Assembly: GCF_030013595.1 (NCBI RefSeq) | Contig: NZ_CP122768.1 | DNA from: Escherichia coli | GTDB lineage: Bacteria > Pseudomonadota > Gammaproteobacteria > Enterobacterales > Enterobacteriaceae | Length of the DNA stretch: 64,000 nt | Strand: one strand, 5' to 3' | Translations under genes and position numbers: made by a program | In this document: positions 1-64,000 of the stretch, one piece after another | Layout: each line of letters opens with the position of its first letter | Position numbering within the stretch: position 1 is the first letter of the stretch | The notes under the pieces: generated by a model | The model's database searches: none | What the model saw: only the letters and a program-made list of their open reading frames with translations | Told to the model about the DNA's origin: nothing

Positions 1-338
1 CCACCCTCTCCGGCGGACAGCAGCAGCGTGTGGCGATTGCCCGTGCGCTGATGCAGCAGGCGAAGGTGATTCTGGCCGATGAACCCATCGCCTCGCTGGA
101 CCCGGAATCGGCGCGCATCGTGATGGACACCCTGCGCGACATTAACCAGAACGACGGCATTACCGTGGTCGTCACGCTGCATCAGGTGGATTACGCCCTG
201 CGCTACTGCGAACGCATCGTCGCCCTGCGCCAGGGGCACGTCTTCTACGACGGCAGCAGCCAACAGTTTGATAACGAACGTTTTGACCATCTCTACCGCA
301 GCATCAACCGCGTCGAAGAAAACGCGAAAGCTGCCTGA
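1..338 (+). CDS. phnC: Phosphonate ABC transporter ATP-binding protein PhnC, C-terminal part (5' end outside window)
   Basis: ORF running in from the window edge; ABC signature LSGGQQQRV and Walker B ILADEP; immediately upstream of phnD. Confidence 0.9.
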
Positions 339-362
339 CATCCCCATCATTGAGGAAAACGA

Positions 363-1379
363 ATGAACGCTAAGATAATTGCCTCGCTGGCCTTCACCAG
401 CATGTTCAGCCTCAGCACCCTGTTAAGCCCGGCGCACGCCGAAGAGCAGGAAAAGGCGCTGAATTTCGGCATTATTTCAACGGAATCACAGCAAAACCTG
501 AAACCGCAATGGACGCCGTTCTTACAGGATATGGAGAAGAAGCTGGGCGTGAAGGTCAACGCCTTCTTTGCCCCGGACTACGCGGGCATTATCCAGGGAA
601 TGCGCTTCAACAAAGTGGATATCGCCTGGTACGGCAATCTGTCAGCGATGGAAGCGGTGGATCGCGCCAATGGCCAGGTCTTCGCCCAGACGGTCGCGGC
701 GGATGGATCGCCGGGTTACTGGAGCGTGTTGATCGTCAACAAAGATAGTCCGATCAACAACCTGAACGATCTGCTGGCGAAGCGGAAAGATCTCACCTTC
801 GGCAATGGCGATCCTAACTCTACCTCCGGCTTCCTCGTCCCTGGTTACTACGTCTTCGCCAAAAACAATATCTCCGCCAGCGACTTCAAGCGCACCGTCA
901 ACGCCGGGCATGAAACCAACGCGCTGGCCGTCGCCAACAAGCAGGTGGATGTGGCGACCAACAACACCGAAAACCTCGACAAGCTGAAAACCTCCGCGCC
1001 AGAGAAGCTGAAAGAACTGAAGGTGATCTGGAAGTCGCCGCTGATCCCAGGCGATCCGATCGTCTGGCGCAAGAATCTTTCCGAAACCACCAAAGACAAG
1101 ATCTACGACTTCTTTATGAATTACGGCAAAACGCCGGAAGAGAAAGCGGTGCTGGAACGCCTAGGCTGGGCCCCGTTCCGCGCCTCCAGCGACCTGCAAC
1201 TGGTGCCGATTCGCCAGCTCGCACTGTTTAAAGAGATGCAGGGCGTGAAAAGCAATAAAGGGCTGAATGAGCAGGACAAGCTGGCAAAAACCACCGAGAT
1301 TCAGGCGCAGCTGGATGACCTGGACCGCCTGAACAACGCGTTAAGCGCGATGAGTTCGGTGAGTAAAGCGGTGCAGTAA
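363..1379 (+). CDS. phnD: Phosphonate ABC transporter periplasmic binding protein
   Basis: 338 aa ORF with N-terminal signal peptide; position and length fit PhnD. Confidence 0.92.
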   Translation: MNAKIIASLAFTSMFSLSTLLSPAHAEEQEKALNFGIISTESQQNLKPQWTPFLQDMEKKLGVKVNAFFAPDYAGIIQGMRFNKVDIAWYGNLSAMEAVDRANGQVFAQTVAADGSPGYWSVLIVNKDSPINNLNDLLAKRKDLTFGNGDPNSTSGFLVPGYYVFAKNNISASDFKRTVNAGHETNALAVANKQVDVATNNTENLDKLKTSAPEKLKELKVIWKSPLIPGDPIVWRKNLSETTKDKIYDFFMNYGKTPEEKAVLERLGWAPFRASSDLQLVPIRQLALFKEMQGVKSNKGLNEQDKLAKTTEIQAQLDDLDRLNNALSAMSSVSKAVQ

Positions 1380-1439
1380 TGTGCTCGATCGGTCCCCTCT
1401 CCCACAGGGAGAGGGAGAAAACATTAAACGGAGCAATAT

Positions 1440-2219
1440 ATGCAAACCATCACCATCGCCCCACCCAAGCGCAGCTGGTTCTCGCTTCTGAGCTGGGCCA
1501 TTGTTCTCGCCGTGCTGGTCGTCTCGTGGCAGGGCGCGGAAATGGCCCCGCTCACGCTGATTAAAGACGGCGGCAACATGGCAACCTTCGCCGCCGACTT
1601 CTTCCCGCCCGATTTCAGCCAGTGGCAGGATTACCTCACCGAAATGGCCGTCACGCTGCAAATCGCCGTCTGGGGCACCGCGCTGGCGGTGGTTCTCTCC
1701 ATCCCCTTCGGTCTGATGAGCGCCGAAAACCTAGTGCCGTGGTGGGTTTACCAGCCCGTACGCCGCCTGATGGACGCCTGCCGCGCCATTAACGAAATGG
1801 TCTTCGCCATGCTGTTCGTGGTCGCCGTCGGCCTTGGCCCGTTCGCTGGCGTGCTGGCGCTGTTTATCCACACCACCGGCGTGCTCTCCAAACTGCTTTC
1901 CGAAGCGGTAGAAGCAATTGAACCCGGCCCGGTGGAAGGTATTCGCGCCACCGGTGCCAACAAGCTCGAAGAGATCCTCTACGGCGTGCTGCCGCAGGTG
2001 ATGCCGCTGCTGATCTCCTACTCCCTCTATCGCTTCGAATCCAACGTCCGTTCGGCCACCGTTGTTGGCATGGTCGGCGCTGGCGGGATCGGCGTCACCC
2101 TGTGGGAAGCGATTCGCGGTTTCCAGTTCCAGCAAACCTGCGCCCTGATGGTGCTGATTATCGTCACGGTCAGCCTGCTGGATTTCCTCTCTCAACGGTT
2201 GCGTAAGCACTTTATCTGA
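1440..2219 (+). CDS. phnE: Phosphonate ABC transporter permease, intact reading frame
   Basis: Uninterrupted 259 aa ORF with multiple hydrophobic segments; synteny between phnD and phnF. Confidence 0.88.
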
Positions 2220-2239
2220 TAAGCGAGGCATTGATATCT

Positions 2240-2965
2240 ATGCACTTGTCTACACATCCGACCAGCTACCCAACACGCTATCAGGAGATAGCCGCAAAAC
2301 TTGAGCAGGAGCTTCGTCAACACTACCGCTGCGGCGACTATCTTCCCGCCGAGCAGCAACTGGCGGCGCGCTTTGAGGTGAACCGCCACACCCTGCGCCG
2401 CGCCATCGACCAACTGGTGGAAAAAGGCTGGGTACAGCGCCGTCAGGGCGTCGGCGTGCTGGTGCTGATGCGCCCGTTCGATTACCCGCTCAACGCCCAG
2501 GCGCGTTTTAGCCAGAACCTGCTGGATCAGGGCAGCCATCCCACCAGCGAAAAACTGCTGTCTGTGCTGCGCCCGGCCTCCGGTCACGTCGCTGACGCGC
2601 TGGGGATAACCGAGGGCGAGAACGTTATCCACCTGCGCACCCTGCGCCGGGTCAACGGCGTCGCGCTCTGTTTAATCGACCACTACTTTGCGGACCTCAC
2701 CCTCTGGCCGACGCTGCAACGCTTCGACAGCGGCTCGCTGCACGATTTTCTGCGCGAGCAAACGGGGATTGCGCTGCGCCGCAGCCAGACGCGGATCAGC
2801 GCCCGCCGCGCCCAGGCCAAAGAGTGCCAGCATCTTGAAATCCCGAATATGTCGCCGCTGCTGTGCGTGCGCACCCTTAACCACCGTGACGGTGAAAGCA
2901 GCCCGGCGGAGTACTCCGTCAGCCTGACGCGCGCCGACATGATTGAATTCACTATGGAGCACTGA
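2240..2965 (+). CDS. phnF: GntR-family transcriptional regulator of the phn operon
   Basis: 241 aa from MHLSTHP; N-terminal GntR-type HTH region; ORF track offers an alternative start at 2231. Confidence 0.9.
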   Translation: MHLSTHPTSYPTRYQEIAAKLEQELRQHYRCGDYLPAEQQLAARFEVNRHTLRRAIDQLVEKGWVQRRQGVGVLVLMRPFDYPLNAQARFSQNLLDQGSHPTSEKLLSVLRPASGHVADALGITEGENVIHLRTLRRVNGVALCLIDHYFADLTLWPTLQRFDSGSLHDFLREQTGIALRRSQTRISARRAQAKECQHLEIPNMSPLLCVRTLNHRDGESSPAEYSVSLTRADMIEFTMEH

Positions 2966-3418
2966 ATGCACGCAGATACCGCGACCCGCCAGCACTGGAT
3001 GTCCATACTGGCACACAGCCAACCGGCTGAACTGGCAGCCCGCCTGAAGGCGCTGAACATCACCGCCGACTATGAGGTGATCCGCGCCGCTGAAACCGGC
3101 CTGGTGCAGATTCAGGCGCGGATGGGTGGCACCGGCGAACGCTTTTTTGCTGGCGACGCCACGCTCACCCGCGCCGCCGTACGCCTGACTGACGGCACGC
3201 TCGGCTACAGCTGGGTGCTGGGGCGCGACAAACAGCACGCCGAACGCTGCGCGCTGATCGACGCGCTGATGCAGCAAACCCGCCATTTTCAAAACTTATC
3301 AGAAACTCTTATTGCCCCGCTGAACGCTGACCGTATGGCACGCATTGCCGCACGCCAGGCCGAAGTAAACGCCAGCCGGGTCGACTTCTTTACGATGGTT
3401 CGCGGAGATAACGCATGA
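2966..3418 (+). CDS. phnG: C-P lyase core complex subunit PhnG
   Basis: 150 aa ORF; start immediately follows the phnF stop; synteny. Confidence 0.9.
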
Positions 3419-3999
3419 CCCTGGAAACCGCTTTTATGCTTCCCGTGCAGGATGCCCAGCACAGTTTTCGTCGCCTGTTAAAGGCCATGAGCGAGCCGGG
3501 CGTGATTGTCGCCCTGCATCAGCTCAAGCGCGGCTGGCAGCCGCTGAATATCGCCACCACCAGCGTGCTGCTGACGCTGGCCGATAACGACACGCCGGTG
3601 TGGCTTTCTGCGCCATTAAGTAACGATATCGTCAGCCAGAGCCTGCGTTTTCATACCAACGCGCCGCTGGTCAATCAGCCGGAACAGGCGACCTTCGCGG
3701 TAACGGATGAGGCGATTTCCAGCGAACAGCTCAACGCTCTTTCCAGCGGCACCGCTGTTGCGCCGGAAGCGGGCGCGACGCTGATTTTACAGGTCGTCAG
3801 CCTGAGCGGCGGGCGCATGCTGCGCCTTACTGGCGCGGGTATTGCCGAAGAACGAATGATCGCTCCGCAGCTGCCGGAGTGCATTCTGCACGAACTCACC
3901 GAGCGCCCGCACCCGTTCCCGCTCGGCATCGACCTGATCCTGACCTGCGGCGAGCGCCTGCTGGCTATCCCGCGAACCACTCATGTGGAGGTGTGCTGA
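3415..3999 (+). CDS. phnH: C-P lyase core complex subunit PhnH
   Basis: 194 aa ORF overlapping phnG by 4 nt; synteny. Confidence 0.9.
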
Positions 4000-5063
4000 T
4001 GTACGTTGCCGTGAAAGGGGGCGAGAAGGCGATCGACGCCGCCCACGCCCTGCAAGAGAGCCAACGCCGGGGCGATACCGATTTGCCCGAACTGAGCGTC
4101 GCCCAGATTGAACAACAGCTTAACCTCGCGGTAGATCGCGTGATGACTGAAGGCGGCATTGCCGACCGCGAACTGGCGGCGCTGGCGCTGAAACAGGCCA
4201 GCGGCGATAACGTCGAAGCAATTTTCCTGCTGCGCGCCTACCGTACCACGCTGGCTAAGCTTGCGGTAAGCGAGCCGCTCGACACCACGGAGATGCGTCT
4301 CGAACGGCGTATTTCAGCGGTTTATAAAGATATTCCCGGCGGCCAGCTGCTTGGCCCAACCTACGACTACACCCATCGCCTGCTCGATTTCACCCTGCTG
4401 GCAAACGGCGAAGCGCCGACGCTGACCACCGCCGACAGCGCACAACAGCCGTCGCCGCACGTTTTCAGCCTGCTGGCGCGTCAGGGGCTGGCGAAGTTTG
4501 AGGAGGATAGCGGCGCACAGCCGGATGACATCACCCGCACGCCGCCGGTTTACCCCTGCTCACGCTCCTCCCGCCTGCAACAATTAATGCGCGGGGACGA
4601 AGGCTATTTGCTGGCGCTGGCCTACTCCACCCAGCGTGGTTACGGACGCAATCACCCGTTCGCGGGCGAGATCCGCAGCGGATATATCGACGTGTCGATT
4701 GTGCCGGAAGAGCTGGGATTTGCGGTGAACGTCGGCGAACTGCTGATGACCGAATGTGAAATGGTCAACGGTTTTATCGACCCGCCGGATGAGCCGCCGC
4801 ACTTCACGCGCGGCTACGGGCTGGTGTTCGGCATGAGCGAGCGCAAAGCGATGGCGATGGCGCTGGTTGACCGTGCGTTGCAGGCTCCGGAGTACGGCGA
4901 GCACGCGACAGGCCCGGCGCAGGATGAAGAGTTCGTGCTGGCGCATGCCGACAACGTCGAAGCCGCAGGCTTTGTCTCGCACCTTAAACTCCCGCACTAC
5001 GTCGATTTCCAGGCCGAACTGGAGCTACTCAAACGTCTGCAACAGGAGCTGAACCATGGCTAA
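3999..5063 (+). CDS. phnI: C-P lyase core complex subunit PhnI
   Basis: 354 aa from [10 protein letters not shown]; ATG at 3999-4001 overlaps the phnH stop; ORF track extends upstream to 3879 in the same frame. Confidence 0.9.
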   Translation: MYVAVKGGEKAIDAAHALQESQRRGDTDLPELSVAQIEQQLNLAVDRVMTEGGIADRELAALALKQASGDNVEAIFLLRAYRTTLAKLAVSEPLDTTEMRLERRISAVYKDIPGGQLLGPTYDYTHRLLDFTLLANGEAPTLTTADSAQQPSPHVFSLLARQGLAKFEEDSGAQPDDITRTPPVYPCSRSSRLQQLMRGDEGYLLALAYSTQRGYGRNHPFAGEIRSGYIDVSIVPEELGFAVNVGELLMTECEMVNGFIDPPDEPPHFTRGYGLVFGMSERKAMAMALVDRALQAPEYGEHATGPAQDEEFVLAHADNVEAAGFVSHLKLPHYVDFQAELELLKRLQQELNHG

Positions 5064-5901
5064 TCTGAGCGGCTACAACTTTGCCTACCTCGACGAGCAG
5101 ACCAAACGCATGATCCGCCGCGCCATCTTAAAAGCGGTGGCGATCCCCGGTTATCAGGTGCCGTTTGGCGGGCGCGAGATGCCGATGCCGTACGGCTGGG
5201 GAACTGGTGGTATCCAGCTTACCGCCAGCGTGATTGGCGAAAGCGACGTGTTGAAGGTGATTGACCAGGGTGCGGATGACACCACCAACGCCGTGTCGAT
5301 TCGCAACTTCTTTAAGCGCGTGACCGGGGTAAACACCACTGAACGTACGGACGATGCGACGCTTATCCAGACGCGTCACCGCATCCCCGAAACGCCGCTG
5401 ACCGAAGATCAGATCATTATCTTCCAGGTGCCAATCCCGGAACCGCTGCGCTTTATCGAGCCACGCGAAACGGAGACCCGCACTATGCACGCGCTGGAGG
5501 AGTACGGCGTGATGCAGGTGAAACTGTATGAAGATATCGCCCGCTTCGGTCATATCGCCACCACCTATGCTTATCCGGTGAAGGTGAACGGGCGCTACGT
5601 GATGGACCCGTCGCCGATCCCGAAATTCGATAACCCGAAAATGGACATGATGCCCGCCCTGCAGCTGTTCGGCGCAGGGCGCGAGAAGCGCATCTATGCG
5701 GTGCCGCCGTTTACCCGCGTGGAAAGCCTCGATTTCGACGATCACCCGTTCACCGTTCAGCAGTGGAATGAGCCATGCGCCATCTGCGGATCGACCCACA
5801 GCTATCTTGATGAAGTGGTGCTGGATGACGCCGGAAACCGCATGTTTGTCTGCTCCGATACCGATTATTGCCGCCAACAGAGCGAGGCGAAAAGCCAATG
5901 A
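5056..5901 (+). CDS. phnJ: C-P lyase catalytic subunit PhnJ (radical SAM-like, Cys-rich C-terminus)
   Basis: 281 aa ORF; C-terminal cysteine cluster CAICGS...CSDTDYC; overlaps phnI end. Confidence 0.92.
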   Translation: MANLSGYNFAYLDEQTKRMIRRAILKAVAIPGYQVPFGGREMPMPYGWGTGGIQLTASVIGESDVLKVIDQGADDTTNAVSIRNFFKRVTGVNTTERTDDATLIQTRHRIPETPLTEDQIIIFQVPIPEPLRFIEPRETETRTMHALEEYGVMQVKLYEDIARFGHIATTYAYPVKVNGRYVMDPSPIPKFDNPKMDMMPALQLFGAGREKRIYAVPPFTRVESLDFDDHPFTVQQWNEPCAICGSTHSYLDEVVLDDAGNRMFVCSDTDYCRQQSEAKSQ

Positions 5902-6656
5902 ATCAACCGTTACTTTCGGTCAACAACCTGACCCACCTTTACGCGCCGGGCAAAGGCTTTAGCGATGTCTCTTTTGATTTATGGCCGGGGGAAGTGCTAG
6001 GCATCGTCGGGGAATCCGGCTCCGGGAAGACCACGCTGCTGAAATCAATCTCCGCGCGCCTGACGCCGCAGCAGGGGGAAATTCACTATGAAAACCGTTC
6101 CCTCTATGGCATGAGCGAGGCCGACCGCCGTCGCCTGCTGCGCACCGAATGGGGCGTGGTGCATCAGCATCCGCTCGACGGCCTGCGCCGCCAGGTGTCG
6201 GCAGGCGGCAATATCGGCGAGCGGCTGATGGCGACCGGGGCGCGTCATTACGGCGACATCCGCGCCACCGCGCAGAAGTGGCTGGAAGAGGTGGAGATTC
6301 CCGCCAACCGGATCGACGACCTGCCGACCACCTTTTCCGGCGGCATGCAGCAACGTTTGCAGATTGCCCGCAACCTGGTGACGCATCCGAAGCTGGTGTT
6401 TATGGACGAGCCAACCGGCGGGCTGGATGTATCGGTACAGGCGCGCCTGCTCGATCTGCTGCGCGGTCTGGTGGTGGAGCTGAATCTGGCGGTGGTGATT
6501 GTCACCCACGATCTGGGCGTCGCCCGCCTGCTGGCGGACCGTTTGCTGGTGATGAAACAGGGGCAAGTGGTGGAGAGTGGGTTAACCGACCGCGTGCTCG
6601 ACGACCCTCACCATCCATATACCCAGCTGCTGGTGTCATCGGTTTTGCAGAATTGA
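5898..6656 (+). CDS. phnK: C-P lyase system ATP-binding protein PhnK
   Basis: 252 aa from [11 protein letters not shown]; Walker [10 protein letters not shown]; ATGA start/stop overlap with phnJ. Confidence 0.9.
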
Positions 6657-6662
6657 GCCAGT

Positions 6663-6748
6663 GCCGGATACGGCGTAAACGCCTTATCCGGCCGACAAAT
6701 GCGCTCCCCGTAGGTCGGATAAGACGCGTCAGCGTCGCATCCGACACC
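6663..6748. repeat. REP/BIME-type palindromic units in the phnK-phnL intergenic spacer
   Basis: Two imperfect palindromes of the gccggata...ttatccggc and ggataagacgcg...cgtcgcatcc type. Confidence 0.7.
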
Positions 6749-6766
6749 CGAACCACGAGGCGAAAA

Positions 6767-7447
6767 ATGATTAACGTACAAAACGTCAGTAAAACCTTCA
6801 TCCTGCACCAGCAAAACGGCGTGCGCCTGCACGTCTTACAACGTGCCTCGCTCACCGTCAACGCAGGCGAATGCGTGGTGCTCCACGGCCACTCCGGCAG
6901 CGGCAAATCAACTCTGCTGCGCTCGCTGTACGCCAACTATCTGCCCGATGAAGGGCAAATCCAGATCAAACATGGTGACGAGTGGGTAGACCTGGTCACT
7001 GCACCAGCGCGCAAAGTGGTGGAGATCCGCAAAACCACCATCGGCTGGGTGAGCCAGTTTCTGCGCGTCATCCCGCGTATTTCGGCACTGGAAGTGGTGA
7101 TGCAGCCTCTGCTCGATACCGGCGTACCGCGTGAAGCCTGCGCCGCTAAAGCCGCCCGATTACTGACGCGCCTGAACGTGCCTGAACGCCTGTGGCACCT
7201 GGCACCATCGACCTTCTCCGGTGGCGAACAGCAGCGTGTCAACATCGCCCGTGGCTTTATCGTCGACTACCCCATTCTGCTGCTCGACGAACCTACCGCC
7301 TCGCTGGACGCTAAAAACAGCGCCGCCGTAGTGGAACTGATCCGCGAAGCCAAAGCCCGCGGCGCGGCCATCGTCGGTATCTTCCATGACGAAACCGTGC
7401 GCGAGCAAGTCGCCGACCGCCTGCACCCAATGGGAGTCTCTTCATGA
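6767..7447 (+). CDS. phnL: C-P lyase system ATP-binding protein PhnL
   Basis: 226 aa from MINVQNVSK; Walker [10 protein letters not shown] and ABC signature FSGGEQQRV; the 432 aa track ORF 6149..7447 is an arginine-rich frame artifact upstream. Confidence 0.9.
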
Positions 7448-8580
7448 TTATCAATAACGTCAAACTGGTGCTGGAAAACGAGGTGGTACACGGTTCTCTG
7501 GAGATGCAGGACGGCGAAATCCGCGCCTTTGCCGAAAGCCAGAGTCACCTGTCAGAAGCAATGGACGGCGAAGGCGGCTGGCTGCTACCGGGGCTGATTG
7601 AGCTGCATACCGATAATCTGGATAAATTCTTCACCCCGCGTCCAAAAGTGGACTGGCCCGCCCACTCGGCAATGAGTAGCCACGACGCGCTGATGGTGGC
7701 GAGCGGCATCACCACCGTGCTGGACGCGGTGGCGATTGGCGACGTGCGCGACGGCGGCGATCGGCTGGAGAATCTGGAGAAGATGATCAACGCCATCGAA
7801 GAGACGCAGAAACGCGGCGTCAACCGCGCCGAGCACCGTCTGCATCTGCGCTGCGAACTGCCGCATCACACCACGCTGCCGCTGTTTGAAAAACTGGTGC
7901 AGCGCGAACCGGTGACGCTGGTGTCGCTGATGGATCACTCGCCGGGCCAGCGCCAGTTCGCCAATCGCGAGAAGTATCGCGAATATTATCAGGGCAAATA
8001 CTCGCTCACCGATGTGCAGATGCAGCAGTACGAAGAGGAACAGCTGGCGCTTGCCGCACGCTGGTCACAGCCTAATCGCGAAACTATCGCCGCAATGTGC
8101 CGCGCGCGACACATTGCGCTCGCCAGCCACGATGACGCCACGCACGCGCACGTTGCCGAATCTCACCAGCTTGGCAGCGTGATCGCCGAATTTCCCACCA
8201 CGTTCGAAGCGGCAGAAGCCTCGCGCAAGCATGGCATGAACGTGCTGATGGGCGCGCCGAATATCGTGCGCGGCGGTTCGCACTCCGGCAACGTGGCGGC
8301 CAGTGAACTGGCGCAGCTTGGCCTGCTGGATATCCTCTCTTCCGACTACTACCCCGCCAGCCTGCTCGATGCGGCATTTCGCGTCGCCGATGACGAGAGC
8401 AACCGCTTTACGCTGCCGCAGGCGGTGAAGCTGGTGACTAAAAATCCGGCGCAGGCGCTTAATCTTCAGGATCGCGGAGTGATTGGCGAGGGCAAACGCG
8501 CCGACCTGGTGCTGGCGCATCGCAAGGGCAACCACATTCATATCGACCACGTCTGGCGTCAGGGTAAAAGGGTGTTCTGA
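7444..8580 (+). CDS. phnM: Amidohydrolase-family PhnM (ribosyl-triphosphate phosphonate diphosphohydrolase)
   Basis: 378 aa ORF overlapping phnL by 4 nt; synteny. Confidence 0.9.
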
Positions 8581-9137
8581 TGACGGGAAAACTGATTTGG
8601 TTAATGGGTCCGTCCGGCTCCGGGAAAGACAGCCTGCTGGCGGAACTCCGCCAGCGGGAACAAACCCAGCTACTGGTAGCGCATCGCTACATCACGCGTG
8701 ATGCCAGCGCCGGAAGTGAAAATCATATCGCCTTAAGCGAGCGGGAGTTTTTTACCCGCGCGGGGCAAAATCTGTTGGCCTTGAGCTGGCATGCTAATGG
8801 TTTGTATTACGGTGTCGGCATTGAGATCGACCTCTGGCTGCACGCCGGATTCGACGTCGTGGTTAACGGCTCACGCGCCCACCTGCCGCAGGCGCGGGCG
8901 CGCTATCAATCGGCGCTGCTGCCCATTTGCTTACAGGTTTCGCCGGAGATCCTGCGCCAGCGCCTGGAAAACCGTGGCCGTGAAAACGCCAGTGAAATTA
9001 ACGCCCGGCTGGCGCGCGCCGCCCGCTATACTCCTCAGGATTGCCATACGCTCAATAATGACGGCAGCCTGCGCCAGTCGGTCGACACGCTGCTGACGCT
9101 GATTCATCAGAAGGAGAAACACCATGCCTGCTTGTGA
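8580..9137 (+). CDS. phnN: Ribose 1,5-bisphosphate phosphokinase PhnN
   Basis: 185 aa ORF with P-loop GPSGSGKDS; synteny. Confidence 0.9.
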
Positions 9138-9558
9138 GCTTCGCCCGGCCACGCAGTACGATACCGACGCAGTTTACGCGCTGATTTGTGAGCTAAAACA
9201 GGCGGAGTTTGACCACCATGCGTTTCGCGTGGGGTTTAACGCCAATCTGCGCGATCCGAACATGCGCTACCATCTGGCGCTGCTGGATGGCGAAGTTGTC
9301 GGCATGATCGGCCTGCATTTGCAGTTTCATCTGCATCATGTCAACTGGATCGGCGAAATTCAGGAACTGGTGGTGATGCCGCAGGCGCGCGGTCTGAACG
9401 TCGGCAGCAAATTACTGGCATGGGCAGAAGAAGAAGCCCGCCAGGCCGGGGCCGAAATGACCGAGCTTTCCACCAACGTGAAGCGCCACGACGCGCACCG
9501 TTTTTACCTGCGTGAAGGCTACGAGCAGAGCCACTTCCGCTTCACCAAGGCGCTGTAA
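9124..9558 (+). CDS. phnO: Aminoalkylphosphonate N-acetyltransferase (GNAT family) PhnO
   Basis: 144 aa ORF; synteny and length. Confidence 0.88.
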
Positions 9559-9559
9559 C

Positions 9560-10318
9560 ATGAGCCTGACCCTCACACTTACTGGCACTGGCGGCGCACA
9601 GGGCGTTCCCGCATGGGGCTGTGAGTGCGTGGCCTGCGTCAGAGCGCGGCGCTCACCGCAGTATCGCCGCCAGCCATGCAGCGGCGTCGTGAAGTTTAAC
9701 GACGCGATCACCCTGATCGACGCCGGGCTGCACGATCTCGCCGATCGCTGGTCGCCCGGATCGTTCCAGCAGTTTTTGCTGACGCACTACCATATGGATC
9801 ACGTGCAGGGGCTGTTTCCGCTGCGCTGGGGCGTGGGCGATTCGATCCCGATCTACGGCCCGCCGGATGAACAGGGCTGCGACGATCTGTTTAAACATCC
9901 GGGCCAGCTTGATTTCAGCCACACGATGGAACCGTTTGTGGTGTTTGATTTACAGGGGTTACAGGTCACGCCCCTGCCGCTCAACCACTCAAAACTGACC
10001 TTCGGTTATCTGCTGGAAACGGCACATAGCCGGGTGGCGTGGCTGTCTGACACCGCAGGCCTACCGGAAAAAACGCTGAAATTTTTACGCAATAATCAAC
10101 CGCAGGTGATGGTGATTGATTGCAGCCACCCACCGCGCGAGGATGCACCGCGTAATCACTGTGATTTAAATACCGTGCTTGCGCTGAATGAAGTTATCCG
10201 CTCGCCGCGCGTGGTTCTGACCCATATCAGCCATCAGTTTGATGCGTGGCTGATGGAGAACTTACTGCCGTCAGGGTTTGAGGCGGGGTTTGATGGGATG
10301 GAGATTGGGGTGGCGTGA
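9560..10318 (+). CDS. phnP: Metallo-beta-lactamase-fold phosphodiesterase PhnP
   Basis: 252 aa from [12 protein letters not shown]; HYHMDH metal-binding motif; ATG 2 nt after the phnO stop. Confidence 0.9.
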
Positions 10319-10345
10319 GGGAAAATACCCGCGCCGGCCCCTATA

Positions 10346-10675
10346 TCAACGCCCATACTCATCTTCCATTCTCCGCTCTTCATCCTCCAGTTGCCGACGC
10401 TCCTGATCAAGCTGGCGCTGGCGATCGTCCAGCTGCCTGCGGCGATCTTCAAACTGACGGCGGCGGTCGTCATATTGTCTGCGCCGATCGTCGCTCACTT
10501 CACGCTGCCAGCCGTCGTCGTGCGAATCTTCATAGTCTCGCCCACGGTCAGGGTTATAAGCATCGTTAATCGCCTGCTGAATATTGCCAATGGTGTCGTC
10601 GATAATATCGGCCTGGGCCGGAACGGTAGACAGCGTGAGCAGGGTGAATAAAAGAAATAGCGGAAAGCGTTTCAT
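10346..10675 (-). CDS. yjdP: Small secreted low-complexity protein YjdP
   Basis: 109 aa ORF; signal peptide followed by Arg/Asp/Gln/Glu-rich repeats (DDRRRQ...). Confidence 0.8.
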   Translation of the reverse strand: MKRFPLFLLFTLLTLSTVPAQADIIDDTIGNIQQAINDAYNPDRGRDYEDSHDDGWQREVSDDRRRQYDDRRRQFEDRRRQLDDRQRQLDQERRQLEDEERRMEDEYGR

Positions 10676-10743
10676 TAGCCAACCTCAAAAAGAAACTCTA
10701 TCCACATTAGTCATTACTCATCCATGCAAGTAGTGGACGAATC

Positions 10744-11061
10744 TCAATTTCTCCGCTGCTCTATTGCCGTAATCGCCTCCACGCGTTGTTGATGACGACC
10801 GCCTTCGTACTGCGCGCCCAGCCACGCATCCACAATCATTTTTGCCAGTTCGAGGCCAACCACTCGTGAACCAAAAGCCAGTGCAACTTCACTGGCGTAA
10901 TGCGGATAATCAGTGCGCTCTGACGGCCTGGTTTCTTTATCAATCCCCTCACTCATTGACCATGAATAAAAGGCTGGCACAGCAACGCGGAATCCTGCGG
11001 TGCCAGCGACATGACCGCCCATTGCTCCGGTACGTTTTTTAATAAAAAACACCGGTTGCAT
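10744..11061 (-). pseudogene. rpiB: Ribose-5-phosphate isomerase B remnant: RpiB-like N- and C-terminal segments with the central catalytic region missing
   Basis: 105 aa ORF with SERTDYPHYAS motif and RpiB/LacAB-like C-terminus but about 45 residues shorter than RpiB; residues upstream of the motif are in a foreign frame. Confidence 0.6.
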
Positions 11062-11313
11062 TGATTAATTGTGCTCAGTATTTGCCGAAGTACAATATAT
11101 ATAATAAATATATAAAACACCTCATATTATTTACAGAAATAATGAATTCGCGTAATTTTCCCTCTTCAGCACAAATGCCTAATAAAATGGCGCGTTCAGC
11201 TCACACTTCTACTTATTAAAGTCGCAATTTCCCAATTATGATAACGCCAGCTTCAAATGACGTATTTTGCATGGGTTACATATTTACGACATAAATGATA
11301 AATGGAGATTTAT

Positions 11314-13299
11314 ATGAATAACTCTCGGTTATTCCGTTTGAGCAGGATTGTTATTGCGTTAACTGCCGCCAGCAGCATGATGGTAAATACCGCTAATGCG
11401 AAAGAGGAAGCGAAAGCCGCCACTCAATATACCCAACAGGTTAATCAGAATTACGCCAAATCATTACCGTTTAGCGATCGTCAGGATTTTGACGATGCCC
11501 AGCGTGGATTTATCGCCCCGCTGCTGGATGAAGGTATTCTGCGTGATGCTAACGGCAAAGTTTACTACCGCGCAGACGATTACAAATTTGATATTAATGC
11601 CGCTGCGCCGGAAACCGTAAACCCCAGCCTGTGGCGTCAGTCGCAAATCAACGGTATTTCTGGCCTGTTCAAAGTCACCGATAAAATGTATCAGGTGCGC
11701 GGCCAGGATATCTCTAACATTACGTTCGTTGAGGGCGAGAAAGGCATTATTGTTATCGACCCGCTGGTGACGCCGCCTGCCGCAAAAGCCGCACTTGATC
11801 TTTACTTCCAGCATCGTCCGCAAAAACCGATTGTTGCTGTTATTTACACCCACAGCCACGCCGACCATTATGGCGGTGTGAAAGGCATTATCTCTGAAGC
11901 GGATGTTAAATCCGGCAAAGTGCAGGTGATCGCTCCGGCAGGCTTTATGGACGAAGCCATCAGCGAAAACGTGCTGGCGGGTAACATCATGAGCCGCCGT
12001 GCGCTCTACTCTTACGGTCTGTTACTGCCGCACAACGCGCAAGGCAACGTGGGCAACGGCCTGGGCGTGACGCTGGCAACCGGCGACCCGAGCATTATTG
12101 CACCGACTAAAACTATCGTCAGAACTGGCGAGAAGATGATTATCGACGGCCTGGAATTTGACTTCCTGATGACTCCGGGTAGCGAAGCGCCAGCCGAAAT
12201 GCACTTCTATATTCCGGCCCTGAAAGCCCTGTGTACCGCCGAGAACGCCACGCATACCCTGCACAACTTCTACACTCTGCGCGGCGCGAAAACCCGCGAT
12301 ACCAGCAAGTGGACCGAGTACCTGAACGAAACGCTGGATATGTGGGGTAACGACGCGGAAGTACTGTTTATGCCGCACACCTGGCCGGTCTGGGGCAATA
12401 AGCATATCAATGATTATATTGGTAAATATCGCGATACCATCAAGTACATTCACGACCAGACCCTGCACCTGGCGAACCAGGGCTACACCATGAATGAAAT
12501 CGGCGACATGATTAAGCTGCCGCCTGCGCTTGCCAATAACTGGGCCAGCCGCGGCTATTACGGTTCTGTCAGCCACAACGCCCGCGCGGTGTATAACTTC
12601 TATCTTGGCTATTACGACGGTAACCCGGCTAACCTGCATCCGTATGGTCAGGTGGAGATGGGTAAACGTTACGTGCAGGCGCTGGGCGGTTCTGCCCGTG
12701 TCATCAACCTGGCGCAAGAAGCGAACAAGCAAGGTGATTACCGCTGGTCGGCAGAACTGCTGAAACAGGTGATTGCCGCCAACCCTGGTGACCAGGTCGC
12801 GAAGAATCTGCAAGCGAATAACTTTGAACAGCTGGGCTATCAGGCCGAGTCCGCCACCTGGCGCGGTTTCTACCTGACCGGCGCGAAAGAGCTGCGCGAA
12901 GGGGTACATAAGTTCAGCCACAGCTCCACCGGTTCCCCGGACACCCTTCGCGGGATGTCGGTCGAAATGCTATTCGACTTTATGGCCGTTCGCCTCGATA
13001 GCGCGAAAGCCGCAGGTAAGAATATCAGCCTGAACTTCAATATGAGCAACGGCGATAACCTCAACCTGACGCTGAACGATAGCGTGCTTAACTACCGTAA
13101 AACGCTGCAACCTGAAGCCAACGCCTCTTTCTACATCAGCCGTGAAGATCTTCACGCCGTGCTGACCGGACAAGCCAAAATGGCGGATCTGGTAAAAGCG
13201 AAGAAAGCCAAAATTATTGGCAATGGCGCGAAACTGGAAGAAATTATTGCCTGTCTGGATAATTTCGATTTGTGGGTGAATATCGTAACCCCAAATTAA
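11314..13299 (+). CDS. yjcS: Putative alkyl/aryl-sulfatase (metallo-beta-lactamase fold, SdsA1-like), secreted
   Basis: 661 aa from MNNSRLF; signal peptide; [10 protein letters not shown] metal-binding motif; ORF track alternative start at 11302. Confidence 0.85.
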
Positions 13300-13308
13300 T
13301 GCCACTCA

Positions 13309-13345
13309 CTTTTGGGGGCGCTTAAGCCCCCAAAAGTATTTATTT
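13309..13345 (+). terminator. Rho-independent terminator downstream of yjcS
   Basis: Inverted repeat cttttggggg / cccccaaaag with 8-nt loop, followed by tatttatttt. Confidence 0.7.
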
Positions 13346-13507
13346 TAAAAATACATACAACAAATTAATACATAAAATATATAAGTTATGAATGCGGTGG
13401 CTGAATAAAGCTATTTTTATTCATCGAGAAAATAGCCATACTGACGCCTTCAATGGATATTGATATTCACTACAGATATTGTTCGCAGCAGACAGGATGT
13501 ATTTAAT

Positions 13508-13783
13508 ATGCCAACAGTTCTCTCTCGCATGGCGATGCAACTCAAAAAAACAGCCTGGATAATTCCCGTCTTCATGGTTTCGGGATGCTCATTATCTCCG
13601 GCAATCCCGGTGATCGGCGCTTATTATCCCAGCTGGTTTTTCTGCGCCATTGCCAGCCTTATTTTGACGCTCATCACGAGGCGAATTATTCAGCGGGCAC
13701 ATATCAATCTGGCATTTGTCGGAATTATTTATACCGCCCTTTTTGCTCTCTACGCCATGCTGTTCTGGCTGGCATTTTTCTAA
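13508..13783 (+). CDS. ytcA: Small lipoprotein YtcA, first gene of the mdtNOP operon
   Basis: 91 aa from MPTVLSRMA; lipobox-like MVSGCS; track ORF begins earlier at 13460. Confidence 0.75.
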   Translation: MPTVLSRMAMQLKKTAWIIPVFMVSGCSLSPAIPVIGAYYPSWFFCAIASLILTLITRRIIQRAHINLAFVGIIYTALFALYAMLFWLAFF

Positions 13784-13801
13784 TCTATTTGAGACGCGCT
13801 C

Positions 13802-14833
13802 ATGGAAAGTACGCCGAAAAAAGCTCCTCGCAGTAAATTCCCTGCTCTGTTAGTGGTTGCGTTGGCGCTGGTTGCCCTTGTTTTCGTTATCTGGCGCGTA
13901 GACAGTGCGCCATCAACTAATGACGCTTACGCGTCAGCAGATACCATTGATGTGGTGCCGGAAGTCAGCGGTCGCATTGTAGAACTGGCGGTCACCGACA
14001 ACCAGGCGGTGAAACAGGGCGATTTGCTGTTCCGCATCGACCCGCGCCCGTACGAAGCCAATCTGGCGAAAGCCGAAGCCTCCCTCGCGGCGCTGGATAA
14101 GCAAATTATGCTCACCCAGCGTAGCGTTGACGCACAACAGTTTGGTGCCGACTCGGTTAATGCCACGGTAGAAAAAGCCCGTGCCGCTGCAAAACAGGCC
14201 AGCGATACATTACGCCGCACCGAGCCATTACTGAAAGAAGGTTTTGTCTCAGCGGAAGACGTTGACCGTGCAAGAACGGCGCAGCGCGCCGCAGAAGCCG
14301 ATCTTAACGCCGTTTTATTACAGGCGCAGTCAGCCGCCAGCGCCGTCAGCGGCGTGGATGCATTAGTTGCCCAGCGTGCGGCAGTGGAAGCGGATATTGC
14401 GTTGACCAAACTGCATCTGGAAATGGCGACCGTTCGCGCGCCGTTTGATGGCCGGGTCATTTCCCTCAAAACCTCCGTCGGGCAATTTGCTTCTGCCATG
14501 CGCCCTATTTTTACCCTAATCGACACTCGTCACTGGTACGTGATCGCCAACTTCCGCGAAACCGATCTGAAAAATATTCGCTCAGGTACACCCGCAACGA
14601 TTCGCCTGATGAGCGACAGCGGCAAAACCTTCGAGGGTAAAGTGGATTCGATTGGCTACGGCGTGCTACCGGATGACGGCGGCCTGGTGCTGGGCGGCCT
14701 GCCGAAAGTGTCTCGTTCTATTAACTGGGTCCGCGTTGCCCAGCGTTTTCCGGTCAAAATCATGGTCGATAAACCTGACCCGGAAATGTTCCGCATCGGC
14801 GCTTCGGCAGTCGCTAATCTTGAGCCGCAATAA
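13802..14833 (+). CDS. mdtN: HlyD-family membrane fusion (periplasmic adaptor) protein MdtN
   Basis: 343 aa ORF; N-terminal membrane anchor and coiled-coil region; synteny. Confidence 0.88.
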   Translation: MESTPKKAPRSKFPALLVVALALVALVFVIWRVDSAPSTNDAYASADTIDVVPEVSGRIVELAVTDNQAVKQGDLLFRIDPRPYEANLAKAEASLAALDKQIMLTQRSVDAQQFGADSVNATVEKARAAAKQASDTLRRTEPLLKEGFVSAEDVDRARTAQRAAEADLNAVLLQAQSAASAVSGVDALVAQRAAVEADIALTKLHLEMATVRAPFDGRVISLKTSVGQFASAMRPIFTLIDTRHWYVIANFRETDLKNIRSGTPATIRLMSDSGKTFEGKVDSIGYGVLPDDGGLVLGGLPKVSRSINWVRVAQRFPVKIMVDKPDPEMFRIGASAVANLEPQ

Positions 14834-16884
14834 TGAGCGCGCTCAACTCCCTGCCATTACCGGTGGTCAGGCTGCTGGCGTTCTTTCATGAAGAGTTAAG
14901 CGAGCGGCGACCAGGCCGCGTGCCGCAGACCGTGCAACTCTGGGTAGGCTGCCTGCTGGTGATTCTGATCTCGATGACTTTTGAGATCCCTTTTGTGGCG
15001 TTATCACTGGCAGTGCTGTTTTACGGTATTCAGTCGAACGCGTTTTACACCAAATTTGTCGCGATCTTGTTTGTGGTCGCCACGATGCTGGAGATCGGCA
15101 GCCTGTTTTTGATCTACAAATGGTCATACGGCGAACCGTTGATCCGATTGATCATCGCCGGGCCGATCCTGATGGGCTGCATGTTTTTGATGCGCACCCA
15201 TCGGCTGGGACTGGTCTTTTTCGCTGTCGCCATTGTCGCCATTTACGGGCAAACCTTCCCCGCCATGCTCGACTATCCGGAAGTGGTCGTGCGCTTAACC
15301 CTGTGGTGTATCGTTGTCGGCCTCTACCCGACGTTATTGATGACGTTAATCGGCGTGCTGTGGTTTCCCAGCCGCGCTATCACGCAGATGCATCAGGCGC
15401 TTAATGATCGGCTTGATGATGCCATTAGCCACCTGACGAACAGCCTCACACCGCTACCCGAAACGTGGATTGAAAGAGAGGCGCTGGCGCTGCAAAAACT
15501 CAATGTCTTTTGCCTCGCGGACGATGCCAACTGGCGAACTCAGAGCGCATGGTGGCAAAGCTGCGTGGCAACGGTAACCTACATTTACTCGACGCTGAAT
15601 CGCTACGCTCCCACCTCTTTTGCTGATTCTCAGGCAATTATTGAATTTCGGCAAAAATTAGCCTCAGAAATCAACAAACTGCAGCATGCCATTGCCGAAG
15701 GTCAGTGCTGGCAAAGCGACTGGCGGATCAGTGAAAGTGAAGCGATGGCGGCACGGGAATGTAACCTGGAGAATATCTGCCAGACGTTATTGCAACTGGG
15801 TCAGATGGACCCGAATACGCCGCCAACGCCCGCCACCAAACCGCCATCAATGGTCGCCGACGCTTTTACCAATCCAGACTATATGCGCTACGCGGTAAAA
15901 ACGCTGCTCGCCTGTTTGATCTGTTACACCTTCTACAGCGGCGTGGACTGGGAAGGCATTCACACCTGTATGCTGACCTGCGTGATCGTCGCTAACCCAA
16001 ATGTTGGTTCGTCGTATCAGAAAATGGCGCTGCGTTTTGGCGGTGCCTTCTGCGGTGCAATTCTGGCGCTGTTATTCACGTTACTGGTCATGCCCTGGCT
16101 GGACAATATTGTCGAATTGCTATTTGTGCTGGCACCGATTTTCCTGTTGGGCGCATGGATTGCCACCAGCTCTGAACGCTCTTCTTATATCGGCACACAG
16201 ATGGTGGTCACCTTCGCGCTCGCCACGCTCGAAAACGTTTTTGGCCCGGTGTACGACCTGGTGGAAATTCGCGATCGCGCCCTGGGTATCATCATTGGTA
16301 CCGTGGTGTCCGCGGTGATTTACACCTTTGTCTGGCCTGAAAGTGAAGCGCGCACACTGCCCCAAAAACTGGCTGGCGCGCTGGGTATGTTGAGTAAAGT
16401 AATGCGGATCCCACGCCAGCAGGAAGTCACAGCTCTGCGCACTTATTTGCAAATTCGTATAGGTCTGCATGCGGCGTTTAATGCCTGTGAAGAGATGTGC
16501 CAACGCGTGGCGTTGGAGCGTCAACTGGACAGCGAAGAACGCGCTTTACTGATTGAACGTTCGCAAACGGTTATTCGTCAGGGCCGCGATATTCTTCACG
16601 CCTGGGATGCAACCTGGAACTCGGCGCAGGCGCTGGATAACGCACTACAGCCGGACAGAGCAGGTCAGTTTGCCGACGCACTGGAGAAATACGCCGCCGG
16701 TCTGGCAACCGCACTCAGCCGTTCTCCTCAAATAACGCTTGAAGAAACACCCGCCTCGCAGGCCATCCTGCCCACCTTATTAAAACAGGAGCAACACGTC
16801 TGCCAGCTTTTCGCCCGCTTGCCAGACTGGACAGCCCCGGCATTAACGCCCGCCACGGAACAGGTACAAGGAGCCACGCAATGA
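14833..16884 (+). CDS. mdtO: FUSC-family inner-membrane efflux protein MdtO
   Basis: 683 aa ORF; TAATG overlap with mdtN; multiple transmembrane segments. Confidence 0.88.
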   Translation: MSALNSLPLPVVRLLAFFHEELSERRPGRVPQTVQLWVGCLLVILISMTFEIPFVALSLAVLFYGIQSNAFYTKFVAILFVVATMLEIGSLFLIYKWSYGEPLIRLIIAGPILMGCMFLMRTHRLGLVFFAVAIVAIYGQTFPAMLDYPEVVVRLTLWCIVVGLYPTLLMTLIGVLWFPSRAITQMHQALNDRLDDAISHLTNSLTPLPETWIEREALALQKLNVFCLADDANWRTQSAWWQSCVATVTYIYSTLNRYAPTSFADSQAIIEFRQKLASEINKLQHAIAEGQCWQSDWRISESEAMAARECNLENICQTLLQLGQMDPNTPPTPATKPPSMVADAFTNPDYMRYAVKTLLACLICYTFYSGVDWEGIHTCMLTCVIVANPNVGSSYQKMALRFGGAFCGAILALLFTLLVMPWLDNIVELLFVLAPIFLLGAWIATSSERSSYIGTQMVVTFALATLENVFGPVYDLVEIRDRALGIIIGTVVSAVIYTFVWPESEARTLPQKLAGALGMLSKVMRIPRQQEVTALRTYLQIRIGLHAAFNACEEMCQRVALERQLDSEERALLIERSQTVIRQGRDILHAWDATWNSAQALDNALQPDRAGQFADALEKYAAGLATALSRSPQITLEETPASQAILPTLLKQEQHVCQLFARLPDWTAPALTPATEQVQGATQ

Positions 16885-18347
16885 TCAATCGTCAACTTTC
16901 ACGCCTGCTGTTGTGCAGCATTCTCGGCAGCACGACGCTGATTTCCGGCTGTGCCCTGGTACGTAAGGATTCTGCGCCTCATCAACAGCTCAAACCGGAA
17001 CAAATCAAACTGGCCGATGATATTCATCTTGCCAGCTCCGGTTGGCCGCAGGCGCAGTGGTGGAAACAACTCAATGACCCGCAGTTGGATGCACTGGTCC
17101 AACAGACGCTAAGTGGTTCACACACCCTCGCCGAAGCGAAACTGCGGGAAGAAAAAGCGCAGTCGCAGGCCGATTTGTTAGATACCGGTTCACAGTTGCA
17201 GGTGGCAGCGTTAGGGATGCTTAACCGCCAACGCGTCTCGGCGAACGGCTTTTTAAGCCCTTATGCGATGGATGCGCCCGCACTGGGGATGGACGGGCCG
17301 TACTATACGGAAGCCACAGTCGGTTTGTTTGCCGGACTGGATCTTGATTTGTGGGGTGTGCATCGCTCAGCGGTTGCCGCCGCCATTGGCGCGCATAATG
17401 CCGCGCTGGCAGAAACCGCAGCAGTAGAGCTATCGCTGACCACGGGCGTAGCGCAGCTTTATTACAGTATGCAGGCCAGCTATCAGATGCTCGATCTGTT
17501 AGAACAAACTCGCGATGTGATTGATTACGCGGTAAAAGCGCACCAGAGTAAAGTGGCGCACGGTCTGGAAGCGCAAGTGCCTTTCCACGGCGCGCGGGCA
17601 CAGATTCTGGCGGTCGATAAACAAATTGCTGCCGTTAAAGGGCAAATCACCGAAACGCGAGAATCTCTGCGCGCATTGATTGGCGCGGGAGCCAGCGATA
17701 TGCCGGAGATCAAACCGGTGGCATTACCGCAAGTCCAGACCGGTATTCCGGCGACACTCTCTTATGAGTTGCTCGCCAGACGCCCGGATCTGCAAGCGAT
17801 GCGCTGGTATGTTCAGGCGTCATTAGATCAGGTGGATTCCGCGCGGGCGCTGTTCTATCCGAGCTTTGATATCAAAGCGTTTTTCGGCCTGGATTCTATC
17901 CACCTGGATACCTTATTCAAAAAAACCAGTCGCCAGTTTAACTTTATCCCGGGTCTGAAATTGCCGCTGTTTGACGGTGGACGGTTGAATGCCAATCTCG
18001 AAGGCACTCGCGCCGCCAGCAACATGATGATTGAACGTTACAACCAGTCAGTGCTGAATGCGGTGCGCGACGTTGCCGTCAACGGCACGCGTCTGCAAAC
18101 GCTCAACGACGAGCGAGAGATGCAGGCTGAACGCGTGGAAGCAACGCGCTTCACCCAGCGCGCTGCCGAGGCCGCCTATCAACGCGGCTTAACCAGCCGC
18201 TTACAGGCCACTGAAGCCCGGTTGCCAGTACTTGCCGAAGAGATGTCATTACTGATGCTGGACAGCCGCCGGGTGATCCAAAGCATTCAGTTGATGAAAT
18301 CGCTGGGCGGCGGGTATCAGGCGGCTCCCGTCGTCGAGAAAAAATAA
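16881..18347 (+). CDS. mdtP: Outer-membrane efflux lipoprotein (NodT/OMF family) MdtP
   Basis: 488 aa ORF; lipoprotein signal LISGCA; ATGA overlap with mdtO. Confidence 0.88.
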   Translation: MINRQLSRLLLCSILGSTTLISGCALVRKDSAPHQQLKPEQIKLADDIHLASSGWPQAQWWKQLNDPQLDALVQQTLSGSHTLAEAKLREEKAQSQADLLDTGSQLQVAALGMLNRQRVSANGFLSPYAMDAPALGMDGPYYTEATVGLFAGLDLDLWGVHRSAVAAAIGAHNAALAETAAVELSLTTGVAQLYYSMQASYQMLDLLEQTRDVIDYAVKAHQSKVAHGLEAQVPFHGARAQILAVDKQIAAVKGQITETRESLRALIGAGASDMPEIKPVALPQVQTGIPATLSYELLARRPDLQAMRWYVQASLDQVDSARALFYPSFDIKAFFGLDSIHLDTLFKKTSRQFNFIPGLKLPLFDGGRLNANLEGTRAASNMMIERYNQSVLNAVRDVAVNGTRLQTLNDEREMQAERVEATRFTQRAAEAAYQRGLTSRLQATEARLPVLAEEMSLLMLDSRRVIQSIQLMKSLGGGYQAAPVVEKK

Positions 18348-18477
18348 AATGTCTGCCGCGTGATGGCTGTCACGCGGTATTTCGTTTCGTCACGTCAAAA
18401 CTGACGACAGCCTGTTTTTCGTCAGAGTTTTGAATAAATAGTGCCCGTAATATCAGGGAATGACCCCAAATAAAATG

Positions 18478-18494
18478 TGGCATAAAAGATGCAT
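18478..18494 (+). promoter_or_regulatory. Sigma-54 (-24/-12) promoter of fdhF
   Basis: TGGCATaaaagaTGCAT matches the TGGCAC-N5-TTGCA class; inverted repeats of TGTCACG/CGTCA type lie 60-120 bp upstream (candidate FhlA activator site). Confidence 0.6.
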
Positions 18495-18544
18495 ACTGTA
18501 GTCGAGAGCGCGTATGCGTGATTTGATTAACTGGAGCGAGACCG

Positions 18545-20692
18545 ATGAAAAAAGTCGTCACGGTTTGCCCCTATTGCGCATCAGGTTGCAAAATCAACCT
18601 GGTCGTCGATAACGGCAAAATCGTCCGGGCGGAGGCAGCGCAGGGGAAAACCAACCAGGGTACCCTGTGTCTGAAGGGTTATTATGGCTGGGACTTCATT
18701 AACGATACCCAGATCCTGACCCCGCGCCTGAAAACCCCCATGATCCGTCGCCAGCGTGGCGGCAAACTCGAACCTGTTTCCTGGGATGAGGCACTGAATT
18801 ACGTTGCCGAGCGCCTGAGCGCCATCAAAGAGAAGTACGGTCCGGATGCCATCCAGACGACCGGCTCCTCGCGTGGTACGGGTAACGAAACCAACTATGT
18901 AATGCAAAAATTTGCGCGCGCCGTTATTGGTACCAATAACGTTGACTGCTGCGCTCGTGTCTGACACGGCCCATCGGTTGCAGGTCTGCACCAATCGGTC
19001 GGTAATGGCGCAATGAGCAATGCTATTAACGAAATTGATAATACCGATTTAGTGTTCGTTTTCGGGTACAACCCGGCGGATTCCCACCCAATCGTGGCGA
19101 ATCACGTAATTAACGCTAAACGTAACGGGGCGAAAATTATCGTCTGCGATCCGCGCAAAATTGAAACCGCGCGCATTGCGGACATGCACATTGCACTGAA
19201 AAACGGCTCAAACATCGCGCTGTTGAATGCGATGGGTCATGTCATTATTGAAGAAAACCTGTACGACAAAGCGTTCGTCGCTTCCCGTACAGAAGGCTTT
19301 GAAGAGTATCGTAAAATCGTTGAAGGCTACACGCCGGAGTCGGTTGAAGATATCACCGGCGTCAGCGCCAGTGAGATTCGTCAGGCGGCACGGATGTATG
19401 CCCAGGCGAAAAGCGCCGCCATCCTGTGGGGCATGGGTGTAACCCAGTTCTACCAGGGTGTGGAAACCGTGCGTTCTCTGACCAGCCTCGCGATGCTGAC
19501 TGGTAACCTCGGTAAGCCGCATGCGGGTGTAAACCCGGTTCGTGGTCAGAACAACGTGCAGGGTGCCTGCGATATGGGCGCGCTGCCGGATACGTATCCG
19601 GGCTATCAGTACGTGAAAGATCCGGCTAACCGCGAGAAATTCGCCAAAGCCTGGGGCGTGGAAAGCCTGCCAGCGCATACCGGCTATCGCATCAGCGAGC
19701 TGCCGCACCGCGCAGCGCATGGCGAAGTGCGTGCCGCGTACATTATGGGCGAAGATCCGCTGCAAACTGACGCGGAGCTGTCGGCAGTACGTAAAGCCTT
19801 CGAAGATCTGGAACTGGTCATCGTTCAGGACATCTTTATGACCAAAACCGCGTCGGCGGCGGATGTTATTTTACCGTCAACGTCGTGGGGCGAGCATGAA
19901 GGCGTGTTTACTGCGGCTGACCGTGGCTTCCAGCGTTTCTTCAAAGCGGTTGAACCGAAGTGGGATCTGAAAACGGACTGGCAAATCATCAGTGAAATCG
20001 CCACCCGTATGGGTTATCCGATGCACTACAACAACACCCAGGAGATCTGGGATGAGTTGCGTCATCTGTGCCCGGATTTCTACGGTGCGACTTACGAGAA
20101 AATGGGCGAACTGGGCTTCATTCAGTGGCCTTGCCGCGATACTTCAGATGCCGATCAGGGGACTTCTTATCTGTTTAAAGAGAAGTTTGATACCCCGAAC
20201 GGTCTGGCGCAGTTCTTCACCTGCGACTGGGTAGCGCCAATCGACAAACTCACCGACGAGTATCCGATGGTACTGTCAACGGTGCGTGAAGTTGGTCACT
20301 ACTCTTGCCGTTCGATGACCGGTAACTGTGCGGCACTGGCAGCGCTGGCTGATGAACCTGGCTACGCACAAATCAATACCGAAGACGCCAAACGTCTGGG
20401 TATTGAAGATGAGGCATTGGTTTGGGTGCACTCGCGTAAAGGCAAAATTATCACCCGTGCGCAGGTCAGCGATCGTCCGAACAAAGGGGCGATTTATATG
20501 ACCTACCAGTGGTGGATTGGTGCCTGTAACGAGCTGGTTACCGAAAACTTAAGCCCGATTACGAAAACGCCGGAATACAAATACTGCGCCGTGCGCGTCG
20601 AGCCGATCGCCGATCAGCGCGCCGCCGAGCAGTACGTGATTGACGAGTACAACAAGTTGAAAACTCGCCTGCGCGAAGCGGCACTGGCGTAA
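18545..20692 (+). CDS. fdhF: Formate dehydrogenase H, selenocysteine-containing molybdoenzyme; in-frame TGA at 18962-18964 read as Sec
   Basis: Track ORFs 18545..18964 and 19013..20692 are in the same frame, separated only by TGA after VDCCARV; 715 aa total; N-terminal Fe-S cysteine motif CPYCASGC. Confidence 0.93.
18962..19008 (+). promoter_or_regulatory. SECIS selenocysteine-insertion stem-loop immediately 3' of the fdhF UGA
   Basis: Position directly after the in-frame UGA; exact structure boundaries not folded here. Confidence 0.7.
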
Positions 20693-20705
20693 TACAGTCC
20701 TTTCT

Positions 20706-20734
20706 ACAGCCTCCTTCCGGAGGCTGTTTTTTTA
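20706..20734 (+). terminator. Rho-independent terminator downstream of fdhF
   Basis: Hairpin acagcctcc ttcc ggaggctgt followed by a run of seven T. Confidence 0.8.
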
Positions 20735-20785
20735 TCCATTCGAACTCTTTATACTGGTTACTCCCTACCCAATCGTATTATCAAA

Positions 20786-21475
20786 ATGAAAAAAATTATC
20801 GCATTGATGTTGTTTTTGACATTCTTTGCCCACGCGAACGACTCCGAGCCTGGCAGCCAGTATTTAAAGGCAGCAGAAGCCGGGGACCGACGCGCACAAT
20901 ATTTTCTTGCCGACAGCTGGTTTAGCTCCGGCGATTTGAGCAAAGCCGAATATTGGGCACAGAAAGCCGCCGACAGCGGTGATGCTGATGCCTGCGCGCT
21001 GTTGGCGCAGATCAAAATCACCAATCCGGTCAGTCTGGACTATCCACAAGCAAAAGTTCTTGCAGAGAAAGCGGCGCAAGCGGGCAGTAAAGAAGGTGAA
21101 GTAACGCTGGCGCATATTCTGGTAAATACTCAAGCGGGTAAACCGGATTATCCAAAGGCAATTTCGCTGTTAGAAAACGCCTCGGAAGATCTGGAGAACG
21201 ACTCTGCCGTCGATGCCCAAATGCTGCTTGGTTTGATTTACGCCAACGGCGTGGGCATTAAGGCCGACGATGACAAGGCAACCTGGTATTTCAAACGCAG
21301 CTCTGCGATTTCACGAACCGGTTATTCCGAGTACTGGGCGGGAATGATGTTCTTAAACGGTGAAGAAGGTTTTATCGAGAAGAACAAACAAAAGGCGCTG
21401 CACTGGCTGAACCTGAGCTGTATGGAAGGGTTTGATACCGGGTGTGAAGAGTTTGAAAAATTAACTAACGGTTAA
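20786..21475 (+). CDS. yjcO: Sel1-repeat (TPR-like) secreted protein YjcO
   Basis: 229 aa ORF; signal peptide; repeated A-x-YW/YF-x-KAA Sel1-like units. Confidence 0.85.
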   Translation: MKKIIALMLFLTFFAHANDSEPGSQYLKAAEAGDRRAQYFLADSWFSSGDLSKAEYWAQKAADSGDADACALLAQIKITNPVSLDYPQAKVLAEKAAQAGSKEGEVTLAHILVNTQAGKPDYPKAISLLENASEDLENDSAVDAQMLLGLIYANGVGIKADDDKATWYFKRSSAISRTGYSEYWAGMMFLNGEEGFIEKNKQKALHWLNLSCMEGFDTGCEEFEKLTNG

Positions 21476-21480
21476 GGTAG

Positions 21481-21547
21481 GCCTGATAAGACGCGTTAAG
21501 CGTCGCATCAGGCATCCACACATTGCCGGGTGGATATCCCCGGCAAT
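21481..21547. repeat. REP palindromic units between convergent yjcO and gltP
   Basis: gcctgataagacgcgttaagcgtcgcatcaggc plus attgccggg...cccggcaat inverted repeat. Confidence 0.7.
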
Positions 21548-21553
21548 CTTCAA

Positions 21554-38894: not shown

Positions 38895-39289
38895 AAGAAA
38901 ACATCCCCTGAGAGTTTAATTTTCGTCAAGATGCGTGGCGGACAATCCCCTGCCAGCGAAACGTTATCTTCCTGCTCCAGGTTTGCGACAAATTGGTGCG
39001 TCGCAAAAAAGCAAACGTTTAGCTCCGCGCATACAAAACGGGTGGTAAAAAAAGCAAACGATTATCCGGCGATCATAGCGGCTTTTTCAACCGAAGTTTG
39101 CTGCTTTTTTCTCTTTTATTGTCTTGACGATGAAAAACCAGGCAATTGATGCGCAAACGTTATCGTCGATGCGCAAGATTGCAGCGTTATCGAGCCATAT
39201 ACCGTTCAGGATTGCGATAAAAAATCGTCTGAGATGACAAAAATATTGCGGCTAAAAAGTGTACTTTTACTCTGGCGAAGAAACGCCGG

Positions 39290-39450
39290 TGACATACAAT
39301 TAAAGCATCAACACCAACCGGAACCTCCACCACGTGCTCGAATGAGGTGTGTTGACGTCGGGGGAAACCCTCCTGTGTACCAGCGGGATAGAGAGAAAGA
39401 CAAAGACCGGAAAACAAACTAAAGCGCCCTTGTGGCGCTTTAGTTTTGTT
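39290..39450 (+). ncRNA. ryjA: Candidate small RNA (ryjA position) ending at a terminator hairpin that overlaps the soxR 3' end
   Basis: Strong hairpin aaactaaagcgcc / ggcgctttagttt at 39416..39446 followed by T-rich tract; remembered ryjA location between soxR and ghxP; 5' boundary is a guess. Confidence 0.35.
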
Positions 39451-39904
39451 CATCTTCCAGCAAGCGTGCGCCTGTGCCTTCTTCTCCTAAGCGGTCGCCC
39501 GGGTTACGCAATGGGCAATCACTGCGTGAAAGGCAGCCACAACCAATACATCCGTCCAGCTCGTCACGCAGCGCCACTAAGGTATGAATGCGTCGATCCA
39601 ACTCTTCTCGCCATTGGGACGAAAGCTGTTTCCACTCTTTCGCACTTAATGTATGCCCTTCGGGCAACACGCCAAATGCTTCACGAATGGTCGCCAGCGG
39701 AATGCCAATACGCTGAGCAATTTTGATGATTGCGACATATCGCAACACATCACGTTTATATCGCCGCTGATTGCCACTATTACGGATACTGCTAATCAAC
39801 CCTTTGCTTTCATAGAAATGCAGCGCCGATACCGCCACACCGCTGCGTTTTGCCACTTCGCCGGGGGTTAGCAGCGCTTTAATGCGGGGTAATTTCTTTT
39901 CCAT
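39440..39904 (-). CDS. soxR: Redox-sensing MerR-family regulator SoxR ([2Fe-2S])
   Basis: 154 aa ORF; C-terminal cysteine cluster [12 protein letters not shown]. Confidence 0.95.
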
Positions 39905-39915
39905 AAATCGCTTTA

Positions 39916-39933
39916 CCTCAAGTTAACTTGAGG
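39916..39933. promoter_or_regulatory. SoxR operator, perfect 18-bp palindrome in the soxS promoter spacer
   Basis: cctcaagttaacttgagg between divergent soxR and soxS. Confidence 0.85.
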
Positions 39934-39989
39934 AATTATACTCCCCAACAGATGAATTAACGAACTGAACACTGAAAAGAGGCAGATTT

Positions 39990-40313
39990 ATGTCCCATCA
40001 GAAAATTATTCAGGATCTTATCGCATGGATTGACGAGCATATTGACCAGCCGCTTAACATTGATGTCGTCGCAAAAAAATCAGGCTATTCAAAGTGGTAC
40101 TTACAGCGGATGTTCCGCACGGTGACGCATCAGACACTTGGTGATTACATTCGCCAACGCCGCCTGTTACTGGCCGCCGTTGAGTTGCGCACCACCGAGC
40201 GTCCGATTTTTGATATCGCAATGGACCTGGGTTATGTCTCTCAGCAGACCTTCTCCCGCGTTTTCCGTCGGCAGTTTGATCGCACTCCCAGCGATTATCG
40301 CCACCGCCTGTAG
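39990..40313 (+). CDS. soxS: AraC/XylS-family superoxide response activator SoxS
   Basis: 107 aa ORF; divergent from soxR. Confidence 0.95.
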   Translation: MSHQKIIQDLIAWIDEHIDQPLNIDVVAKKSGYSKWYLQRMFRTVTHQTLGDYIRQRRLLLAAVELRTTERPIFDIAMDLGYVSQQTFSRVFRRQFDRTPSDYRHRL

Positions 40314-40315
40314 TT

Positions 40316-41902
40316 TTATTGCCCGCGCGTTAACTCCCGCGCGGGTAATTGCTCCATCCATTGCATAAACACCTGCGGCGGCATCGCCTTCGCAAAGAAC
40401 CATCCCTGACAATAGCGCACGCCGCGTTTGCGCAGCCAGTTAACCTGCTCCTCAGTTTCGACGCCTTCAGCGATCGTTTTTAACCCCAGACTGTGCGCCA
40501 GCTCGATGATGTGTTCCGCAATCAAATGACTGGTTTTATGGGTGGTCAGCGTCTCAACAAACGATTTATCGATTTTCAAAATATCGACATTCAATGATTT
40601 AAGGTTATGCAAGTTAGAGTAGCCAATACCAAAATCATCAATTGCCACTTCGTAACCAGCCTGGCGGAAAGCCAGAATAATTGGTGTCATTTTGTCGACA
40701 TCAAGAAATGCATGTTCAGTCACTTCAAATTTAATTTGCTGCGGACGCACCGCATATTGCTCTGTTTTCTGGTTGGTTCGCGCTATCAACCGTGACGTAT
40801 GAAAATCGGAGGCCGACAGGTTAATAGAAACATAGCGATCGACATGTGTTGCCAGGTACACGCCCAGATCGCGGAAGACATTATCAATAACATAATCAGT
40901 TATCTGTTCGATCATCCCCTCCTTTTCTGCCAGCGGAATAAACTCTGCCGGATTCATTACTTGCCCCTGCTCACCAGGCCAACGTAACAATGCTTCAGCT
41001 CCGATACATTTTTCTGTTTTGATATCGATTATTGGCTGGTAATAAAGGCAAAGTTGATGTTTTTCGAGGGCGCGTTGCAATTTGCGTTTGGGAGACAAAT
41101 AGTTTTGTCGAATACGTAGCCAGAGTAATAACAGAACAATACTCCCCAAAATACCGGCGGGTAACGCAAAAATAAGATGATTATAAAAATGCGCTATAAG
41201 ACGTTGATATGAAGTCGCAACAATGGCTGCAATTGGGCGTTTTGTCGAATAAACTGTCGCATATAAATAGCCATTTCTTTGTACGGTTAAATTATTCAAA
41301 TGAATCAGTGGAGAAAACGTTGCTGCCGAGGCCTCGTTGCTTAACGAGAAAAAGGTTTTCGTTACCGTATCATACACACCCCATTGCAATGTCGGATCAT
41401 CAGACATCACTTCACTCCAGAAGAGAGGGTTGATGACCACCACATAATTTCCCCGCTGCATATAGGTCATTTTATAGCCAGAGAAAAAAGGCGTATCGCG
41501 GTAATAATAGATAGAAACGTTAGGTTCACGCTTATAATCGGCCGGTGCAATCGTATAGCCGTTTACAGGCGCTATCAGCGATGAGCATAAAAAATGGTTA
41601 TCACGGGCATAGATCAATTCATTAATATAAAGATAGCCACGAATAATATTCAACATTCGCTTTTGATGGGCTGGAGTGCAAACTTGCCCCTGATAGCGTT
41701 CAGCTGCATCGCTCACTAAATCTGCCTGGCGAATGACCAGCTCGGATTTATCCAGCGCCAACTGAGCAAAAGTTTGGAGCTGACTATTCACTTCTGATTT
41801 TGCCCAAAGGAAGGCAATCCATAGCGACAGAATGATGGGAAAGAGAACTAAAAAGATAATGCCCGGCAACGCCAGTAATTGGTGTCGTGCATGATGACTC
41901 AT
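40316..41902 (-). CDS. pdeC: Membrane-anchored c-di-GMP phosphodiesterase (CSS-motif sensor plus EAL domain)
   Basis: 528 aa from MSHHARHQ; two TM segments flanking a periplasmic domain; C-terminal EAL-type region. Confidence 0.85.
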
Positions 41903-42331
41903 TGCTATCAATTTCCTGCCTGTTTATACCCGGTCATTGCAAGGTGAAAACCCTGGTAACCGACGTCTTTAGATAAATCTTACGGTATAAATAGCACTTT
42001 TGCCTGATTTGAAATTGATACCTTTTTAATCGTCACCTGAATAAAAATAATTCATTGATATTCAAAACTAATTTCCTACAGGAATGCAGAGGCGGTGGGA
42101 AGATATCCCCTTAATGCCGCTGAAAAAACACATAATCTGTACGGCAATAAAAGTCACGGCCTAATCTGGCTAACAAACAATCAATTGTGATATAGTTCAC
42201 AAAATTAATGAAACAAACAGAGTGTTTCTTTTTTGTGTTCTGCAAGCCCCGCGATAGCCAGATTGTATCACGCCTCCCGTGAACAACGCCGCGCTGTCCG
42301 AGGCATCGGCTCTTTTCAGAGGAATTGTTTG

Positions 42332-42613
42332 ATGGCTACCCTCACCACTGGCGTGGTTCTTCTTCGCTGGCAACTTCTTAGTGCCGTAATGATGTTTCTG
42401 GCCAGCACACTCAACATCCGTTTTCGTCGGTCTGATTATGTCGGGCTTGCAGTGATCAGCAGCGGTCTGGGCGTGGTTTCTGCCTGCTGGTTCGCAATGG
42501 GGTTGCTTGGCATCACAATGGCGGATATCACCGCCATCTGGCACAACATCGAGTCGGTGATGATAGAAGAGATGAATCAGACACCGCCACAATGGCCAAT
42601 GATTTTGACTTGA
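42332..42613 (+). CDS. yjcB: Small inner membrane protein YjcB
   Basis: 93 aa from MATLTTGVV; two hydrophobic helices; track ORF is N-terminally extended. Confidence 0.7.
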   Translation: MATLTTGVVLLRWQLLSAVMMFLASTLNIRFRRSDYVGLAVISSGLGVVSACWFAMGLLGITMADITAIWHNIESVMIEEMNQTPPQWPMILT

Positions 42614-42620
42614 TATGTAG

Positions 42621-42649
42621 AAGCCTCCAAAACGGAGGCTTCTTTTTTA
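42621..42649. terminator. Rho-independent terminator between yjcB and convergent ssb
   Basis: gaagcctcc aaaac ggaggcttc followed by tttttt. Confidence 0.8.
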
Positions 42650-42711
42650 CGGCTGGCAGATGCTTTAATCATCCACCTTAAAACAATATAACCTATTGTT
42701 TTAATGACAAA

Positions 42712-43248
42712 TCAGAACGGAATATCGTCATCAAAGTCCATCGGCGGCTCGTTAGACGGTGCTGCCGGAGCAGACTGCTGCGGGCGAGACTGCGCGCCGC
42801 CGCTGAACTGATTGCCGCCCTGCGGCTGCTGAGGCTGACCCCAACCGCCCTGCGGCTGACCACCACCGATATTGCCACCTGCAGGAGCGCCACCACCCTG
42901 ACGACCACCCAACATCTGCATGGTGCCGCCAACGTTCACCACGACTTCTGTGGTGTAGCGATCCTGACCGGATTGATCGGTCCATTTGCGGGTACGCAGC
43001 TGACCTTCGATATAAACCTGAGAACCTTTACGCAGATATTCGCTGGCTACTTCTGCCAGTTTGCCGAACAGCACAACGCGGTGCCATTCAGTCTGCTCTT
43101 TCATCTCGCCGGTCGCTTTGTCACGCCAGGATTCGGAAGTAGCCAGCGTAATGTTGGCAACTGCGCCACCATTTGGCATGTAGCGTACTTCCGGGTCCTG
43201 ACCCAGATTACCAACGAGAATAACCTTGTTTACGCCTCTGCTGGCCAT
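42712..43248 (-). CDS. ssb: Single-stranded DNA-binding protein
   Basis: 178 aa from [16 protein letters not shown]; Gly/Gln/Pro-rich tail ending DFDDDIPF. Confidence 0.97.
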
Positions 43249-43400
43249 GTTCGTGTCTCCTGAAAAAAATCGTTCTGAATAAGTGTAAACGCGCGATTGT
43301 ACCATTACCAATAGCGCTTTTACTATGTTGTGACCTCGGTTCCGGGAAACAAACCTGGCCAGACATTGTTACACAACACTCCGGGTAATGCATTCCAATA

Positions 43401-43416
43401 CTGTATATTCATTCAG
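43401..43416. promoter_or_regulatory. LexA (SOS) box shared by divergent ssb and uvrA promoters
   Basis: ctgtatattcattcag matches CTGT-N8-ACAG. Confidence 0.85.
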
Positions 43417-43501
43417 GTCAATTTGTGTCATAATTAACCGTTTGTGATCGCCGGTAGCACCATGCCACCGGGCAAAAAAGCGTTTAATCCGGGAAAGGTG
43501 A

Positions 43502-46324
43502 ATGGATAAGATCGAAGTTCGGGGCGCCCGCACCCATAATCTCAAAAACATCAACCTCGTTATCCCCCGCGACAAGCTCATTGTCGTGACCGGGCTTTCG
43601 GGTTCTGGCAAATCCTCGCTCGCTTTCGACACCTTATATGCCGAAGGGCAGCGCCGTTACGTTGAATCCCTTTCCGCCTACGCGCGGCAGTTTCTGTCAC
43701 TGATGGAAAAGCCGGACGTCGATCATATTGAGGGGCTTTCTCCTGCCATCTCAATTGAGCAGAAATCGACGTCTCATAACCCGCGTTCTACGGTGGGGAC
43801 AATCACCGAAATCCACGACTATTTGCGTTTGCTGTTCGCCCGCGTTGGCGAGCCGCGCTGTCCGGACCACGACGTCCCGCTGGCGGCGCAAACCGTCAGC
43901 CAGATGGTGGATAACGTGCTGTCGCAGCCGGAAGGCAAGCGTCTGATGCTACTCGCGCCAATCATTAAAGAGCGCAAAGGCGAACACACCAAAACGCTGG
44001 AGAACCTGGCAAGCCAGGGTTACATTCGTGCTCGTATTGATGGCGAAGTCTGCGATCTTTCCGATCCGCCGAAACTGGAACTGCAAAAGAAACATACCAT
44101 TGAAGTGGTGGTTGATCGCTTCAAGGTGCGTGATGATCTTTCCCAACGTCTTGCCGAGTCGTTTGAAACTGCGCTGGAGCTTTCCGGTGGTACCGCGGTA
44201 GTTGCGGATATGGACGACCCGAAAGCGGAAGAGCTGCTGTTCTCCGCTAATTTCGCCTGCCCAATTTGCGGCTACAGTATGCGCGAGCTGGAGCCGCGAC
44301 TGTTTTCGTTTAACAACCCGGCAGGGGCCTGCCCGACCTGTGACGGCCTTGGCGTGCAGCAATATTTCGATCCTGACCGCGTGATCCAGAATCCGGAACT
44401 GTCGCTGGCTGGCGGTGCGATCCGAGGCTGGGATCGCCGCAACTTCTATTACTTCCAGATGCTGAAATCGCTGGCAAATCACTATAAGTTCGACGTCGAA
44501 GCGCCGTGGGGCAGCCTGAGCGCGAACGTGCATAAAGTGGTGTTGTACGGTTCTGGCAAAGAAAACATTGAATTCAAATACATGAACGATCGTGGCGATA
44601 CCTCCATTCGTCGTCATCCGTTCGAAGGCGTGCTGCACAATATGGAGCGCCGTTATAAAGAGACGGAATCCAGTGCGGTACGCGAAGAATTAGCCAAGTT
44701 TATCAGCAATCGCCCGTGCGCCAGCTGCGAAGGGACGCGTCTGCGTCGGGAAGCGCGCCATGTGTATGTCGAGAATACGCCGCTGCCTGCTATCTCCGAC
44801 ATGAGCATCGGTCATGCGATGGAATTCTTCAACAATCTCAAACTCGCAGGTCAGCGAGCGAAGATTGCGGAAAAAATTCTTAAAGAGATTGGCGATCGCC
44901 TGAAATTCCTCGTTAACGTCGGCCTGAATTACCTGACACTTTCCCGCTCGGCAGAGACACTTTCTGGCGGTGAAGCCCAGCGTATCCGTCTGGCGAGCCA
45001 GATTGGTGCGGGCCTGGTTGGCGTTATGTACGTGCTGGACGAGCCGTCTATCGGCCTGCACCAGCGCGATAACGAGCGCCTGTTGGGTACGCTTATCCAT
45101 CTGCGCGATCTCGGTAATACCGTGATTGTGGTGGAGCACGACGAAGACGCGATTCGCGCCGCTGACCATGTGATCGACATTGGCCCGGGCGCAGGTGTAC
45201 ACGGCGGTGAAGTGGTCGCAGAAGGTCCACTGGAAGCGATTATGGCAGTGCCTGAGTCGTTGACCGGGCAGTACATGAGCGGCAAACGCAAGATTGAAGT
45301 GCCGAAGAAACGCGTTCCGGCGAATCCGGAAAAAGTGCTGAAGCTGACAGGCGCACGTGGTAATAACCTGAAAGACGTGACGCTGACGCTGCCAGTCGGT
45401 CTGTTTACCTGCATCACAGGGGTTTCAGGTTCCGGTAAATCGACGCTGATTAACGACACACTGTTCCCGATTGCCCAACGCCAGTTGAATGGTGCGACCA
45501 TCGCCGAACCGGCACCGTATCGCGATATTCAGGGGCTGGAGCATTTCGATAAAGTGATCGATATCGACCAAAGCCCAATTGGTCGTACTCCGCGTTCTAA
45601 CCCGGCGACCTATACCGGCGTGTTTACGCCTGTGCGCGAACTGTTTGCGGGCGTACCGGAATCCCGTGCGCGCGGCTATACGCCGGGACGTTTCAGCTTT
45701 AACGTCCGTGGCGGGCGCTGCGAAGCCTGTCAGGGCGACGGCGTGATCAAAGTGGAGATGCACTTCCTGCCGGATATCTACGTACCGTGCGACCAGTGCA
45801 AAGGCAAACGCTATAACCGTGAAACGCTGGAGATTAAGTACAAAGGCAAAACCATCCACGAAGTGCTGGATATGACCATCGAAGAGGCGCGTGAGTTCTT
45901 TGATGCGGTGCCAGCTCTGGCGCGTAAGCTGCAAACGTTGATGGACGTTGGTCTGACGTACATTCGCCTGGGGCAGTCCGCAACCACACTTTCTGGTGGT
46001 GAAGCCCAGCGCGTGAAGCTGGCGCGTGAGCTGTCAAAACGCGGCACCGGGCAGACGCTGTATATTCTCGACGAGCCGACCACCGGTCTGCACTTCGCCG
46101 ATATTCAGCAACTCCTCGACGTGCTGCATAAACTGCGCGATCAGGGCAATACCATTGTGGTGATTGAGCACAATCTCGACGTGATCAAAACCGCTGACTG
46201 GATTGTCGACCTGGGACCAGAAGGCGGCAGTGGCGGCGGCGAAATCCTCGTCTCCGGTACGCCAGAAACCGTCGCGGAGTGCGAAGCTTCGCATACGGCA
46301 CGCTTCCTCAAGCCGATGCTGTAA
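43502..46324 (+). CDS. uvrA: Excinuclease ABC subunit A
   Basis: 940 aa ORF; two ABC ATPase modules and zinc-finger cysteine pairs. Confidence 0.97.
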
Positions 46325-46329
46325 TCGTT

Positions 46330-46356
46330 AAGGCCGCTTTCTGAGCGGCCTTTTCC
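46330..46356. terminator. Bidirectional terminator hairpin between uvrA and yjbR
   Basis: aaggccgc tttctga gcggcctt followed by ttcctttc. Confidence 0.7.
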
Positions 46357-46358
46357 TT

Positions 46359-46715
46359 TCAGAGTTGTACCAGCAATTTACGCTTTTCTTCCGGTAGTAA
46401 ATTCACTGCCTGCTGATAAGACGCATCCACCAGATAATAGATTTGCGAATCCGGCAGCGAACCGTCGAGATACACGGTGCTCCAGTGCGCTTTATTCAGA
46501 TGGCGGCTAGGACGCACATCGCTGTGCTGCTGACGTAGCAGCTCCGCCAGCTCCGGGCTGGTTTTCAGCGAAACAGCTGGGCGATTTTCTACTTCTTTCA
46601 CCATCGCAAACAGTACATCTTCCACTTTGATCTGCGTCGCTTTCCAGTCGTTATGCACGCTCTGTTCTGCGCCTGGTTTTGCCATGCAATATTGTAGCAA
46701 CTCCGAAATGGTCAT
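46359..46715 (-). CDS. yjbR: Uncharacterised protein YjbR (MmcQ/YjbR family)
   Basis: 118 aa ORF; synteny and length. Confidence 0.8.
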   Translation of the reverse strand: MTISELLQYCMAKPGAEQSVHNDWKATQIKVEDVLFAMVKEVENRPAVSLKTSPELAELLRQQHSDVRPSRHLNKAHWSTVYLDGSLPDSQIYYLVDASYQQAVNLLPEEKRKLLVQL

Positions 46716-46718
46716 TTT

Positions 46719-47135
46719 TTACTCCCCTTGTAGTGTCGCGATAATGCGACGCGATCCGCCGTGGATGCGATGTTCCCCCAGCCAGATGCCTTGCCAGGTG
46801 CCGGTCTGAATACGCCCTTTATGCACCGGCAATACAAGCGATGTTCCCAGCATTGAGGATTTGATATGAGAAGGCATATCGTCTGCTCCCTCATAGTCAT
46901 GCTCATAATTTCCGTTGTCGGGAACGGTGCGGAGGAAAAAACGCTCCATGTCGTGGCGTACGGTGGGATCGCAGTTCTCATTAAGTGTCAGAGAGGCGGA
47001 GGTATGTTGCAGCAACAGATGCAGTAAACCGATGTTAACGCGCGGCATATCAGCCAGCTGATTCAGAATTTCATCCGTTACCAGATGAAACCCACGAGAT
47101 TTGGCGCTAAGCGTGAGCGTCTTTTGATACCACAT
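46719..47135 (-). CDS. yjbQ: YjbQ/UPF0047-family protein
   Basis: 138 aa ORF; synteny and length. Confidence 0.8.
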
Positions 47136-47245
47136 GTGCTGCTCCTTGATAAAACTCTCTTAATCAGTTTGCAGCAAGACAGCGAAAGGATAAAGGTGTG
47201 ATTAAAAAAACAGCATTCGGGAGAGTGTCACGCTCTCCCGCTCTG

Positions 47246-48163
<918 letters not shown>

Positions 48164-48359
48164 TTAATTTTGCGTTTATTATGATGAATCCTCTGCAAAT
48201 GAGCGAAATTTGATAGAACATTTATCTGCTGTACGATTTAATAAACTTAATGATACAGCATTACAAAAACAATCGAAGTTTATAAAGATGATTTCTGATT
48301 GACCAGCCCCCTACCCTACAATGGTGACTAATTTTATTACTCCCGAAGGAGATGATGAT

Positions 48360-48863
48360 ATGAATATATCAAATGTGAATAGCAACAACACGACATCTTT
48401 ACCTGTAGAGCTAGATACACTAAATAACAAAGGTATCTCTTATGCCAAAGATTTCTCTTATGCCAAAGATCTCTTTTTATATATAGAAACACAGTTAAAA
48501 ATTGCAAAAGATTTTTGTAGACCAGGAGAGGAAGTATCAAGATCTATTGCAAATAAAGTTTTTCATGCATTTATTGATTTAGTTAACAAAATCAGAGGCA
48601 AGAAAGATTGTATGTATATTTGCACACTTTGCTGTTTTGCCGAGGAGGTTAAAGGTGATTATTCTCATTACAGAACCTTTTTATTTGATATTGGTAATCA
48701 ATATAAGGTTAAACTTACACAAAGCGGAAAAAAAGAGTTCTCTTTAACATTAGAATTTAACGATACTATAATTGAATCTCAGAAAGTCACAGGCAATAAG
48801 GCAAAGCATATTCTTGAGGATATAGAAATATTCTATCGTAACAAACCCGATACTTATTATTAA
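48360..48863 (+). CDS. AT-rich orphan protein of unknown function
   Basis: 167 aa from MNISNV with aaggag Shine-Dalgarno 8 nt upstream (track ORF starts at 48321); very AT-rich coding sequence; cysteine cluster CMYICTLCC; no recognisable family. Confidence 0.55.
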   Translation: MNISNVNSNNTTSLPVELDTLNNKGISYAKDFSYAKDLFLYIETQLKIAKDFCRPGEEVSRSIANKVFHAFIDLVNKIRGKKDCMYICTLCCFAEEVKGDYSHYRTFLFDIGNQYKVKLTQSGKKEFSLTLEFNDTIIESQKVTGNKAKHILEDIEIFYRNKPDTYY

Positions 48864-49084
48864 ATTTAATAATGGTTAGATGTGCAGAAATTATTACTCC
48901 ACCCAAAAAAACAGGATAAGGAATTCCAGATAATTGGGATAAGCTTAACAATAAAAGAACTAACAACGTTTATTATCTCTCACGTAGAACGATGGCATCA
49001 AAAAAATCATCTATAAAGAAAGAGTGAAAGCGACGACAGTTTAATTTCACTGCAGGCTGGGTAGCTCCAGCCTGCTTTCCTGCA

Positions 49085-50278
49085 TTACATCACCGCAGCA
49101 AACGCCTTTGCCACACGTTGTACATTTGCCGTATTTAACCCGGCGACACACATGCGACCGCTGGCGATGAGATAGACACCAAATTCTTCACGTAGTCGGT
49201 CAACCTGAGCGGCACTTAAACCGGTATAACTGAACATGCCGCGCTGATTAAGCAGATAATCGAAATTGCGTTCTGGCATCTCTGTGCTTAATACCTTCAC
49301 CAATTCCTGACGCATTGCCAGAATGCGAGTACGCATCTCTTCTACTTCCGCCAGCCAGCTGGCTTTCAATGCCTCGTCATTCAGCACTGCAGCCACCACC
49401 TGCGCACCAAAATTCGGCGGGCTGGAGTAGTTGCGGCGAACTGTTGCTTTCAATTGCCCCAGTACGCGGCCAGCGGCTTCGGCATCTTCACACATAACAG
49501 AAAGTCCGCCGACGCGCTCGCCGTAAAGGGAGAAAATTTTCGAGAACGAATTGCTCACCAGAGCGGGTAATCCAGCGCTGGCAATGGCGCGAATAGCGTA
49601 GGCATCCTCTTCCATACCGGCACCAAATCCTTGATAGGCAATATCGAGGAATGGAATAAGCTCGCGGGCTTTGAGAATTTCAATCACCGCATCCCACTGA
49701 TCATTAGTGAGATCGGCACCCGTTGGGTTGTGGCAACATGGATGCAGCAACACAATACTGCGGGCAGGTAATGTTTTCAGCGTCGCCAACAGGTCATTAA
49801 AGCGCACGCTGTTAGTCGCTTCGTCATACCAGGGGTAAGTACTCACTTCGAATCCAGCCCCGGCGAATATTGCTACGTGGTTTTCCCAGGTAGGATCGCT
49901 GACCCAGACGCCTGATTCCGGGAAGTAGCGTTTCAGGAAATCCGAGCCCACTTTCAATGCCCCTGAGCCGCCAAGGGTTTGAATGGTTGCTACGCGCTGT
50001 TGTTGCAGTACTGGATGGTCCGCACCAAACAGCAGCGGCGCAATGGCATGGCGATAGCTGTTAAGCCCTTCCATCGGTAAATAAAGCGAAGCGCCATGAG
50101 GCTGCGCATTCAGGCGCGCTTCCGCCTCCGCCACGGCTTTCAGTTGTGGAATAATTCCGTCTTCGTTGTAGTACAGACCGATACTTAAATTCACTTTGTC
50201 GCTGCGAGGGTCTTCTTTAAAACGCTCCATAAGCGTAAGAATCGGGTCGCCAGCGTAGGCGTCAACTTTTTGAAACAC
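49085..50278 (-). CDS. tyrB: Aromatic-amino-acid aminotransferase, GTG start
   Basis: 397 aa from (V)[11 protein letters not shown]; PLP aminotransferase motifs [16 protein letters not shown]; track ORF extended to 50320. Confidence 0.93.
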
Positions 50279-50359
50279 GCGATGGTTCTCCAGGTTTACG
50301 GGCAGGTGGTTAAGACACAATAAACCGGAAGAAGGCGAAGATCGAGTGGATGTTCAAAG

Positions 50360-51364
50360 TCAGTCAGGAAGTTGATGAAGAATTTGCCCCAGTCGCTCTT
50401 GCAGCGAACCCGAAACCGAAAGATAAGGAATGTTCCTGCGCGATAATTCCTGTTCGTACCACGCCTGCTGCCGCGCGCGAAACGCCTCTCCTTGCCGGGT
50501 GCCATCCTGCACAAAGGGAAATTCCGCGCCGCAAAGCACCACCAGAGAGTATTCCCGCTCCGCCAGCTGGTGAAGTTCTTGCGGGGCATGACCATATTGA
50601 TCAAGGGTATAGAACAAGGTCGTGAGTGGCGATGTGTCACATATAAGATAGCGATTAGCTTCTGCTTGTTGTTCCCGACGTACCTGTTCGCGGGCGATAT
50701 GCAACAAATCGTCTGCGGTTAAAACACCATTTTTCTCTTCCCAATAGTCGCGACCAAATTCAGCGACATACGCCGTATCGAGCACGTCCGCCAGCGCTTT
50801 TGAAAGTGTGCTCTTACCGGTTGATTCGCCACCAAGCAGACAGATACGGCGAACGAAACTGCGATAAACGTCGTGCGCCAGCATGTAGCGATAGCGGTGA
50901 ACGTCGGAACGAATCAGCGTTCCCGAAGGAGATTTATCGCCACGTGGACGTTGTAATCGAATGTGTTCAACAGGTTGGGCAAAACGCTTTGTCAGCACTT
51001 TAGCAAAACCGTCACCATAATCTTCTGCGGTAAATACAGCGTGTGGGCGGCAACGTAATACCTGCAGGCACAGCGTCGCCACATAATGACGATGGATGTC
51101 GGCATCGGCATCATTATGCGGTATGGCAGGTAAGTTATAACGCGCGATCAGTTCGGGAGTCAGTACCAGAACCGTCGCTCGCGGGAAGCGCACTTGCAGC
51201 CACGTCAGGCGCTTTTCAGGTTCACAGTCAGGCATTTCCGGCACGGAATAACTGATGATGAACAGTTCTTCACATTGTGCCAGCGCGGTATTGATCAACC
51301 GTTCATGACCACAATGCAAAGGCGCGAATTTGCCAACCACCAGTCCCGTTACGAAACGCTTCAT
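50360..51364 (-). CDS. NadR-like bifunctional enzyme lacking the HTH domain: nucleotidyltransferase (NMNAT-type) plus P-loop ribosylnicotinamide-kinase-like domain
   Basis: 334 aa from MKRFVTGLVVGKFAPLHCGHERLI (H-x-G-H nucleotidyltransferase motif) and downstream Walker A LLGGESTGKST; ATGA overlap with the upstream PnuC-like gene; track ORF starts 8 codons earlier at 51388. Confidence 0.7.
   Translation of the reverse strand: MKRFVTGLVVGKFAPLHCGHERLINTALAQCEELFIISYSVPEMPDCEPEKRLTWLQVRFPRATVLVLTPELIARYNLPAIPHNDADADIHRHYVATLCLQVLRCRPHAVFTAEDYGDGFAKVLTKRFAQPVEHIRLQRPRGDKSPSGTLIRSDVHRYRYMLAHDVYRSFVRRICLLGGESTGKSTLSKALADVLDTAYVAEFGRDYWEEKNGVLTADDLLHIAREQVRREQQAEANRYLICDTSPLTTLFYTLDQYGHAPQELHQLAEREYSLVVLCGAEFPFVQDGTRQGEAFRARQQAWYEQELSRRNIPYLSVSGSLQERLGQILHQLPD

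Positions 51365-64000: not shown

Follow-up and report, generated by a model that had tools for sequence, protein, structure and literature searches.

Results

The phnE reading frame and its protein

The gene phnE occupies positions 1440..2219 on the plus strand of the window, by which we mean the whole 64,000-nt stretch of Escherichia coli DNA that was analysed. It is listed among the open reading frames as one ORF of 780 nt with an ATG start that encodes 259 aa, a GGAG is found 7-10 nt 5' of the ATG, and the translation of 1440..2219 (+) contains no internal stop. The gene is flanked by phnD (363..1379) and phnF (2240..2965), and is thus encoded next to phnD and to the 3' part of phnC (3-338). 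The sequence-only reading of this DNA, which had described phnE as a single uninterrupted 259-aa ORF between phnD and phnF, was therefore exact in coordinates, length and neighbours.

The ORF, its alignment with K-12 and two protein profiles identify the product as an ABC-importer permease. PhnE matched the NCBIfam equivalog TIGR01097 with 311.3 bits against a cut-off of 216.7, and since the match is a single stretch covering profile positions 8-251 of 252, it indicates that no frameshift is masked within the ORF. The ABC-importer permease domain PF00528 was found at residues 88-258 (91.8 bits). By motif search and hydropathy an EAA-type loop was located at residues 155-186 (1902..1997, plus strand), 3' of the repeat tract described below, and the tract itself falls within residues 125-143, where the hydrophobicity of PhnE is at its highest. 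A sequence search for solved structures found none of PhnE; the closest relative of known structure was MetI (E = 6e-6, over residues 125-254). In the nearest genome, that of the pig isolate HCP5S3_I2, the same 259-aa protein is annotated by PGAP as an intact phnE (WP_001193496.1).

The 8-bp tract and comparison with K-12

In a nucleotide alignment with K-12 MG1655 (NC_000913.3, b4583), the sole indel within phnE was 8 bp long. The window has two tandem 8-bp units, GCTGGCGT GCTGGCGC, at 1845-1860 on the plus strand (codons 136-141, AGVLAL), and 15 nt of this putative slippage tract are perfectly periodic, whereas the K-12 tract consists of three units, GCTGGCGT GCTGGCGT GCTGGCGC. In the three-unit K-12 gene the frame shifts after residue 140 and a stop follows after 189 residues, which deprives the product of its EAA coupling loop and of its C-terminal helices. 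The alignment bears out the earlier statement that K-12 phnE carries a frameshifting 8-bp duplication, and the check that had been proposed along with it, alignment with the K-12 gene, gave the expected result in that the extra repeat is absent from the window. The cryptic K-12 type of allele, three tandem units with a resulting frameshift, is thus not the one found here. The tract nevertheless has the make-up of a contingency locus, in that at least two tandem units follow each other without interruption within the gene and the length of a unit is not divisible by 3 nt. It was read from the K-12 alignment, as two units lie below the thresholds of the repeat search, which for 1380-2240 left the 8-bp tandem unreported and gave an unrelated inverted repeat of 14 nt as its sole entry.

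The cryptic state of K-12 has been attributed to the 8-bp insertion, loss of 8 bp (GCTGGCGT, ORF positions 407-414) restores phosphonate and Pi transport by PhnCDE in K-12, and reversion has been explained by slippage between the direct repeats (PMC6469041, PMC4759930, PMC3463581, bioRxiv 10.1101/2019.12.23.887760). As a functional comparator we took K-12 phnE with one unit removed in silico, representing the phnE+ revertant. Both proteins are 259 aa long and V21I is the only difference between them. At the nucleotide level the two genes differ at 27 positions, 26 of which are synonymous, and this indicates purifying selection.

The remainder of the phn operon

phnE is the third cistron of the 14-gene carbon-phosphorus lyase operon phnCDEFGHIJKLMNOP. 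Within the window the 13 cistrons from phnD to phnP are intact and gapless, all on the plus strand, and phnC is represented by residues 152-262 only (3..338; 100% identical to K-12 PhnC by tblastn), its start and promoter lying before the window. Each ORF from phnD to phnP has an ATG start and one terminal stop. The periplasmic phosphonate-binding protein PhnD (338 aa) is 100% identical to that of K-12 over its full length, and the GntR-type regulator PhnF (241 aa) is 99.6% identical, differing by R198H only. These are followed by phnG (2966-3418), phnH (3415-3999), phnI (3999-5063), phnJ (5056-5901), phnK (5898-6656) and phnL (6767-7447), which together encode the C-P lyase core and the ATP-binding subunits; the products of phnG to phnL are full length and gapless with 96.5-99.6% identity to K-12. 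The same is true, at 95.2-100% identity, of phnM (7444-8580), phnN (8580-9137), phnO (9124-9558) and phnP (9560-10318).

Compared with K-12, between 5 and 12 residues are substituted in several of the Phn proteins, with 11 in PhnM and 12 in PhnP, and none of the substitutions falls at a residue known to be catalytic. PhnJ G32, C241, C244, C266 and C272, which we take to be the radical and cluster residues, are unchanged, as are the His/Asp residues 76, 78, 80, 81, 143, 164, 200 and 222 of PhnP, presumably its metal ligands.

The distances between successive genes are +24 (C/D), +60 (D/E), +20 (E/F), 0 (F/G), -4 (G/H), -1 (H/I), -8 (I/J), -4 (J/K), +110 (K/L), -4 (L/M), -1 (M/N), -14 (N/O) and +1 nt (O/P), which is also the layout of the K-12 operon. 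The suggestion that tight start/stop overlaps run through the whole of phnC-P consequently applies from phnF to phnP, with the exception of the 110-nt gap between phnK and phnL, but not to phnC, phnD, phnE and phnF, which stand 20-60 nt apart.

No RNA family was found by Rfam in the phn region. Elsewhere in the window, two Rfam families passed the gathering threshold, the sraL sRNA at 39307-39447 (+, 153 bits) and the fdhF SECIS_2 element at 18957-19011 (+, 87 bits), both expected in this region of the E. coli chromosome. Beyond phnP, a degraded rpiB remnant at 10744-11061 (-) lies between yjdP (10346-10675) and yjcS (11302-13299). It consists of a 105-aa ORF keeping roughly residues 29-54 and 104-149 of K-12 RpiB, and is named an RpiB/LacA/LacB family isomerase by PGAP in the nearest genome. 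The als (allose) operon, which is located between rpiB and yjcS in K-12, is absent from the window. Further along, genes for a pnuC-like nicotinamide riboside transporter and an AAA-family ATPase appear, judging from the annotation of the nearest genome, to be situated between tyrB and alr (~50360-51920), two genes that we take to be adjacent in K-12.

The phnD-phnE spacer and the nearest genome

With positions 1300-2300 as query, matches covering at least 80% of the segment were obtained in 5,393 complete E. coli records, and two pig isolates were 100% identical to it. Over the whole window, identity to the pig isolate HCP5S3_I2 was 99.97%, with 20 mismatches and one 47-nt indel. The gene qorA is continuous in the window (~54535-55560, +), and in HCP5S3_I2 it lacks 47 nt (~54720-54758) and is annotated as frameshifted.

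The 60-nt spacer between phnD and phnE (1380-1439) is non-homologous to the K-12 spacer, which is ~105 nt long and REP-like. It contains a perfect palindrome with a 9-bp stem, CCCTCTCCC ACA GGGAGAGGG, at 1395..1415, and no T-run follows the palindrome on either strand. This variant of the spacer was found at query coverage of at least 80% in 1,328 complete genomes, some of which have an extra insertion of ~65 nt. A 43-nt element of the spacer has 100% matches in O26, O111 and further genomes at unannotated loci unrelated to this one, and so resembles a dispersed intergenic repeat of small size.

The PhoB-dependent promoter and phnC residues 1-151 lie before the start of the window, and for these HCP5S3_I2 was consulted. 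Its phnC is annotated as intact, and the region of the phnC promoter shares 97% identity with K-12, from which it differs by CTGTTAG to CCGTTAG, TTTTAAT to TTTTAGT and, just after these, TAACC to TAACA. The stretch holding the three SNPs is in or beside what we presume to be the Pho box. Because the same promoter haplotype is shared at an identity of at least 99% by 391 records, it would represent a standing natural variant rather than a lesion.

Two-unit and three-unit alleles among complete genomes

The three-unit allele was sought with a 64-nt probe, which matched with at least 80% coverage in 1,012 of 5,426 complete E. coli genomes. In the other matching genomes the probe aligned from the second unit on; almost all of the sampled rows had 73% coverage, as is predicted for two units. 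A 94-nt probe separated 4862 records into 1,012 with three units (95-99% identity) and 3,850 with two (80-95%). With the 788-nt K-12 phnE as query, 999 records reached at least 99% identity; these cannot be two-unit alleles, whose identity to the query is 98.98% at most. Below 99%, almost all of the sampled records spanned exactly 780 nt. Roughly 80% of the ~5,400 complete E. coli genomes therefore carry the two-unit, 780-nt phnE, a form to which PGAP gives the annotation of an intact gene, and a functional phnE has previously been described for the vast majority of strains (PMC6469041). The intact two-unit gene is the norm of the species, which was already known, and it is not a distinguishing feature of the present strain.

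The three-unit allele, found in ~1,000 of the 5,400 complete genomes, comes in about two thirds of cases from natural isolates, whose sources are humans, pigs, dogs, chickens and water. Judged by rank in an evenly spaced listing, ~280-360 of the three-unit records are identical to K-12 and are mostly laboratory strains, and ~640-720 are one or a few SNPs away from K-12, with humans, pigs and dogs among the sources of the SNP-bearing records. Among the carriers are isolates from human stool (Chile and Mozambique) and from a chicken (China), in which PGAP annotates the gene as "frameshifted" and phnE is 0-1 SNP from K-12. The chicken isolate EC17CM13 additionally lacks 2 nt of phnE, at about nt 239-240 and thus 5' of the tract.

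The three-unit allele is nearly confined to a single K-12-like phnE haplotype, which accounts for 999 of the 1,014 three-unit records, and none was found on the window type of local haplotype among the 4862 records of the 94-nt probe. Conversely, two units on the K-12 haplotype (at least 99.9% identity) were seen in only five records, namely an MG1655 derivative, ETEC1732, ETEC1734, Z217-2 and Z217-4, and these are likely to be revertants. A four-unit allele was present in SW07163, a wastewater isolate from the Galapagos. The number of units therefore varies (2, 3, 4) among complete genomes, which is a further property of a contingency locus; on the window's haplotype, among the matches of the 94-nt probe, no such variation was observed.

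Discussion

The evidence presented here makes it very likely that positions 1440-2219 hold the wild-type, in-frame ("ON", two-unit) form of phnE, and that phosphonates should be taken up by the strain and support its growth as the only source of P. Since the encoded protein is one conservative residue (V21I) away from the transport-restoring revertant allele of K-12, it would be expected to transport in vivo, and a working PhnCDE importer with a Phn+ phenotype is a reasonable prediction from the sequence. In contrast to K-12, the strain should then need no prior reversion to take up phosphonates and Pi via PhnCDE.

What is established for type I ABC importers and the Pho regulon suggests the following model for the function of the operon and for its loss. 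Upon phosphate starvation PhoB would activate the phnC promoter, and periplasmic PhnD would bind alkyl- and aminoalkyl-phosphonates, as well as Pi, and deliver phosphonate to the channel formed by PhnE, which is probably a dimer and would be coupled to the PhnC ATPase through the EAA loop at residues 155-186. The phosphonate brought in would be converted to phosphate by PhnG-P. The repeat units (codons 136-141) are predicted to fall within a membrane-spanning segment immediately 5' of the EAA loop. If slippage during replication adds one unit, as in K-12, the frame would shift, and transport would be abolished through loss of the C-terminal helices along with the coupling loop.

It is also conceivable that the tract switches reversibly and happened to be ON, with the culture being a mixture of two-unit and three-unit cells, the assembly reporting the majority state and the phenotype being heterogeneous. 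The two units of the window are indeed uninterrupted and offer slippage the same substrate as in K-12, where the event is described as frequent (PMC4759930; PMC6469041), and both the natural variation in unit number and the two-unit revertants on the K-12 haplotype are consistent with such a switch. However, the near-restriction of the three-unit allele to one haplotype across ~5,400 complete genomes, and its absence from the window type in our search, suggest that ON-to-OFF switching is rarely fixed or captured outside that lineage, and we consider a mixed population to be unlikely.

A second alternative is that phnE is intact and the strain is nevertheless Phn-negative or poorly inducible, owing to a defect outside the window or to a deleterious missense change in the C-P lyase. 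The position of the promoter and of phnC residues 1-151 outside the window, the three SNPs that the nearest genome has within or beside its presumed Pho box, and the number of substitutions in PhnM and PhnP leave some room for this. Against it, phnC is annotated as intact in a relative that is 99.97% identical over the window, the promoter haplotype recurs in 391 records, the presumed radical and cluster residues of PhnJ and metal ligands of PhnP are unchanged, and the almost complete lack of non-synonymous changes in phnE points to selection acting on the operon. A Phn-negative strain with an intact phnE therefore seems quite improbable. The last alternative, that compensating frameshifts have left a 259-aa ORF open by chance and its product is no real PhnE, had been named at the outset as the finding that would overturn an intact gene. 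It can be dismissed with near certainty, since the gene has no indel relative to K-12 other than the 8-bp unit, the profile is matched in a single stretch and V21I is the only change from the in-silico revertant.

The distribution of the alleles bears on how the two-unit, in-frame phnE of this strain should be viewed. Iqbal et al. 2004 are said to have regarded the OFF form as unique to K-12, and our literature search for frameshifted phnE in natural lineages found nothing relevant. We suggest, with somewhat less than even confidence, that the 8-bp tract is a species-wide, naturally polymorphic switch rather than a laboratory oddity of K-12, and that the OFF state has been stably kept, and possibly selected, in one lineage. 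If this is true, the OFF lineage may offer an example of selection against the uptake of toxic phosphonates, and the window would represent the ON state of the polymorphism, which lineages of its kind would have retained. The supposedly K-12-specific cryptic allele is in any case widespread in natural isolates of a single haplotype group, and this affects how phenotypes of phosphonate, glyphosate or fosfomycin uptake are extrapolated from K-12 to wild strains.

Amongst known systems, the closest counterpart of the window gene is the phnE+ of K-12 Phn+ revertants and of E. coli B, with which, compared by way of the in-silico K-12 revertant, it shares the position in the operon, the length of 780 nt and 259 aa, and the two units. 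The revertant haplotype of K-12 differs from the window by the 27 mostly synonymous nucleotide changes and in the phnD-phnE spacer. Together with the missing als operon, these differences also exclude K-12 as the origin of the window. The cryptic K-12 phnE (b4583, a pseudogene) lies at the orthologous locus in the same operon and is 96.6% identical in nucleotide sequence outside the indel, but has one extra GCTGGCGT unit that the window is without. In O157:H7 phnE a synonymous SNP interrupts the first unit (GCTGGTGT), and this SNP is absent from the window. At a greater distance, MetI of the methionine ABC importer (PDB 3dhw, 6cvl) belongs to the same BPD_transp_1 fold family and shares the EAA coupling loop, although it is a distant homologue of PhnE with a different substrate and a different binding protein.

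Follow-up and report, generated by a model that had tools for sequence, protein, structure and literature searches.

Along the phn operon of Escherichia coli, the start codon of one gene repeatedly overlaps, or lies close to, the stop codon of the gene before it. This raises the question of whether these start codons are the true ones and whether such junctions link the translation of neighbouring cistrons. The locus was analysed within a 64,000-nucleotide segment of an E. coli chromosome (the window), which carries phnC'DEFGHIJKLMNOP, mdtNOP and an accessory pair made of pnuC and a NadR-like gene. The phn genes follow the order phnC to phnP and include those of the PhnGHIJK core subunits. phnC is truncated by the start of the window and the remaining 13 of 13 phn genes are complete and intact. 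The locus was present in 5,380 of 5,426 genomes.

Gene junctions in the window

Positions 3000-9000 of the window are 100% identical to the annotated E. coli sequence NZ_CM149870.1, and the RefSeq CDS coordinates, once transferred onto the window, gave a clean translation in all cases. Junction distances were calculated from the RefSeq gene ends by subtracting the previous stop, and a further 1, from the next start, and are reported in Table 1 with the associated Shine-Dalgarno (SD) motifs. Within phnF-phnK and within phnL-phnP, the ATG of each gene lies at most 14 nt upstream, or at most 2 nt downstream, of the final base of the preceding stop codon, and the tight junctions form two series, one of five (phnF to phnK) and one of four (phnL to phnP). 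The preliminary description had reported that phnG/H, H/I, I/J, J/K, L/M, M/N, N/O and O/P all overlap or abut by 0-14 nt. The RefSeq ends agree with this list for the first seven junctions. By contrast, phnO and phnP are separated by one spacer base and thus neither overlap nor abut, and phnF/G, which qualifies with no spacer at all, had been left out. The ATGA of phnJ/K and the A shared by the phnH TGA and the phnI ATG were found exactly as described, and the ATGA or TAATG signatures noted at mdtN/O, mdtO/P and the pnuC/NadR-like pair are present at these junctions. It should be noted that the range given for the whole set, 3999-5928, spans the H/I, I/J and J/K junctions only.

Table 1. Junctions between consecutive genes and SD motifs in the window (duplex energies in kcal/mol)
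Feature	Position	Strand	Distance (nt)	Remarks
phnC/D			+24	
phnD/E			+60	
phnE/F			+20	
phnF/G	2963-2968	+	0	TGAATG, phnF TGA then phnG ATG
phnG SD-like	2955-2960	+		TGGAGC
phnG/H	3415-3418	+	-4	ATGA
phnH SD-like	3403-3408	+		CGGAGA, within phnG
phnH/I	3997-4001	+	-1	TGATG
phnI SD	3986-3993	+		TGGAGGTG, strong, -10.6, within phnH
phnI/J	5056-5063	+	-8	overlap sequence ATGGCTAA
phnJ SD-like	5043-5049	+		CAGGAGC
phnJ/K	5898-5901	+	-4	ATGA
phnK SD-like	inside 5879-5888	+		GAGG
phnK/L spacer	6657-6766	+	+110	sole long gap from phnF to phnP
phnK/L REP-like palindromes (two)	6663-6692, 6714-6745	+		
phnL SD	6756-6761	+		CGAGGC, 3' of the REP palindromes; for de novo phnL initiation
phnL/M	7444-7447	+	-4	ATGA
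phnM SD-like	7431-7437	+		TGGGAGT
phnM/N	8578-8582	+	-1	TGATG
phnN SD				AAAGGGTG, weak to moderate
phnN/O	9124-9137	+	-14	phnO ATG at 9124, phnN TGA at 9135-9137
phnO SD	9110-9117	+		GAAGGAGA
phnO/P	9556-9562	+	+1	TAA-C-ATG
phnP SD				CAAGGCGC, -3.2, weakest among tight phn junctions
mdtN/O	14831-14835	+	-1	TAATG
mdtO SD				essentially absent, -1.9
mdtO/P	16881-16884	+	-4	ATGA
mdtP SD	16867-16874	+		CAAGGAGC
pnuC/NadR-like (AAA_28)	51361-51364	-	-4	ATGA

The pnuC product matches the Pfam family NMN_transporter (E = 1.3e-48) and the NadR-like protein matches AAA_28 (E = 2.6e-33). Over residues 5-328, the latter also matches the NadR-family structures 9x6f, 8x7f, 1lw7 and 6gye (E = 7.5e-15 against 1LW7); with 334 amino acids, it is shorter than the 365-residue 1LW7 chain. 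By its domains, the pair is thus a PnuC transporter gene followed by a gene for an NMN adenylyltransferase/ribosylnicotinamide kinase, the arrangement of a nicotinamide riboside uptake pair. The same tight pattern was also observed elsewhere in the window, at nrfB/C, nrfC/D, nrfE/F, nrfF/G and yjcH/actP. An unusual divergence of the phn region itself was considered and rejected, as uvrA, another gene of the window, likewise shares less than 99% identity with nearly every E. coli genome; the rare lineage is therefore that of the whole strain and the phn locus is not special in this respect.

Initiation codons at the tight junctions

Possible starts were scored over the interval between the upstream stop and +120 nt, taking every in-frame ATG, GTG and TTG codon into account. 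An SD-like motif was found 5-9 nt upstream of the start, inside the preceding gene, at eight of the nine tight phn junctions. Predicted pairing with the anti-SD reached -5.5 kcal/mol or lower at 8/9 tight junctions, a level attained by 9.7% of positions inside CDSs (binomial, 6.6e-8). This ribosome-binding-site scoring, which had been proposed as a check on the start choices, ranked the overlapping ATG best for every phn gene but phnP. In phnG, phnH, phnJ, phnM, phnN and phnO, moreover, no possible start lies 5' of the overlapping ATG. Candidate in-frame starts exist further upstream in phnI, phnK, phnL and phnP, and the SD of all of these was essentially nil (+1.9 to -2.4 kcal/mol). The sole alternative that outscored an annotated ATG was a GTG located at +69 nt in phnP, better by 1.5 kcal/mol (-4.7 versus -3.2 kcal/mol); it was rejected because the four further E. 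coli strains in the comparison all retain the annotated phnP ATG.

Comparison of five E. coli strains that diverge by about 5% revealed variable sites at 12 of 261 positions in the junction windows versus 700 of 6952 in the operon overall (P = 0.0015), and no change touched an SD core, a start or a stop codon. The phnF/G junction is the same in the five divergent strains, and the spacer base of phnO/P, a C here, is a T in other strains.

Some of the overlaps might be annotation artefacts, the true starts lying elsewhere and the genes not overlapping, as gene finders favour long ORFs; the upstream candidates in phnI, phnK, phnL and phnP would fit this explanation, as would the weak SD of phnP and the slightly better GTG 69 nt downstream. 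However, the upstream candidates are essentially devoid of an SD, and the conserved N-terminal motifs of the proteins fall at the annotated methionine or a few residues from it in nine taxa, the PhnI motif M(G)YVAVKGG starting at the junction ATG in eight of the nine. Furthermore, the N-terminal amine of PhnI is resolved in a 2 Å-class cryo-EM structure of the complex expressed from native phn DNA, and divergent strains show no variation in the starts or SDs, while independent RefSeq annotations (five strains) agree on the starts. An artefactual origin of the overlaps is, in our opinion, extremely improbable. The junction ATGs of the phn operon are thus well supported as real initiation codons by SD scoring, N-terminal conservation, strain invariance and the PhnI structure, as the preliminary description had proposed for its start choices. 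Support is indirect for the predicted starts of phnP and mdtO, which draw on conservation and ORF limits. The value of these results is mainly one of quality control: with correct overlapping starts, the window's gene models for phn, mdt and the pnuC/NadR-like pair are trustworthy.

Probable translational coupling and its alternatives

An ATGA at a TGA stop codon takes just one extra base, so that the tetranucleotide by itself says little; its significance depends on the true starts being located there, which they are. Of the 13 phn junctions, eight fall within -8 to +6 nt, and among E. coli unidirectional pairs overall 24% do so (P = 0.004). P becomes about 0.09 if approximately 39% of operon-internal pairs are tight, a proportion that is a rough guess. 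Within the window, 9/12 phn pairs are tight versus 9/26 of the other same-strand pairs. The number of tight phn junctions is thus only moderately unusual. Regarding their conservation, overlaps at G/H, H/I, I/J and J/K account for 32 of 36 junctions in the window and eight other taxa (Beta-, Alpha- and Gammaproteobacteria, Bacillota, Deinococcota, Actinomycetota and Halobacteria), the remaining four being gaps of 1-14 nt, and GGAG-type motifs are found within the upstream gene at the G-H-I-J-K junctions of the other taxa. Over 1,695 species, median distances of -1 for PhnG-H and H-I, -4 for I-J, J-K and L-M and -1 for M-N have been reported, with PhnK-PhnL looser everywhere at a median of +9 (PMC10666635).

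These are the normal junctions of the E. coli phn (C-P lyase) operon, at which we consider that neighbouring genes are probably linked by termination-reinitiation. Coupling is a reasonable reading of the junction geometry, of which it would be the most likely consequence. RNA-seq identified one phnC-P transcript under phosphate starvation (PMC3734233), and promoter-like or terminator-like sites that would split the phn operon internally showed no excess over shuffled controls. Once a ribosome has terminated at the end of one cistron of this Pho-induced 14-gene transcript, the adjoining SD and start codon would keep or recapture it, and it would then reinitiate on the next phn cistron. The output of neighbouring cistrons would thereby be tied, which would suit an equimolar PhnG2H2I2J2 core with PhnK and PhnL. 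Reliance on reinitiation would be greatest at the junctions with a poor SD (phnP, mdtO), and the junctions with a strong SD (phnI, phnO and phnK) probably combine reinitiation and de novo initiation.

The preliminary description had extended coupling through the phn operon, which is overstated. The 110 nt of phnK/L and the 20-60 nt of C/D, D/E and E/F interrupt the chain, as approximately 20-38 nt suffice to largely abolish reinitiation. With the chain broken at the REP-containing phnK/L spacer and upstream of phnF, initiation would have to be independent at these places. The Phn(GHIJ)2K complex assembles upon expression of native phnGHIJK DNA. Tight junctions also separate products that do not form a complex, since M/N, N/O and O/P join separate enzymes and F/G joins a repressor and a lyase subunit; stoichiometry cannot therefore be the whole reason for the tight spacing. 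A phnO deletion is reported to be polar on phnP, an effect that could be of transcriptional origin. A full-text literature search for experiments on coupling at phn junctions returned none, its sole match being an annotation remark in Nodularia.

An alternative that we regard as unlikely is that the overlaps arose as a side effect of genome compaction and of mutational drift in stop and start positions, each gene relying mainly on independent de novo initiation with little coupling. The competent internal SDs at canonical spacing found at 8/9 tight phn junctions would permit it, and the predicted accessibility of the translation initiation regions (TIRs) of phnG, phnM, phnO and phnJ exceeds the 80th percentile of coding positions, whereas the TIRs of phnH, phnI, phnK, phnN and phnP are no more accessible than coding sequence is on average. 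In E. coli, roughly one unidirectional pair in four is equally tight, unrelated products are joined as tightly (PhnF/PhnG, PhnN/PhnO), and bioBF is an ATGA overlap without coupling; yet four of five tested E. coli pairs proved to be coupled. Independent initiation also has to account for phnP and mdtO, which need to be expressed despite poor SDs, and for the tightness of G/H/I/J/K, which extends to other phyla and to an archaeon, with K/L consistently looser, a distribution that argues for selection on specific junctions.

Coupling might also operate mainly by RNA unfolding, the upstream ribosome melting a structure so that a fresh 30S subunit initiates, without reinitiation by the same ribosome. 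This is one of the two live models in the review literature, and the TIRs of phnH, phnI, phnK, phnN and phnP, which are not unusually accessible, are compatible with it. At phnM/N, an 11-bp hairpin (~8552-8588, -11.8 kcal/mol, z = -2.0) pairs the phnN AUG with the phnM UGA, but it is marginal, as 8 of 200 shuffled sequences fold equally well, and folding at the tight junctions is no more stable than in shuffled controls (z from -1.4 to +1.6). As the steep distance dependence observed in E. coli favours reinitiation, we hold unfolding to be very unlikely as the main mechanism, and termination-reinitiation remains the preferred reading.

A bolder extension of termination-reinitiation would make the two tight runs translational relays, with the REP-bearing K/L spacer as the single re-entry point; taken as a whole, this reading is decidedly unlikely. 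Were it true, ribosomes loaded once at phnF and once at phnL would pass through five or six cistrons, and K/L would set the ratio of the core complex and the repressor PhnF to the accessory enzymes PhnL/M/N/O/P. The cross-domain G-H-I-J-K overlaps would then mean that the C-P lyase core assembles co-translationally and in a set order, for which the pairing of the PhnG C-terminus with the PhnI N-terminus would be one example.

Comparison with known systems

The spacing of the phn junctions is ordinary and already catalogued, and nothing in it is new; the original papers on the phn sequence probably remarked on the overlaps. A published table for K-12 (Huber et al. 2023, PMC10666635) gives the same distances for F/G (0), G/H (-4), H/I (-1), I/J (-8), L/M (-4), M/N (-1), N/O (-14) and O/P (+1), and its values for mdtN/O (-1) and mdtO/P (-4) match those of the window. 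The junctions are thus alike in two strains whose DNA diverges by approximately 5%. By contrast, phnE is intact in the window (259 amino acids) and is described as cryptic in K-12 owing to an 8-bp insertion (PMC6469041). Huber et al. (2023) predicted termination-reinitiation coupling for co-directional adjacent pairs at -8 to +10 nt, an interval that includes F/G, G/H, H/I, I/J, J/K, L/M, M/N, O/P, mdtN/O, mdtO/P and pnuC/NadR-like; phnN/O (-14) lies marginally outside and phnK/L (+110) is excluded. The phn core pairs were flagged as subunits of heteromeric complexes in the same study (PMC10666635), and the phn junctions fit the documented rule that subunits of such complexes tend to have overlapping genes. 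Complex subunits are enriched 4.5-fold among tight pairs, and reinitiation falls steeply with distance (PMC6728339, PMC10666635).

Coupling has been demonstrated in four of five native E. coli pairs with a -4 overlap, the tested overlapping pairs including hyfH-hyfI, astD-astB, ydbH-ynbE and menD-menH (PMC6728339, PMC10666635). Like the phn genes, these are co-directional with short overlaps, often with the SD in the upstream gene, and several encode subunits of one complex. Their dependence on upstream translation was measured, whereas for phn, mdt and pnuC/NadR-like it is a prediction. The bioB-bioF pair of E. coli, the uncoupled one of the five, is an ATGA-type overlap with a weak SD, similar in strength to that of phnO/P or mdtN/O, and translation of bioF is fully independent of bioB (Huber et al. 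2019, PMC6728339); overlap alone is therefore no proof of coupling. C-P lyase clusters of other prokaryotes are similarly tight from G-H to J-K and at L-M and M-N, in agreement with the eight-taxon sample, and E. coli differs from them by a K-L spacer enlarged to 110 nt through inserted REP palindromes. Finally, the phn operon has serial tight junctions (five and four) where each of hyfH-hyfI, astD-astB, ydbH-ynbE and menD-menH has a single pair. With its two runs, varied SD strength and built-in 110-nt break, it would, were coupling measured, offer a convenient natural system in which to study serial coupling, one that extends known biology and adds no new kind of system.

Junction geometry of the phn operon and other loci

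Gene coordinates were obtained by mapping the RefSeq annotation onto the window, and distances were read from the junction sequences. Translation showed that the listed phn, mdt and pnuC/NadR-like genes are intact open reading frames with start and stop codons at the tabulated ends.

Genes (RefSeq transfer) and their junctions with the next gene (next start minus previous stop minus 1; negative values, overlap)
Gene	Coordinates	Strand	Distance to next gene (nt)	Junction motif
phnC	cut by window start	+	24	
phnD	363-1379	+	60	
phnE	1440-2219	+	20	
phnF	2240-2965	+	0	TGAATG
phnG	2966-3418	+	-4	ATGA
phnH	3415-3999	+	-1	TGATG
phnI	3999-5063	+	-8	
phnJ	5056-5901	+	-4	ATGA
phnK	5898-6656	+	+110	
phnL	6767-7447	+	-4	ATGA
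phnM	7444-8580	+	-1	TGATG
phnN	8580-9137	+	-14	
phnO	9124-9558	+	+1	TAA-C-ATG
phnP	9560-10318	+		
mdtN	13802-14833	+	-1	TAATG
mdtO	14833-16884	+	-4	ATGA
mdtP	16881-18347	+		
pnuC	51361-51918	-		ATGA
NadR-like AAA_28 protein	50360-51364	-		

The preliminary description listed overlapping or abutting phn junctions, and this holds for all of them except phnO/P, where a one-base spacer (C or T across other strains) separates the genes. Both of its worked examples (ATGA at phnJ/K; the phnI ATG sharing a base with the phnH TGA) are exact, as are the motifs reported for mdtN/O, mdtO/P and the pnuC/NadR-like pair. The phnF/G junction, omitted from that list, belongs to the same tight series. The pattern recurs at nrfB/C, nrfC/D, nrfE/F, nrfF/G and yjcH/actP, and 18 of the 38 same-strand neighbour pairs of the window are tight. 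Eleven of the 14 phn genes stop at TGA (TAA only in phnD, phnI and phnO), a codon required or favoured by ATGA and TGATG overlaps yet also found in the non-overlapping phnC, E, F, K and P.

The window is part of an E. coli chromosome; between positions 3000 and 9000 it matches NZ_CM149870.1 at 100% identity, and this region was found in 5,380 of 5,426 complete E. coli genomes. The lineage is rare: at phn or uvrA, only 3-7 of the 5,426 reach 99% identity or more. From NZ_CM149870.1, the closest record, the window differs by a few SNPs and by an indel near 54721, immediately ahead of qorA, a gene that this record annotates as frameshifted. Here phnE is an intact 259-aa frame, and K-12 phnE is cryptic through an 8-bp insertion (PMC6469041).

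The label "NadR-like" is justified, as Pfam detects AAA_28 in this protein (and NMN_transporter in the pnuC product) and it aligns with NadR-family structures over almost its entire length. This accessory pair, located between alr and tyrB, is matched over its full length in only 867 of the 5,426 E. coli genomes; in the remaining genomes with a match, less than 80% of the query was covered, and the query also took in short flanks such as the alr end. Elsewhere, a 105-aa RpiB/LacA/LacB-family frame (10744-11061, minus strand) lies between yjdP and yjcS; compared with the K-12 map (rpiB of 149 aa, then the als operon), the strain may have a truncated rpiB and no alsRBACEK. The nrfE gene (24178-25896, minus strand) has a RefSeq CTG start 19 nt downstream of nrfD, with an upstream Shine-Dalgarno (SD)-like motif of -7.1 kcal/mol, and fdhF (18545-20692) contains one in-frame TGA, expected as the formate dehydrogenase H selenocysteine codon.

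Shine-Dalgarno scoring and conservation of the tight junctions

An ATGA motif by itself is weak evidence, because a TGA stop needs one specific extra base. What matters more is whether translation begins at these codons. The 16S rRNA 3' end was scored against the -20 to -4 region of all starts, with 45,673 internal coding positions of the window as background. At 8 of the 9 tight phn junctions the score was -5.5 kcal/mol or lower (top 9.7% of background; binomial 6.6e-8), with paired cores 5-9 nt from the ATG. Scores were strong for phnI (-10.6), phnO (-8.8) and phnK (-8.2 kcal/mol), the weak exceptions being phnP (-3.2) and mdtO (-1.9 kcal/mol). When all in-frame ATG, GTG and TTG codons between the upstream stop and +120 nt were considered, the annotated ATG scored best for every phn gene but phnP, and it is the 5'-most possible start in phnG, H, J, M, N and O. 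The start choices, which the overlaps had been said to support, are well supported; the TGATG start of phnI is further supported by a published structure in which the PhnI N-terminal amine is resolved. The number of tight phn junctions is less remarkable than this result: 8 of 13 fall within -8 to +6, a range that holds 24% of the full set of unidirectional pairs in E. coli (P = 0.004), but P is only about 0.09 if some 39% of operon-internal pairs are tight, a figure that is our rough guess.

Exactly the same annotated junction geometry is seen in four E. coli genomes with 94.6-96.7% identity across the operon. In the E. coli O157:H7 strain Z1814, the phnO annotation carries a frameshift and phnM is 9 nt shorter; the geometry is the same regardless. 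In a five-sequence E. coli alignment, 10.1% of columns vary overall, compared to 12 of 261 in the -20 to +8 stretches around the nine tight junctions (Fisher P = 0.0015, for a small sample of related, non-independent sequences), and the changes in these stretches spare every SD core, start and stop. Annotated plasmid C-P lyase clusters were also compared from eight taxa (Variovorax, Mesobacillus, Thermus, the archaeon Halorientalis, Arthrobacter, Marinobacter, Paracoccus and a divergent Proteus plasmid). Together with the window, G/H, H/I, I/J and J/K overlap in 32 of 36 cases, the other four gaps being 1, 2, 4 and 14 nt; from the junction ATG onward, PhnI reads M(G)YVAVKGG in 8 of the 9 taxa, and GGAG-type motifs lie within the upstream gene in nearly all cases.

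Extent and mechanism of probable translational coupling

The phn operon is one transcript under phosphate starvation (PMC3734233), and expression of native phnGHIJK DNA yields an assembled Phn(GHIJ)2K complex. The junction geometry, the SD motifs embedded at the junctions and the conservation of both are established here, and translational coupling is likely at these genes: ribosomes terminating at the upstream stop would reinitiate at the adjacent start, tying the outputs of neighbouring cistrons together. The weak-SD junctions (phnP, mdtO) would be expected to depend most on reinitiation, and the strong-SD ones (phnI, phnO, phnK) probably also initiate de novo. We found no published experiment testing coupling at any phn junction; a phnO::kan deletion is reported to be polar on phnP, an effect that could be transcriptional.

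Coupling had been proposed to run through the operon. This is ruled out, since the C/D, D/E, E/F and K/L spacers are long enough to break reinitiation, leaving at most two runs, F-K and L-P. The sole long gap within phnF-phnP, the phnK-phnL spacer (6657-6766), contains two REP-like palindromes (6663-6692 and 6714-6745). As the PhnK-L median over 1,695 genomes is +9 (n = 206; PMC10666635), this spacer looks like an E. coli lineage-specific insertion uncoupling phnL from phnK. Tight junctions also join products that are not complex partners (F/G, M/N, N/O, O/P), so stoichiometric assembly cannot be their sole reason.

Coupling could alternatively operate through unfolding of RNA structure by the upstream ribosome, a model with little support here: folds around the tight junctions are no stabler than shuffled sequence (z = -1.4 to +1.6), except at phnM/N, where a marginal hairpin (-11.8 kcal/mol, z = -2.0) pairs the phnN AUG. 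In this hairpin (8552-8588, about 11 bp), the phnM stop and phnN start are base-paired and an SD-like AAAGGG stays in the loop; no other junction gives any hint of structural masking. At the start regions of phnH, I, K, N and P, accessibility only matches the coding-sequence average, whereas the start regions of the spaced phnD, E and L rank within the top 8%, a contrast that fits, without proving, some dependence on the upstream ribosome. The phnD-phnE spacer, between the binding-protein and permease genes, contains a perfect 9-bp GC-rich hairpin (1395-1415, CCCTCTCCC-ACA-GGGAGAGGG; local fold z = -2.3), a possible element for mRNA stability or processing.

Comparison with catalogued and experimentally tested gene pairs

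For K-12, Huber et al. 2023 (PMC10666635) list F/G 0, G/H -4, H/I -1, I/J -8, L/M -4, M/N -1, N/O -14, O/P +1, mdtN/O -1 and mdtO/P -4, the same distances as in the window, and flag the core phn pairs and both mdt pairs as complex subunits. Their 1,695-genome medians are -1 for PhnG-H (n = 233) and H-I (n = 230), -4 for I-J (n = 204), J-K (n = 218) and L-M (n = 133), -1 for M-N (n = 109) and -13 for PnuC-NadR (n = 119). Of five native E. coli ATGA pairs studied by the same group, four were strictly or partially coupled and bioBF was uncoupled; the group also found a steep dependence of reinitiation on distance (efficiency dropping by 5-70% at +2 nt and 80-100% at +38 nt) and a 4.5-fold enrichment of complex subunits among tight pairs. 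Since the phn pairs are catalogued and the coupling work is published, both the observation and its interpretation are established general knowledge: the phenomenon is ordinary, and exactly these gene pairs have already been catalogued.

Follow-up and report, generated by a model that had tools for sequence, protein, structure and literature searches.

A y/z2 pair of REP palindromes in the only open junction between phnF and phnP of Escherichia coli

The 110-nt spacer between phnK and phnL in the window (the whole 64-kb stretch of Escherichia coli DNA that was analysed) holds a BIME-type pair, that is, a y and a z2 REP in inverse orientation whose GTAG-side feet face each other across a 13-nt linker, and this assignment is practically certain. 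On an account that we hold to be fairly probable as a whole, the pair, sitting in the sole open junction of this gene row, would fold on the phn mRNA and may give rise to a modest bias of phnC-K over phnL-P. An earlier note on this DNA had described a spacer of about 110 bp holding two REP-like palindromes, and both the coordinates and the consensus scan agree with it. The features of the junction are the following.

5898..6656, plus strand: phnK, C-P lyase ABC ATPase, stop TGA at 6654-6656 (ORF list, PGAP and K-12 alignment)
6657..6766, plus strand: phnK-phnL intercistronic spacer, 110 nt
6663..6696, minus strand (GTAG-first): y-type REP, on the mRNA strand GCCGGATACGGCG-TAAA-CGCCTTATCCGGCCGAC; 2 mismatches to the consensus; hairpin of -21.5 kcal/mol, z = -5.4
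6697..6709, no strand assigned: linker of 13 nt, AAATGCGCTCCCC, joining the GTAG-side feet of the y and z2 units
6710..6745, plus strand: z2-type REP with its 5' GTAG intact (GTAGGTCGGATAAGACGCGTCAGCGTCGCATCCGAC); 2 mismatches to the consensus; hairpin of -21.3 kcal/mol, z = -5.1
6757..6769, plus strand: phnL Shine-Dalgarno sequence GAGG (6757-6760) and ATG (6767-6769), kept 3' of the REP insertion (sequence reading)
6767..7447, plus strand: phnL, second C-P lyase ABC ATPase (ORF list and PGAP)

The gene ends were taken from the ORF list and from the PGAP annotation of strain HCP5S3_I2, whose region is 100% identical to the window. The phnK TGA ends at 6656 and the phnL ATG begins at 6767, and the sequence between the two genes reads TGA-GCCAGT-[GCCGGATACGGCG TAAA CGCCTTATCCGGCCGAC]-AAATGCGCTCCCC-[GTAGGTCGGATAAGACGC GTCA GCGTCGCATCCGAC]-ACCCGAACCAC-GAGG-CGAAAA-ATG. 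From phnF to phnP, the successive junctions measure 0, -4, -1, -8, -4, +110 (K-L), -4, -1, -14 and +1 nt, and K-L is the only one that neither abuts nor overlaps. The operon had been called otherwise overlapping, which is correct from phnF to phnP but not for phnC-D, D-E and E-F, which are separated by gaps of 24, 60 and 20 nt. Metcalf and Wanner, in 1993, reportedly treated phnC-P as one 14-gene operon. Because the pair occupies a non-overlapping junction, downstream of the phnK stop and upstream of the phnL Shine-Dalgarno sequence, it could be inserted without breaking a gene or a coupled start, and we infer that the insertion was tolerated since the junction was open. That K-L is the sole non-overlapping junction also favours a different explanation, namely that the pair is a neutral or selfish passenger, mobile-element debris in the only permissive gap of the operon, which is rarely lost precisely and has no measurable effect on phn expression; we regard this as possible, if doubtful.

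REP units were sought with a two-half scan of the Stern consensus (GCCKGATGCGRCG ... CGYCTTATCMGGCCTAC; in the form used, GCC(G/T)GATGCG(G/A)CG ... CG(C/T)CTTATC(C/A)GGCCTAC, with 30 specified positions), with 0-12 nt between the halves, on both strands and by explicit Hamming matching. Exactly four units were found within the 64-kb window, at 6663-6696, 6710-6745, 21477-21513 and 31945-31979, with 2, 2, 0 and 1 mismatches over the 30 positions, respectively, and the same scan gave zero matches among 30 Markov-shuffled windows. A fixed-loop REP pattern search gave 1 match against 0.00 expected, and chance palindromes are ruled out by these two controls. The similarity to the REP consensus on which the earlier note had staked its reading is thus present, at 0-2 mismatches in all four units and in none of the shuffles. 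When the scan was loosened to 9 mismatches, the extra matches were only opposite-strand self-matches and three weak intragenic ones; the three sites (phnK-phnL, yjcO-gltP and acs-yjcH) are therefore the full REP content of the window. All of the units are extragenic and lie just 3' of ORFs, between tandem genes at phnK-phnL and acs-yjcH and between convergent genes at yjcO-gltP.

The units are imperfect palindromes, with stems of 8+4 or 7+5 bp split by an internal mismatch, as seen by inverted-repeat search and by folding. Each of the four REP hairpins folds at -20 to -22 kcal/mol (z = -5 to -7), and the RNA fold of 6645-6780 reaches -49.9 kcal/mol (z = -3.9). Unrelated chromosomal loci gave BLAST matches confined to the REPs, of 37-38 nt and 100% identity, at up to 8 places per genome with a 28-nt word, and the z2 unit at 6710-6745 itself has 100% identical copies at unrelated genomic places; the sequences are therefore members of a dispersed repeat family. 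G+C-rich hairpins of this kind superficially resemble terminator stems, and the spacer could be taken for an intrinsic terminator, or for an internal promoter, with phn divided into two transcription units. We rejected both readings, which we find scarcely credible: no U-tract follows either stem, neither an intrinsic-terminator-like nor a sigma-70-like promoter site was found in 6657-6766, the sequences are those of a dispersed repeat family and not of a locus-specific signal, and phnC-P is reportedly a single operon.

For the assignment of the y and z2 types, the K-12 y REP oligonucleotide (PMC3479197) and the K-12 gltP-yjcO array served as references. The y unit is almost the same sequence as the y REP of the TnpA-REP crystal structure (PMC3479197), with which it shares its centre, GGCG-TAAA-CGCC, and the centre of the second unit, GACGC-GTCA-GCGTC, is of the z2 type, as in the z2 units of K-12 gltP-yjcO. 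The phnK-phnL pair is an already known feature of E. coli genomes. REPs within the phn cluster are said to have been noted already in the original phn sequence papers; the current RefSeq records of K-12 MG1655 and W3110 carry no REP features. At gathering thresholds, the only Rfam matches in the whole window were SECIS_2 of fdhF (87 bits) and the Hfq-binding sRNA sraL (153 bits), at 18957-19011 and 39307-39447, a result that is uninformative on REPs because they are not an Rfam family.

REPs are the commonest repeat of E. coli, with 584 units (PMC3333891) or 355 annotated elements (bioRxiv 10.64898/2026.03.23.713779) in K-12. The units of the window share with the E. coli REP/PU repeats of the GTAG-3 family (PMC3733652; PMC3333891) the consensus, the imperfect palindrome of 34-37 nt, the GTAG foot, the placement 3' of ORFs and the dispersal, and nothing substantive differs except that the y unit of the junction has GTCG instead of GTAG. 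Heterodimers of y and z2 with unequal loop length are the rule among enterobacterial GTAG-3 REPs (PMC3733652). Under the definitions of y, z1, z2 and BIME in PMC3333891, the phnK-phnL pair is a BIME and, as judged from its composition, probably one of the BIME-2 or atypical kind, with which it shares the y + z2 make-up, the inverse orientation, the short (13-nt) linker and the unequal loops; BIME-2, defined by a short S linker and s/l/r flanks, are usually tandem, whereas a single pair is present here (compare the 11 units of K-12 gltP-yjcO). The BIME-1 class, in which y and z1 units are joined by a long L linker that includes an IHF site, was rejected for this pair, the second unit being of the z2 type and the linker just 13 nt long.

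The composition of the pair also bears on a possible role at the DNA level, as a binding site for gyrase, IHF, HU or Pol I or as a supercoiling insulator. Such activities have been described for BIMEs in general (PMC3333891, PMC2267715), and palindromes can form cruciforms on either strand (both strands were folded at the yjcO site). However, it is in the long L linker of BIME-1 that the IHF site is located, and not in a y + z2 pair with a 13-nt linker (PMC3333891), a test of REP325 saw no nucleoid compaction or REP-REP contacts (10.64898/2026.03.23.713779), and the sequence sets this locus apart in no way from hundreds of other REPs; we therefore consider a DNA-level role very improbable.

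The foot tag of the y unit is GTCG in the window strain (CGAC at 6693-6696) and also in strain L088, but CTAC/GTAG in K-12 and seven other compared strains; within the window, the GTAG tag is found in three of the four units (6710-6713, 21477-21480 and, as CTAC, 31976-31979). In vitro, any change of GTAG abolishes binding and cleavage by TnpA-REP (PMC3333891, PMC3479197), and the y unit of the window strain (6663-6696), with its GTCG tag, is therefore probably no longer a TnpA-REP substrate. REPs are non-autonomous palindromic repeats that are thought to be spread or rearranged by the RAYT/TnpA-REP transposase, and the proposed REPIN mobile unit consists of two inverted REPs with a short spacer (PMC3116915, PMC2817692). 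The phnK-phnL pair is alike in its inverted arrangement and short spacer, and likewise shows presence/absence and copy-number polymorphism between strains and genera; it differs in its mutated y foot tag, while the z2 unit retains both GTAG and the stem mismatch, the two features that binding by the transposase requires. The presence/absence pattern between species is at most indirect evidence of movement. The transposase gene, which in E. coli is located between yafL and fhiA, lies outside the 64-kb window.

The earlier note had also placed similar REP-like units after yjcO (21481..21547) and after acs (31945..32007), where we find the following.

21477..21513, plus strand: single z2 REP, 0 mismatches, 1 nt past the yjcO stop (21475), between the convergent genes yjcO (plus strand) and gltP (minus strand, 21554-22867)
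21522..21547, no strand assigned: non-REP hairpin ATTGCCGGGTGGATATCCCCGGCAAT, adjoining the gltP stop, -15 to -18 kcal/mol, with no consensus match, kept in K-12
31945..31979, minus strand: single y REP, 1 mismatch, 9 nt past the acs stop (31935), within the co-oriented gene row acs-yjcH-actP

Each of the two ranges thus contains one REP, but the second hairpin in each is not a REP, the one near acs (31982-32008) being excluded by the consensus scan. In addition, the GTAG of the yjcO unit begins at 21477 and not at 21481, where the range had been started.

Both spacers differ between strains. The gltP-yjcO spacer (21476-21553) is 78 nt long here, with its one z2 REP, and 641 nt long in K-12 (4295795-4296435; L096, 1796-2436), where it holds 11 alternating z2/y units with a 113-nt period; in other strains this spacer is longer by inserts of about 400-750 bases. 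Between acs and yjcH, a single y REP is present here vs a z2+y pair in K-12. Such free variation of REP number at other places (1 vs 11 units at gltP-yjcO, 1 vs 2 at acs-yjcH) is a point in favour of the passenger explanation. The acs-yjcH spacer (31936-32160) also contains, beyond the y REP and the small hairpin, a repeat of about 130 nt (approximately 32020-32155), of which E. coli genomes carry copies, about 77% identical, at a median of 4 intergenic places each, and which presumably resembles the ERIC/IRU element (TCCCAGGAGC ... GTGACTGGGG core). The exact allele of this spacer in the window occurs in about 335 of 5,426 genomes, and the K-12 sequence there is different.

The phnK-phnL locus is present in 5,398 of 5,426 complete E. 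coli genomes, and a 411-nt junction probe was matched in one piece in 4,841 of the 5,396 locus-bearing genomes (about 90%). The 110-nt spacer of K-12 MG1655 differs from that of the window by three substitutions. In 550 of the 5,426 genomes (about 10%), the REP pair is replaced by an unrelated 176-nt element (L003 and L004, 251-426 in both), and the specific REP sequence is therefore dispensable. The 176-nt element folds into one long hairpin of -95 kcal/mol (z = -7); parts of it recur at a few further genomic places, and this long-hairpin repeat may be a BoxC-related candidate. Its flanks show 0 differences in 250 nt from those of the REP-type alleles L090 and L093, which indicates that the junction was swapped by recombination inside a mosaic region. 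The occurrence of an unrelated element in 10% of E. coli is what would be expected of a passenger, but nearly every E. coli retains a structured filler of one or the other kind (4,841 with the REP pair and 550 with the alternative, of 5,396), which speaks against it. Note that the 3' half of phnK and the 5' half of phnL (6216-7207) are unusually polymorphic in E. coli, with a pairwise difference of 13% at third-codon positions; over 5800-7600, most genomes are 90-95% identical to the window, vs 95-99% for the yjcO and acs regions, and the phnK/phnL haplotypes are clearly mosaic.

For the comparison between species, one genome per species was scanned with PhnK, which gave 80 loci, and the flanking genes were located in each. 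Lengths of phnJ-K above 20 nt in distant taxa are probably heuristic start-codon misassignments, and only the Enterobacterales values were used. In all 16 Enterobacteriaceae (PhnK at least 88% identical), the overlap is 4 nt at phnJ/K and 4-14 nt at phnL/M, and K-L is always a positive gap. In eight of the 16, this gap is 7-10 nt long without a palindrome, typically TAA-GAGGCCAAC-ATG with the stop abutting the Shine-Dalgarno sequence (the compact, REP-less 'TAAGAGGCCAACATG' type), and the motif GAGGC(C/G)AA(C/A)ATG, which directly follows the phnK stop in these REP-less species, is the same as that at phnL in the window. With half of the related Enterobacteriaceae lacking a filler, the REP pair is clearly dispensable for C-P lyase function.

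The other eight Enterobacteriaceae carry a filler at K-L, and the fillers of other genera are different insertions from the E. coli pair. There is one REP-type palindrome in Enterobacter cloacae, in Kluyvera and in strain RIT691, there are two in Pluralibacter, Citrobacter werkmanii and Cedecea sulfonylureivorans and three in E. asburiae, and Pseudocitrobacter has a 298-nt array (L005, 2260-2557). This array, from Pseudocitrobacter faecalis DSM 27453, is the E. coli 176-nt element expanded to 3.4 tandem 61-nt units, and the PhnK and PhnL of this strain are 99% and 97% identical to those of the window, a hint that the phn cluster has been exchanged between genera. Palindromes of Pseudomonas type, several with GTAG/CTAC feet, are found in five Pseudomonas/Stutzerimonas loci, whose relatives have junctions of -4 to 11 nt. 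No GTAG-tagged filler was found in the Serratia, Yersinia, Pantoea, Rahnella, Hafnia and Erwinia loci among the 80, and the first five of these genera are without GTAG-3 REPs (PMC3733652); one Erwinia locus (L035) does have a structured spacer, of 107 nt, but it bears no GTAG tag.

In total, strongly structured K-L fillers are present in 14 of the 80 species. The Enterobacter-type fillers share a T-run after the TGA stop and may therefore stem from one old insertion, so that the sequences point to at least four or five distinct, independent filler events and not fourteen. Four states of the junction are thus known, namely an empty gap of 7-10 nt, 1-3 REPs, an unrelated long hairpin and a tandem array. 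The presence of fillers follows the lineages that have REP families (the Escherichia/Enterobacter/Citrobacter group and Pseudomonas; for the GTAG-3 distribution, see PMC3733652), and filled and empty junctions occur together within Enterobacter, Citrobacter and Cedecea, both of which agree with passenger insertion.

Sequence constraint was examined by comparing ten diverse strains of E. coli, all of them carrying the REP pair. Only 5 of the 110 spacer sites segregate, with a mean pairwise difference of 1.7%, vs 99 of 294 adjacent third-codon positions (13.3%), which is a roughly 8-fold lower pairwise difference in the spacer (Fisher p = 9e-11); at first and second codon positions, 17 of 588 sites segregate (1.0%). 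Three of the variable sites lie in the REPs, as a G.U-to-A-U change, a loop base and a foot tag, and no pairing is lost; the 13-nt linker is invariant across the 10 strains. A spacer about 8-fold less polymorphic than the neighbouring third-codon positions, with substitutions that spare the stems, speaks against a mere passenger. However, the low spacer diversity could equally stem from gene conversion among REPs or from recent recombinational spread and not from functional selection. The first 63 nt of phnL are also low in diversity (1 of 21 third positions).

A stronger claim would be that the junction is a selected 'hairpin slot', in which structured RNA punctuation of whatever origin sets the ratio of phnC-K to phnL-P. 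Selection of this kind would explain why the spacer is about as conserved as non-synonymous sites amid highly polymorphic synonymous flanks, but we think it unlikely. Under it, palindromes of at least four or five unrelated families would have been captured by the slot and kept there, namely the E. coli y/z2 pair, the Enterobacter/Citrobacter-type REPs, the long-hairpin element of 176-298 nt and at least two REP types of Pseudomonas.

The reading that we favour, a modest expression bias caused by the folded pair, takes its mechanism from REPs elsewhere. The earlier note had suggested a role in mRNA segment stability or in the expression of distal genes, which is compatible with established REP biology and, by analogy with it, may apply here. 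In the phnC-P transcript induced through the Pho system, the pair would form two hairpins, each of about -21 kcal/mol and lacking a U-tract. By obstructing 3'-to-5' exonucleases, these hairpins would help the phnC-K segment to survive, and transcription into phnL-P may be partially attenuated with the assistance of Rho. They would also slow termination at the phnK stop, which is expected because just 6 nt separate the UGA from the first stem, and phnL initiation from its own Shine-Dalgarno sequence would replace stop/start-proximal coupling. The net outcome would be a modest bias of phnC-K over phnL-P; that the pair shifts expression measurably in this direction falls, in our estimate from these analogies, just short of probable.

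The closest precedents also lie between co-oriented genes of an operon. These are the REPs of malE-malF (Newbury et al. 1987, as cited in PMC12306157) and REP325 of yjdM-yjdN, which in K-12 lies a few kb upstream of phnC. Here the mRNA upstream was shown to be protected and the downstream gene to be partially attenuated in a Rho-dependent way, and phnK-phnL is argued from them by analogy. REP325 is a partial Rho-dependent terminator and a stabiliser of the upstream mRNA, and genome-wide, tandem gene pairs that contain REPs have a higher upstream/downstream RNA ratio (both 10.64898/2026.03.23.713779). Note that REP325 consists of 12 units vs 2 at phnK-phnL, and that REP effects are context-dependent and at times absent (10.64898/2026.03.23.713779).

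A second precedent concerns translation. According to PMC12306157 and PMC4513850, Liang, Rudd and Deutscher (2015) found that a REP less than 16 nt from a stop codon lowers translation of the upstream gene via stalling, mRNA cleavage and trans-translation. The distance from the stop to the first paired base is 6 nt at phnK, 5 nt at yjcO and 9 nt at acs, so that all three REP loci of the window lie within the same <16 nt range. In view of what such REPs do elsewhere (PMC12306157; 10.64898/2026.03.23.713779), two transcribed hairpins of -21 kcal/mol so close to a stop (6 nt) are unlikely to be inert, which is a further argument against a passenger. The passenger explanation does agree with uninduced K-12 RNA-seq counts (baseMean of 32 for phnK, 118 for phnL and 43 for phnM), which are near background and show no upstream bias. 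PhnK and PhnL both bind the core complex as dimers (PMC9947105), so that there is no obvious stoichiometric need for a step between K and L.

As it stands, the finding has little significance, since the cataloguing of REP/BIME elements in E. coli goes back four decades, K-12 has this pair at the same place, and effects of REPs inside operons on mRNA decay, on Rho-dependent read-through and on termination-proximal translation are already on record. What is new here is the context of the sole open junction, the alternative 176-nt allele, the cross-species fillers and the low spacer diversity. The added value is comparative: the four-state junction is a clean natural experiment on the action of REPs inside an operon, and the C-P lyase pathway offers an easy growth read-out, with a phosphonate as sole phosphorus source. 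If recurrent occupancy and conservation reflect selection, the junction would be a compact case of a host co-opting selfish palindromes for operon punctuation.

Another large difference in REP copy number lies just upstream of the phn operon, in the yjdM-yjdN spacer, which is 159 nt long in the strain matching the window (L097, 7016-7174) vs about 657 nt in K-12 with its 12-unit REP325. Around 10320-11300 of the window, compared with 4304-4314 kb of K-12 (L097, 18500-19500), the rpiR-alsBACEK block of K-12 is absent in the matching strain, in which a truncated rpiB-like ORF (105 aa) is left beside yjdP. The phnE gene, frameshifted in K-12, is intact in the matching strain.

Follow-up and report, generated by a model that had tools for sequence, protein, structure and literature searches.

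Several described systems lie close to YjdP, the product of the Escherichia coli gene yjdP. Braun's lipoprotein Lpp is a 56-residue periplasmic trimer, the length of which sets the width of the periplasm and affects Rcs signalling. ER/K single alpha-helix (SAH) domains—such as those of myosin VI/X and caldesmon—are built on Glu and Lys, have no hydrophobic seam and are monomeric in solution, while CpxP, Spy and ZraP, the LTXXQ proteins, are small, helical and periplasmic. At the level of DNA, in-frame variable-number tandem repeats (VNTRs) of the type used in MLVA occur in E. coli coding regions. YjdP shares some features with each of these and departs from each in others. The best explanation that we can offer for the locus, which we hold to be probable though well short of certain, is that envelope stress acts through RcsB to raise the level of a periplasmic, helical YjdP rod made of selected heptads.

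The window (the whole stretch of DNA under analysis, 64,000 nucleotides long) carries an ordinary allele of the curated YjdP family. The product of the open reading frame (Table 1), which reads MKRFPLFLLFTLLTLSTVPAQA, then DIIDDTIGNIQQAINDAYNPDRGRDYEDSHDDGWQREVS, then six charged heptads and a short C-terminus, matched the NCBIfam model NF041443 ('DDRRRQL repeat protein YjdP') with 148.2 bits (cutoff 90; E 7e-44) over profile positions 1–101 of 101 and YjdP residues 1–103. The coding DNA is 100% identical to the annotated yjdP of E. coli 2012C-4221, and PF28054 is assigned to all YjdP homologues in precomputed annotations. yjdP is a real, expressed, stand-alone gene and a catalogued one: its signal peptide and DDRRRQL repeat are already recorded in curated NCBI and Pfam families, without an attached function. 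The literature searched yielded no description of the DDRRRQL repeat and named yjdP itself in just three E. coli papers on expression or the locus, besides two in which the gene is listed and no more; a local Pfam-A search at E <= 1 returned only four sub-threshold, unrelated hits (DUF7900 and DUF4140 among them) and a profile search of the PDB gave coiled-coil-like noise alone (best E 0.027, an M protein).

We found yjdP in 5,404 of 5,426 complete E. coli genomes; the other 22 gave no match. This is a very small family, with 50 clusters at the 50% identity level in a set of 1.84 billion representatives (fragments account for many of the clusters), and its named members are all Enterobacteriaceae (Escherichia, Shigella, Citrobacter, Klebsiella sp., Buttiauxella, Cronobacter dublinensis and Entomohabitans). 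Twelve aligned members, from at least six genera, have a common architecture consisting of a signal peptide, ADIIDD..IGNIQQAINDAY, an acidic linker and DDRRRQL-type heptads. The window carries the common 109-aa allele except for a rare substitution, H52: codon 52 (10520–10522, minus strand) encodes His in the context DSHDD, where all other aligned alleles have Arg. Records at least 99% identical to this allele numbered 13 of 5,405.

Table 1 Features of yjdP and its upstream region, in window coordinates.
Feature	Position	Strand	Details and basis
yjdP coding sequence	10346..10675	-	ATG start, 109 codons + TGA stop, 109-aa product; open reading frame list, profile match, annotated twin
Signal peptide, residues 1-22 (MKR / FPLFLLFTLLTLSTV / PAQA)	10610..10675	-	Read from sequence; predicted cleavage after AQA
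Degenerate 9-nt repeat TTCACCCTG CTCACGCTG TCTACCGTT (FTL LTL STV)	10622..10648	-	Signal-peptide hydrophobic core; allele alignments
Conserved N-terminal amphipathic segment DIIDDTIGNIQQAINDAY, residues 23-40	10556..10609	-	Allele alignment
Acidic linker, residues 41-61 (NPDRGRDYEDSHDDGWQREVS)	10493..10555	-	Contains degenerate repeat copy DRGRDYED
Six heptads DDRRRQY DDRRRQF EDRRRQL DDRQRQL DQERRQL EDEERRM, residues 62-103	10367..10492	-	Repeat finding, alignment
Partial seventh unit and C-terminus EDEYGR, residues 104-109	10349..10366	-	Alignment
RcsB-box-like motif TGAGATTCGTCCAC	10733..10746	-	71 nt upstream of ATG; pattern TNRGAN4TCY
Candidate -10 hexamer TAATGT, preceded by C	10704..10709	-	Inferred from sequence
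Shine-Dalgarno GAGG	10683..10686	-	7 nt before ATG; read from sequence

Much of the original prediction, which had been made from the letters of the DNA, held up on analysis: the gene is yjdP (from the NF041443 match and the RefSeq annotation), the peptide quoted from it is present at residues 64–106 of the translation, the N-terminus has the basic n-region, hydrophobic h-region and AQA at −3/−1 of a Sec-type signal peptide, and the tail does consist of charged tandem repeats, in units of 21 nt or 7 aa. The description of the product as almost entirely repeats was overstated, since this real repeat tail accounts for only 47 of the 87 mature residues and the rest is a conserved non-repeat N-terminal helix and an acidic linker. 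Similarly, cggcgatcgtc-type units had been placed at 10400..10540; the 21-nt units are there, but they end at 10492, bar one degenerate copy.

Ahead of the mature sequence DIIDD, MKRFPLFLLFTLLTLSTVPAQA divides into n, h and c regions. YjdP is devoid of Cys (hence of a lipobox) and of an RR or twin-arginine motif, and A-x-A followed by D is aligned in all family members compared. As far as sequence rules go, everything expected of a substrate of Sec and signal peptidase I is present in YjdP, which is probably exported by Sec and cleaved after AQA22. The segment that follows, DIIDDTIGNIQQAINDAY, has hydrophobic residues at 3–4 spacing (I25, I29, I32, I36 and Y40); it is invariant in six aligned E. 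coli alleles except for Y40S in O157:H7, is recognisable across genera and was predicted by AlphaFold to form a helix over residues 24–40 at low confidence (pLDDT 57–65). In the linker, AlphaFold gave residues 41–53 no regular structure, with pLDDT <50 at 46–50, and between genera this is the most length-variable part of YjdP.

In the heptad tail, Tandem Repeats Finder reported a 21-nt period at 10420–10492 (3.5 copies, 75% matches, score 76), and a repeat search returned four tandem copies at 10403–10489 together with the degenerate copy in the linker, at 10526–10549, which is 71% identical to the reference repeat copy. The core GGCGATCGTC, with at most one mismatch, recurs at 10420, 10441, 10462 and 10483, a spacing of exactly 21 nt, and adjacent 21-mers share 13–16 of 21 bases (62–76%). 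At the protein level, every seventh position is hydrophobic (Y, F, L, L, L and M at residues 68, 75, 82, 89, 96 and 103). This hydrophobic position is conserved across the family, three of its residues (Y68, L89 and L96) being invariant; the full set of residues invariant across genera, in 12 sequences from at least six of them, is Y68, Q81, Q86, L89, D90, L96 and R102. The order of the charges is equally distinctive: pairs of opposite charge at i+3/i+4 number 34, against 20.6 +/- 3.3 in shuffled sequences (0 of 5,000 shuffles reached 34), and pairs of like charge only 2, against 19.4 +/- 3.4.

E. fergusonii and the aligned Citrobacter alleles retain the same six heptads, each of them distinct in sequence. 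In the repeat region, 23.5 of 29.5 synonymous sites have changed relative to E. fergusonii, compared with just 9.5 changes that are nonsynonymous; of 33 differences, 25 are at third codon positions. For the comparison with C. farmeri, dN/dS in the repeat region is 0.057. This third-position bias and low dN/dS fix the reading frame as that of yjdP and exclude the long antisense open reading frames. We therefore give next to no credence to the idea that the gene is an annotation artefact, or that function resides in an RNA or on the other strand, where the GC-rich repeat does harbour long plus-strand open reading frames (10315–10569 and 10391–10651, 84–86 aa). Besides third-position substitution in the yjdP frame and strong purifying selection, this idea has against it a signal peptide and domain order conserved in six genera, the match to a curated HMM and a yjdP transcript that has been detected and is regulated (PMC5105897). 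An Rfam search over 9800–11400 found nothing credible, the best match scoring 15.5 bits (E 0.42) where the gathering score is 380.

Heptad number departs from six in about 21–23 of 5,405 complete E. coli records (~0.4%), the changes ranging from −1 to +2 and always consisting of whole units in frame. A 309-bp allele of the P0039 type accounts for 16–18 of the 5,405 records, other 309-bp alleles for four further records and a 351-bp allele for one. The residues at the hydrophobic seventh position tell which unit was lost or gained. Among alleles with one heptad fewer, the seam Y-L-L-L-M marks loss of the F unit in P0039 / L007 and a clean deletion of unit 2 in L019, F-L-L-L-M marks loss of the Y unit (L020, strain ST2747), Y-F-L-L-M loss of one L unit (P0026 and Shigella boydii P0062) and Y-F-L-L-L loss of the M unit (P0025). 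One heptad is gained in L004 (Y-F-F-L-L-L-M) and two in E. albertii P0038 (Y-F-Y-F-L-L-L-M). Since copy number changes rarely, and only by whole heptads, the register of the seam is kept.

The original prediction had called the repeat prone to slippage and to length variation between strains, and had proposed comparing copy number across E. coli genomes. That comparison did bring out variants with other heptad numbers, but at ~0.4% of records, with neighbouring units identical at 13–16 of 21 bases and dN/dS at ~0.06, 'slippage-prone low complexity' is only weakly true of the charged repeat. A stronger version would make the tail a contingency locus, in which frequent change is itself functional (for example through antigenic or length variation of an exposed protein). 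The 5-, 7- and 8-heptad variants of E. coli and E. albertii, which represent at least four independent events, speak for it. We nevertheless think it very unlikely, given that no more than about 21–23 of 5,405 complete E. coli records are off six heptads, neighbouring units are just 62–76% identical in DNA, a 21-nt unit affords no frameshift switching, and the same six units are found in E. fergusonii and the aligned Citrobacter alleles, as is the six-heptad mature length in 55 parsed cluster representatives. The heptads are instead, in our judgement, probably an old, selected structural module and no mutational hotspot.

What kind of structure this module adopts is suggested by modelling. With a 12-sequence alignment, AlphaFold2 returned a single helix over residues 54–108 at pLDDT 88–96. 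AlphaFold is prone to predict confident helices for charged repeats, and Asp is a weak helix former; helix formation by the tail is accordingly put forward here as the likely state of the chain, as modelled. A fused-dimer model (mature YjdP twice, with a 30-residue Gly/Ser linker in between), in which both repeat helices stayed confident, had a pTM of 0.45 against 0.35 for the monomer, a difference that is uninformative on oligomerisation, as is a Foldseek search of the PDB, which gave no match with E <7.9. Taken with the conserved seventh position, the modelled tail has the appearance of a helical rod under selection, along which runs a single hydrophobic seam.

Such a charged tail might instead be a disordered polyampholyte—a periplasmic protectant of the hydrophilin or LEA type—in which bulk composition, rather than register, matters. 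The composition fits, D, E, R and Q making up 83% of the repeat region and 66% of the whole mature protein; the adjoining linker is predicted to be disordered; and yjdP is co-induced with the osmotic and RpoS genes osmY, osmB, otsBA and ymdF (PMC5105897). If function depended on composition only, however, register shifts and shuffling would be tolerated, whereas individual positions (Y68, Q81, Q86, L89, D90, L96 and R102) are conserved across genera, dN/dS is ~0.06 despite near-saturated synonymous change, indels are all whole heptads, and the tail is predicted as a continuous helix at pLDDT 88–96 with a charge order far from random. We consider disorder of this kind unlikely and continue with the helical rod.

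Set beside known helical designs, the heptad tail is not a clean SAH domain, given its seam, and Arg or Glu at position d sets it apart from a canonical coiled coil. It resembles ER/K SAH domains in its alternating acidic and basic blocks and its uninterrupted predicted helix (residues 54–108), with dense opposite-charge i/i+3 and i/i+4 pairs and almost no pairs of like charge. It differs in its use of Asp, Arg and Gln, in its seventh-position seam (Y F L L L M), in a length of just 45–55 residues and in its predicted targeting to the periplasm. One hydrophobic residue per heptad is too few for a classical coiled coil; with the YjdP seam placed at a, position d—hydrophobic, like a, in a canonical coiled coil—is Arg in heptads 1–4 and Glu in heptads 5–6. 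YjdP is Lpp-like in its strict seven-residue periodicity, similar helix length, predicted periplasmic location, putative link to Rcs and length changes by whole heptads. It is unlike Lpp in that d is never hydrophobic and in having neither a lipobox Cys nor a C-terminal Lys for attachment to peptidoglycan.

The truly variable repeat of yjdP is another one, absent from the original prediction: a 9-nt repeat, (TTCACGCTG)n, in the signal peptide, where allele alignment places most of the length variation of the gene. The window, K-12 and Nissle 1917 have a degenerate 2-copy form, TTCACCCTG CTCACGCTG TC(T/C)ACC, encoding FTL LTL ST. At the same site, a clade that includes O25b:H4-ST131 has a perfect (TTCACGCTG)n with n = 3, 4, 5, 6, 7 or 8, which yields genes of 339–384 bp and signal peptides of 25–40 residues (22 in the window), the hydrophobic core growing from 15 to up to 33 residues. 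All of these alleles are annotated as intact yjdP (loci L002, L003, L009, L010 and L011 among them). Ranking against a synthetic 12-copy query put one genome with 8 copies first, then ten with 7 and many with 6, and the boundary between expanded and 2-copy alleles fell between ranks ~459 and ~549 of 5,405, or roughly 8.5–10% of complete E. coli genomes; these copy-number frequencies are estimates from evenly rank-spaced samples, not counts.

Copy number differs among close relatives only for this 9-nt repeat, in ST131-type alleles: O25b:H4-ST131 strains have 6 or 7 copies and the isolate series CP107126–CP107234 has 3, 5, 6 or 7. A unit length of 9 nt means that this is not phase variation, and both repeats of the gene differ from a frame-shifting contingency locus in that their units (21 nt and 9 nt) are multiples of three and the copies in the window are imperfect. 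The nearer likeness is to MLVA-type VNTRs, with which the ST131-type tract shares a perfect repeat at n 3–8 among close relatives; unlike them, it is located in a signal peptide, within the hydrophobic core, and its form in the window is degenerate, stable and 2-copy. The literature searched contained no description of the (TTCACGCTG)n signal-peptide repeat, and no exact match to the expanded or +1 alleles was present in a collection of 15 billion proteins. The core-lengthening repeat of the pandemic ST131 lineage is a possible typing marker and could offer a natural experiment on signal-peptide length versus export.

Long signal-peptide cores can impair cleavage by signal peptidase and act as membrane anchors. 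A more elaborate scheme can be built on this, in which YjdP serves the Rcs response as a length-calibrated periplasmic rod (~1 nm per heptad, of Lpp-like length) and the signal-peptide repeat tunes it heritably: lengthening of the core from 15 to 24–33 residues would block or slow cleavage and turn YjdP from a soluble protein of the periplasm into one with an inner-membrane anchor. We rate this scheme as improbable, and mention it as speculation.

Upstream of the gene, TGAGATTCGTCC is an RcsB-box-like element at PyjdP. The RcsB box has the consensus TN(G/A)GAN4TC(T/C)NA (PMC7913699), of which TGAGATTCGTCCAC fits eight of the nine specified positions, the final A being C in every taxon. We compared the upstream regions of yjdP from the window, K-12, O157, E. 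fergusonii, C. farmeri, Buttiauxella, Cronobacter and Entomohabitans: TGAGAWTNNTCCNC occurs exactly once, on the coding strand and 70–73 nt before the ATG, in 8/8 of them, within flanks that are otherwise unalignable. The chance of any match to TNRGAN4TCY is ~0.07 per random 200 nt. The upstream neighbour varies across genera (rpiB, a hybrid histidine kinase and others); the motif is nevertheless retained in the 70-nt leader. In each taxon a TAnnnT element, often preceded by C (CTAATGT, CTAACGT, CTACCTT, CTATCTT, TTACCTT, TTAGCGT or TTATAAC) lies 35–38 nt after the start of the box, a distance that would put the centre of the box near −42. A scan for sigma-70 promoters called none for yjdP, TAATGT included.

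The original prediction had made expression of yjdP a test of its reading, and the transcript has indeed been detected, RNA-seq with a LolCDE inhibitor showing a roughly 10-fold induction (9.5- and 10.6-fold; PMC5105897). Listed alongside it are osmB, bdm, wca genes, rcsA, ivy, mliC, spy, cpxP and many RpoS genes, in a data set that blends Rcs, RpoS and Cpx responses (PMC5105897). In another study, combining ChIP-seq and RNA-seq, yjdP was bound and repressed 0.28-fold, apparently after induction of CsiR, and csiD was also repressed in the same table (PMC5217608). The conserved box and its spacing suggest that the yjdP promoter is directly activated by RcsB, possibly with the aid of sigma S; together, the RcsB-box-like motif and the published induction point this orphan gene to the Rcs stress regulon. 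YjdP is also like CpxP, Spy and ZraP in being small, predicted to be helical and periplasmic, and induced in the same RNA-seq (spy 31-fold, cpxP 12-fold; PMC5105897), but it has a repeat architecture and no helical-hairpin cradle. Membership of the LTXXQ family was considered and rejected, since there was no LTXXQ model among Pfam matches at E <= 1 and PDB matches had E >= 0.027.

In the account that we favour, envelope stress would lead RcsB to activate yjdP from a box centred ~42 nt ahead of the likely start of transcription, and export by Sec with cleavage after AQA22 would release an 87-residue periplasmic protein with a net charge of about −9. Mature YjdP would then begin with a short amphipathic helix that is conserved, continue through a flexible acidic linker and end in a heptad helix of ~55 residues (~8 nm). 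With its --+++ pattern, each heptad could stiffen this helix through dense salt bridges at i/i+3 and i/i+4, and the conserved hydrophobic residues would make up one seam along the rod, a putative surface for binding a partner or another YjdP molecule. As to what the rod does, we tentatively propose that it protects against stress in the periplasm or serves there as a binding rod, a step about which we have considerable doubt.

The surroundings of yjdP vary between strains, although across compared family members it adjoins the end of the phn cluster. The window strain lacks the allose (als) operon; a 318-bp remnant of the 3′ end of rpiB (10744–11061, minus strand), annotated as 'RpiB/LacA/LacB family sugar-phosphate isomerase' and present in the same truncated form in many other E. 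coli, lies between yjdP and the alkyl sulfatase gene yjcS (11302–13299, plus strand). The first three bases of the RcsB-like box are the stop codon of the upstream gene (truncated rpiB here, rpiB in K-12). In O157:H7, the upstream gene is that of the hybrid kinase LmvK, lmvK, in island OI167 (PMC10128022), and its stop codon appears to overlap the box likewise, judging from an identical intergenic spacing of 68 nt.

O157:H7 also has a divergent allele of the leader after the box and of the first 8–9 codons of yjdP (MKRHSTLF...; L005, 216–320), with a dS of 0.41 in signal-peptide codons against 0.14–0.27 further on. Judging from this divergence and raised dS, OI167 of O157:H7 appears to have its recombination boundary within the signal-peptide codons of yjdP. 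Alleles of E. albertii and Shigella boydii have a similar N-terminus, MKPYSTLF.

Downstream, the convergent genes phnP and yjdP are separated in the window by 27 nt (10319–10345), in which a terminator scan found no terminator-like hairpin; 'terminators' called at 10455–10472 were rejected as they are the heptad repeat itself. In K-12, the phnP–yjdP spacer is 146 nt long and contains G-rich palindromic repeats (L001, 1831–1976), and it is listed as a putative G-quadruplex/hairpin element (PMC5100583). In one complete genome, that of E. coli FLI21, an IS1X2 insertion splits yjdP (L006, 574–1679); this, with the 22 of 5,426 genomes that gave no match, indicates that the gene is dispensable, at least in some backgrounds. 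Only a phnH fragment is left beside yjdP in Cronobacter, and in C. farmeri a ParE/Phd-type toxin–antitoxin pair lies between yjdP and phnP (L016, 3327–3862), the ParE gene overlapping the yjdP stop codon.

Follow-up and report, generated by a model that had tools for sequence, protein, structure and literature searches.

A probable deletion scar of the rpiB-als locus between yjdP and yjcS in Escherichia coli

The window analyzed here, a 64,000-nucleotide stretch of an Escherichia coli chromosome, carries the gene order phnC-P, yjdP, a remnant open reading frame (ORF), yjcS, ytcA, mdtNOP, and fdhF onwards. The interval between yjdP and yjcS (10676-11313) contains a single ORF of 105 amino acids on the minus strand (10744-11061), located 68 bp from yjdP on its upstream side and separated from the yjcS ATG (11314) by a 252-bp spacer with a GC content of 31%, compared with a window mean of 53%. 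The same interval in E. coli K-12 spans ∼6.7 kb and is occupied by rpiB, alsR, alsB, alsA, alsC, alsE, and alsK; none of the alsR or alsBACEK genes lies between yjdP and yjcS in the window. A preliminary description of this DNA had noted a 105-amino-acid ORF beside yjdP with an SERTDYPHYAS motif and the C terminus of RpiB but lacking its center, followed by an AT-rich spacer of ∼240 bp and then yjcS, and had remarked on the missing als and rpiR genes. Each of these observations at 10676-11313 was confirmed, that on the ORF by BLASTP against K-12 RpiB.

Two genomes matched parts of the window with 100% identity, namely the pig isolate HCP5S3_I2 (NZ_CM149870.1) across 14000-19000 and strain 2012C-4221 across 10300-11700. 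RefSeq feature coordinates in HCP5S3_I2, taken at the matching offset, coincided with the ORF coordinates of the window. An assembly artefact could be excluded because the same junction sequence was present in 1574 complete genomes. Elsewhere in the window, the gap between phnP and yjdP (10319-10345) was 27 bp, compared with ∼146 bp in K-12 (4480-4625 of the extracted K-12 locus), which carries an extra segment of roughly 110 to 120 bp. The gap between aphA and tyrB (48360-48722) contained a C-terminally truncated hypothetical-protein pseudogene, as annotated by RefSeq in the coordinate-matching genome.

A segment map of the interval was generated using BLASTN (word size 7) with the window against the K-12 region. 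Four segments were collinear between the two: 10311-10881 with 452-1022 of the K-12 region, 10872-10951 with 1172-1251, 10960-11011 with 7809-7860, and 11090-11700 with 7862-8473. The interval thus aligns in order with both ends of the intact locus and lacks what lies between them, as expected of a deletion-derived pseudogene. The features are as follows.

10311-10881: yjdP and the 3′-terminal 138 bp of rpiB; 96% identity to K-12 overall, with 1 difference in the 138 bp of rpiB.
10346-10675, minus strand: yjdP, the intact left flank common to all alleles (ORF list; RefSeq coordinates identical in NZ_CM149870.1; 96% identity to K-12).
10744-11061, minus strand: chimeric ORF of 105 amino acids, annotated by RefSeq as an intact "RpiB/LacA/LacB family sugar-phosphate isomerase" (WP_064225838.1).
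10744-10881, minus strand: rpiB 3′ fragment, RpiB residues ∼107 to 149 plus the stop codon (K-12 high-scoring segment pair [HSP]).
10872-10881: junction 1, where two K-12 HSPs overlap by 10 bp; the gap in the protein is 53 residues.
10882-10951, minus strand: rpiB middle fragment, RpiB residues ∼29 to 53, including SERTDYPHYAS (10872-10951 has 87.5% identity to K-12).
10952-11011, plus strand: alsK remnant, consisting of the last ∼4 codons, the TGA stop (10963-10965), and the downstream hairpin (stem, 10973-11007); HSP of 77% identity to the K-12 alsK end and 74% to that of a divergent Escherichia genome.
11012-11058: 47 bp found only in the scar, absent from K-12 and from outgroup als loci.
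11059-11093: 35-bp spacer common to the O157-type allele and absent from K-12-type als alleles (local alignment with the right-hand end of the O157 island); it holds the ATG of the ORF (11059-11061, minus strand).
11090-11700: yjcS upstream region plus yjcS; 96% identity to K-12 (HSP).
11094-11313, plus strand: native yjcS upstream region, present in all three alleles (96% identity to K-12, 94% to O157 strain PA8).
11314-13299, plus strand: yjcS (alkyl sulfatase), the intact right flank (ORF list, RefSeq annotation).

The preliminary description had proposed a nucleotide alignment with the K-12 region to find deletion endpoints, and this alignment located two deletions. At junction 1, 159 bp encoding RpiB residues 54 to 106 are missing in frame at 9/10-bp direct repeats (CAA[A/C]AGCCAG); in K-12, the repeats CAAAAGCCAG and CAACAGCCAG flank the missing 159 bp. 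This repeat arrangement makes junction 1 a slippage-type deletion. Junction 2 was placed between 10951 and 10952, since comparison with the alsK ends of the divergent Escherichia genome and Escherichia whittamii identified 10952-10965 as the last alsK codons plus the TGA. Here ∼6.56 kb is gone, from rpiB codon 28 to the last alsK codons, with microhomology of 2 bp or less. Overall, ∼6.7 kb is missing relative to K-12, comprising rpiB codons 1 to 28 and 54 to 106, the rpiB/alsR promoter region, alsR, alsB, alsA, alsC, alsE, and nearly all of alsK, and 208 bp of rpiB is left as the 70-bp middle and 138-bp 3′ fragments. The hairpin downstream of alsK folds at −21.4 kcal/mol in the scar versus −21.1 kcal/mol in K-12, with a T:A to C:G pair exchange in its stem.

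The composition of the ORF follows this map. BLASTP aligned ORF residues 38 to 62 with K-12 RpiB residues 29 to 53 and ORF residues 63 to 105 with RpiB residues 107 to 149, with RpiB residues 54 to 106 missing. ORF residues 1 to 37 are read from 10952-11011, antisense to the 3′ end of alsK and its hairpin, and from the spacer at 11012-11061. The first ∼45 residues had previously been taken for rpiB in another frame; this was wrong in both length and source, and a search at word size 7 found zero nucleotide similarity between the DNA encoding the ORF N terminus and the 5′ 84 bp of rpiB. The resemblance of the ORF start (MQPV) to that of the O157 response regulator (MKPV) was also considered, but only 11 of 18 bases matched and the local alignment stopped short, so it was treated as chance. 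Within the 138 positions of the Pfam LacAB_rpiB model (PF02502), the ORF covers 102 to 138 (E value, 5e−9) with a weak match to 28 to 49. Its scores against the NCBIfam models TIGR01120 (rpiB; 77.2 bits) and TIGR00689 (subfamily model; 61.5 bits) are below the respective cut-offs of 138.65 (curated) and 88.3 bits. The ORF is thus neither full length nor at the curated cut-off for the RpiB family, and the possibility that it is a full-length functional RpiB homologue did not hold. With RpiB residues 54 to 106 deleted and residues 1 to 28 replaced by unrelated sequence, the ORF also lacks the RpiB catalytic core. The core of the E. coli enzyme, which we take to consist of Cys66, Thr68, His99, Asn100, Asp9, and His10, falls entirely within the missing residues.

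The rpiB promoter region is deleted in the scar, and a consensus scan of 10600-11400 found no σ70-like promoter. Junction 1 has additionally placed the native rpiB hairpin GCCAGTGAAGTTGCACTGGC (10877-10896, minus strand) directly before TTTTGG, which gives the ORF an internal terminator-like site. Since nothing of the RpiB catalytic core is retained and the rpiB promoter region is lost, we conclude that the 105-amino-acid ORF is, as judged from its sequence, a pseudogene fragment that is probably not expressed, despite its annotation by RefSeq as intact. The Prokaryotic Genome Annotation Pipeline (PGAP) calls the remnant an intact CDS in most scar genomes, six of the loci compared, and a pseudogene only in the one with a stop codon.

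Comparison among scar alleles gave a mixed picture of this ORF. The frame was open across 105 to 106 codons in five of the seven alleles sampled, and the uniform length of the ORF in most alleles, together with its annotation as intact, counts against the pseudogene reading. RefSeq flags one scar allele for an internal stop and another is N-terminally truncated. Across six alleles, eight nonsynonymous changes (one of them Trp to stop) and one in-frame codon insertion were found versus four synonymous changes; for so small a sample, this ratio is near the neutral expectation and would fit neutrality. The two rpiB fragments differed in their divergence. Over the 70-bp middle fragment, the scar departs from K-12 at 9 positions, whereas only 2 separate K-12 from E. 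whittamii; the 138-bp 3′ fragment has 1 difference from K-12 and 10 to 13 from other Escherichia species. These patterns suggest that the fragment between the two deletions may have drifted for a long time as a pseudogene, perhaps ever since the deep splits within E. coli, and that the flank up to junction 1 may have been homogenized by recombination with als-positive alleles. Alternatively, the 3′ end of rpiB could be under constraint, for instance through a yjdP promoter inside it. The near-identity of these 138 bp to functional rpiB could reflect such constraint and not recombination with als-positive alleles, and to that extent it counts against the pseudogene reading. A divergent als donor for the middle fragment was also sought, but none was clearly closer (K-12, E. 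whittamii, and the divergent Escherichia genome each differ from it at 7 to 9 of 70 bp); a long pseudogene branch is the simpler reading.

Between the alsK hairpin and the yjcS upstream region, 78 bp (11012-11089) is missing from K-12. The right part of the spacer (35 bp, 11059-11093) aligns with the spacer of the O157-type allele; its presence in these two alleles and absence from K-12-type and outgroup als alleles hints at shared history, or recombination, between two als-less alleles. The left part (47 bp, 11012-11058) occurs only in the scar and includes an AT-rich near-palindrome, CCGGTACGTTTTTTAATAAAAAACACCGG, at 11027-11055. No source for these 47 bp was found in K-12, in 16 outgroup als loci, or in the rest of the window, and they are not a repeat. 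Nor were they found in als-positive E. coli: among the matches listed, all 39 with full coverage lay at an annotated RpiB remnant, with a partial match in HH97. This segment is counted against an origin of the interval by deletion. The scar of E. coli HH97 (NZ_CP116409.1; 3730-4264 of the extracted locus) is itself a variant, with junction 1 unchanged, four additional bases at junction 2, and ∼75 bp of other sequence where the alsK hairpin and unique spacer otherwise stand; RefSeq annotates it as a partial pseudogene.

To describe the distribution of the scar, 5426 complete E. coli genomes were surveyed using a 144-bp probe that covers junction 2 together with the spacer. The probe matched 1574 genomes (∼29%), 1569 of them at ≥80% coverage and nearly all at ≥95% identity. 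The als operon was found in 3405 genomes and the O157-type island in 422. These counts sum to 5401 of 5426, so the three states essentially exclude one another. The O157-type allele carries a 9.3-kb cassette in the yjdP-yjcS interval, without rpiB and als, as seen in two loci including NZ_CP145946.1; its genes encode a hybrid sensor kinase, a sugar ABC transporter, a D-lyxose/D-mannose-family isomerase, an aldolase, a kinase, and a response regulator. In this allele, the gap from the kinase stop codon to yjdP is 68 bp, equal to the gap between rpiB and yjdP, and the sequence looks weakly homologous. Among the genomes outside these three states are IS-mediated rearrangements such as those of MB22 and AQ15. 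E. coli MB22 has an intact rpiB with an IS5-family element in place of alsR through ytcA, and E. coli AQ15 has ISVsa5 beside yjcS with a string of tiny gene fragments that looks engineered or misassembled; these are independent als losses through IS elements.

Both junctions and the unique spacer recur in all six standard scar alleles, which come from different hosts and pathotypes; this argues for a single origin. Junction 1 was identical in all seven alleles compared. A chimeric probe consisting of 5 kb of window sequence (mdtNOP) and 3.7 kb of K-12 sequence (rpiB-alsR-alsB-alsA) on the opposite strand was used to look for als DNA elsewhere. It matched one place only in HCP5S3_I2, LCP30S3_I5, and 2012C-4221 and two places in als-positive strains, indicating that als DNA is absent from the rest of the chromosomes of these nearest genomes. 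The search of the remaining genome that had been suggested earlier therefore found no als genes on the chromosomes of the closest relatives. Together with the missing RpiB residues and the scores below the family cut-offs, this supports the earlier proposal that the strain lacks the als genes and RpiB.

The direction of the change was addressed with outgroups. K-12 AlsK was searched against species-representative genomes, which returned 16 loci. The yjdP-rpiB pair lies upstream of als in E. whittamii, a divergent Escherichia labelled E. coli, Citrobacter amalonaticus, Citrobacter koseri, and Klebsiella grimontii, and yjcS directly follows alsK in E. whittamii, the divergent Escherichia, and K. 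grimontii. The outgroup arrangement is that expected if the intact state is ancestral: because outgroups carry als at the yjdP-rpiB locus, the als-bearing state is the ancestral one and the state in the window is a loss. The preliminary description had left open whether the genes were deleted here or acquired by K-12. Deletion is favored and acquisition by K-12 is rejected, given that both ends of the segment survive in order and orientation and that outgroups keep als.

Taken together, the region is very probably a deletion scar of the rpiB-als locus formed by two deletions, a single old event that left the 105-amino-acid ORF as a pseudogene. The ancestor would have had yjdP-rpiB-alsR-alsBACEK-yjcS in the K-12 arrangement. 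Slippage between the 9/10-bp direct repeats would have removed the 159 bp of rpiB in frame, and the larger deletion would have taken out ∼6.56 kb, reaching from codon 28 of rpiB as far as the last alsK codons. The leftovers (two rpiB fragments, 70 and 138 bp long, and the alsK stop with its hairpin) would read by chance as a chimeric ORF of 105 codons on the rpiB strand. The scar now segregates as one of three mutually exclusive E. coli alleles. A strain carrying it would be expected neither to take up nor to catabolize D-allose and to isomerize ribose 5-phosphate through RpiA alone.

Three other accounts of the interval were weighed against this one. That the window represents an ancestral empty site, with rpiB-als gained in K-12-type strains by horizontal insertion between yjdP and yjcS, seems highly improbable. 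The locus is clearly exchangeable, as the unrelated 9.3-kb sugar island of O157-type strains demonstrates, and the internal fragments of the scar (87.5% and 77%) are more diverged from K-12 than its flanks (96%). However, an empty site would not hold ordered and oriented fragments of rpiB and the alsK end with an internal deletion of 53 codons, and rpiB-als lies beside yjdP in five outgroup species, with yjcS directly after alsK in three. It is equally hard to credit that the scar arose several times at a deletion hotspot. The direct repeat at junction 1 could slip again, independent als losses mediated by IS are known from strains such as MB22 and AQ15, and the scar allele spans strains of different pathotypes and hosts, yet the six standard alleles do not differ at either junction or in the unique 47-bp insert, and nearly all 1574 junction-probe matches are at ≥95% identity. 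With microhomology of 2 bp or less at junction 2, recurrence at the same base is implausible, and the only differing scar, that of HH97 (1 of 5426 genomes), still has junction 1 in common with the others.

The remaining account, in which the chimeric ORF is an expressed new small protein combining RpiB helices with a novel N terminus and kept by selection, is quite unlikely, if a little less so than the two above. In its favor are the frame of 105 to 106 codons that stays open in five of the seven alleles sampled, the in-frame internal deletion, the CDS call by PGAP, and the strong conservation of the 3′ 138 bp. Set against these are the substitution pattern (eight nonsynonymous versus four synonymous changes, a nonsense allele, and an N-terminally divergent allele), which fits neutrality, the failure to find a promoter-like site within 10600-11400, and the hairpin followed by a T run within the ORF (10877-10896). 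Moreover, the fragments could not form an RpiB fold because the central region with the catalytic residues is missing. Somewhat less remote, though still doubtful, is the idea that the yjdP-yjcS interval is an old polymorphism kept by selection, comprising the als operon, the scar, and the O157-type cassette; the expressed small protein is a less likely variant than this. If such a polymorphism were real, the scar would date back at least to the deep splits within E. coli, with fixed scar-specific substitutions inside and flanks homogenized by recombination, and its frequency of 29% would stem not from drift but from an advantage, dependent on niche, of losing allose/ribose uptake or rpiB.

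Read as a deletion scar, the interval can be placed beside known systems. The rpiB-alsR-alsBACEK genes of K-12, the D-allose regulon, occupy the same site between yjdP and yjcS, and the rpiB and alsK remnants of the scar keep the K-12 order. This regulon was described by Kim et al. 1997, Poulsen et al. 1999, and Sorensen and Hove-Jensen 1996, as cited in PMC2808357 and PMC13192267. According to passages in the respective papers, als is absent from enteroaggregative E. coli (EAEC) 042 (PMC2808357) and from E. coli W (PMC3032704), and neither strain is able to use D-allose. The absence in these two strains, as given in those passages, would belong to the same species-wide presence/absence polymorphism seen here. 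Those passages speak of "complete absence" and do not describe an rpiB/alsK remnant or the two junctions. The O157:H7-type allele occupies the same interval and also lacks rpiB and als, sharing with the scar ∼35 bp of yjcS-proximal spacer that is absent in K-12; it differs in carrying a full alternative gene cassette where the window allele is a scar. Pan-Escherichia metabolic models predict allose use in only 34% of strains, with 66% predicted negative (PMC9393557), and a report on mastitis-associated strains mentions rpiB and alsB among accessory genes (PMC11390585). A search for literature tying allose use or alsK to phylogroup found none.

Both the loss of als and the accompanying allose-negative phenotype are already known, and as such the scar is ordinary and holds no new biology. 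Its structure would nonetheless explain, and predict, an allose-negative phenotype in the strains that carry it. In K-12, suppressors of rpiA mutants arise by derepression of rpiB, which follows from mutations in alsR/rpiR; this route is predicted to be impossible in ∼37% of E. coli genomes, those with the scar or the O157-type allele. More than 1500 RefSeq genomes carry the remnant as an "RpiB/LacA/LacB family sugar-phosphate isomerase" CDS, and this annotation probably inflates calls of rpiB presence in pan-genome and metabolic-model work. For work on recombination in E. coli, the yjdP-yjcS interval also offers a clean marker locus with three alleles.

Follow-up and report, generated by a model that had tools for sequence, protein, structure and literature searches.

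The in-frame UGA of Escherichia coli fdhF, its SECIS hairpin and its sigma-54 promoter as recognised from raw sequence

A mechanical list of open reading frames (ORFs) divides one formate dehydrogenase sequence in a stretch of E. coli DNA (64 kb, referred to throughout as the window) into two ORFs at a TGA. Does this TGA end a gene, or is it read as selenocysteine (Sec), and which of the surrounding nucleotides would then direct the decoding and the transcription of the gene? Our analysis leads, with near certainty, to the conclusion that positions 18545-20692 are E. coli fdhF, with UGA140 read as Sec by means of a SECIS element and with transcription driven by sigma-54 and FhlA. The gene identity, the in-frame UGA, the SECIS match, the constraint on the RNA and the sequence and conservation of the promoter all come from the analysis itself, and nothing in it contradicts this explanation. 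In bacteria, fdhF is the founding example of the programmed recoding of UGA to selenocysteine. The finding is therefore a textbook case that is already known, and its confirmation here adds no new biology. The features of the locus are collected in Table 1.

Table 1. Features of the fdhF locus in the window
Feature	Position	Strand	Remarks
Terminator-like hairpin TGCCGCGTGA-TGGC-TGTCACGCGGTA with T-rich tail	18354..18389	+	7 nt past the mdtP stop; inverted repeat I2
Palindrome CGTCA-AAAC-TGACG (CGTCAAAACTGACG), candidate FhlA upstream activating site 1	18393..18406		
Second conserved block CCTGTTTTTCGTCAG, candidate FhlA site 2	18411..18425		TTTCGTCAG conserved across genera
Sigma-54 (-24/-12) promoter TGGCATAAAAGATGCA	18478..18493	+	GG at 18479-18480, GC at 18491-18492
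Shine-Dalgarno-like GGAG	18533..18536	+	8 nt before the fdhF ATG; read off the sequence
fdhF CDS	18545..20692	+	715 residues and stop; formate dehydrogenase H, molybdopterin/[4Fe-4S] selenoprotein
SECIS element, full Rfam span	18957..19011	+	Rfam RF01988 SECIS_2
In-frame UGA, codon 140	18962..18964	+	predicted to be decoded as selenocysteine
Upper 17-nt SECIS hairpin GGUUGCAGGUCUGCACC	18976..18992	+	nt 15-31, counting from the U of UGA
Intrinsic terminator-like hairpin ACAGCCTCC-TTCC-GGAGGCTGT with TTTTTTT	20706..20737	+	14 nt past the fdhF stop

The ORF listing gives, on the plus strand, an ORF of 139 amino acids (18545-18964) that ends in VDCCARV followed by TGA, and an ORF of 559 amino acids (19013-20692). 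Because 18545 and 19013 both leave a remainder of 2 on division by 3, the two ORFs share a frame, as an earlier sequence-only reading of this DNA had described. Straight translation of 18545-20692 on the plus strand yields 716 codons with a single internal stop, the TGA of codon 140, and no frameshift was found in this interval, which bears out the claim that the interruption is a simple in-frame TGA. The TGA is directly followed by HGPSVAGLHQSVGNGAMSNAINE in the same frame. Since the translation runs straight through with only that one internal stop, the apparent start at 19013 is simply the next ATG downstream in that frame, and this ATG is Met157 of the continuous FdhF protein. A genome-wide DNA pattern scan returned 120 loci, from which 59 without similarity to FdhF (chance matches) were dropped; the 61 FdhF homologues that were kept (56-99.7% identity) have TGA at the equivalent aligned position. 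The scan pattern itself demanded a TGA, so that this set demonstrates a widespread rather than a universal UGA, and the frequency of Cys in place of Sec is not derivable from it. Downstream of the gene, the hairpin at 20706-20737 consists of 9 pairs (6 G-C) with a loop of 4 and the tail TTTTTTTATCC in the terminator scan, which suggests that fdhF is monocistronic.

Residues 1-715 of the translated protein are identical to the crystallised E. coli formate dehydrogenase H (FDH-H; PDB codes: 1aa6, 1fdi, 1fdo, 2iv2 and 7z0t). Codon 140 was entered as C in the protein query against PDB, and the FDH-H sequences there have a non-standard residue, written X, at position 140, in agreement with the Sec that had been expected at this position from alignment with FdhF. 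The NCBIfam equivalog TIGR01591 matches residues 6-685 over profile positions 1-672 of 672 with 1095.7 bits (cutoff 666.25), and all other NCBIfam families score under their own cutoffs. The identity with FDH-H and the score above the curated cutoff confirm the earlier assignment of the gene to fdhF. Cys8, Cys11, Cys15, Cys42, UGA140, His141 and Arg333 are all present in the translation. Following the crystal-structure literature on FDH-H, we take Sec140-His141 and Arg333 to form the active site and the four cysteines to be the ligands of the N-terminal [4Fe-4S] cluster. The selenium, the Mo-bis-MGD and the formate oxidation activity are known for the identical K-12 protein. At the DNA level, an annotated E. 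coli fdhF matches the locus with 100% identity, far more than chance would give, and 5419 of the 5426 complete E. coli genomes contain this locus. The window is collinear with the E. coli chromosome NZ_CM149870.1 (17 mismatches in 49,555 nt, 99.97% identical). RefSeq annotates a single fdhF CDS of 2148 nt (WP_001300547.1) at exactly 18545-20692. The warning that gene callers blind to recoding would truncate fdhF thus holds for the mechanical ORF list, which splits the gene, and not for current pipelines, which do not truncate it.

The Rfam family RF01988 (SECIS_2) matches 18957-19011 over the full model (1-55, no truncation) with 87.1 bits against a gathering threshold of 70 (E = 7.1e-19), a score that is partly circular, since the RF01988 seed probably contains this fdhF sequence. 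Besides RF01988, only one other Rfam family gave a match in the window. The subtype SECIS_3 (RF01989) was rejected, with 35.8 bits under a threshold of 63 bits. In the SECIS_2 layout, 18957-18961 pair with 19007-19011 to form a basal 5-bp helix around the UGA, and the main stem-loop spans 18964-19003; the minimum-energy fold of the 55-mer is exactly the Rfam SECIS_2 structure. The apical hairpin begins 11 nt after the UGA, with the bulged U17 at 18978 and the loop residues G23 and U24 at 18984-18985. Nucleotides 15-31, U17, G23 and U24 have roles in SelB binding (PMC8659212), and both SelB binding and Sec insertion have been shown experimentally for this exact RNA (PMC8659212, PMC4513850). The basal helix lies outside the classical 40-nt SECIS, and its pairing is kept in 97.6% of alignment cells. 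We consider it a rather speculative idea that this helix has a separate role, for example in timing the unfolding of the hairpin or in limiting the access of release factor 2 (RF2).

The folding energy of the SECIS was compared with that of dinucleotide-shuffled sequences at three lengths (200 shuffles each), and the z scores of -0.49 (49 nt), -1.23 (55 nt) and -0.67 (17 nt) show no significant stability of the hairpin beyond shuffled sequence; 25-54 of the 200 shuffles fold as stably. A hairpin 3´ of the UGA, as had been predicted, does form and is matched by the Rfam model, but its energy alone is indistinguishable from that of the shuffles. Folding energy was therefore rejected as a test for the SECIS, and comparative analysis was used instead. 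The real evidence for the SECIS lies in the covariance-model score, the suppressed synonymous variation and the covariation.

Synonymous variation was assessed across the 61 UGA-containing homologues. The normalised synonymous codon entropy is 0.22 at codons +1 to +13 and 0.71 elsewhere (Mann-Whitney p = 8.7e-7), and the 13-codon windows with the lowest entropy begin at the UGA. At codons +6 to +9, a single codon is used in every sequence that has the majority amino acid; the Ala, Gly and Leu at +6 to +8 are each encoded by one codon in 56-61 sequences, in contrast to equally conserved Gly, Ser and Ala positions outside the region, which use 3-4 codons (1.1-2.0 bits). A further dip in entropy occurs at +15, where the codon GGC is unusually fixed.

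The proposed SECIS pairs are formed in 90.7% of the cells among 34 distinct homologous sequences, compared with 22-47% in slid-partner controls, and none of 500 shuffles reaches the observed covariation score. None of the 34 has a change at U17 or in the GGUC loop. In the U17-bulged register, the pair U18-A29 is replaced by A-U in 7 sequences; G15-C31 is replaced by U-A in 7 and by U-G in 1. This register is favoured since it contains more cells changed on both sides than the U18-bulged register (16 versus 9). Compensatory changes occur at two apical pairs and double changes at three pairs, mostly in one clade; the compensatory changes stem essentially from the Pasteurellaceae and hence represent few independent events. 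The Pasteurellaceae homologues encode the peptide SVTGLLK, and their nucleotide changes are pairwise compensatory. Homologues from Hafnia, Edwardsiella, Proteus and Morganella carry CAGCG instead of CACCA, from which an unbulged 6-bp apical stem is predicted. That Hafnia, Proteus and Edwardsiella in fact use such a stem is a tentative notion to which we give little weight; if true, it would imply a co-evolved SelB recognition in those genera.

The selC, selAB and selD genes lie outside the 64-kb window, in which a tRNA search found no tRNA-Sec, and the Sec machinery was therefore checked at the species level. The tRNA-Sec gene (selC) is present in 5424 of 5426 complete E. coli genomes, and selB-selA and selD are present in 5425 each, so that selABCD, which had been expected elsewhere in the genome, are each found in at least 5424 of these genomes. 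Recoding of the fdhF UGA has an efficiency of 30-40% in vivo, with competition by RF2 (PMC4513850).

Upstream of the gene, TGGCAT-AAAAGA-TGCAT occupies 18478-18494, which is usually written as TGGCAT-N5-ATGCA (GG-N10-GC). Its TGCA starts 55 nt upstream of the ATG, and the sigma-54 promoter that had been placed about 55 nt upstream is accordingly correct in position and matches a published ChIP-seq motif exactly: the E. coli K-12 sigma-54 ChIP-seq site OS41, GTGGCATAAAAGATGCA, which is assigned to fdhF at a distance of 41 (PMC4591121), contains the window's TGGCATAAAAGATGCA in full. Transcription would start near 18504, 41 nt before the ATG. The pattern TGGCAY-N5-WTGCW has its sole match in the 64 kb at 18478-18493. 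With 0.55 matches expected, this count is not significant and was rejected as evidence; the case for the promoter thus rests on its position, its identity with the ChIP-seq site and its conservation. The RpoN matrix ranks the promoter 3rd of about 128,000 window positions. Salmonella has TGGCATAAAACATGCATA upstream of fdhF, and its fdhF is sigma-54-dependent with a matching site (PMC3844500). Of 54 homologue upstream regions examined, 38 have the element; TGGCA and TGCA (GG/GC) do not vary among them, and the spacer does. The same conservation is seen in a promoter-anchored alignment of 35 upstream regions including the window.

Several inverted repeats lie further upstream (18354-18433) and had been put forward as a possible FhlA activator site. 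The hairpin at 18354-18379 (11 pairs, 6 G-C, loop of 4, tail TTTCGTTTCG in the terminator scan) is terminator-like and shows no conservation in the cross-genus alignment of 35 upstream regions. It looks like the mdtP terminator and is most likely not an FhlA site; with its tail to 18389, it bounds the fdhF control region on the upstream side. The candidate activator site is the conserved palindrome at 18393-18406, which is centred about 105 nt upstream of the presumed transcription start. In 32 of the 35 regions its two arms, CGTCA and TGACG, hardly vary, in contrast to the flanks, which diverge. The palindrome is the best intergenic match (8.6 bits) to a published 14-nt FhlA matrix (PMC7658346). 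As this match ranks only 64th among about 128,000 window positions, the matrix alone cannot establish the site. The block at 18411-18425 matches the FhlA matrix as a half-site only (5.1 bits, minus strand) and contains TTTCGTCA, a direct repeat (D5) of 18385-18392 in two copies with a spacing of 32. Between the upstream gene and the promoter, sharp conservation is confined to CGTCA-N4-TGACG and the TTTCGTCAG block. FhlA is reported to bind upstream of fdhF (PMC11291172), and the conserved palindrome is the plausible site.

The TGA could be a genuine nonsense mutation, in which case fdhF would be a pseudogene, or the interval would contain two genes, one for an N-terminal fragment of 139 aa and one for a C-terminal protein of 559 aa begun at ATG 19013. 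The two ORFs of the mechanical list are compatible with this, UGA usually means stop, and some of the ribosomes at the fdhF UGA are indeed terminated by RF2 (PMC4513850). However, homologues down to 56% identity have TGA at the equivalent codon in a frame that is intact before and after it, the non-standard residue of the crystallised full-length protein is exactly at 140, the catalytic His141 comes immediately after the UGA, a SECIS element follows, and ATG 19013 is explained as Met157 with no need for a ribosome-binding context. We consider a nonsense mutation exceedingly improbable; the frameshift, pseudogene and two-gene readings were rejected on the single-TGA frame, the full-length PDB identity and the TGA-bearing homologues. 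Recoding of the UGA is thus preferred. The nucleotide conservation 3´ of it might still reflect only protein constraint on the active-site loop U-H-G-P-S-V-A-G-L-H, with an incidental hairpin, in keeping with the high conservation of the peptide around Sec140 and with a folding energy no better than that of shuffles. Protein constraint cannot account for the loss of synonymous variation at +6 to +8 (p = 8.7e-7), the amino acid changes in the SVTGLLK peptide of the Pasteurellaceae come with pairwise compensatory nucleotide changes, and the covariance-model score exceeds the curated threshold. The chance that the hairpin is incidental is vanishingly small, and selection on the SECIS RNA is the reading that we retain.

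More weight, within the range of the unlikely, is given to the possibility that the upstream inverted repeats are all terminator or chance repeats and that FhlA binds elsewhere. The strongest hairpin (18354-18379) is indeed terminator-like and not conserved, and 63 window positions outscore the palindrome with the FhlA matrix. Against this, the palindrome and the TTTCGTCAG block are the only islands that are sharply conserved across many genera, their position at about -85 to -105 would be usual for an enhancer, and no intergenic position matches the FhlA matrix better than the palindrome. FhlA binding at the palindrome is the reading that is carried forward.

The following course of events would combine these features. 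Established knowledge of this system supplies the insertion of Sec, the binding of SelB, that of FhlA to the bases named, and the start of transcription. FdhF is the subunit of the formate hydrogenlyase complex that oxidises formate. Transcription is expected to proceed from the sigma-54 promoter at 18478-18493 and to require FhlA, the formate-responsive enhancer-binding protein. The most likely places for FhlA to bind are the CGTCA-N4-TGACG palindrome and the TTTCGTCA repeat, some 85-105 nt upstream of the start; the intrinsic terminator after fdhF would end the transcription unit. When a ribosome nears the UGA, the downstream mRNA would fold into the SECIS hairpin, whose apical 17 nt (18976-18992) would bind the elongation factor SelB through the bulged U17 and the loop residues G23 and U24. 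SelB, competing with RF2, would then deliver Sec-tRNA(Sec), the selC product charged via SelA and SelD, to the A site, and the selenocysteine inserted at position 140 would ligate the molybdenum cofactor.

Raw sequence alone sufficed to recognise the recoding event, the cis element that belongs to it and the alternative-sigma promoter, which makes the locus a useful positive control. The discriminating tests are covariance models and synonymous-site suppression, whereas folding energy does not discriminate. An annotation should join the two apparent ORFs in a single CDS that carries a translation exception at codon 140, which is what RefSeq does.

Compared with known systems, the window shares with the fdhF-type SelB-binding hairpin of RF01988 the start at the UGA, the apical nt 15-31, the bulged U17 and the GGUC loop with G23 and U24, and there are no differences. 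The K-12 fdhF gene (b4079) encodes a protein identical to that of the window over 715 residues including the position of Sec140, has mdtP and yjcO as neighbours as in the window, and carries the same sigma-54 motif in its ChIP-seq site. Nothing of substance differs; the strain behind the window is an E. coli other than K-12, closest to NZ_CM149870.1. Relative to the GTDB E. coli representative, the SECIS region has only synonymous changes (CGT versus CGC at codon 138 and AAT versus AAC at codon 154). E. coli FdnG and FdoG, Desulfovibrio FdhA and the FdhF of HDCR share the molybdopterin oxidoreductase fold family and the Sec-His motif with the fdhF product, and the PDB matches include other Sec formate dehydrogenases (1kqf, 1h0h and 7qv7). 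Those enzymes are periplasmic, membrane-linked or in other complexes and are longer (about 1000 aa), and the window's FdhF scores far under the cutoffs of their NCBIfam profiles (for example, TIGR01553 with 249 bits versus 814). The promoters of the FhlA/sigma-54 formate regulon (hyc, hyp, hydN-hypF and fdhF) have GG-N10-GC and upstream palindromes like TGWC-N6-GWCA in common with the window. The window's palindrome has an outer C and G (CGTC...GACG) where the regulon consensus has T and A, and its second candidate FhlA site, unlike the consensus, is a half-site only by the matrix.

Read straight through, fdhF (18545–20692) comprises 716 codons with one internal stop, the TGA of codon 140 (18962–18964), which is directly followed by HGPSVAGLHQSVGNGAMSNAINE... 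The two same-frame ORFs that the sequence-only reading described as split by a TGA after VDCCARV are exactly as claimed (see table). The frame is uninterrupted across codon 140 and continuous translation of 18545–20692 revealed no frameshift; a frameshift was one of two observations that, in that reading, would count against it. Because the frame runs on past the TGA, the ATG that opens ORF 2 is merely the next one downstream of the stop, Met157. Once residue 140 is filled in, residues 1–715 of the product are identical to formate dehydrogenase H (FDH-H; PDB codes 1aa6, 1fdi, 1fdo, 2iv2 and 7z0t), and the TGA codon aligns with the 'X' deposited at residue 140, in agreement with the selenocysteine (Sec) predicted at this position. 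Among molybdoenzyme families in NCBIfam, only TIGR01591, the equivalog for formate dehydrogenase subunit alpha, reaches its cutoff (1095.7 bits, 666.25 required). Sec140 would coordinate the molybdenum in the active site. The N-terminal cysteines 8, 11, 15 and 42, His141 and Arg333 are all present, and would carry the roles described for them in the FDH-H structural literature.

Features of the fdhF region (window positions)
Feature	Position	Strand	Remark
Terminator-like repeat and T-rich tail	18354–18379 plus tail		7 nt past the mdtP stop codon
Conserved island 1, palindrome CGTCA-AAAC-TGACG	18393–18406
Conserved island 2, TTTCGTCAG	within 18411–18425
Sigma-54 promoter TGGCATAAAAGATGCA	18478–18493	+	sole TGGCAY-N5-WTGCW match in the window
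ORF 1	18545–18964	+	139 aa, ends VDCCARV
ORF 2	19013–20692	+	559 aa, frame shared with ORF 1
Terminator-like hairpin with T7 tail	20706–20737		14 nt beyond the fdhF stop codon

Of 5426 complete E. coli genomes, 5419 have the locus. The DNA at 18300–20800 is 100% identical to that of E. coli strain HCP5S3_I2, whose chromosome is collinear with the window's initial 49.6 kb (17 mismatches, 0 indels); the gene order there is phn, yjcS, mdtNOP, fdhF, yjcO, gltP, nrf, acs. The gene is K-12 fdhF itself in another strain, more than a relative, and the hairpin downstream of its stop codon suggests a monocistronic transcript. Gene callers that ignore recoding were expected to truncate fdhF, but this does not hold for current pipelines: RefSeq has a single 2148-nt CDS at exactly 18545–20692, which indicates that modern annotation already handles the recoding. 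Elsewhere, a short 318-nt RpiB/LacA/LacB-family CDS (10744–11061, minus strand) is the sole gene between yjdP and yjcS, a position presumably occupied in K-12 by rpiB, rpiR and the als (allose) operon; a deletion may have left an rpiB remnant in this strain. Between aphA and tyrB, RefSeq annotates a partial 'hypothetical protein' pseudogene without a C-terminus (48360–48722, plus strand) in the matching genome.

The SECIS hairpin anticipated 3´ of the UGA is recovered by Rfam SECIS_2 (RF01988), which matches 18957–19011 end to end (87.1 bits, gathering 70, E = 7e-19) and is one of just two Rfam matches at the gathering threshold in all 64 kb; the minimum-energy fold of this 55-mer is the same as the Rfam consensus structure. 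The SECIS_3 subtype is sub-threshold (35.8 bits against 63). The other Rfam family in the window is sraL, an Hfq-binding sRNA (RF01408; 39307–39447, plus strand; full-length match, 153 bits against a gathering threshold of 39), the 3´ end of which overlaps the 3´ end of soxR (39440–39904, minus strand) by a few bases. Hairpin stability had been proposed as a check on the SECIS. The hairpin does form, but its energy is no proof, with z-scores against dinucleotide shuffles of −0.49 (49 nt), −1.23 (55 nt) and −0.67 (17-nt upper hairpin); folding stability by itself is a weak test. Because stability alone settles nothing and the SECIS_2 seed probably includes this classic sequence too, evidence independent of both was sought among homologues.

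One genome per species was scanned with a degenerate coding pattern of C-A-R-V-UGA-H-G, leaving the sequence 3´ of the pattern unconstrained. The scan yielded 120 loci, 61 of which are true FdhF homologues with an in-frame TGA (56–99.7% identity over 339 residues examined), mainly from Enterobacterales and Pasteurellaceae, plus one from Coriobacteriales. Codons +6 to +9 (GCA GGU CUG CAC), counted from the UGA, are represented by one codon only wherever the majority amino acid is present, in contrast to equally conserved Gly, Ser and Ala positions elsewhere, which use 3–4 codons. Normalised codon entropy is 0.22 at codons +1 to +13 and 0.71 outside (Mann-Whitney p = 8.7e-7), and within a 101-codon span the 13-codon windows of lowest entropy start at codons 0, +1 and −1. 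Protein-level selection cannot explain this drop in synonymous variation right after the UGA.

The pairing is conserved as well. Across 34 distinct 55-mers, standard pairs occupy about 90% of cells, compared with 22–49% after a shift of the 3´ partners by 1–3 columns, and the observed covariation score is reached by none of 500 column shuffles. A register with U17 bulged (numbered from the U of UGA) fits better than Rfam's U18-bulged register and adds one compensatory pair, U18-A29, which becomes A-U in 7 sequences; G15-C31 is replaced by U-A (7 sequences) or U-G (1 sequence). Most of the double changes are from Pasteurellaceae, so that independent events are few. None of the 34 sequences departs from U17 (18978) or from the GGUC loop (18983–18986), which holds G23 and U24. 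The aligned homologues show that purifying selection acts on the RNA itself in the element directly 3´ of the UGA.

Nine homologues, of Proteus/Morganella type (loci L030, L097, L112, L117, L072 and L103) or from Hafnia/Edwardsiella (L053, L050 and L067), have CAGCG(A/U) where the 3´ strand of the apical stem otherwise reads CACCA(A/G); this replaces His-Gln by Gln-Arg and breaks the G16-C30 pair. They are predicted to form an uninterrupted 6-bp stem, GUUGCA/UGCAGC, without a bulged U17, although the U17 base and the GGUC loop are kept; these homologues may use a variant mode of SelB recognition. Pluralibacter gergoviae has two distinct UGA-containing paralogues on two contigs of one genome (L027 and L028; 86.5% and 94.1% identity to the E. 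coli protein), both with an intact fdhF-type SECIS, and only L028 has a sigma-54 element within 230 nt upstream.

The proposed sigma-54-type promoter is supported. The single consensus match is not significant as a count (0.55 expected by chance); a 186-site RpoN matrix ranks the site 3rd among about 128,000 positions. It lies wholly within the K-12 sigma-54 ChIP-seq motif for fdhF, GTGGCATAAAAGATGCA, whose distance of 41 to the gene (PMC4591121) places the inferred transcription start near 18504. In Salmonella, fdhF carries TGGCATAAAACATGCATA upstream and depends on sigma-54 and FhlA (PMC3844500). The element is present in 38 of 54 homologue upstream regions examined, with TGGCA and TGCA invariant and the spacer variable. 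An imperfect inverted repeat of 13 nt (18484–18496/18512–18524; 77% complementary) links the −12 region of the fdhF promoter to the early 5´ leader; as this leader lacks cross-genus conservation, chance is the probable explanation. The top two RpoN-matrix matches, 16790–16805 (minus strand, 14.9 bits) and 26957–26972 (plus strand, 14.0 bits), score above the fdhF promoter and, by annotated coordinates, are antisense inside mdtO near the mdtO-mdtP overlap and inside nrfC, respectively. The K-12 ChIP-seq paper (PMC4591121) does not give the former sequence in its main text; each of the two is a chance match or else an unlisted sigma-54 site within a gene. At rank 6, TGGCATGATTCTTGTA (55998–56013, minus strand) is identical to the motif published for the pspG promoter from sigma-54 ChIP-seq (OS40 in PMC4591121) and is a second genuine sigma-54 promoter.

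Inverted repeats further upstream had been put forward as a possible FhlA site; they fall into two classes, a terminator-like repeat and a palindrome that is a candidate FhlA site. Promoter-anchored alignment of 35 upstream regions revealed two sharply conserved islands, including the palindrome, and no cross-genus conservation of the terminator-like repeat. TTTCGTCA of island 2 is repeated at 18385–18392, 32 nt away. Against the 14-nt FhlA matrix, TGWC-N6-GWCA (PMC7658346), the palindrome is the best intergenic match (8.6 bits), albeit only at rank 64 across the window; the second block provides no more than a half-site. Conservation, together with locations about −105 and −86 relative to the inferred start, makes assignment of both blocks to FhlA plausible.

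The window contains no tRNA gene, as expected because the sel genes sit elsewhere on the chromosome. The suggested check for selABCD was made at species level: of 5426 complete E. coli genomes, 5424 have tRNA-Sec, 5425 have selB-selA and 5425 have selD. From established knowledge, formate-activated FhlA would drive open-complex formation at the sigma-54 promoter of fdhF (PMC11291172); the apical SECIS hairpin would be bound by SelB-GTP-Sec-tRNA(Sec), which would compete with RF2 at the UGA and deliver Sec there. Recoding of the UGA in vivo is ~30–40% efficient (PMC4513850).

The sequence-only interpretation is supported, with corrections to the distinction between terminator and activator site, the value of the stability test and the pipeline annotation. 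The case is already known, and all the testable defining features of FdhF, an fdhF-type SECIS and a sigma-54 promoter are present. The finding is a good positive control. The published SECIS is a 40-nt element, of which the upper 17 nt (15–31, 11 nt from the UGA) are essential and U17, G23 and U24 are fixed SelB contacts (PMC8659212); the element at 18957–19011 agrees exactly with this anatomy.

Follow-up and report, generated by a model that had tools for sequence, protein, structure and literature searches.

The SoxR operator and the soxS promoter have been known since the early 1990s. SoxR binds its operator in both redox states, and only the oxidised [2Fe-2S] form activates soxS (PMC8063818, PMC4411124, PMC8113463). 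Promoters activated by MerR-family regulators typically have an over-long spacer of 19 bp, which the activator remodels (PMC8113463). SoxR is also known to repress its own gene in E. coli (PMC4411124). The small RNA SraL, or RyjA, was described in 2001, and its targets were published in 2013 (PMC3753932) and 2019 (reviewed in PMC6582626). It is expressed as an Hfq-binding RNA of about 140 nt (PMC3753932), and its detection by Northern blotting in E. coli is attributed to Argaman 2001 and Wassarman 2001, as cited in PMC3753932. In Salmonella, the sraL promoter is bound in vivo by RpoS, and an rpoS mutant no longer expresses the RNA, which peaks in stationary phase and is stabilised by Hfq (PMC3753932). 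There, the 5' part of SraL pairs with the tig leader just 5' of the Shine-Dalgarno sequence, so that less trigger factor is made; compensatory mutations proved this pairing (PMC3753932). According to the review of the later work, SraL also pairs with the rho leader, preventing premature Rho-dependent termination (Silva 2019, reviewed in PMC6582626).

Here, we examined positions 39290-39989 of a 64-kb window (the whole stretch of E. coli DNA that was analysed), starting 17 nt 5' of the sRNA 5' end, in its -10 region, and ending with the base that directly precedes the soxS ATG. This region is almost certainly the canonical E. coli soxRS control region together with the sRNA gene sraL (ryjA). 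The operator, the soxS promoter and SraL/RyjA are all already known, and there is nothing new at the locus. Between 38.9 and 40.3 kb, the order is ghxP, sraL/ryjA, soxR, a divergent control region of 85 bp, soxS and pdeC, which is the order found in K-12 MG1655 (pdeC-soxS-soxR-ryjA-ghxP); ghxP is followed on the sraL side by a 412-bp intergenic region. A 1421-bp query over the locus matched 5425 of the 5426 complete E. coli genomes, with a coverage of at least 80% in 5419, and the best match (99.9% identity) carries annotated soxR, soxS and pdeC. The encoded SoxR protein scored 247.6 bits against NCBIfam TIGR01950 (cut-off 116.9) and aligned from end to end with the SoxR chain of PDB 2ZHG/2ZHH, of which 2ZHG is the SoxR-DNA complex; its C-terminal four-cysteine [2Fe-2S] motif is encoded beside the operator. 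SoxS scored 228 bits against NCBIfam NF007584 (cut-off 174). Relative to K-12, the soxR coding sequence has about 20 nucleotide differences and the protein is 99% identical. The coordinates of the features are collected in Table 1.

Table 1. Features of the ghxP-pdeC interval, in coordinates of the window.
Feature	Position	Strand	Basis or remark
ghxP	37545..38894	minus	
sraL -35-like element CTGGCGAA	39272..39279	plus	17-bp spacer to the -10; role inferred from position
sraL -10 TACAAT, then TAA	39295..39300, 39301..39303	plus	sigma-S-type feature
sraL/ryjA sRNA gene, 141 nt	39307..39447	plus	Rfam RF01408; identity with K-12 ryjA
SraL stem-loop 1	39308..39355	plus	outer stem nt 2-7/44-49, inner stem nt 18-21/38-41
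Candidate tig-pairing region, SraL nt 24-35 CCACGUGCUCGA	39330..39341	plus	predicted duplex
SraL central domain	39357..39401	plus	closing stem nt 51-53/93-95; hairpin GGGGGAAACCC; hairpin nt 65-70/77-82
SraL A/G-rich stretch AUAGAGAGAAAGACAAAGACCG	39389..39410	plus	mostly unpaired in the consensus fold; GAC nt 93-95 pair
Hairpin common to sraL (plus) and soxR (minus)	39416..39446	both	intrinsic terminator of SraL, probable terminator of soxR
soxR CDS, 154 aa, [2Fe-2S] cysteine motif	39440..39904	minus	
soxS -35 hexamer TTTACC	39912..39917	plus	shares 2 bases with the box start
SoxR operator, 18-bp perfect palindrome CCTCAAGTTAACTTGAGG	39916..39933	both	equals the published SoxR box
Candidate soxR -10, perfect TATAAT	39935..39940	minus	overlaps the soxS -10; read from sequence
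soxS -10 hexamer TATACT	39937..39942	plus	starts three bases past the box
soxS CDS, 107 aa	39990..40313	plus	
pdeC	40316..41911	minus	

The sequence-only reading of this DNA had taken a perfect 18-bp palindrome in the soxR-soxS spacer for the SoxR operator of the soxS promoter. Its exact position and perfect symmetry were borne out, and so was its assignment: the palindrome matches the published E. coli SoxR box at 18 of 18 positions (PMC4411124), and it lies between the -35 and -10 hexamers, occupying the 19-bp spacer that can be read directly between TTTACC and TATACT. The outcome that the reading had named as its own refutation, a palindrome placed outside such a spacer, was thus not observed. 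The box is unique in the 64-kb window, even when up to 3 mismatches are allowed, and did not occur in any of 100 dinucleotide-preserving shuffles of the window. From the soxR ATG to the soxS ATG, the intergenic sequence is identical to that of K-12, with the same box, hexamers and 19-bp spacer, so that no difference between the two control regions was found. A simple sigma-70 promoter scan called neither the soxS nor the sraL promoter, as would be expected of a promoter with a 19-bp spacer and of a sigma-S promoter whose -35 is weak.

A scan for the exact box over 100,044 species genomes returned at least 120 loci, and 90 of the matches listed have an adjoining soxR homologue. Since these loci were chosen by an exact match, the invariance of the box among them holds by construction; the register of the flanking -35 and -10 elements is, unlike box invariance, independent evidence. 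Among the matches listed, TTTA or TTGA immediately precedes the box in 89 of the 90 soxR-adjacent loci, so that the -35 reads TTTACC or TTGACC, and a -10-like hexamer (mostly TAnnnT, in a few loci CAnnnT) follows three bases after the box in nearly all 90. This register was kept across several phyla, even where SoxR is only 37% identical, among the matches listed. The listed matches include about 60 Enterobacterales loci, in which the 31-nt core TTTACCTCAAGTTAACTTGAGGAATTATACT is invariant but for one substitution and soxS was detected beside the box in nearly all.

The exact box was also present in listed loci where tblastn found no SoxR homologue in the fetched DNA (L004, L018-L020, L024, L027, L038, L039, L042, L051, L063, L069, L072, L076, L085, L086, L094, L097, L102, L104, L110, L111, L115 and L119). 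They include Streptomyces, Nonomuraea, Vibrio, a Flavobacteriaceae MAG, Bombilactobacillus and a Candidatus Berkelbacteria MAG. These could be target promoters of the SoxR regulon distant from soxR, or loci truncated before soxR.

On the other side of the operator, the soxR ATG (39904) is separated from the box by only 11 nt, and the soxR transcript must therefore begin within or beyond the box. The minus strand carries a perfect TATAAT, read from 39940 to 39935, in a stretch that is invariant in the soxS-bearing loci among the matches listed. This hexamer may serve as the soxR -10, which would put the soxR start inside the SoxR box, in agreement with the reported autorepression of SoxR (PMC4411124). 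The start sites of both soxS and soxR are predicted placements, taken from the positions of the hexamers. The mechanism of soxS activation was established for the K-12 sequence, which is identical to the operator here (PMC8063818, PMC4411124). A SoxR dimer, a MerR-family protein with a [2Fe-2S] centre, would bind the palindrome and fill the over-long soxS spacer, and in its reduced form would keep the geometry of the soxS promoter unfavourable. Upon oxidation, SoxR would untwist and shorten the spacer, allowing sigma-70 RNA polymerase to open the promoter; SoxS would then be produced and switch on its regulon. SoxR bound to the box would also cover the start of the divergent soxR transcript and repress soxR.

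Beyond the 3' end of soxR, the sequence-only reading had noted a hairpin that fitted the position of ryjA, and it had considered the 5' end of the sRNA impossible to set from the sequence alone. The assignment to ryjA held. The Rfam sraL model (RF01408) matched over its entire length (positions 1-142 of 142) with 153.3 bits, against a gathering threshold of 39, and E = 2.8e-36, and the sole other match of this model was the terminator on the reverse strand (23.7 bits, below threshold). The sRNA is 100% identical to, and co-linear with, the annotated K-12 ncRNA ryjA (b4459, 4277926..4278066), which lies at the homologous position and overlaps the 3' end of soxR by 8 nt. As the ends of ryjA annotated in K-12 correspond to 39307 and 39447, homology settles what had been left open and gives 39307 as the 5' end, 7 nt past the conserved -10 box. 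Identity with K-12 is 100% from the -10 box through the terminator, and the two strains share the strand of the gene, its overlap of 8 nt with soxR, and the -10 box together with the TAA behind it; 5' of the -10, four substitutions distinguish them (39253, 39262, 39272 and 39287). The upstream neighbour of sraL in Salmonella is STM4267, versus ghxP here (PMC3753932).

The same reading had considered that the hairpin, which it described as overlapping the soxR stop and having a T-tract on the plus strand, fits a bidirectional terminator. The geometry proved right: two arms of 13 nt (39416..39428 and 39434..39446), 100% complementary, enclose a 5-nt loop, the 3' arm takes in the stop codon of soxR (TAA, complement of 39440..39442), and the plus-strand tail after the stem, TTTTGTTCATCTT, passed the terminator scan. 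RNA folding, which had been proposed as a check, gave a strong fold on both strands, with -20.5 kcal/mol (z = -6.5) on the plus strand and -22.2 kcal/mol (z = -5.2) on the minus strand; in either case none of 200 shuffles was as good. As in bidirectional intrinsic terminators, a single perfect GC-cored hairpin lies between an A-tract and a T-tract, flanks that lengthen the stem on both strands and thus make a stem followed by U residues possible in both directions. The site differs from such terminators in that the U-tract on the soxR side is short (GUUUUCC): the minus-strand tail, GTTTTCCGG, has only 4 T in the scan window, and no terminator was called there. Bidirectional termination thus stands as a prediction, well favoured by synteny and by the energy with which either strand folds but weakened by the U-tract on the soxR side. 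The SraL transcript would end at this hairpin, and most likely the hairpin, read on the minus strand, also terminates soxR, considering fold energy and synteny.

Homologues of sraL were sought by blastn and with our own covariance model (R1) in the fetched SoxR-box loci among the matches listed. They were found in 28 loci, all Enterobacteriaceae, in genera including Escherichia, Citrobacter, Leclercia, Lelliottia, Silvania, Pseudocitrobacter, Cedecea, Kosakonia, Phytobacter and Mangrovibacter. Outside this family, the covariance model detected no credible sraL beside soxR in 62 loci. Neither method found a credible sraL in the soxRS loci of Erwiniaceae (Pantoea, Erwinia, Tatumella, Rosenbergiella and Mixta; for example L005, L007, L030, L040, L056, L066 and L082). 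A 22.5-bit match in a Pantoea locus (L062), 4 kb from soxR, was set aside as probably due to chance. Within Enterobacteriaceae, seven loci with enough flanking DNA gave no sraL (L011, L013, L048, L057, L100, L113 and L121). The loci lacking sraL still carry soxR, soxS and the invariant operator core, and the distribution of sraL is therefore narrower than that of soxS among the loci examined. In Pluralibacter, sraL is present in sp. UBA7423 (L079) and was not found in P. gergoviae (L048, L121).

In all 28 loci, sraL is convergent with soxR. The distance from its 3' end to the soxR stop ranges from -8 to +34 nt in 22 loci and from 84 to 937 nt in five; in the remaining one, sraL could not be placed relative to the stop because the computed stop was unreliable. 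The largest gap, 937 nt in Enterobacter sp. ENT03 (L080:12580-13516), contains ORFs of 183 aa and 131 aa between soxR and sraL, an insertion from which it follows that tail-to-tail contact of the two genes is not obligatory. In another Enterobacter locus, that of sp. Cy-643 (L117), part of the terminator is present a second time (1612..1636), beside the soxR stop and at a distance of 185 nt from the 3' end of sraL.

The constancy of this arrangement raises the idea that SraL also acts in cis on soxR, coupling sigma-S activity to the level of soxR mRNA. We regard this as improbable, and the same judgement covers jointly the two routes by which it might operate, transcriptional interference and RNase III cleavage of a duplex formed from the common hairpin. 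In its favour are the 28 convergent pairs, 22 of them with ends that overlap or lie no more than 34 nt apart, and the complementarity of the SraL and soxR RNAs over about 35 to 40 nt if soxR ends at the common hairpin. On the other hand, E. coli has an annotated overlap of just 8 nt and most genera have none, and the insertions that separate the genes in the five loci with longer gaps argue against a required overlap. Moreover, each of the two RNAs has its 3' end tied up in a very stable hairpin, no such effect was found in the papers examined, and the synteny may arise merely from two genes using one terminator. The related proposal that the convergent arrangement itself is functional, with SraL transcription or pairing of the 3' hairpins tuning the level or termination of soxR mRNA, appears if anything slightly less probable still.

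The conservation of sraL within the 28 loci bears on whether the region is an RNA gene. Upstream of the RNA, the -10 reads TA(C/G)A(C/A)T at -12..-7, with T-12 in 26, A-11 in 27, A-9 in 28 and T-7 in 28 of the 28 loci, and the TAA at -6..-4 is found, position by position, in 23, 27 and 21 of them. A purine stands at +1 in every locus, and a -35-like CTGGC(G/A)AA occurs at -35..-28 in most. The first base of this element (39272) is C here and A in K-12, C being the majority base in other genera. These promoter features are those described as typical of RpoS-dependent promoters (Silva et al. 2013, PMC3753932). Thus, sraL appears to have its own sigma-S-type promoter, conserved in the 28 loci, which would drive transcription of the 141-nt Hfq-binding sRNA.

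The RNA itself shows conservation of structure. In an alignment of 27 sequences, the consensus fold agrees with that of Rfam, and compensatory double changes occur at 7 of its 35 pairs. These are mainly in the outer stem (nt 1-7/44-50), where, for example, A-U is replaced by G-C in 5 sequences and G-C by A-U in 11; by RNAalifold, four outer-stem pairs of stem-loop 1 have changed in a compensatory manner in between 3 and 11 of the 27 sequences. Stem-loop 1 encloses the invariant stretch ACCGGAACCUCC. In the central domain, the RNAalifold and Rfam structures agree. This domain and the A/G-rich stretch are nearly invariant and leave little or no covariation to be seen; AUAGAGAGAAAGACAAAGACCG is invariant or at least 90% conserved in the 27 sequences, and one may conjecture a role for it in Hfq binding or target pairing. 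Taken as a single sequence, the whole of SraL has only a modest advantage in folding over shuffles (z = -1.9), and 6 of 200 shuffles did as well. Two copies, in Cedecea neteri (L093:410-574) and in Enterobacter sp. Cy-643 (L117:1305-1469), are 165 nt long, with about 25 extra nt in the apical part of stem-loop 1.

The same alignment speaks to the idea that the plus strand encodes a small protein, which we consider very unlikely and have rejected. Two ORFs do exist, one of 62 aa (39234..39422) and an inner one of 26 codons with its ATG at 39342, the latter wholly inside the sRNA and ending at a UAA in the terminator stem. However, the longer ORF begins upstream of the conserved sraL promoter and +1, the inner ATG is not conserved, being CTG, TTG, CCG or absent in most homologues, the frame is broken by loop-length indels of 1 to 3 nt, and conservation is even over the three codon positions, with the third not relaxed. 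That the hairpin is nothing but the soxR terminator, preceded by 110 nt of plain intergenic DNA and no sRNA gene, has a negligible chance of being right: the weak reverse-strand match of the hairpin alone (23.7 bits) shows that a palindromic terminator can mimic part of the sraL family, but here the match extends over all 142 model positions and reaches 153 bits, conservation is far stronger in the 110 nt 5' of the hairpin than at the adjoining third-codon positions of soxR, the stems carry compensatory changes, a conserved promoter stands at the right distance, and the ncRNA is annotated in K-12 and reported as detected on Northern blots in E. coli (PMC3753932).

With sraL read as an sRNA gene, its targets in E. 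coli may be those of Salmonella, to judge by analogy. A windowed 22-nt duplex scan placed SraL nt 24-35 against positions -30..-18 of E. coli tig (-16.4 kcal/mol), immediately 5' of the Shine-Dalgarno sequence, and this predicted pairing fits the published description of the site (PMC3753932); nt 24-35 would thus be the part of SraL that pairs with tig. The same scan returned several candidate sites in the E. coli rho leader. RNAduplex runs of whole-length SraL against the tig and rho leaders gave nothing better than shuffles, of which 69 of 300 (tig) and 286 of 300 (rho) were as good, and these whole-length results are giant-loop artefacts. If E. coli follows Salmonella, SraL would pair with the tig leader, resulting in less trigger factor, and would protect the rho leader.

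Between ghxP and sraL, we observed several sites that resemble PurR boxes. At 39151..39166, GCGCAAACGTTATCGT reads on the opposite strand as the PurR motif ACGATAACGTTTGCGC, which a ChIP-chip study reported for the intergenic region 'ryjA/yjcD' (PMC3159470). Nearer to ghxP lie three weaker PurR-box-like copies with GCAAACG/GAAACG cores (38955..38970, 39009..39024 and 39052..39067). Two weaker copies fall within a 17-nt direct repeat, AAAAAAGCAAACG(T/A)TTA, and the copy at 39052..39067 overlaps the sole sigma-70-like site for ghxP returned by the promoter scan (minus strand, 39090..39061).

The value of this analysis lies in annotation: it places the SoxR operator, the soxS promoter, sraL/ryjA with its 5' end at 39307, and the hairpin that the sRNA has in common with soxR. 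In the closest RefSeq strain (L002, NZ_CM149870.1), ghxP, soxR, soxS and pdeC are annotated and no ncRNA is given at the position of sraL, so that users of that annotation miss the sRNA. The comparison also yielded two small by-products. The -35/box/-10 register of SoxR-controlled promoters is unchanged over many phyla among the matches listed, and, among the loci examined, sraL occurs only in Enterobacteriaceae and always tail-to-tail with soxR. Should the improbable tuning of soxR in cis by SraL prove true, it would couple the superoxide sensor to the response of the cell to stationary phase.

Follow-up and report, generated by a model that had tools for sequence, protein, structure and literature searches.

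Canonical LexA operators at uvrA/ssb and lexA-dinF in 64 kb of an Escherichia coli chromosome

Gene content of the window

The DNA considered here, which we refer to as the window, is a 64,000-nucleotide stretch of E. coli chromosome that lies in the reverse orientation relative to that of K-12. An 801-bp query drawn across its ssb-uvrA region matches 5425 of the 5426 complete E. coli genomes, where the genes annotated beneath the match are uvrA and ssb. Apart from the reversal, the gene order is that annotated by RefSeq in a matching strain and in K-12 MG1655. In its first part, it runs through soxR, soxS, pdeC, yjcB, ssb (− strand), uvrA (+ strand), yjbR, yjbQ, aphA, tyrB, and alr, and in its second part it runs through dnaB, qorA, pspG, dusA, zur, yjbJ, dinF, lexA, and dgkA (the last three on the − strand) to plsB. 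All gene coordinates given below are those of the window's own open reading frames (ORFs); those of strain VCSW5 do not carry over by a fixed offset, as the two strains differ in SNPs and indels outside the anchored part.

Four of these genes concern us here. The ssb gene (42712..43248, − strand) encodes 178 amino acids plus a stop codon and is recovered by the NCBIfam model NF006533 with 360 bits against a cut-off of 260, in agreement with the RefSeq ssb of the matching records, while uvrA (43502..46324, + strand; 940 aa) is recovered by NF001503 with 1629 bits against a cut-off of 1147. The lexA gene (61051..61659, − strand; 202 aa) scores 289.5 bits with the equivalog model TIGR00498 (cut-off of 111), such that the cognate LexA repressor is encoded within the window itself, and the long dinF ORF of the K-12 annotation (59653..61032, − strand) scores 911 bits with NF007690 (cut-off of 409). 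Hence, both the identities and the orientations that an initial annotation, made from the bare sequence, had given to these genes are right by NCBIfam and RefSeq: ssb and uvrA diverge, and lexA and dinF share the − strand. Its description of the region as an SOS regulon “hub” is too strong, in that the genes form two separate classical SOS loci that lie 18 kb apart and are neighbors by chance.

Several other features of the window can be recorded in passing. At approximately 10300..11300, phnP, yjdP, a remnant of an RpiB-family gene, and yjcS are directly adjacent; this arrangement is contiguous in 1573 of the 5426 E. coli genomes, and in most of the others the query is divided between two places. 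K-12 carries rpiB and the als operon at this position, a difference that would account for the window being about 7 kb shorter than the corresponding part of K-12. The fdhF gene is split into two ORFs (18545..18964 and 19013..20692) by an in-frame TGA, the selenocysteine codon of formate dehydrogenase H, at which a SECIS_2 element begins (18957..19011, + strand; Rfam, 87 bits). The Hfq-binding small RNA sraL (RyjA) lies at 39307..39447 on the + strand (Rfam, 153 bits), and the soxR ORF on the opposite strand (39440..39904, − strand) overlaps it with its 3′ end. Finally, a single 318-aa ORF (57497..58453, − strand) takes the place of the two genes, yjbL and yjbM, of the K-12 annotation, and a single 1005-nt DUF2713 gene is annotated at this position in a matching strain.

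LexA operators

The divergent control region of ssb and uvrA is the exact 253-bp spacer (43249..43501) from the ssb ATG (43248, − strand) to the uvrA ATG (43502, + strand), and it holds, as had been initially noted, a single box with the core CTGTATATTCATTCAG at 43401..43416. Two further boxes in tandem, CTGGGTGTATATACAG at 61668..61683 and CTGTGAGTATATACAG at 61689..61704, precede lexA, and all three are found precisely where the initial annotation had placed them. Its wording of the motif as CTGT-N8-ACAG holds only in part: the box at 61689 conforms to it, but the last four bases are TCAG in the uvrA/ssb box, and the box at 61668 reads CTGT-N8-CCAG on the lexA strand.

The motif can be assessed at three levels of stringency. 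The strict consensus CTGT-N8-ACAG has a single match in the window against 0.56 expected and was dropped as a criterion, being no better than chance and too strict for real operators. The core CTG-N10-CAG, present in all three boxes around TATA-rich centers, occurs 20 times against 14 expected and was likewise dropped as evidence because it is unspecific and too loose. For a full matrix, we used the 18 operators recognized by MEME upstream of UV-induced genes of K-12 (PMC3009722, Table 4) and removed the lexA entry, which left 17 operators, with none of the three tested boxes in the training set; the resulting 20-position matrix was made symmetric, and the window was scanned with it. No other 20-mer of the 64 kb scores as high as the three boxes, which reach 19.8, 18.7, and 17.3 bits; the sites that follow have 12.2 and 11.4 bits. 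On the same matrix, the published operators range from 12.6 to 29.6 bits, and all three boxes fall inside this range. From 300 first-order Markov simulations, the expected number of sites with 17 bits or more is 0.023 per 64 kb, as opposed to the 3 observed. A matrix scan of this kind was the check that the initial annotation had proposed, with scores below threshold as the outcome that would speak against it, and its boxes come out at the head of the ranking. A Lewis-type heterology index (HI) calculated from the same 17 sites gives a concordant picture: the boxes have values of 6.4, 8.0, and 8.2 and are the sole 20-mers of the window below 10, with the training operators ranging from 0.3 to 8.9 and eighteen 20-mers of the window lying below the permissive limit of 15.

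On the 20-mer definition, the operator common to uvrA and ssb is TACTGTATATTCATTCAGGT (43399..43418, around the core given above; 17.3 bits, HI of 8.2). The promoter-distal operator 1 of lexA is TGCTGTATATACTCACAGCA (61687..61706, − strand; 19.8 bits, HI of 6.4), and the promoter-proximal operator 2 is AACTGTATATACACCCAGGG (61666..61685, − strand; 18.7 bits, HI of 8.0). All three have the form of the gammaproteobacterial LexA operator, an imperfect palindrome of 20 bp with the consensus TACTG(TA)5CAGTA. The next-best site (29628..29647; 12.2 bits) is about 10 bp outside the longest nrfA ORF, within the spacer that precedes acs, and the one after it (20722..20741; 11.4 bits) lies between fdhF and yjcO. 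Both were rejected as chance-level because 0.3 to 0.5 matches of at least 11 to 12 bits are expected per window in the same simulations. The latter site resembles part of a T-rich terminator region. A third CTG-N10-CAG at the lexA locus (61730..61745), upstream of the −35 hexamer, was also set aside, as it scores 5.6 bits and is not kept in other genera. Thus, there are no LexA sites above chance in these 64 kb beyond the three.

The sequence around the operators is strongly conserved within the species. The 60 bp around the uvrA/ssb box are at least 99% identical in 4361 of the 5425 E. coli records and 95 to 99% identical in the rest, and the 71 bp around the lexA boxes are at least 99% identical in 5332 of the 5425. 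One divergent E. coli lineage has nine substitutions within 20 bp on the ssb side, which end 11 bp before the box; from that point through the box and the −10 element of uvrA, its sequence is unchanged.

Across species, the uvrA/ssb site could be followed in ssb loci taken from 80 species, in 71 of which uvrA diverges from ssb. In 70 of these 71, the best site in the spacer is significant at a p of ≤0.01 against 1000 shuffles of the species' own spacer, and in 63 species it scores higher than the lowest-scoring published operator. When 63 distinct spacers are aligned, conservation is 89% over the 20-mer versus 52% over the rest of the spacer, with the CTG and CAG columns of the box being 98 to 100% invariant. 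The distance from the box to the uvrA start is nearly constant (median of 82 bp, interquartile range of 79 to 95). Further, in five loci from Vibrio and Aeromonas, uvrA and ssb are 1.2 to 2.2 kb apart instead of about 250 bp, and a strong LexA site (18 to 26 bits) is still present beside uvrA, at a distance of 51 to 144 bp from its start. By this cross-species footprint, the shared box belongs geometrically to uvrA. For lexA, loci were obtained from eight other genera. Both boxes are present in all eight, while the sequence farther upstream diverges; in seven of the eight, the boxes stand 6 and 25 to 27 nt from the lexA ATG (10 and 31 nt in Mangrovibacter), and in seven of the eight they keep the 21-bp center-to-center spacing of the window's own pair. 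In Yersinia and Winslowiella, the two lexA operators are kept although dinF is absent downstream.

These observations bear on the alternative that the boxes resemble a short palindrome by chance alone, lying as they do in AT-rich intergenic DNA. The counts for the core and for the strict consensus, neither of which is commoner than chance would allow, are in line with such an explanation. It is contradicted by the full-matrix counts given above (3 sites of at least 17 bits against 0.023 expected), by the retention of the sites across 70 species at uvrA/ssb and eight genera at lexA while their flanks diverge, and by the identity of the boxes to K-12 sites that have been studied experimentally, and we give it practically no credence. 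Taking these findings together, we conclude, with a probability of about 95%, that the window carries the canonical E. coli SOS operators at uvrA/ssb and lexA-dinF.

Promoters around the operators

Scans at standard thresholds detected neither a consensus sigma-70 promoter nor a terminator in the ssb-uvrA spacer, and searches against Rfam detected no known RNA family in this spacer or in that of the lexA locus. Because such thresholds exclude weak hexamers, the assignments at uvrA and ssb were made with a looser scan combined with conservation. On the + strand, the best loose sigma-70 pair comprises a putative −35-like hexamer, TATTCA (43406..43411), which lies within the operator, a 17-nt spacer, and the hexamer CATAAT (43429..43434) preceded by TGT. 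The latter belongs to the predicted extended −10 element of uvrA, TGTCATAAT (43426..43434, + strand), which begins 7 bp downstream of the operator and forms a conserved island whose distance from the box is fixed in other species: the TG is present at this position in 63 of 70 distinct spacers, and a −10 hexamer with five of six matches occurs at the same offset in 51 of the 70. With the −35 hexamer inside the operator and the −10 locked to the box, a bound LexA dimer would be expected to occlude the uvrA promoter.

On the ssb side, there are two candidate elements of very different standing. The −35-like hexamer TTGACC (43421..43416, − strand) faces ssb and overlaps the operator, and it is a candidate for the distal, LexA-repressible ssb promoter P1; it occurs in only 2 of the 70 distinct spacers, and hexamers with at least four of six matches occur in 15 of the 70. 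The other is a putative ssb-proximal −10 element, TACAAT (43301..43296, − strand), which was picked up by the loose promoter scan and forms a conserved island in the 63-spacer alignment. About 100 bp separate this promoter from the operator, a distance over which LexA would not be expected to occlude it.

At lexA, the putative promoter (61694..61722, − strand) consists of the −35 hexamer TTCCAA (61722..61717), a 17-nt spacer, and the −10 hexamer TATACT (61699..61694). Its transcription start can be placed near 61686, because the published study of the K-12 promoter puts the target C of a Dcm site at +17 (PMC9210283). In this numbering, operator 1 extends from about −20 to −1 and includes the −10 hexamer, and operator 2 extends from about +2 to +21. 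The Dcm site itself, CCAGG in the extended context CCCAGGG, lies inside operator 2 (61667..61671). For the same 20-mer of K-12, an electrophoretic mobility shift assay (EMSA) has been reported, and its Dcm site is methylated only in stationary phase, with lexA expression unaffected (PMC9210283). Thus, with the promoters as assigned here, LexA operators overlap core promoter elements at both uvrA and lexA.

Based on this architecture and on the known behavior of LexA, we propose the following picture of control. A LexA dimer on the single operator at 43399..43418 would block RNA polymerase at the uvrA promoter and, in the same bound state, cover the divergent and weakly conserved distal promoter of ssb, with the conserved proximal promoter about 100 bp away giving ssb a LexA-independent basal expression. 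The two operators over the lexA promoter would provide negative autoregulation of the repressor. Upon DNA damage, RecA-stimulated self-cleavage of LexA would free all three operators.

LexA control of dinF and ssb and its counterparts in K-12 and Salmonella

The co-orientation of lexA with dinF, also part of the initial annotation, is confirmed, and the pair has the layout of an operon. The spacer between the two genes depends on the start codon of dinF, which is ambiguous. The K-12 annotation uses the ATG at 61032, which gives a product of 459 aa and a spacer of 18 nt, while PGAP uses the ATG at 60978, which gives 441 aa and a spacer of 72 nt (60979..61050). The alignment to the DinF model NF007690 begins at residue 19 of the long ORF, and in other genera the dinF products are 438 to 445 aa long and begin 69 to 153 nt after lexA. 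Hence, the real start is probably the ATG at 60978. This matters for a terminator-like hairpin directly after the lexA stop codon (61011..61040, − strand), which contains the upstream ATG and would then be wholly inside the 72-nt spacer. It has a stem of 13 pairs that includes 8 G-C pairs, a loop of 4, and a following U-run, UUUGUUUUU; its folding energy is −24.9 kcal/mol (z = −3.7), and none of 200 shuffles folds as well. By these features, it is a predicted intrinsic terminator, i.e., a G+C-rich stem-loop followed by a U-run. The eight other genera all have a stem-loop after the lexA stop codon as well, unrelated in sequence and in most cases accompanied by a T-run. We found no described lexA-dinF terminator for E. 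coli in the searchable literature. Early papers on the lexA sequence are said to have noted a terminator-like structure.

So efficient-looking a terminator sits awkwardly with simple cotranscription of lexA and dinF. One possibility is that the hairpin is a full terminator and that dinF has its own promoter, making the two genes neighbors rather than an operon. The strength of the hairpin and its U-run in a 72-nt spacer, the recurrence of a stem-loop after lexA in all eight other genera, and the absence of dinF downstream of lexA in Yersinia and Winslowiella, which indicates that the pairing is not obligatory, are all in line with this. However, the promoter scan found no consensus promoter in the lexA-dinF spacer. 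Krueger, Elledge, and Walker reportedly observed in 1983 that polar insertions in lexA abolish dinF expression, which counts against a separate dinF promoter. The matrix scan likewise found no LexA-type site of at least 12 bits in the spacer or near the dinF start, yet dinF is induced with SOS kinetics, by a log2 fold change of up to 3.04 after ciprofloxacin (PMC11002266). Moreover, a single UV-induced transcript touching “lexA, dinF,” with a LexA box upstream, has been reported (PMC3009722). We accordingly consider an independent dinF promoter to be quite improbable. Given the coinduction of dinF with the SOS response and the single transcript, read-through of a leaky terminator after lexA is the likeliest explanation: dinF, lacking an operator of its own, would owe its induction solely to transcripts that start at the lexA promoter and continue past the hairpin and U-run.

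A comparable question arises at the other locus, where the shared operator might in functional terms be that of uvrA only, with ssb not meaningfully repressed by LexA and its modest, late induction being indirect or confined to a minor transcript. The geometry described above is compatible with this, in that the box keeps its distance to uvrA and tracks it even where ssb is 1.2 to 2.1 kb away, most of the 70 spacers have the uvrA −10 at a fixed position relative to the box while the ssb-facing TTGACC recurs in only two, and the conserved ssb-proximal −10 lies about 100 bp off. There are also expression data that point the same way. According to the summary in PMC9505508, older studies, among them several that used radioimmunoassays and microarrays, saw no induction of ssb; basal ssb expression is equal in the wild type and a lexA3 strain (PMC9505508), and the SSB protein shows no significant rise after ciprofloxacin (PMC11002266). 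Against this stand the 9.6-fold induction of ssb by nalidixic acid in Salmonella, where uvrA rises 11.2-fold and lexA 6.9-fold (PMC8072944), and an increase of the ssb transcript in E. coli by a log2 fold change of up to 1.82 after ciprofloxacin, with 3.20 for uvrA (PMC11002266). On balance, we regard a box that serves uvrA only as unlikely. The literature describes three ssb promoters, of which LexA is able to repress only one, and a high SOS-independent basal expression with modest LexA-dependent induction (PMC9505508), and in accord with it ssb is only in part LexA controlled. The initial annotation had counted four SOS-controlled genes in the window. The published induction of all four agrees with this count, which needs to be qualified in that ssb is partly LexA controlled and dinF is without a box of its own.

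Taking the two loci together, a more specific scenario can be tentatively put forward, which we rate at somewhat less than an even chance: the shared box would ancestrally be a uvrA operator, with the control of ssb being a recent acquisition of Escherichia and its close relatives, and the hairpin after lexA would be a leaky or regulated attenuator. If so, a recent and clade-limited control of ssb could account for decades of conflicting data on its inducibility, and the hairpin would set the ratio of LexA to DinF output rather than being an incidental structure.

As for the sites themselves, the three are textbook E. coli LexA operators, correctly recognized, ordinary, and already known, and the initial judgment that they represent expected biology of use for annotation was a sound one. 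The current understanding of the SOS regulon is unchanged by them. Their value is in annotation: the three operators, the promoter elements, and the likely start of dinF can be marked with confidence in this strain.

The comparison with the K-12 operators that had also been suggested at the outset shows all three 20-mers to be identical to their K-12 counterparts. At uvrA/ssb, the SOS box of K-12 is the same 20-mer in the same divergent arrangement, and the 253-bp spacer is identical to that of MG1655 in 253 of 253 bases; the published HI of this shared box is 6.98 (PMC9505508). At lexA, the K-12 promoter, as described by Brent in 1982 and to the extent related by PMC9210283, which cites that work, has two operators with a Dcm site in the downstream one. 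The window agrees with K-12 in both lexA 20-mers, their 21-bp spacing, the TTCCAA and TATACT hexamers, and the CCCAGGG Dcm site. It comes from a non-K-12 strain all the same, with further differences elsewhere; in the dgkA-lexA spacer, which holds the lexA promoter region, 108 of 109 bases are as in MG1655, and the sole difference, a T/A substitution, lies 53 bp upstream of operator 1, the GAATTC of K-12 being GATTTC in the window. Salmonella enterica provides a somewhat more distant parallel, with a shared uvrA/ssb box with an HI of 6.99 and two lexA boxes at distances of 6 and 27 nt to the start codon (PMC8072944), and the Salmonella lexA locus that we examined has the same geometry as that of the window. 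The two differ at the end of operator 2, which reads ...ACAACCAGGG in Salmonella versus ...ACACCCAGGG in the window, such that the Salmonella version of the extended Dcm motif is without the 5′ flanking C on the coding strand.
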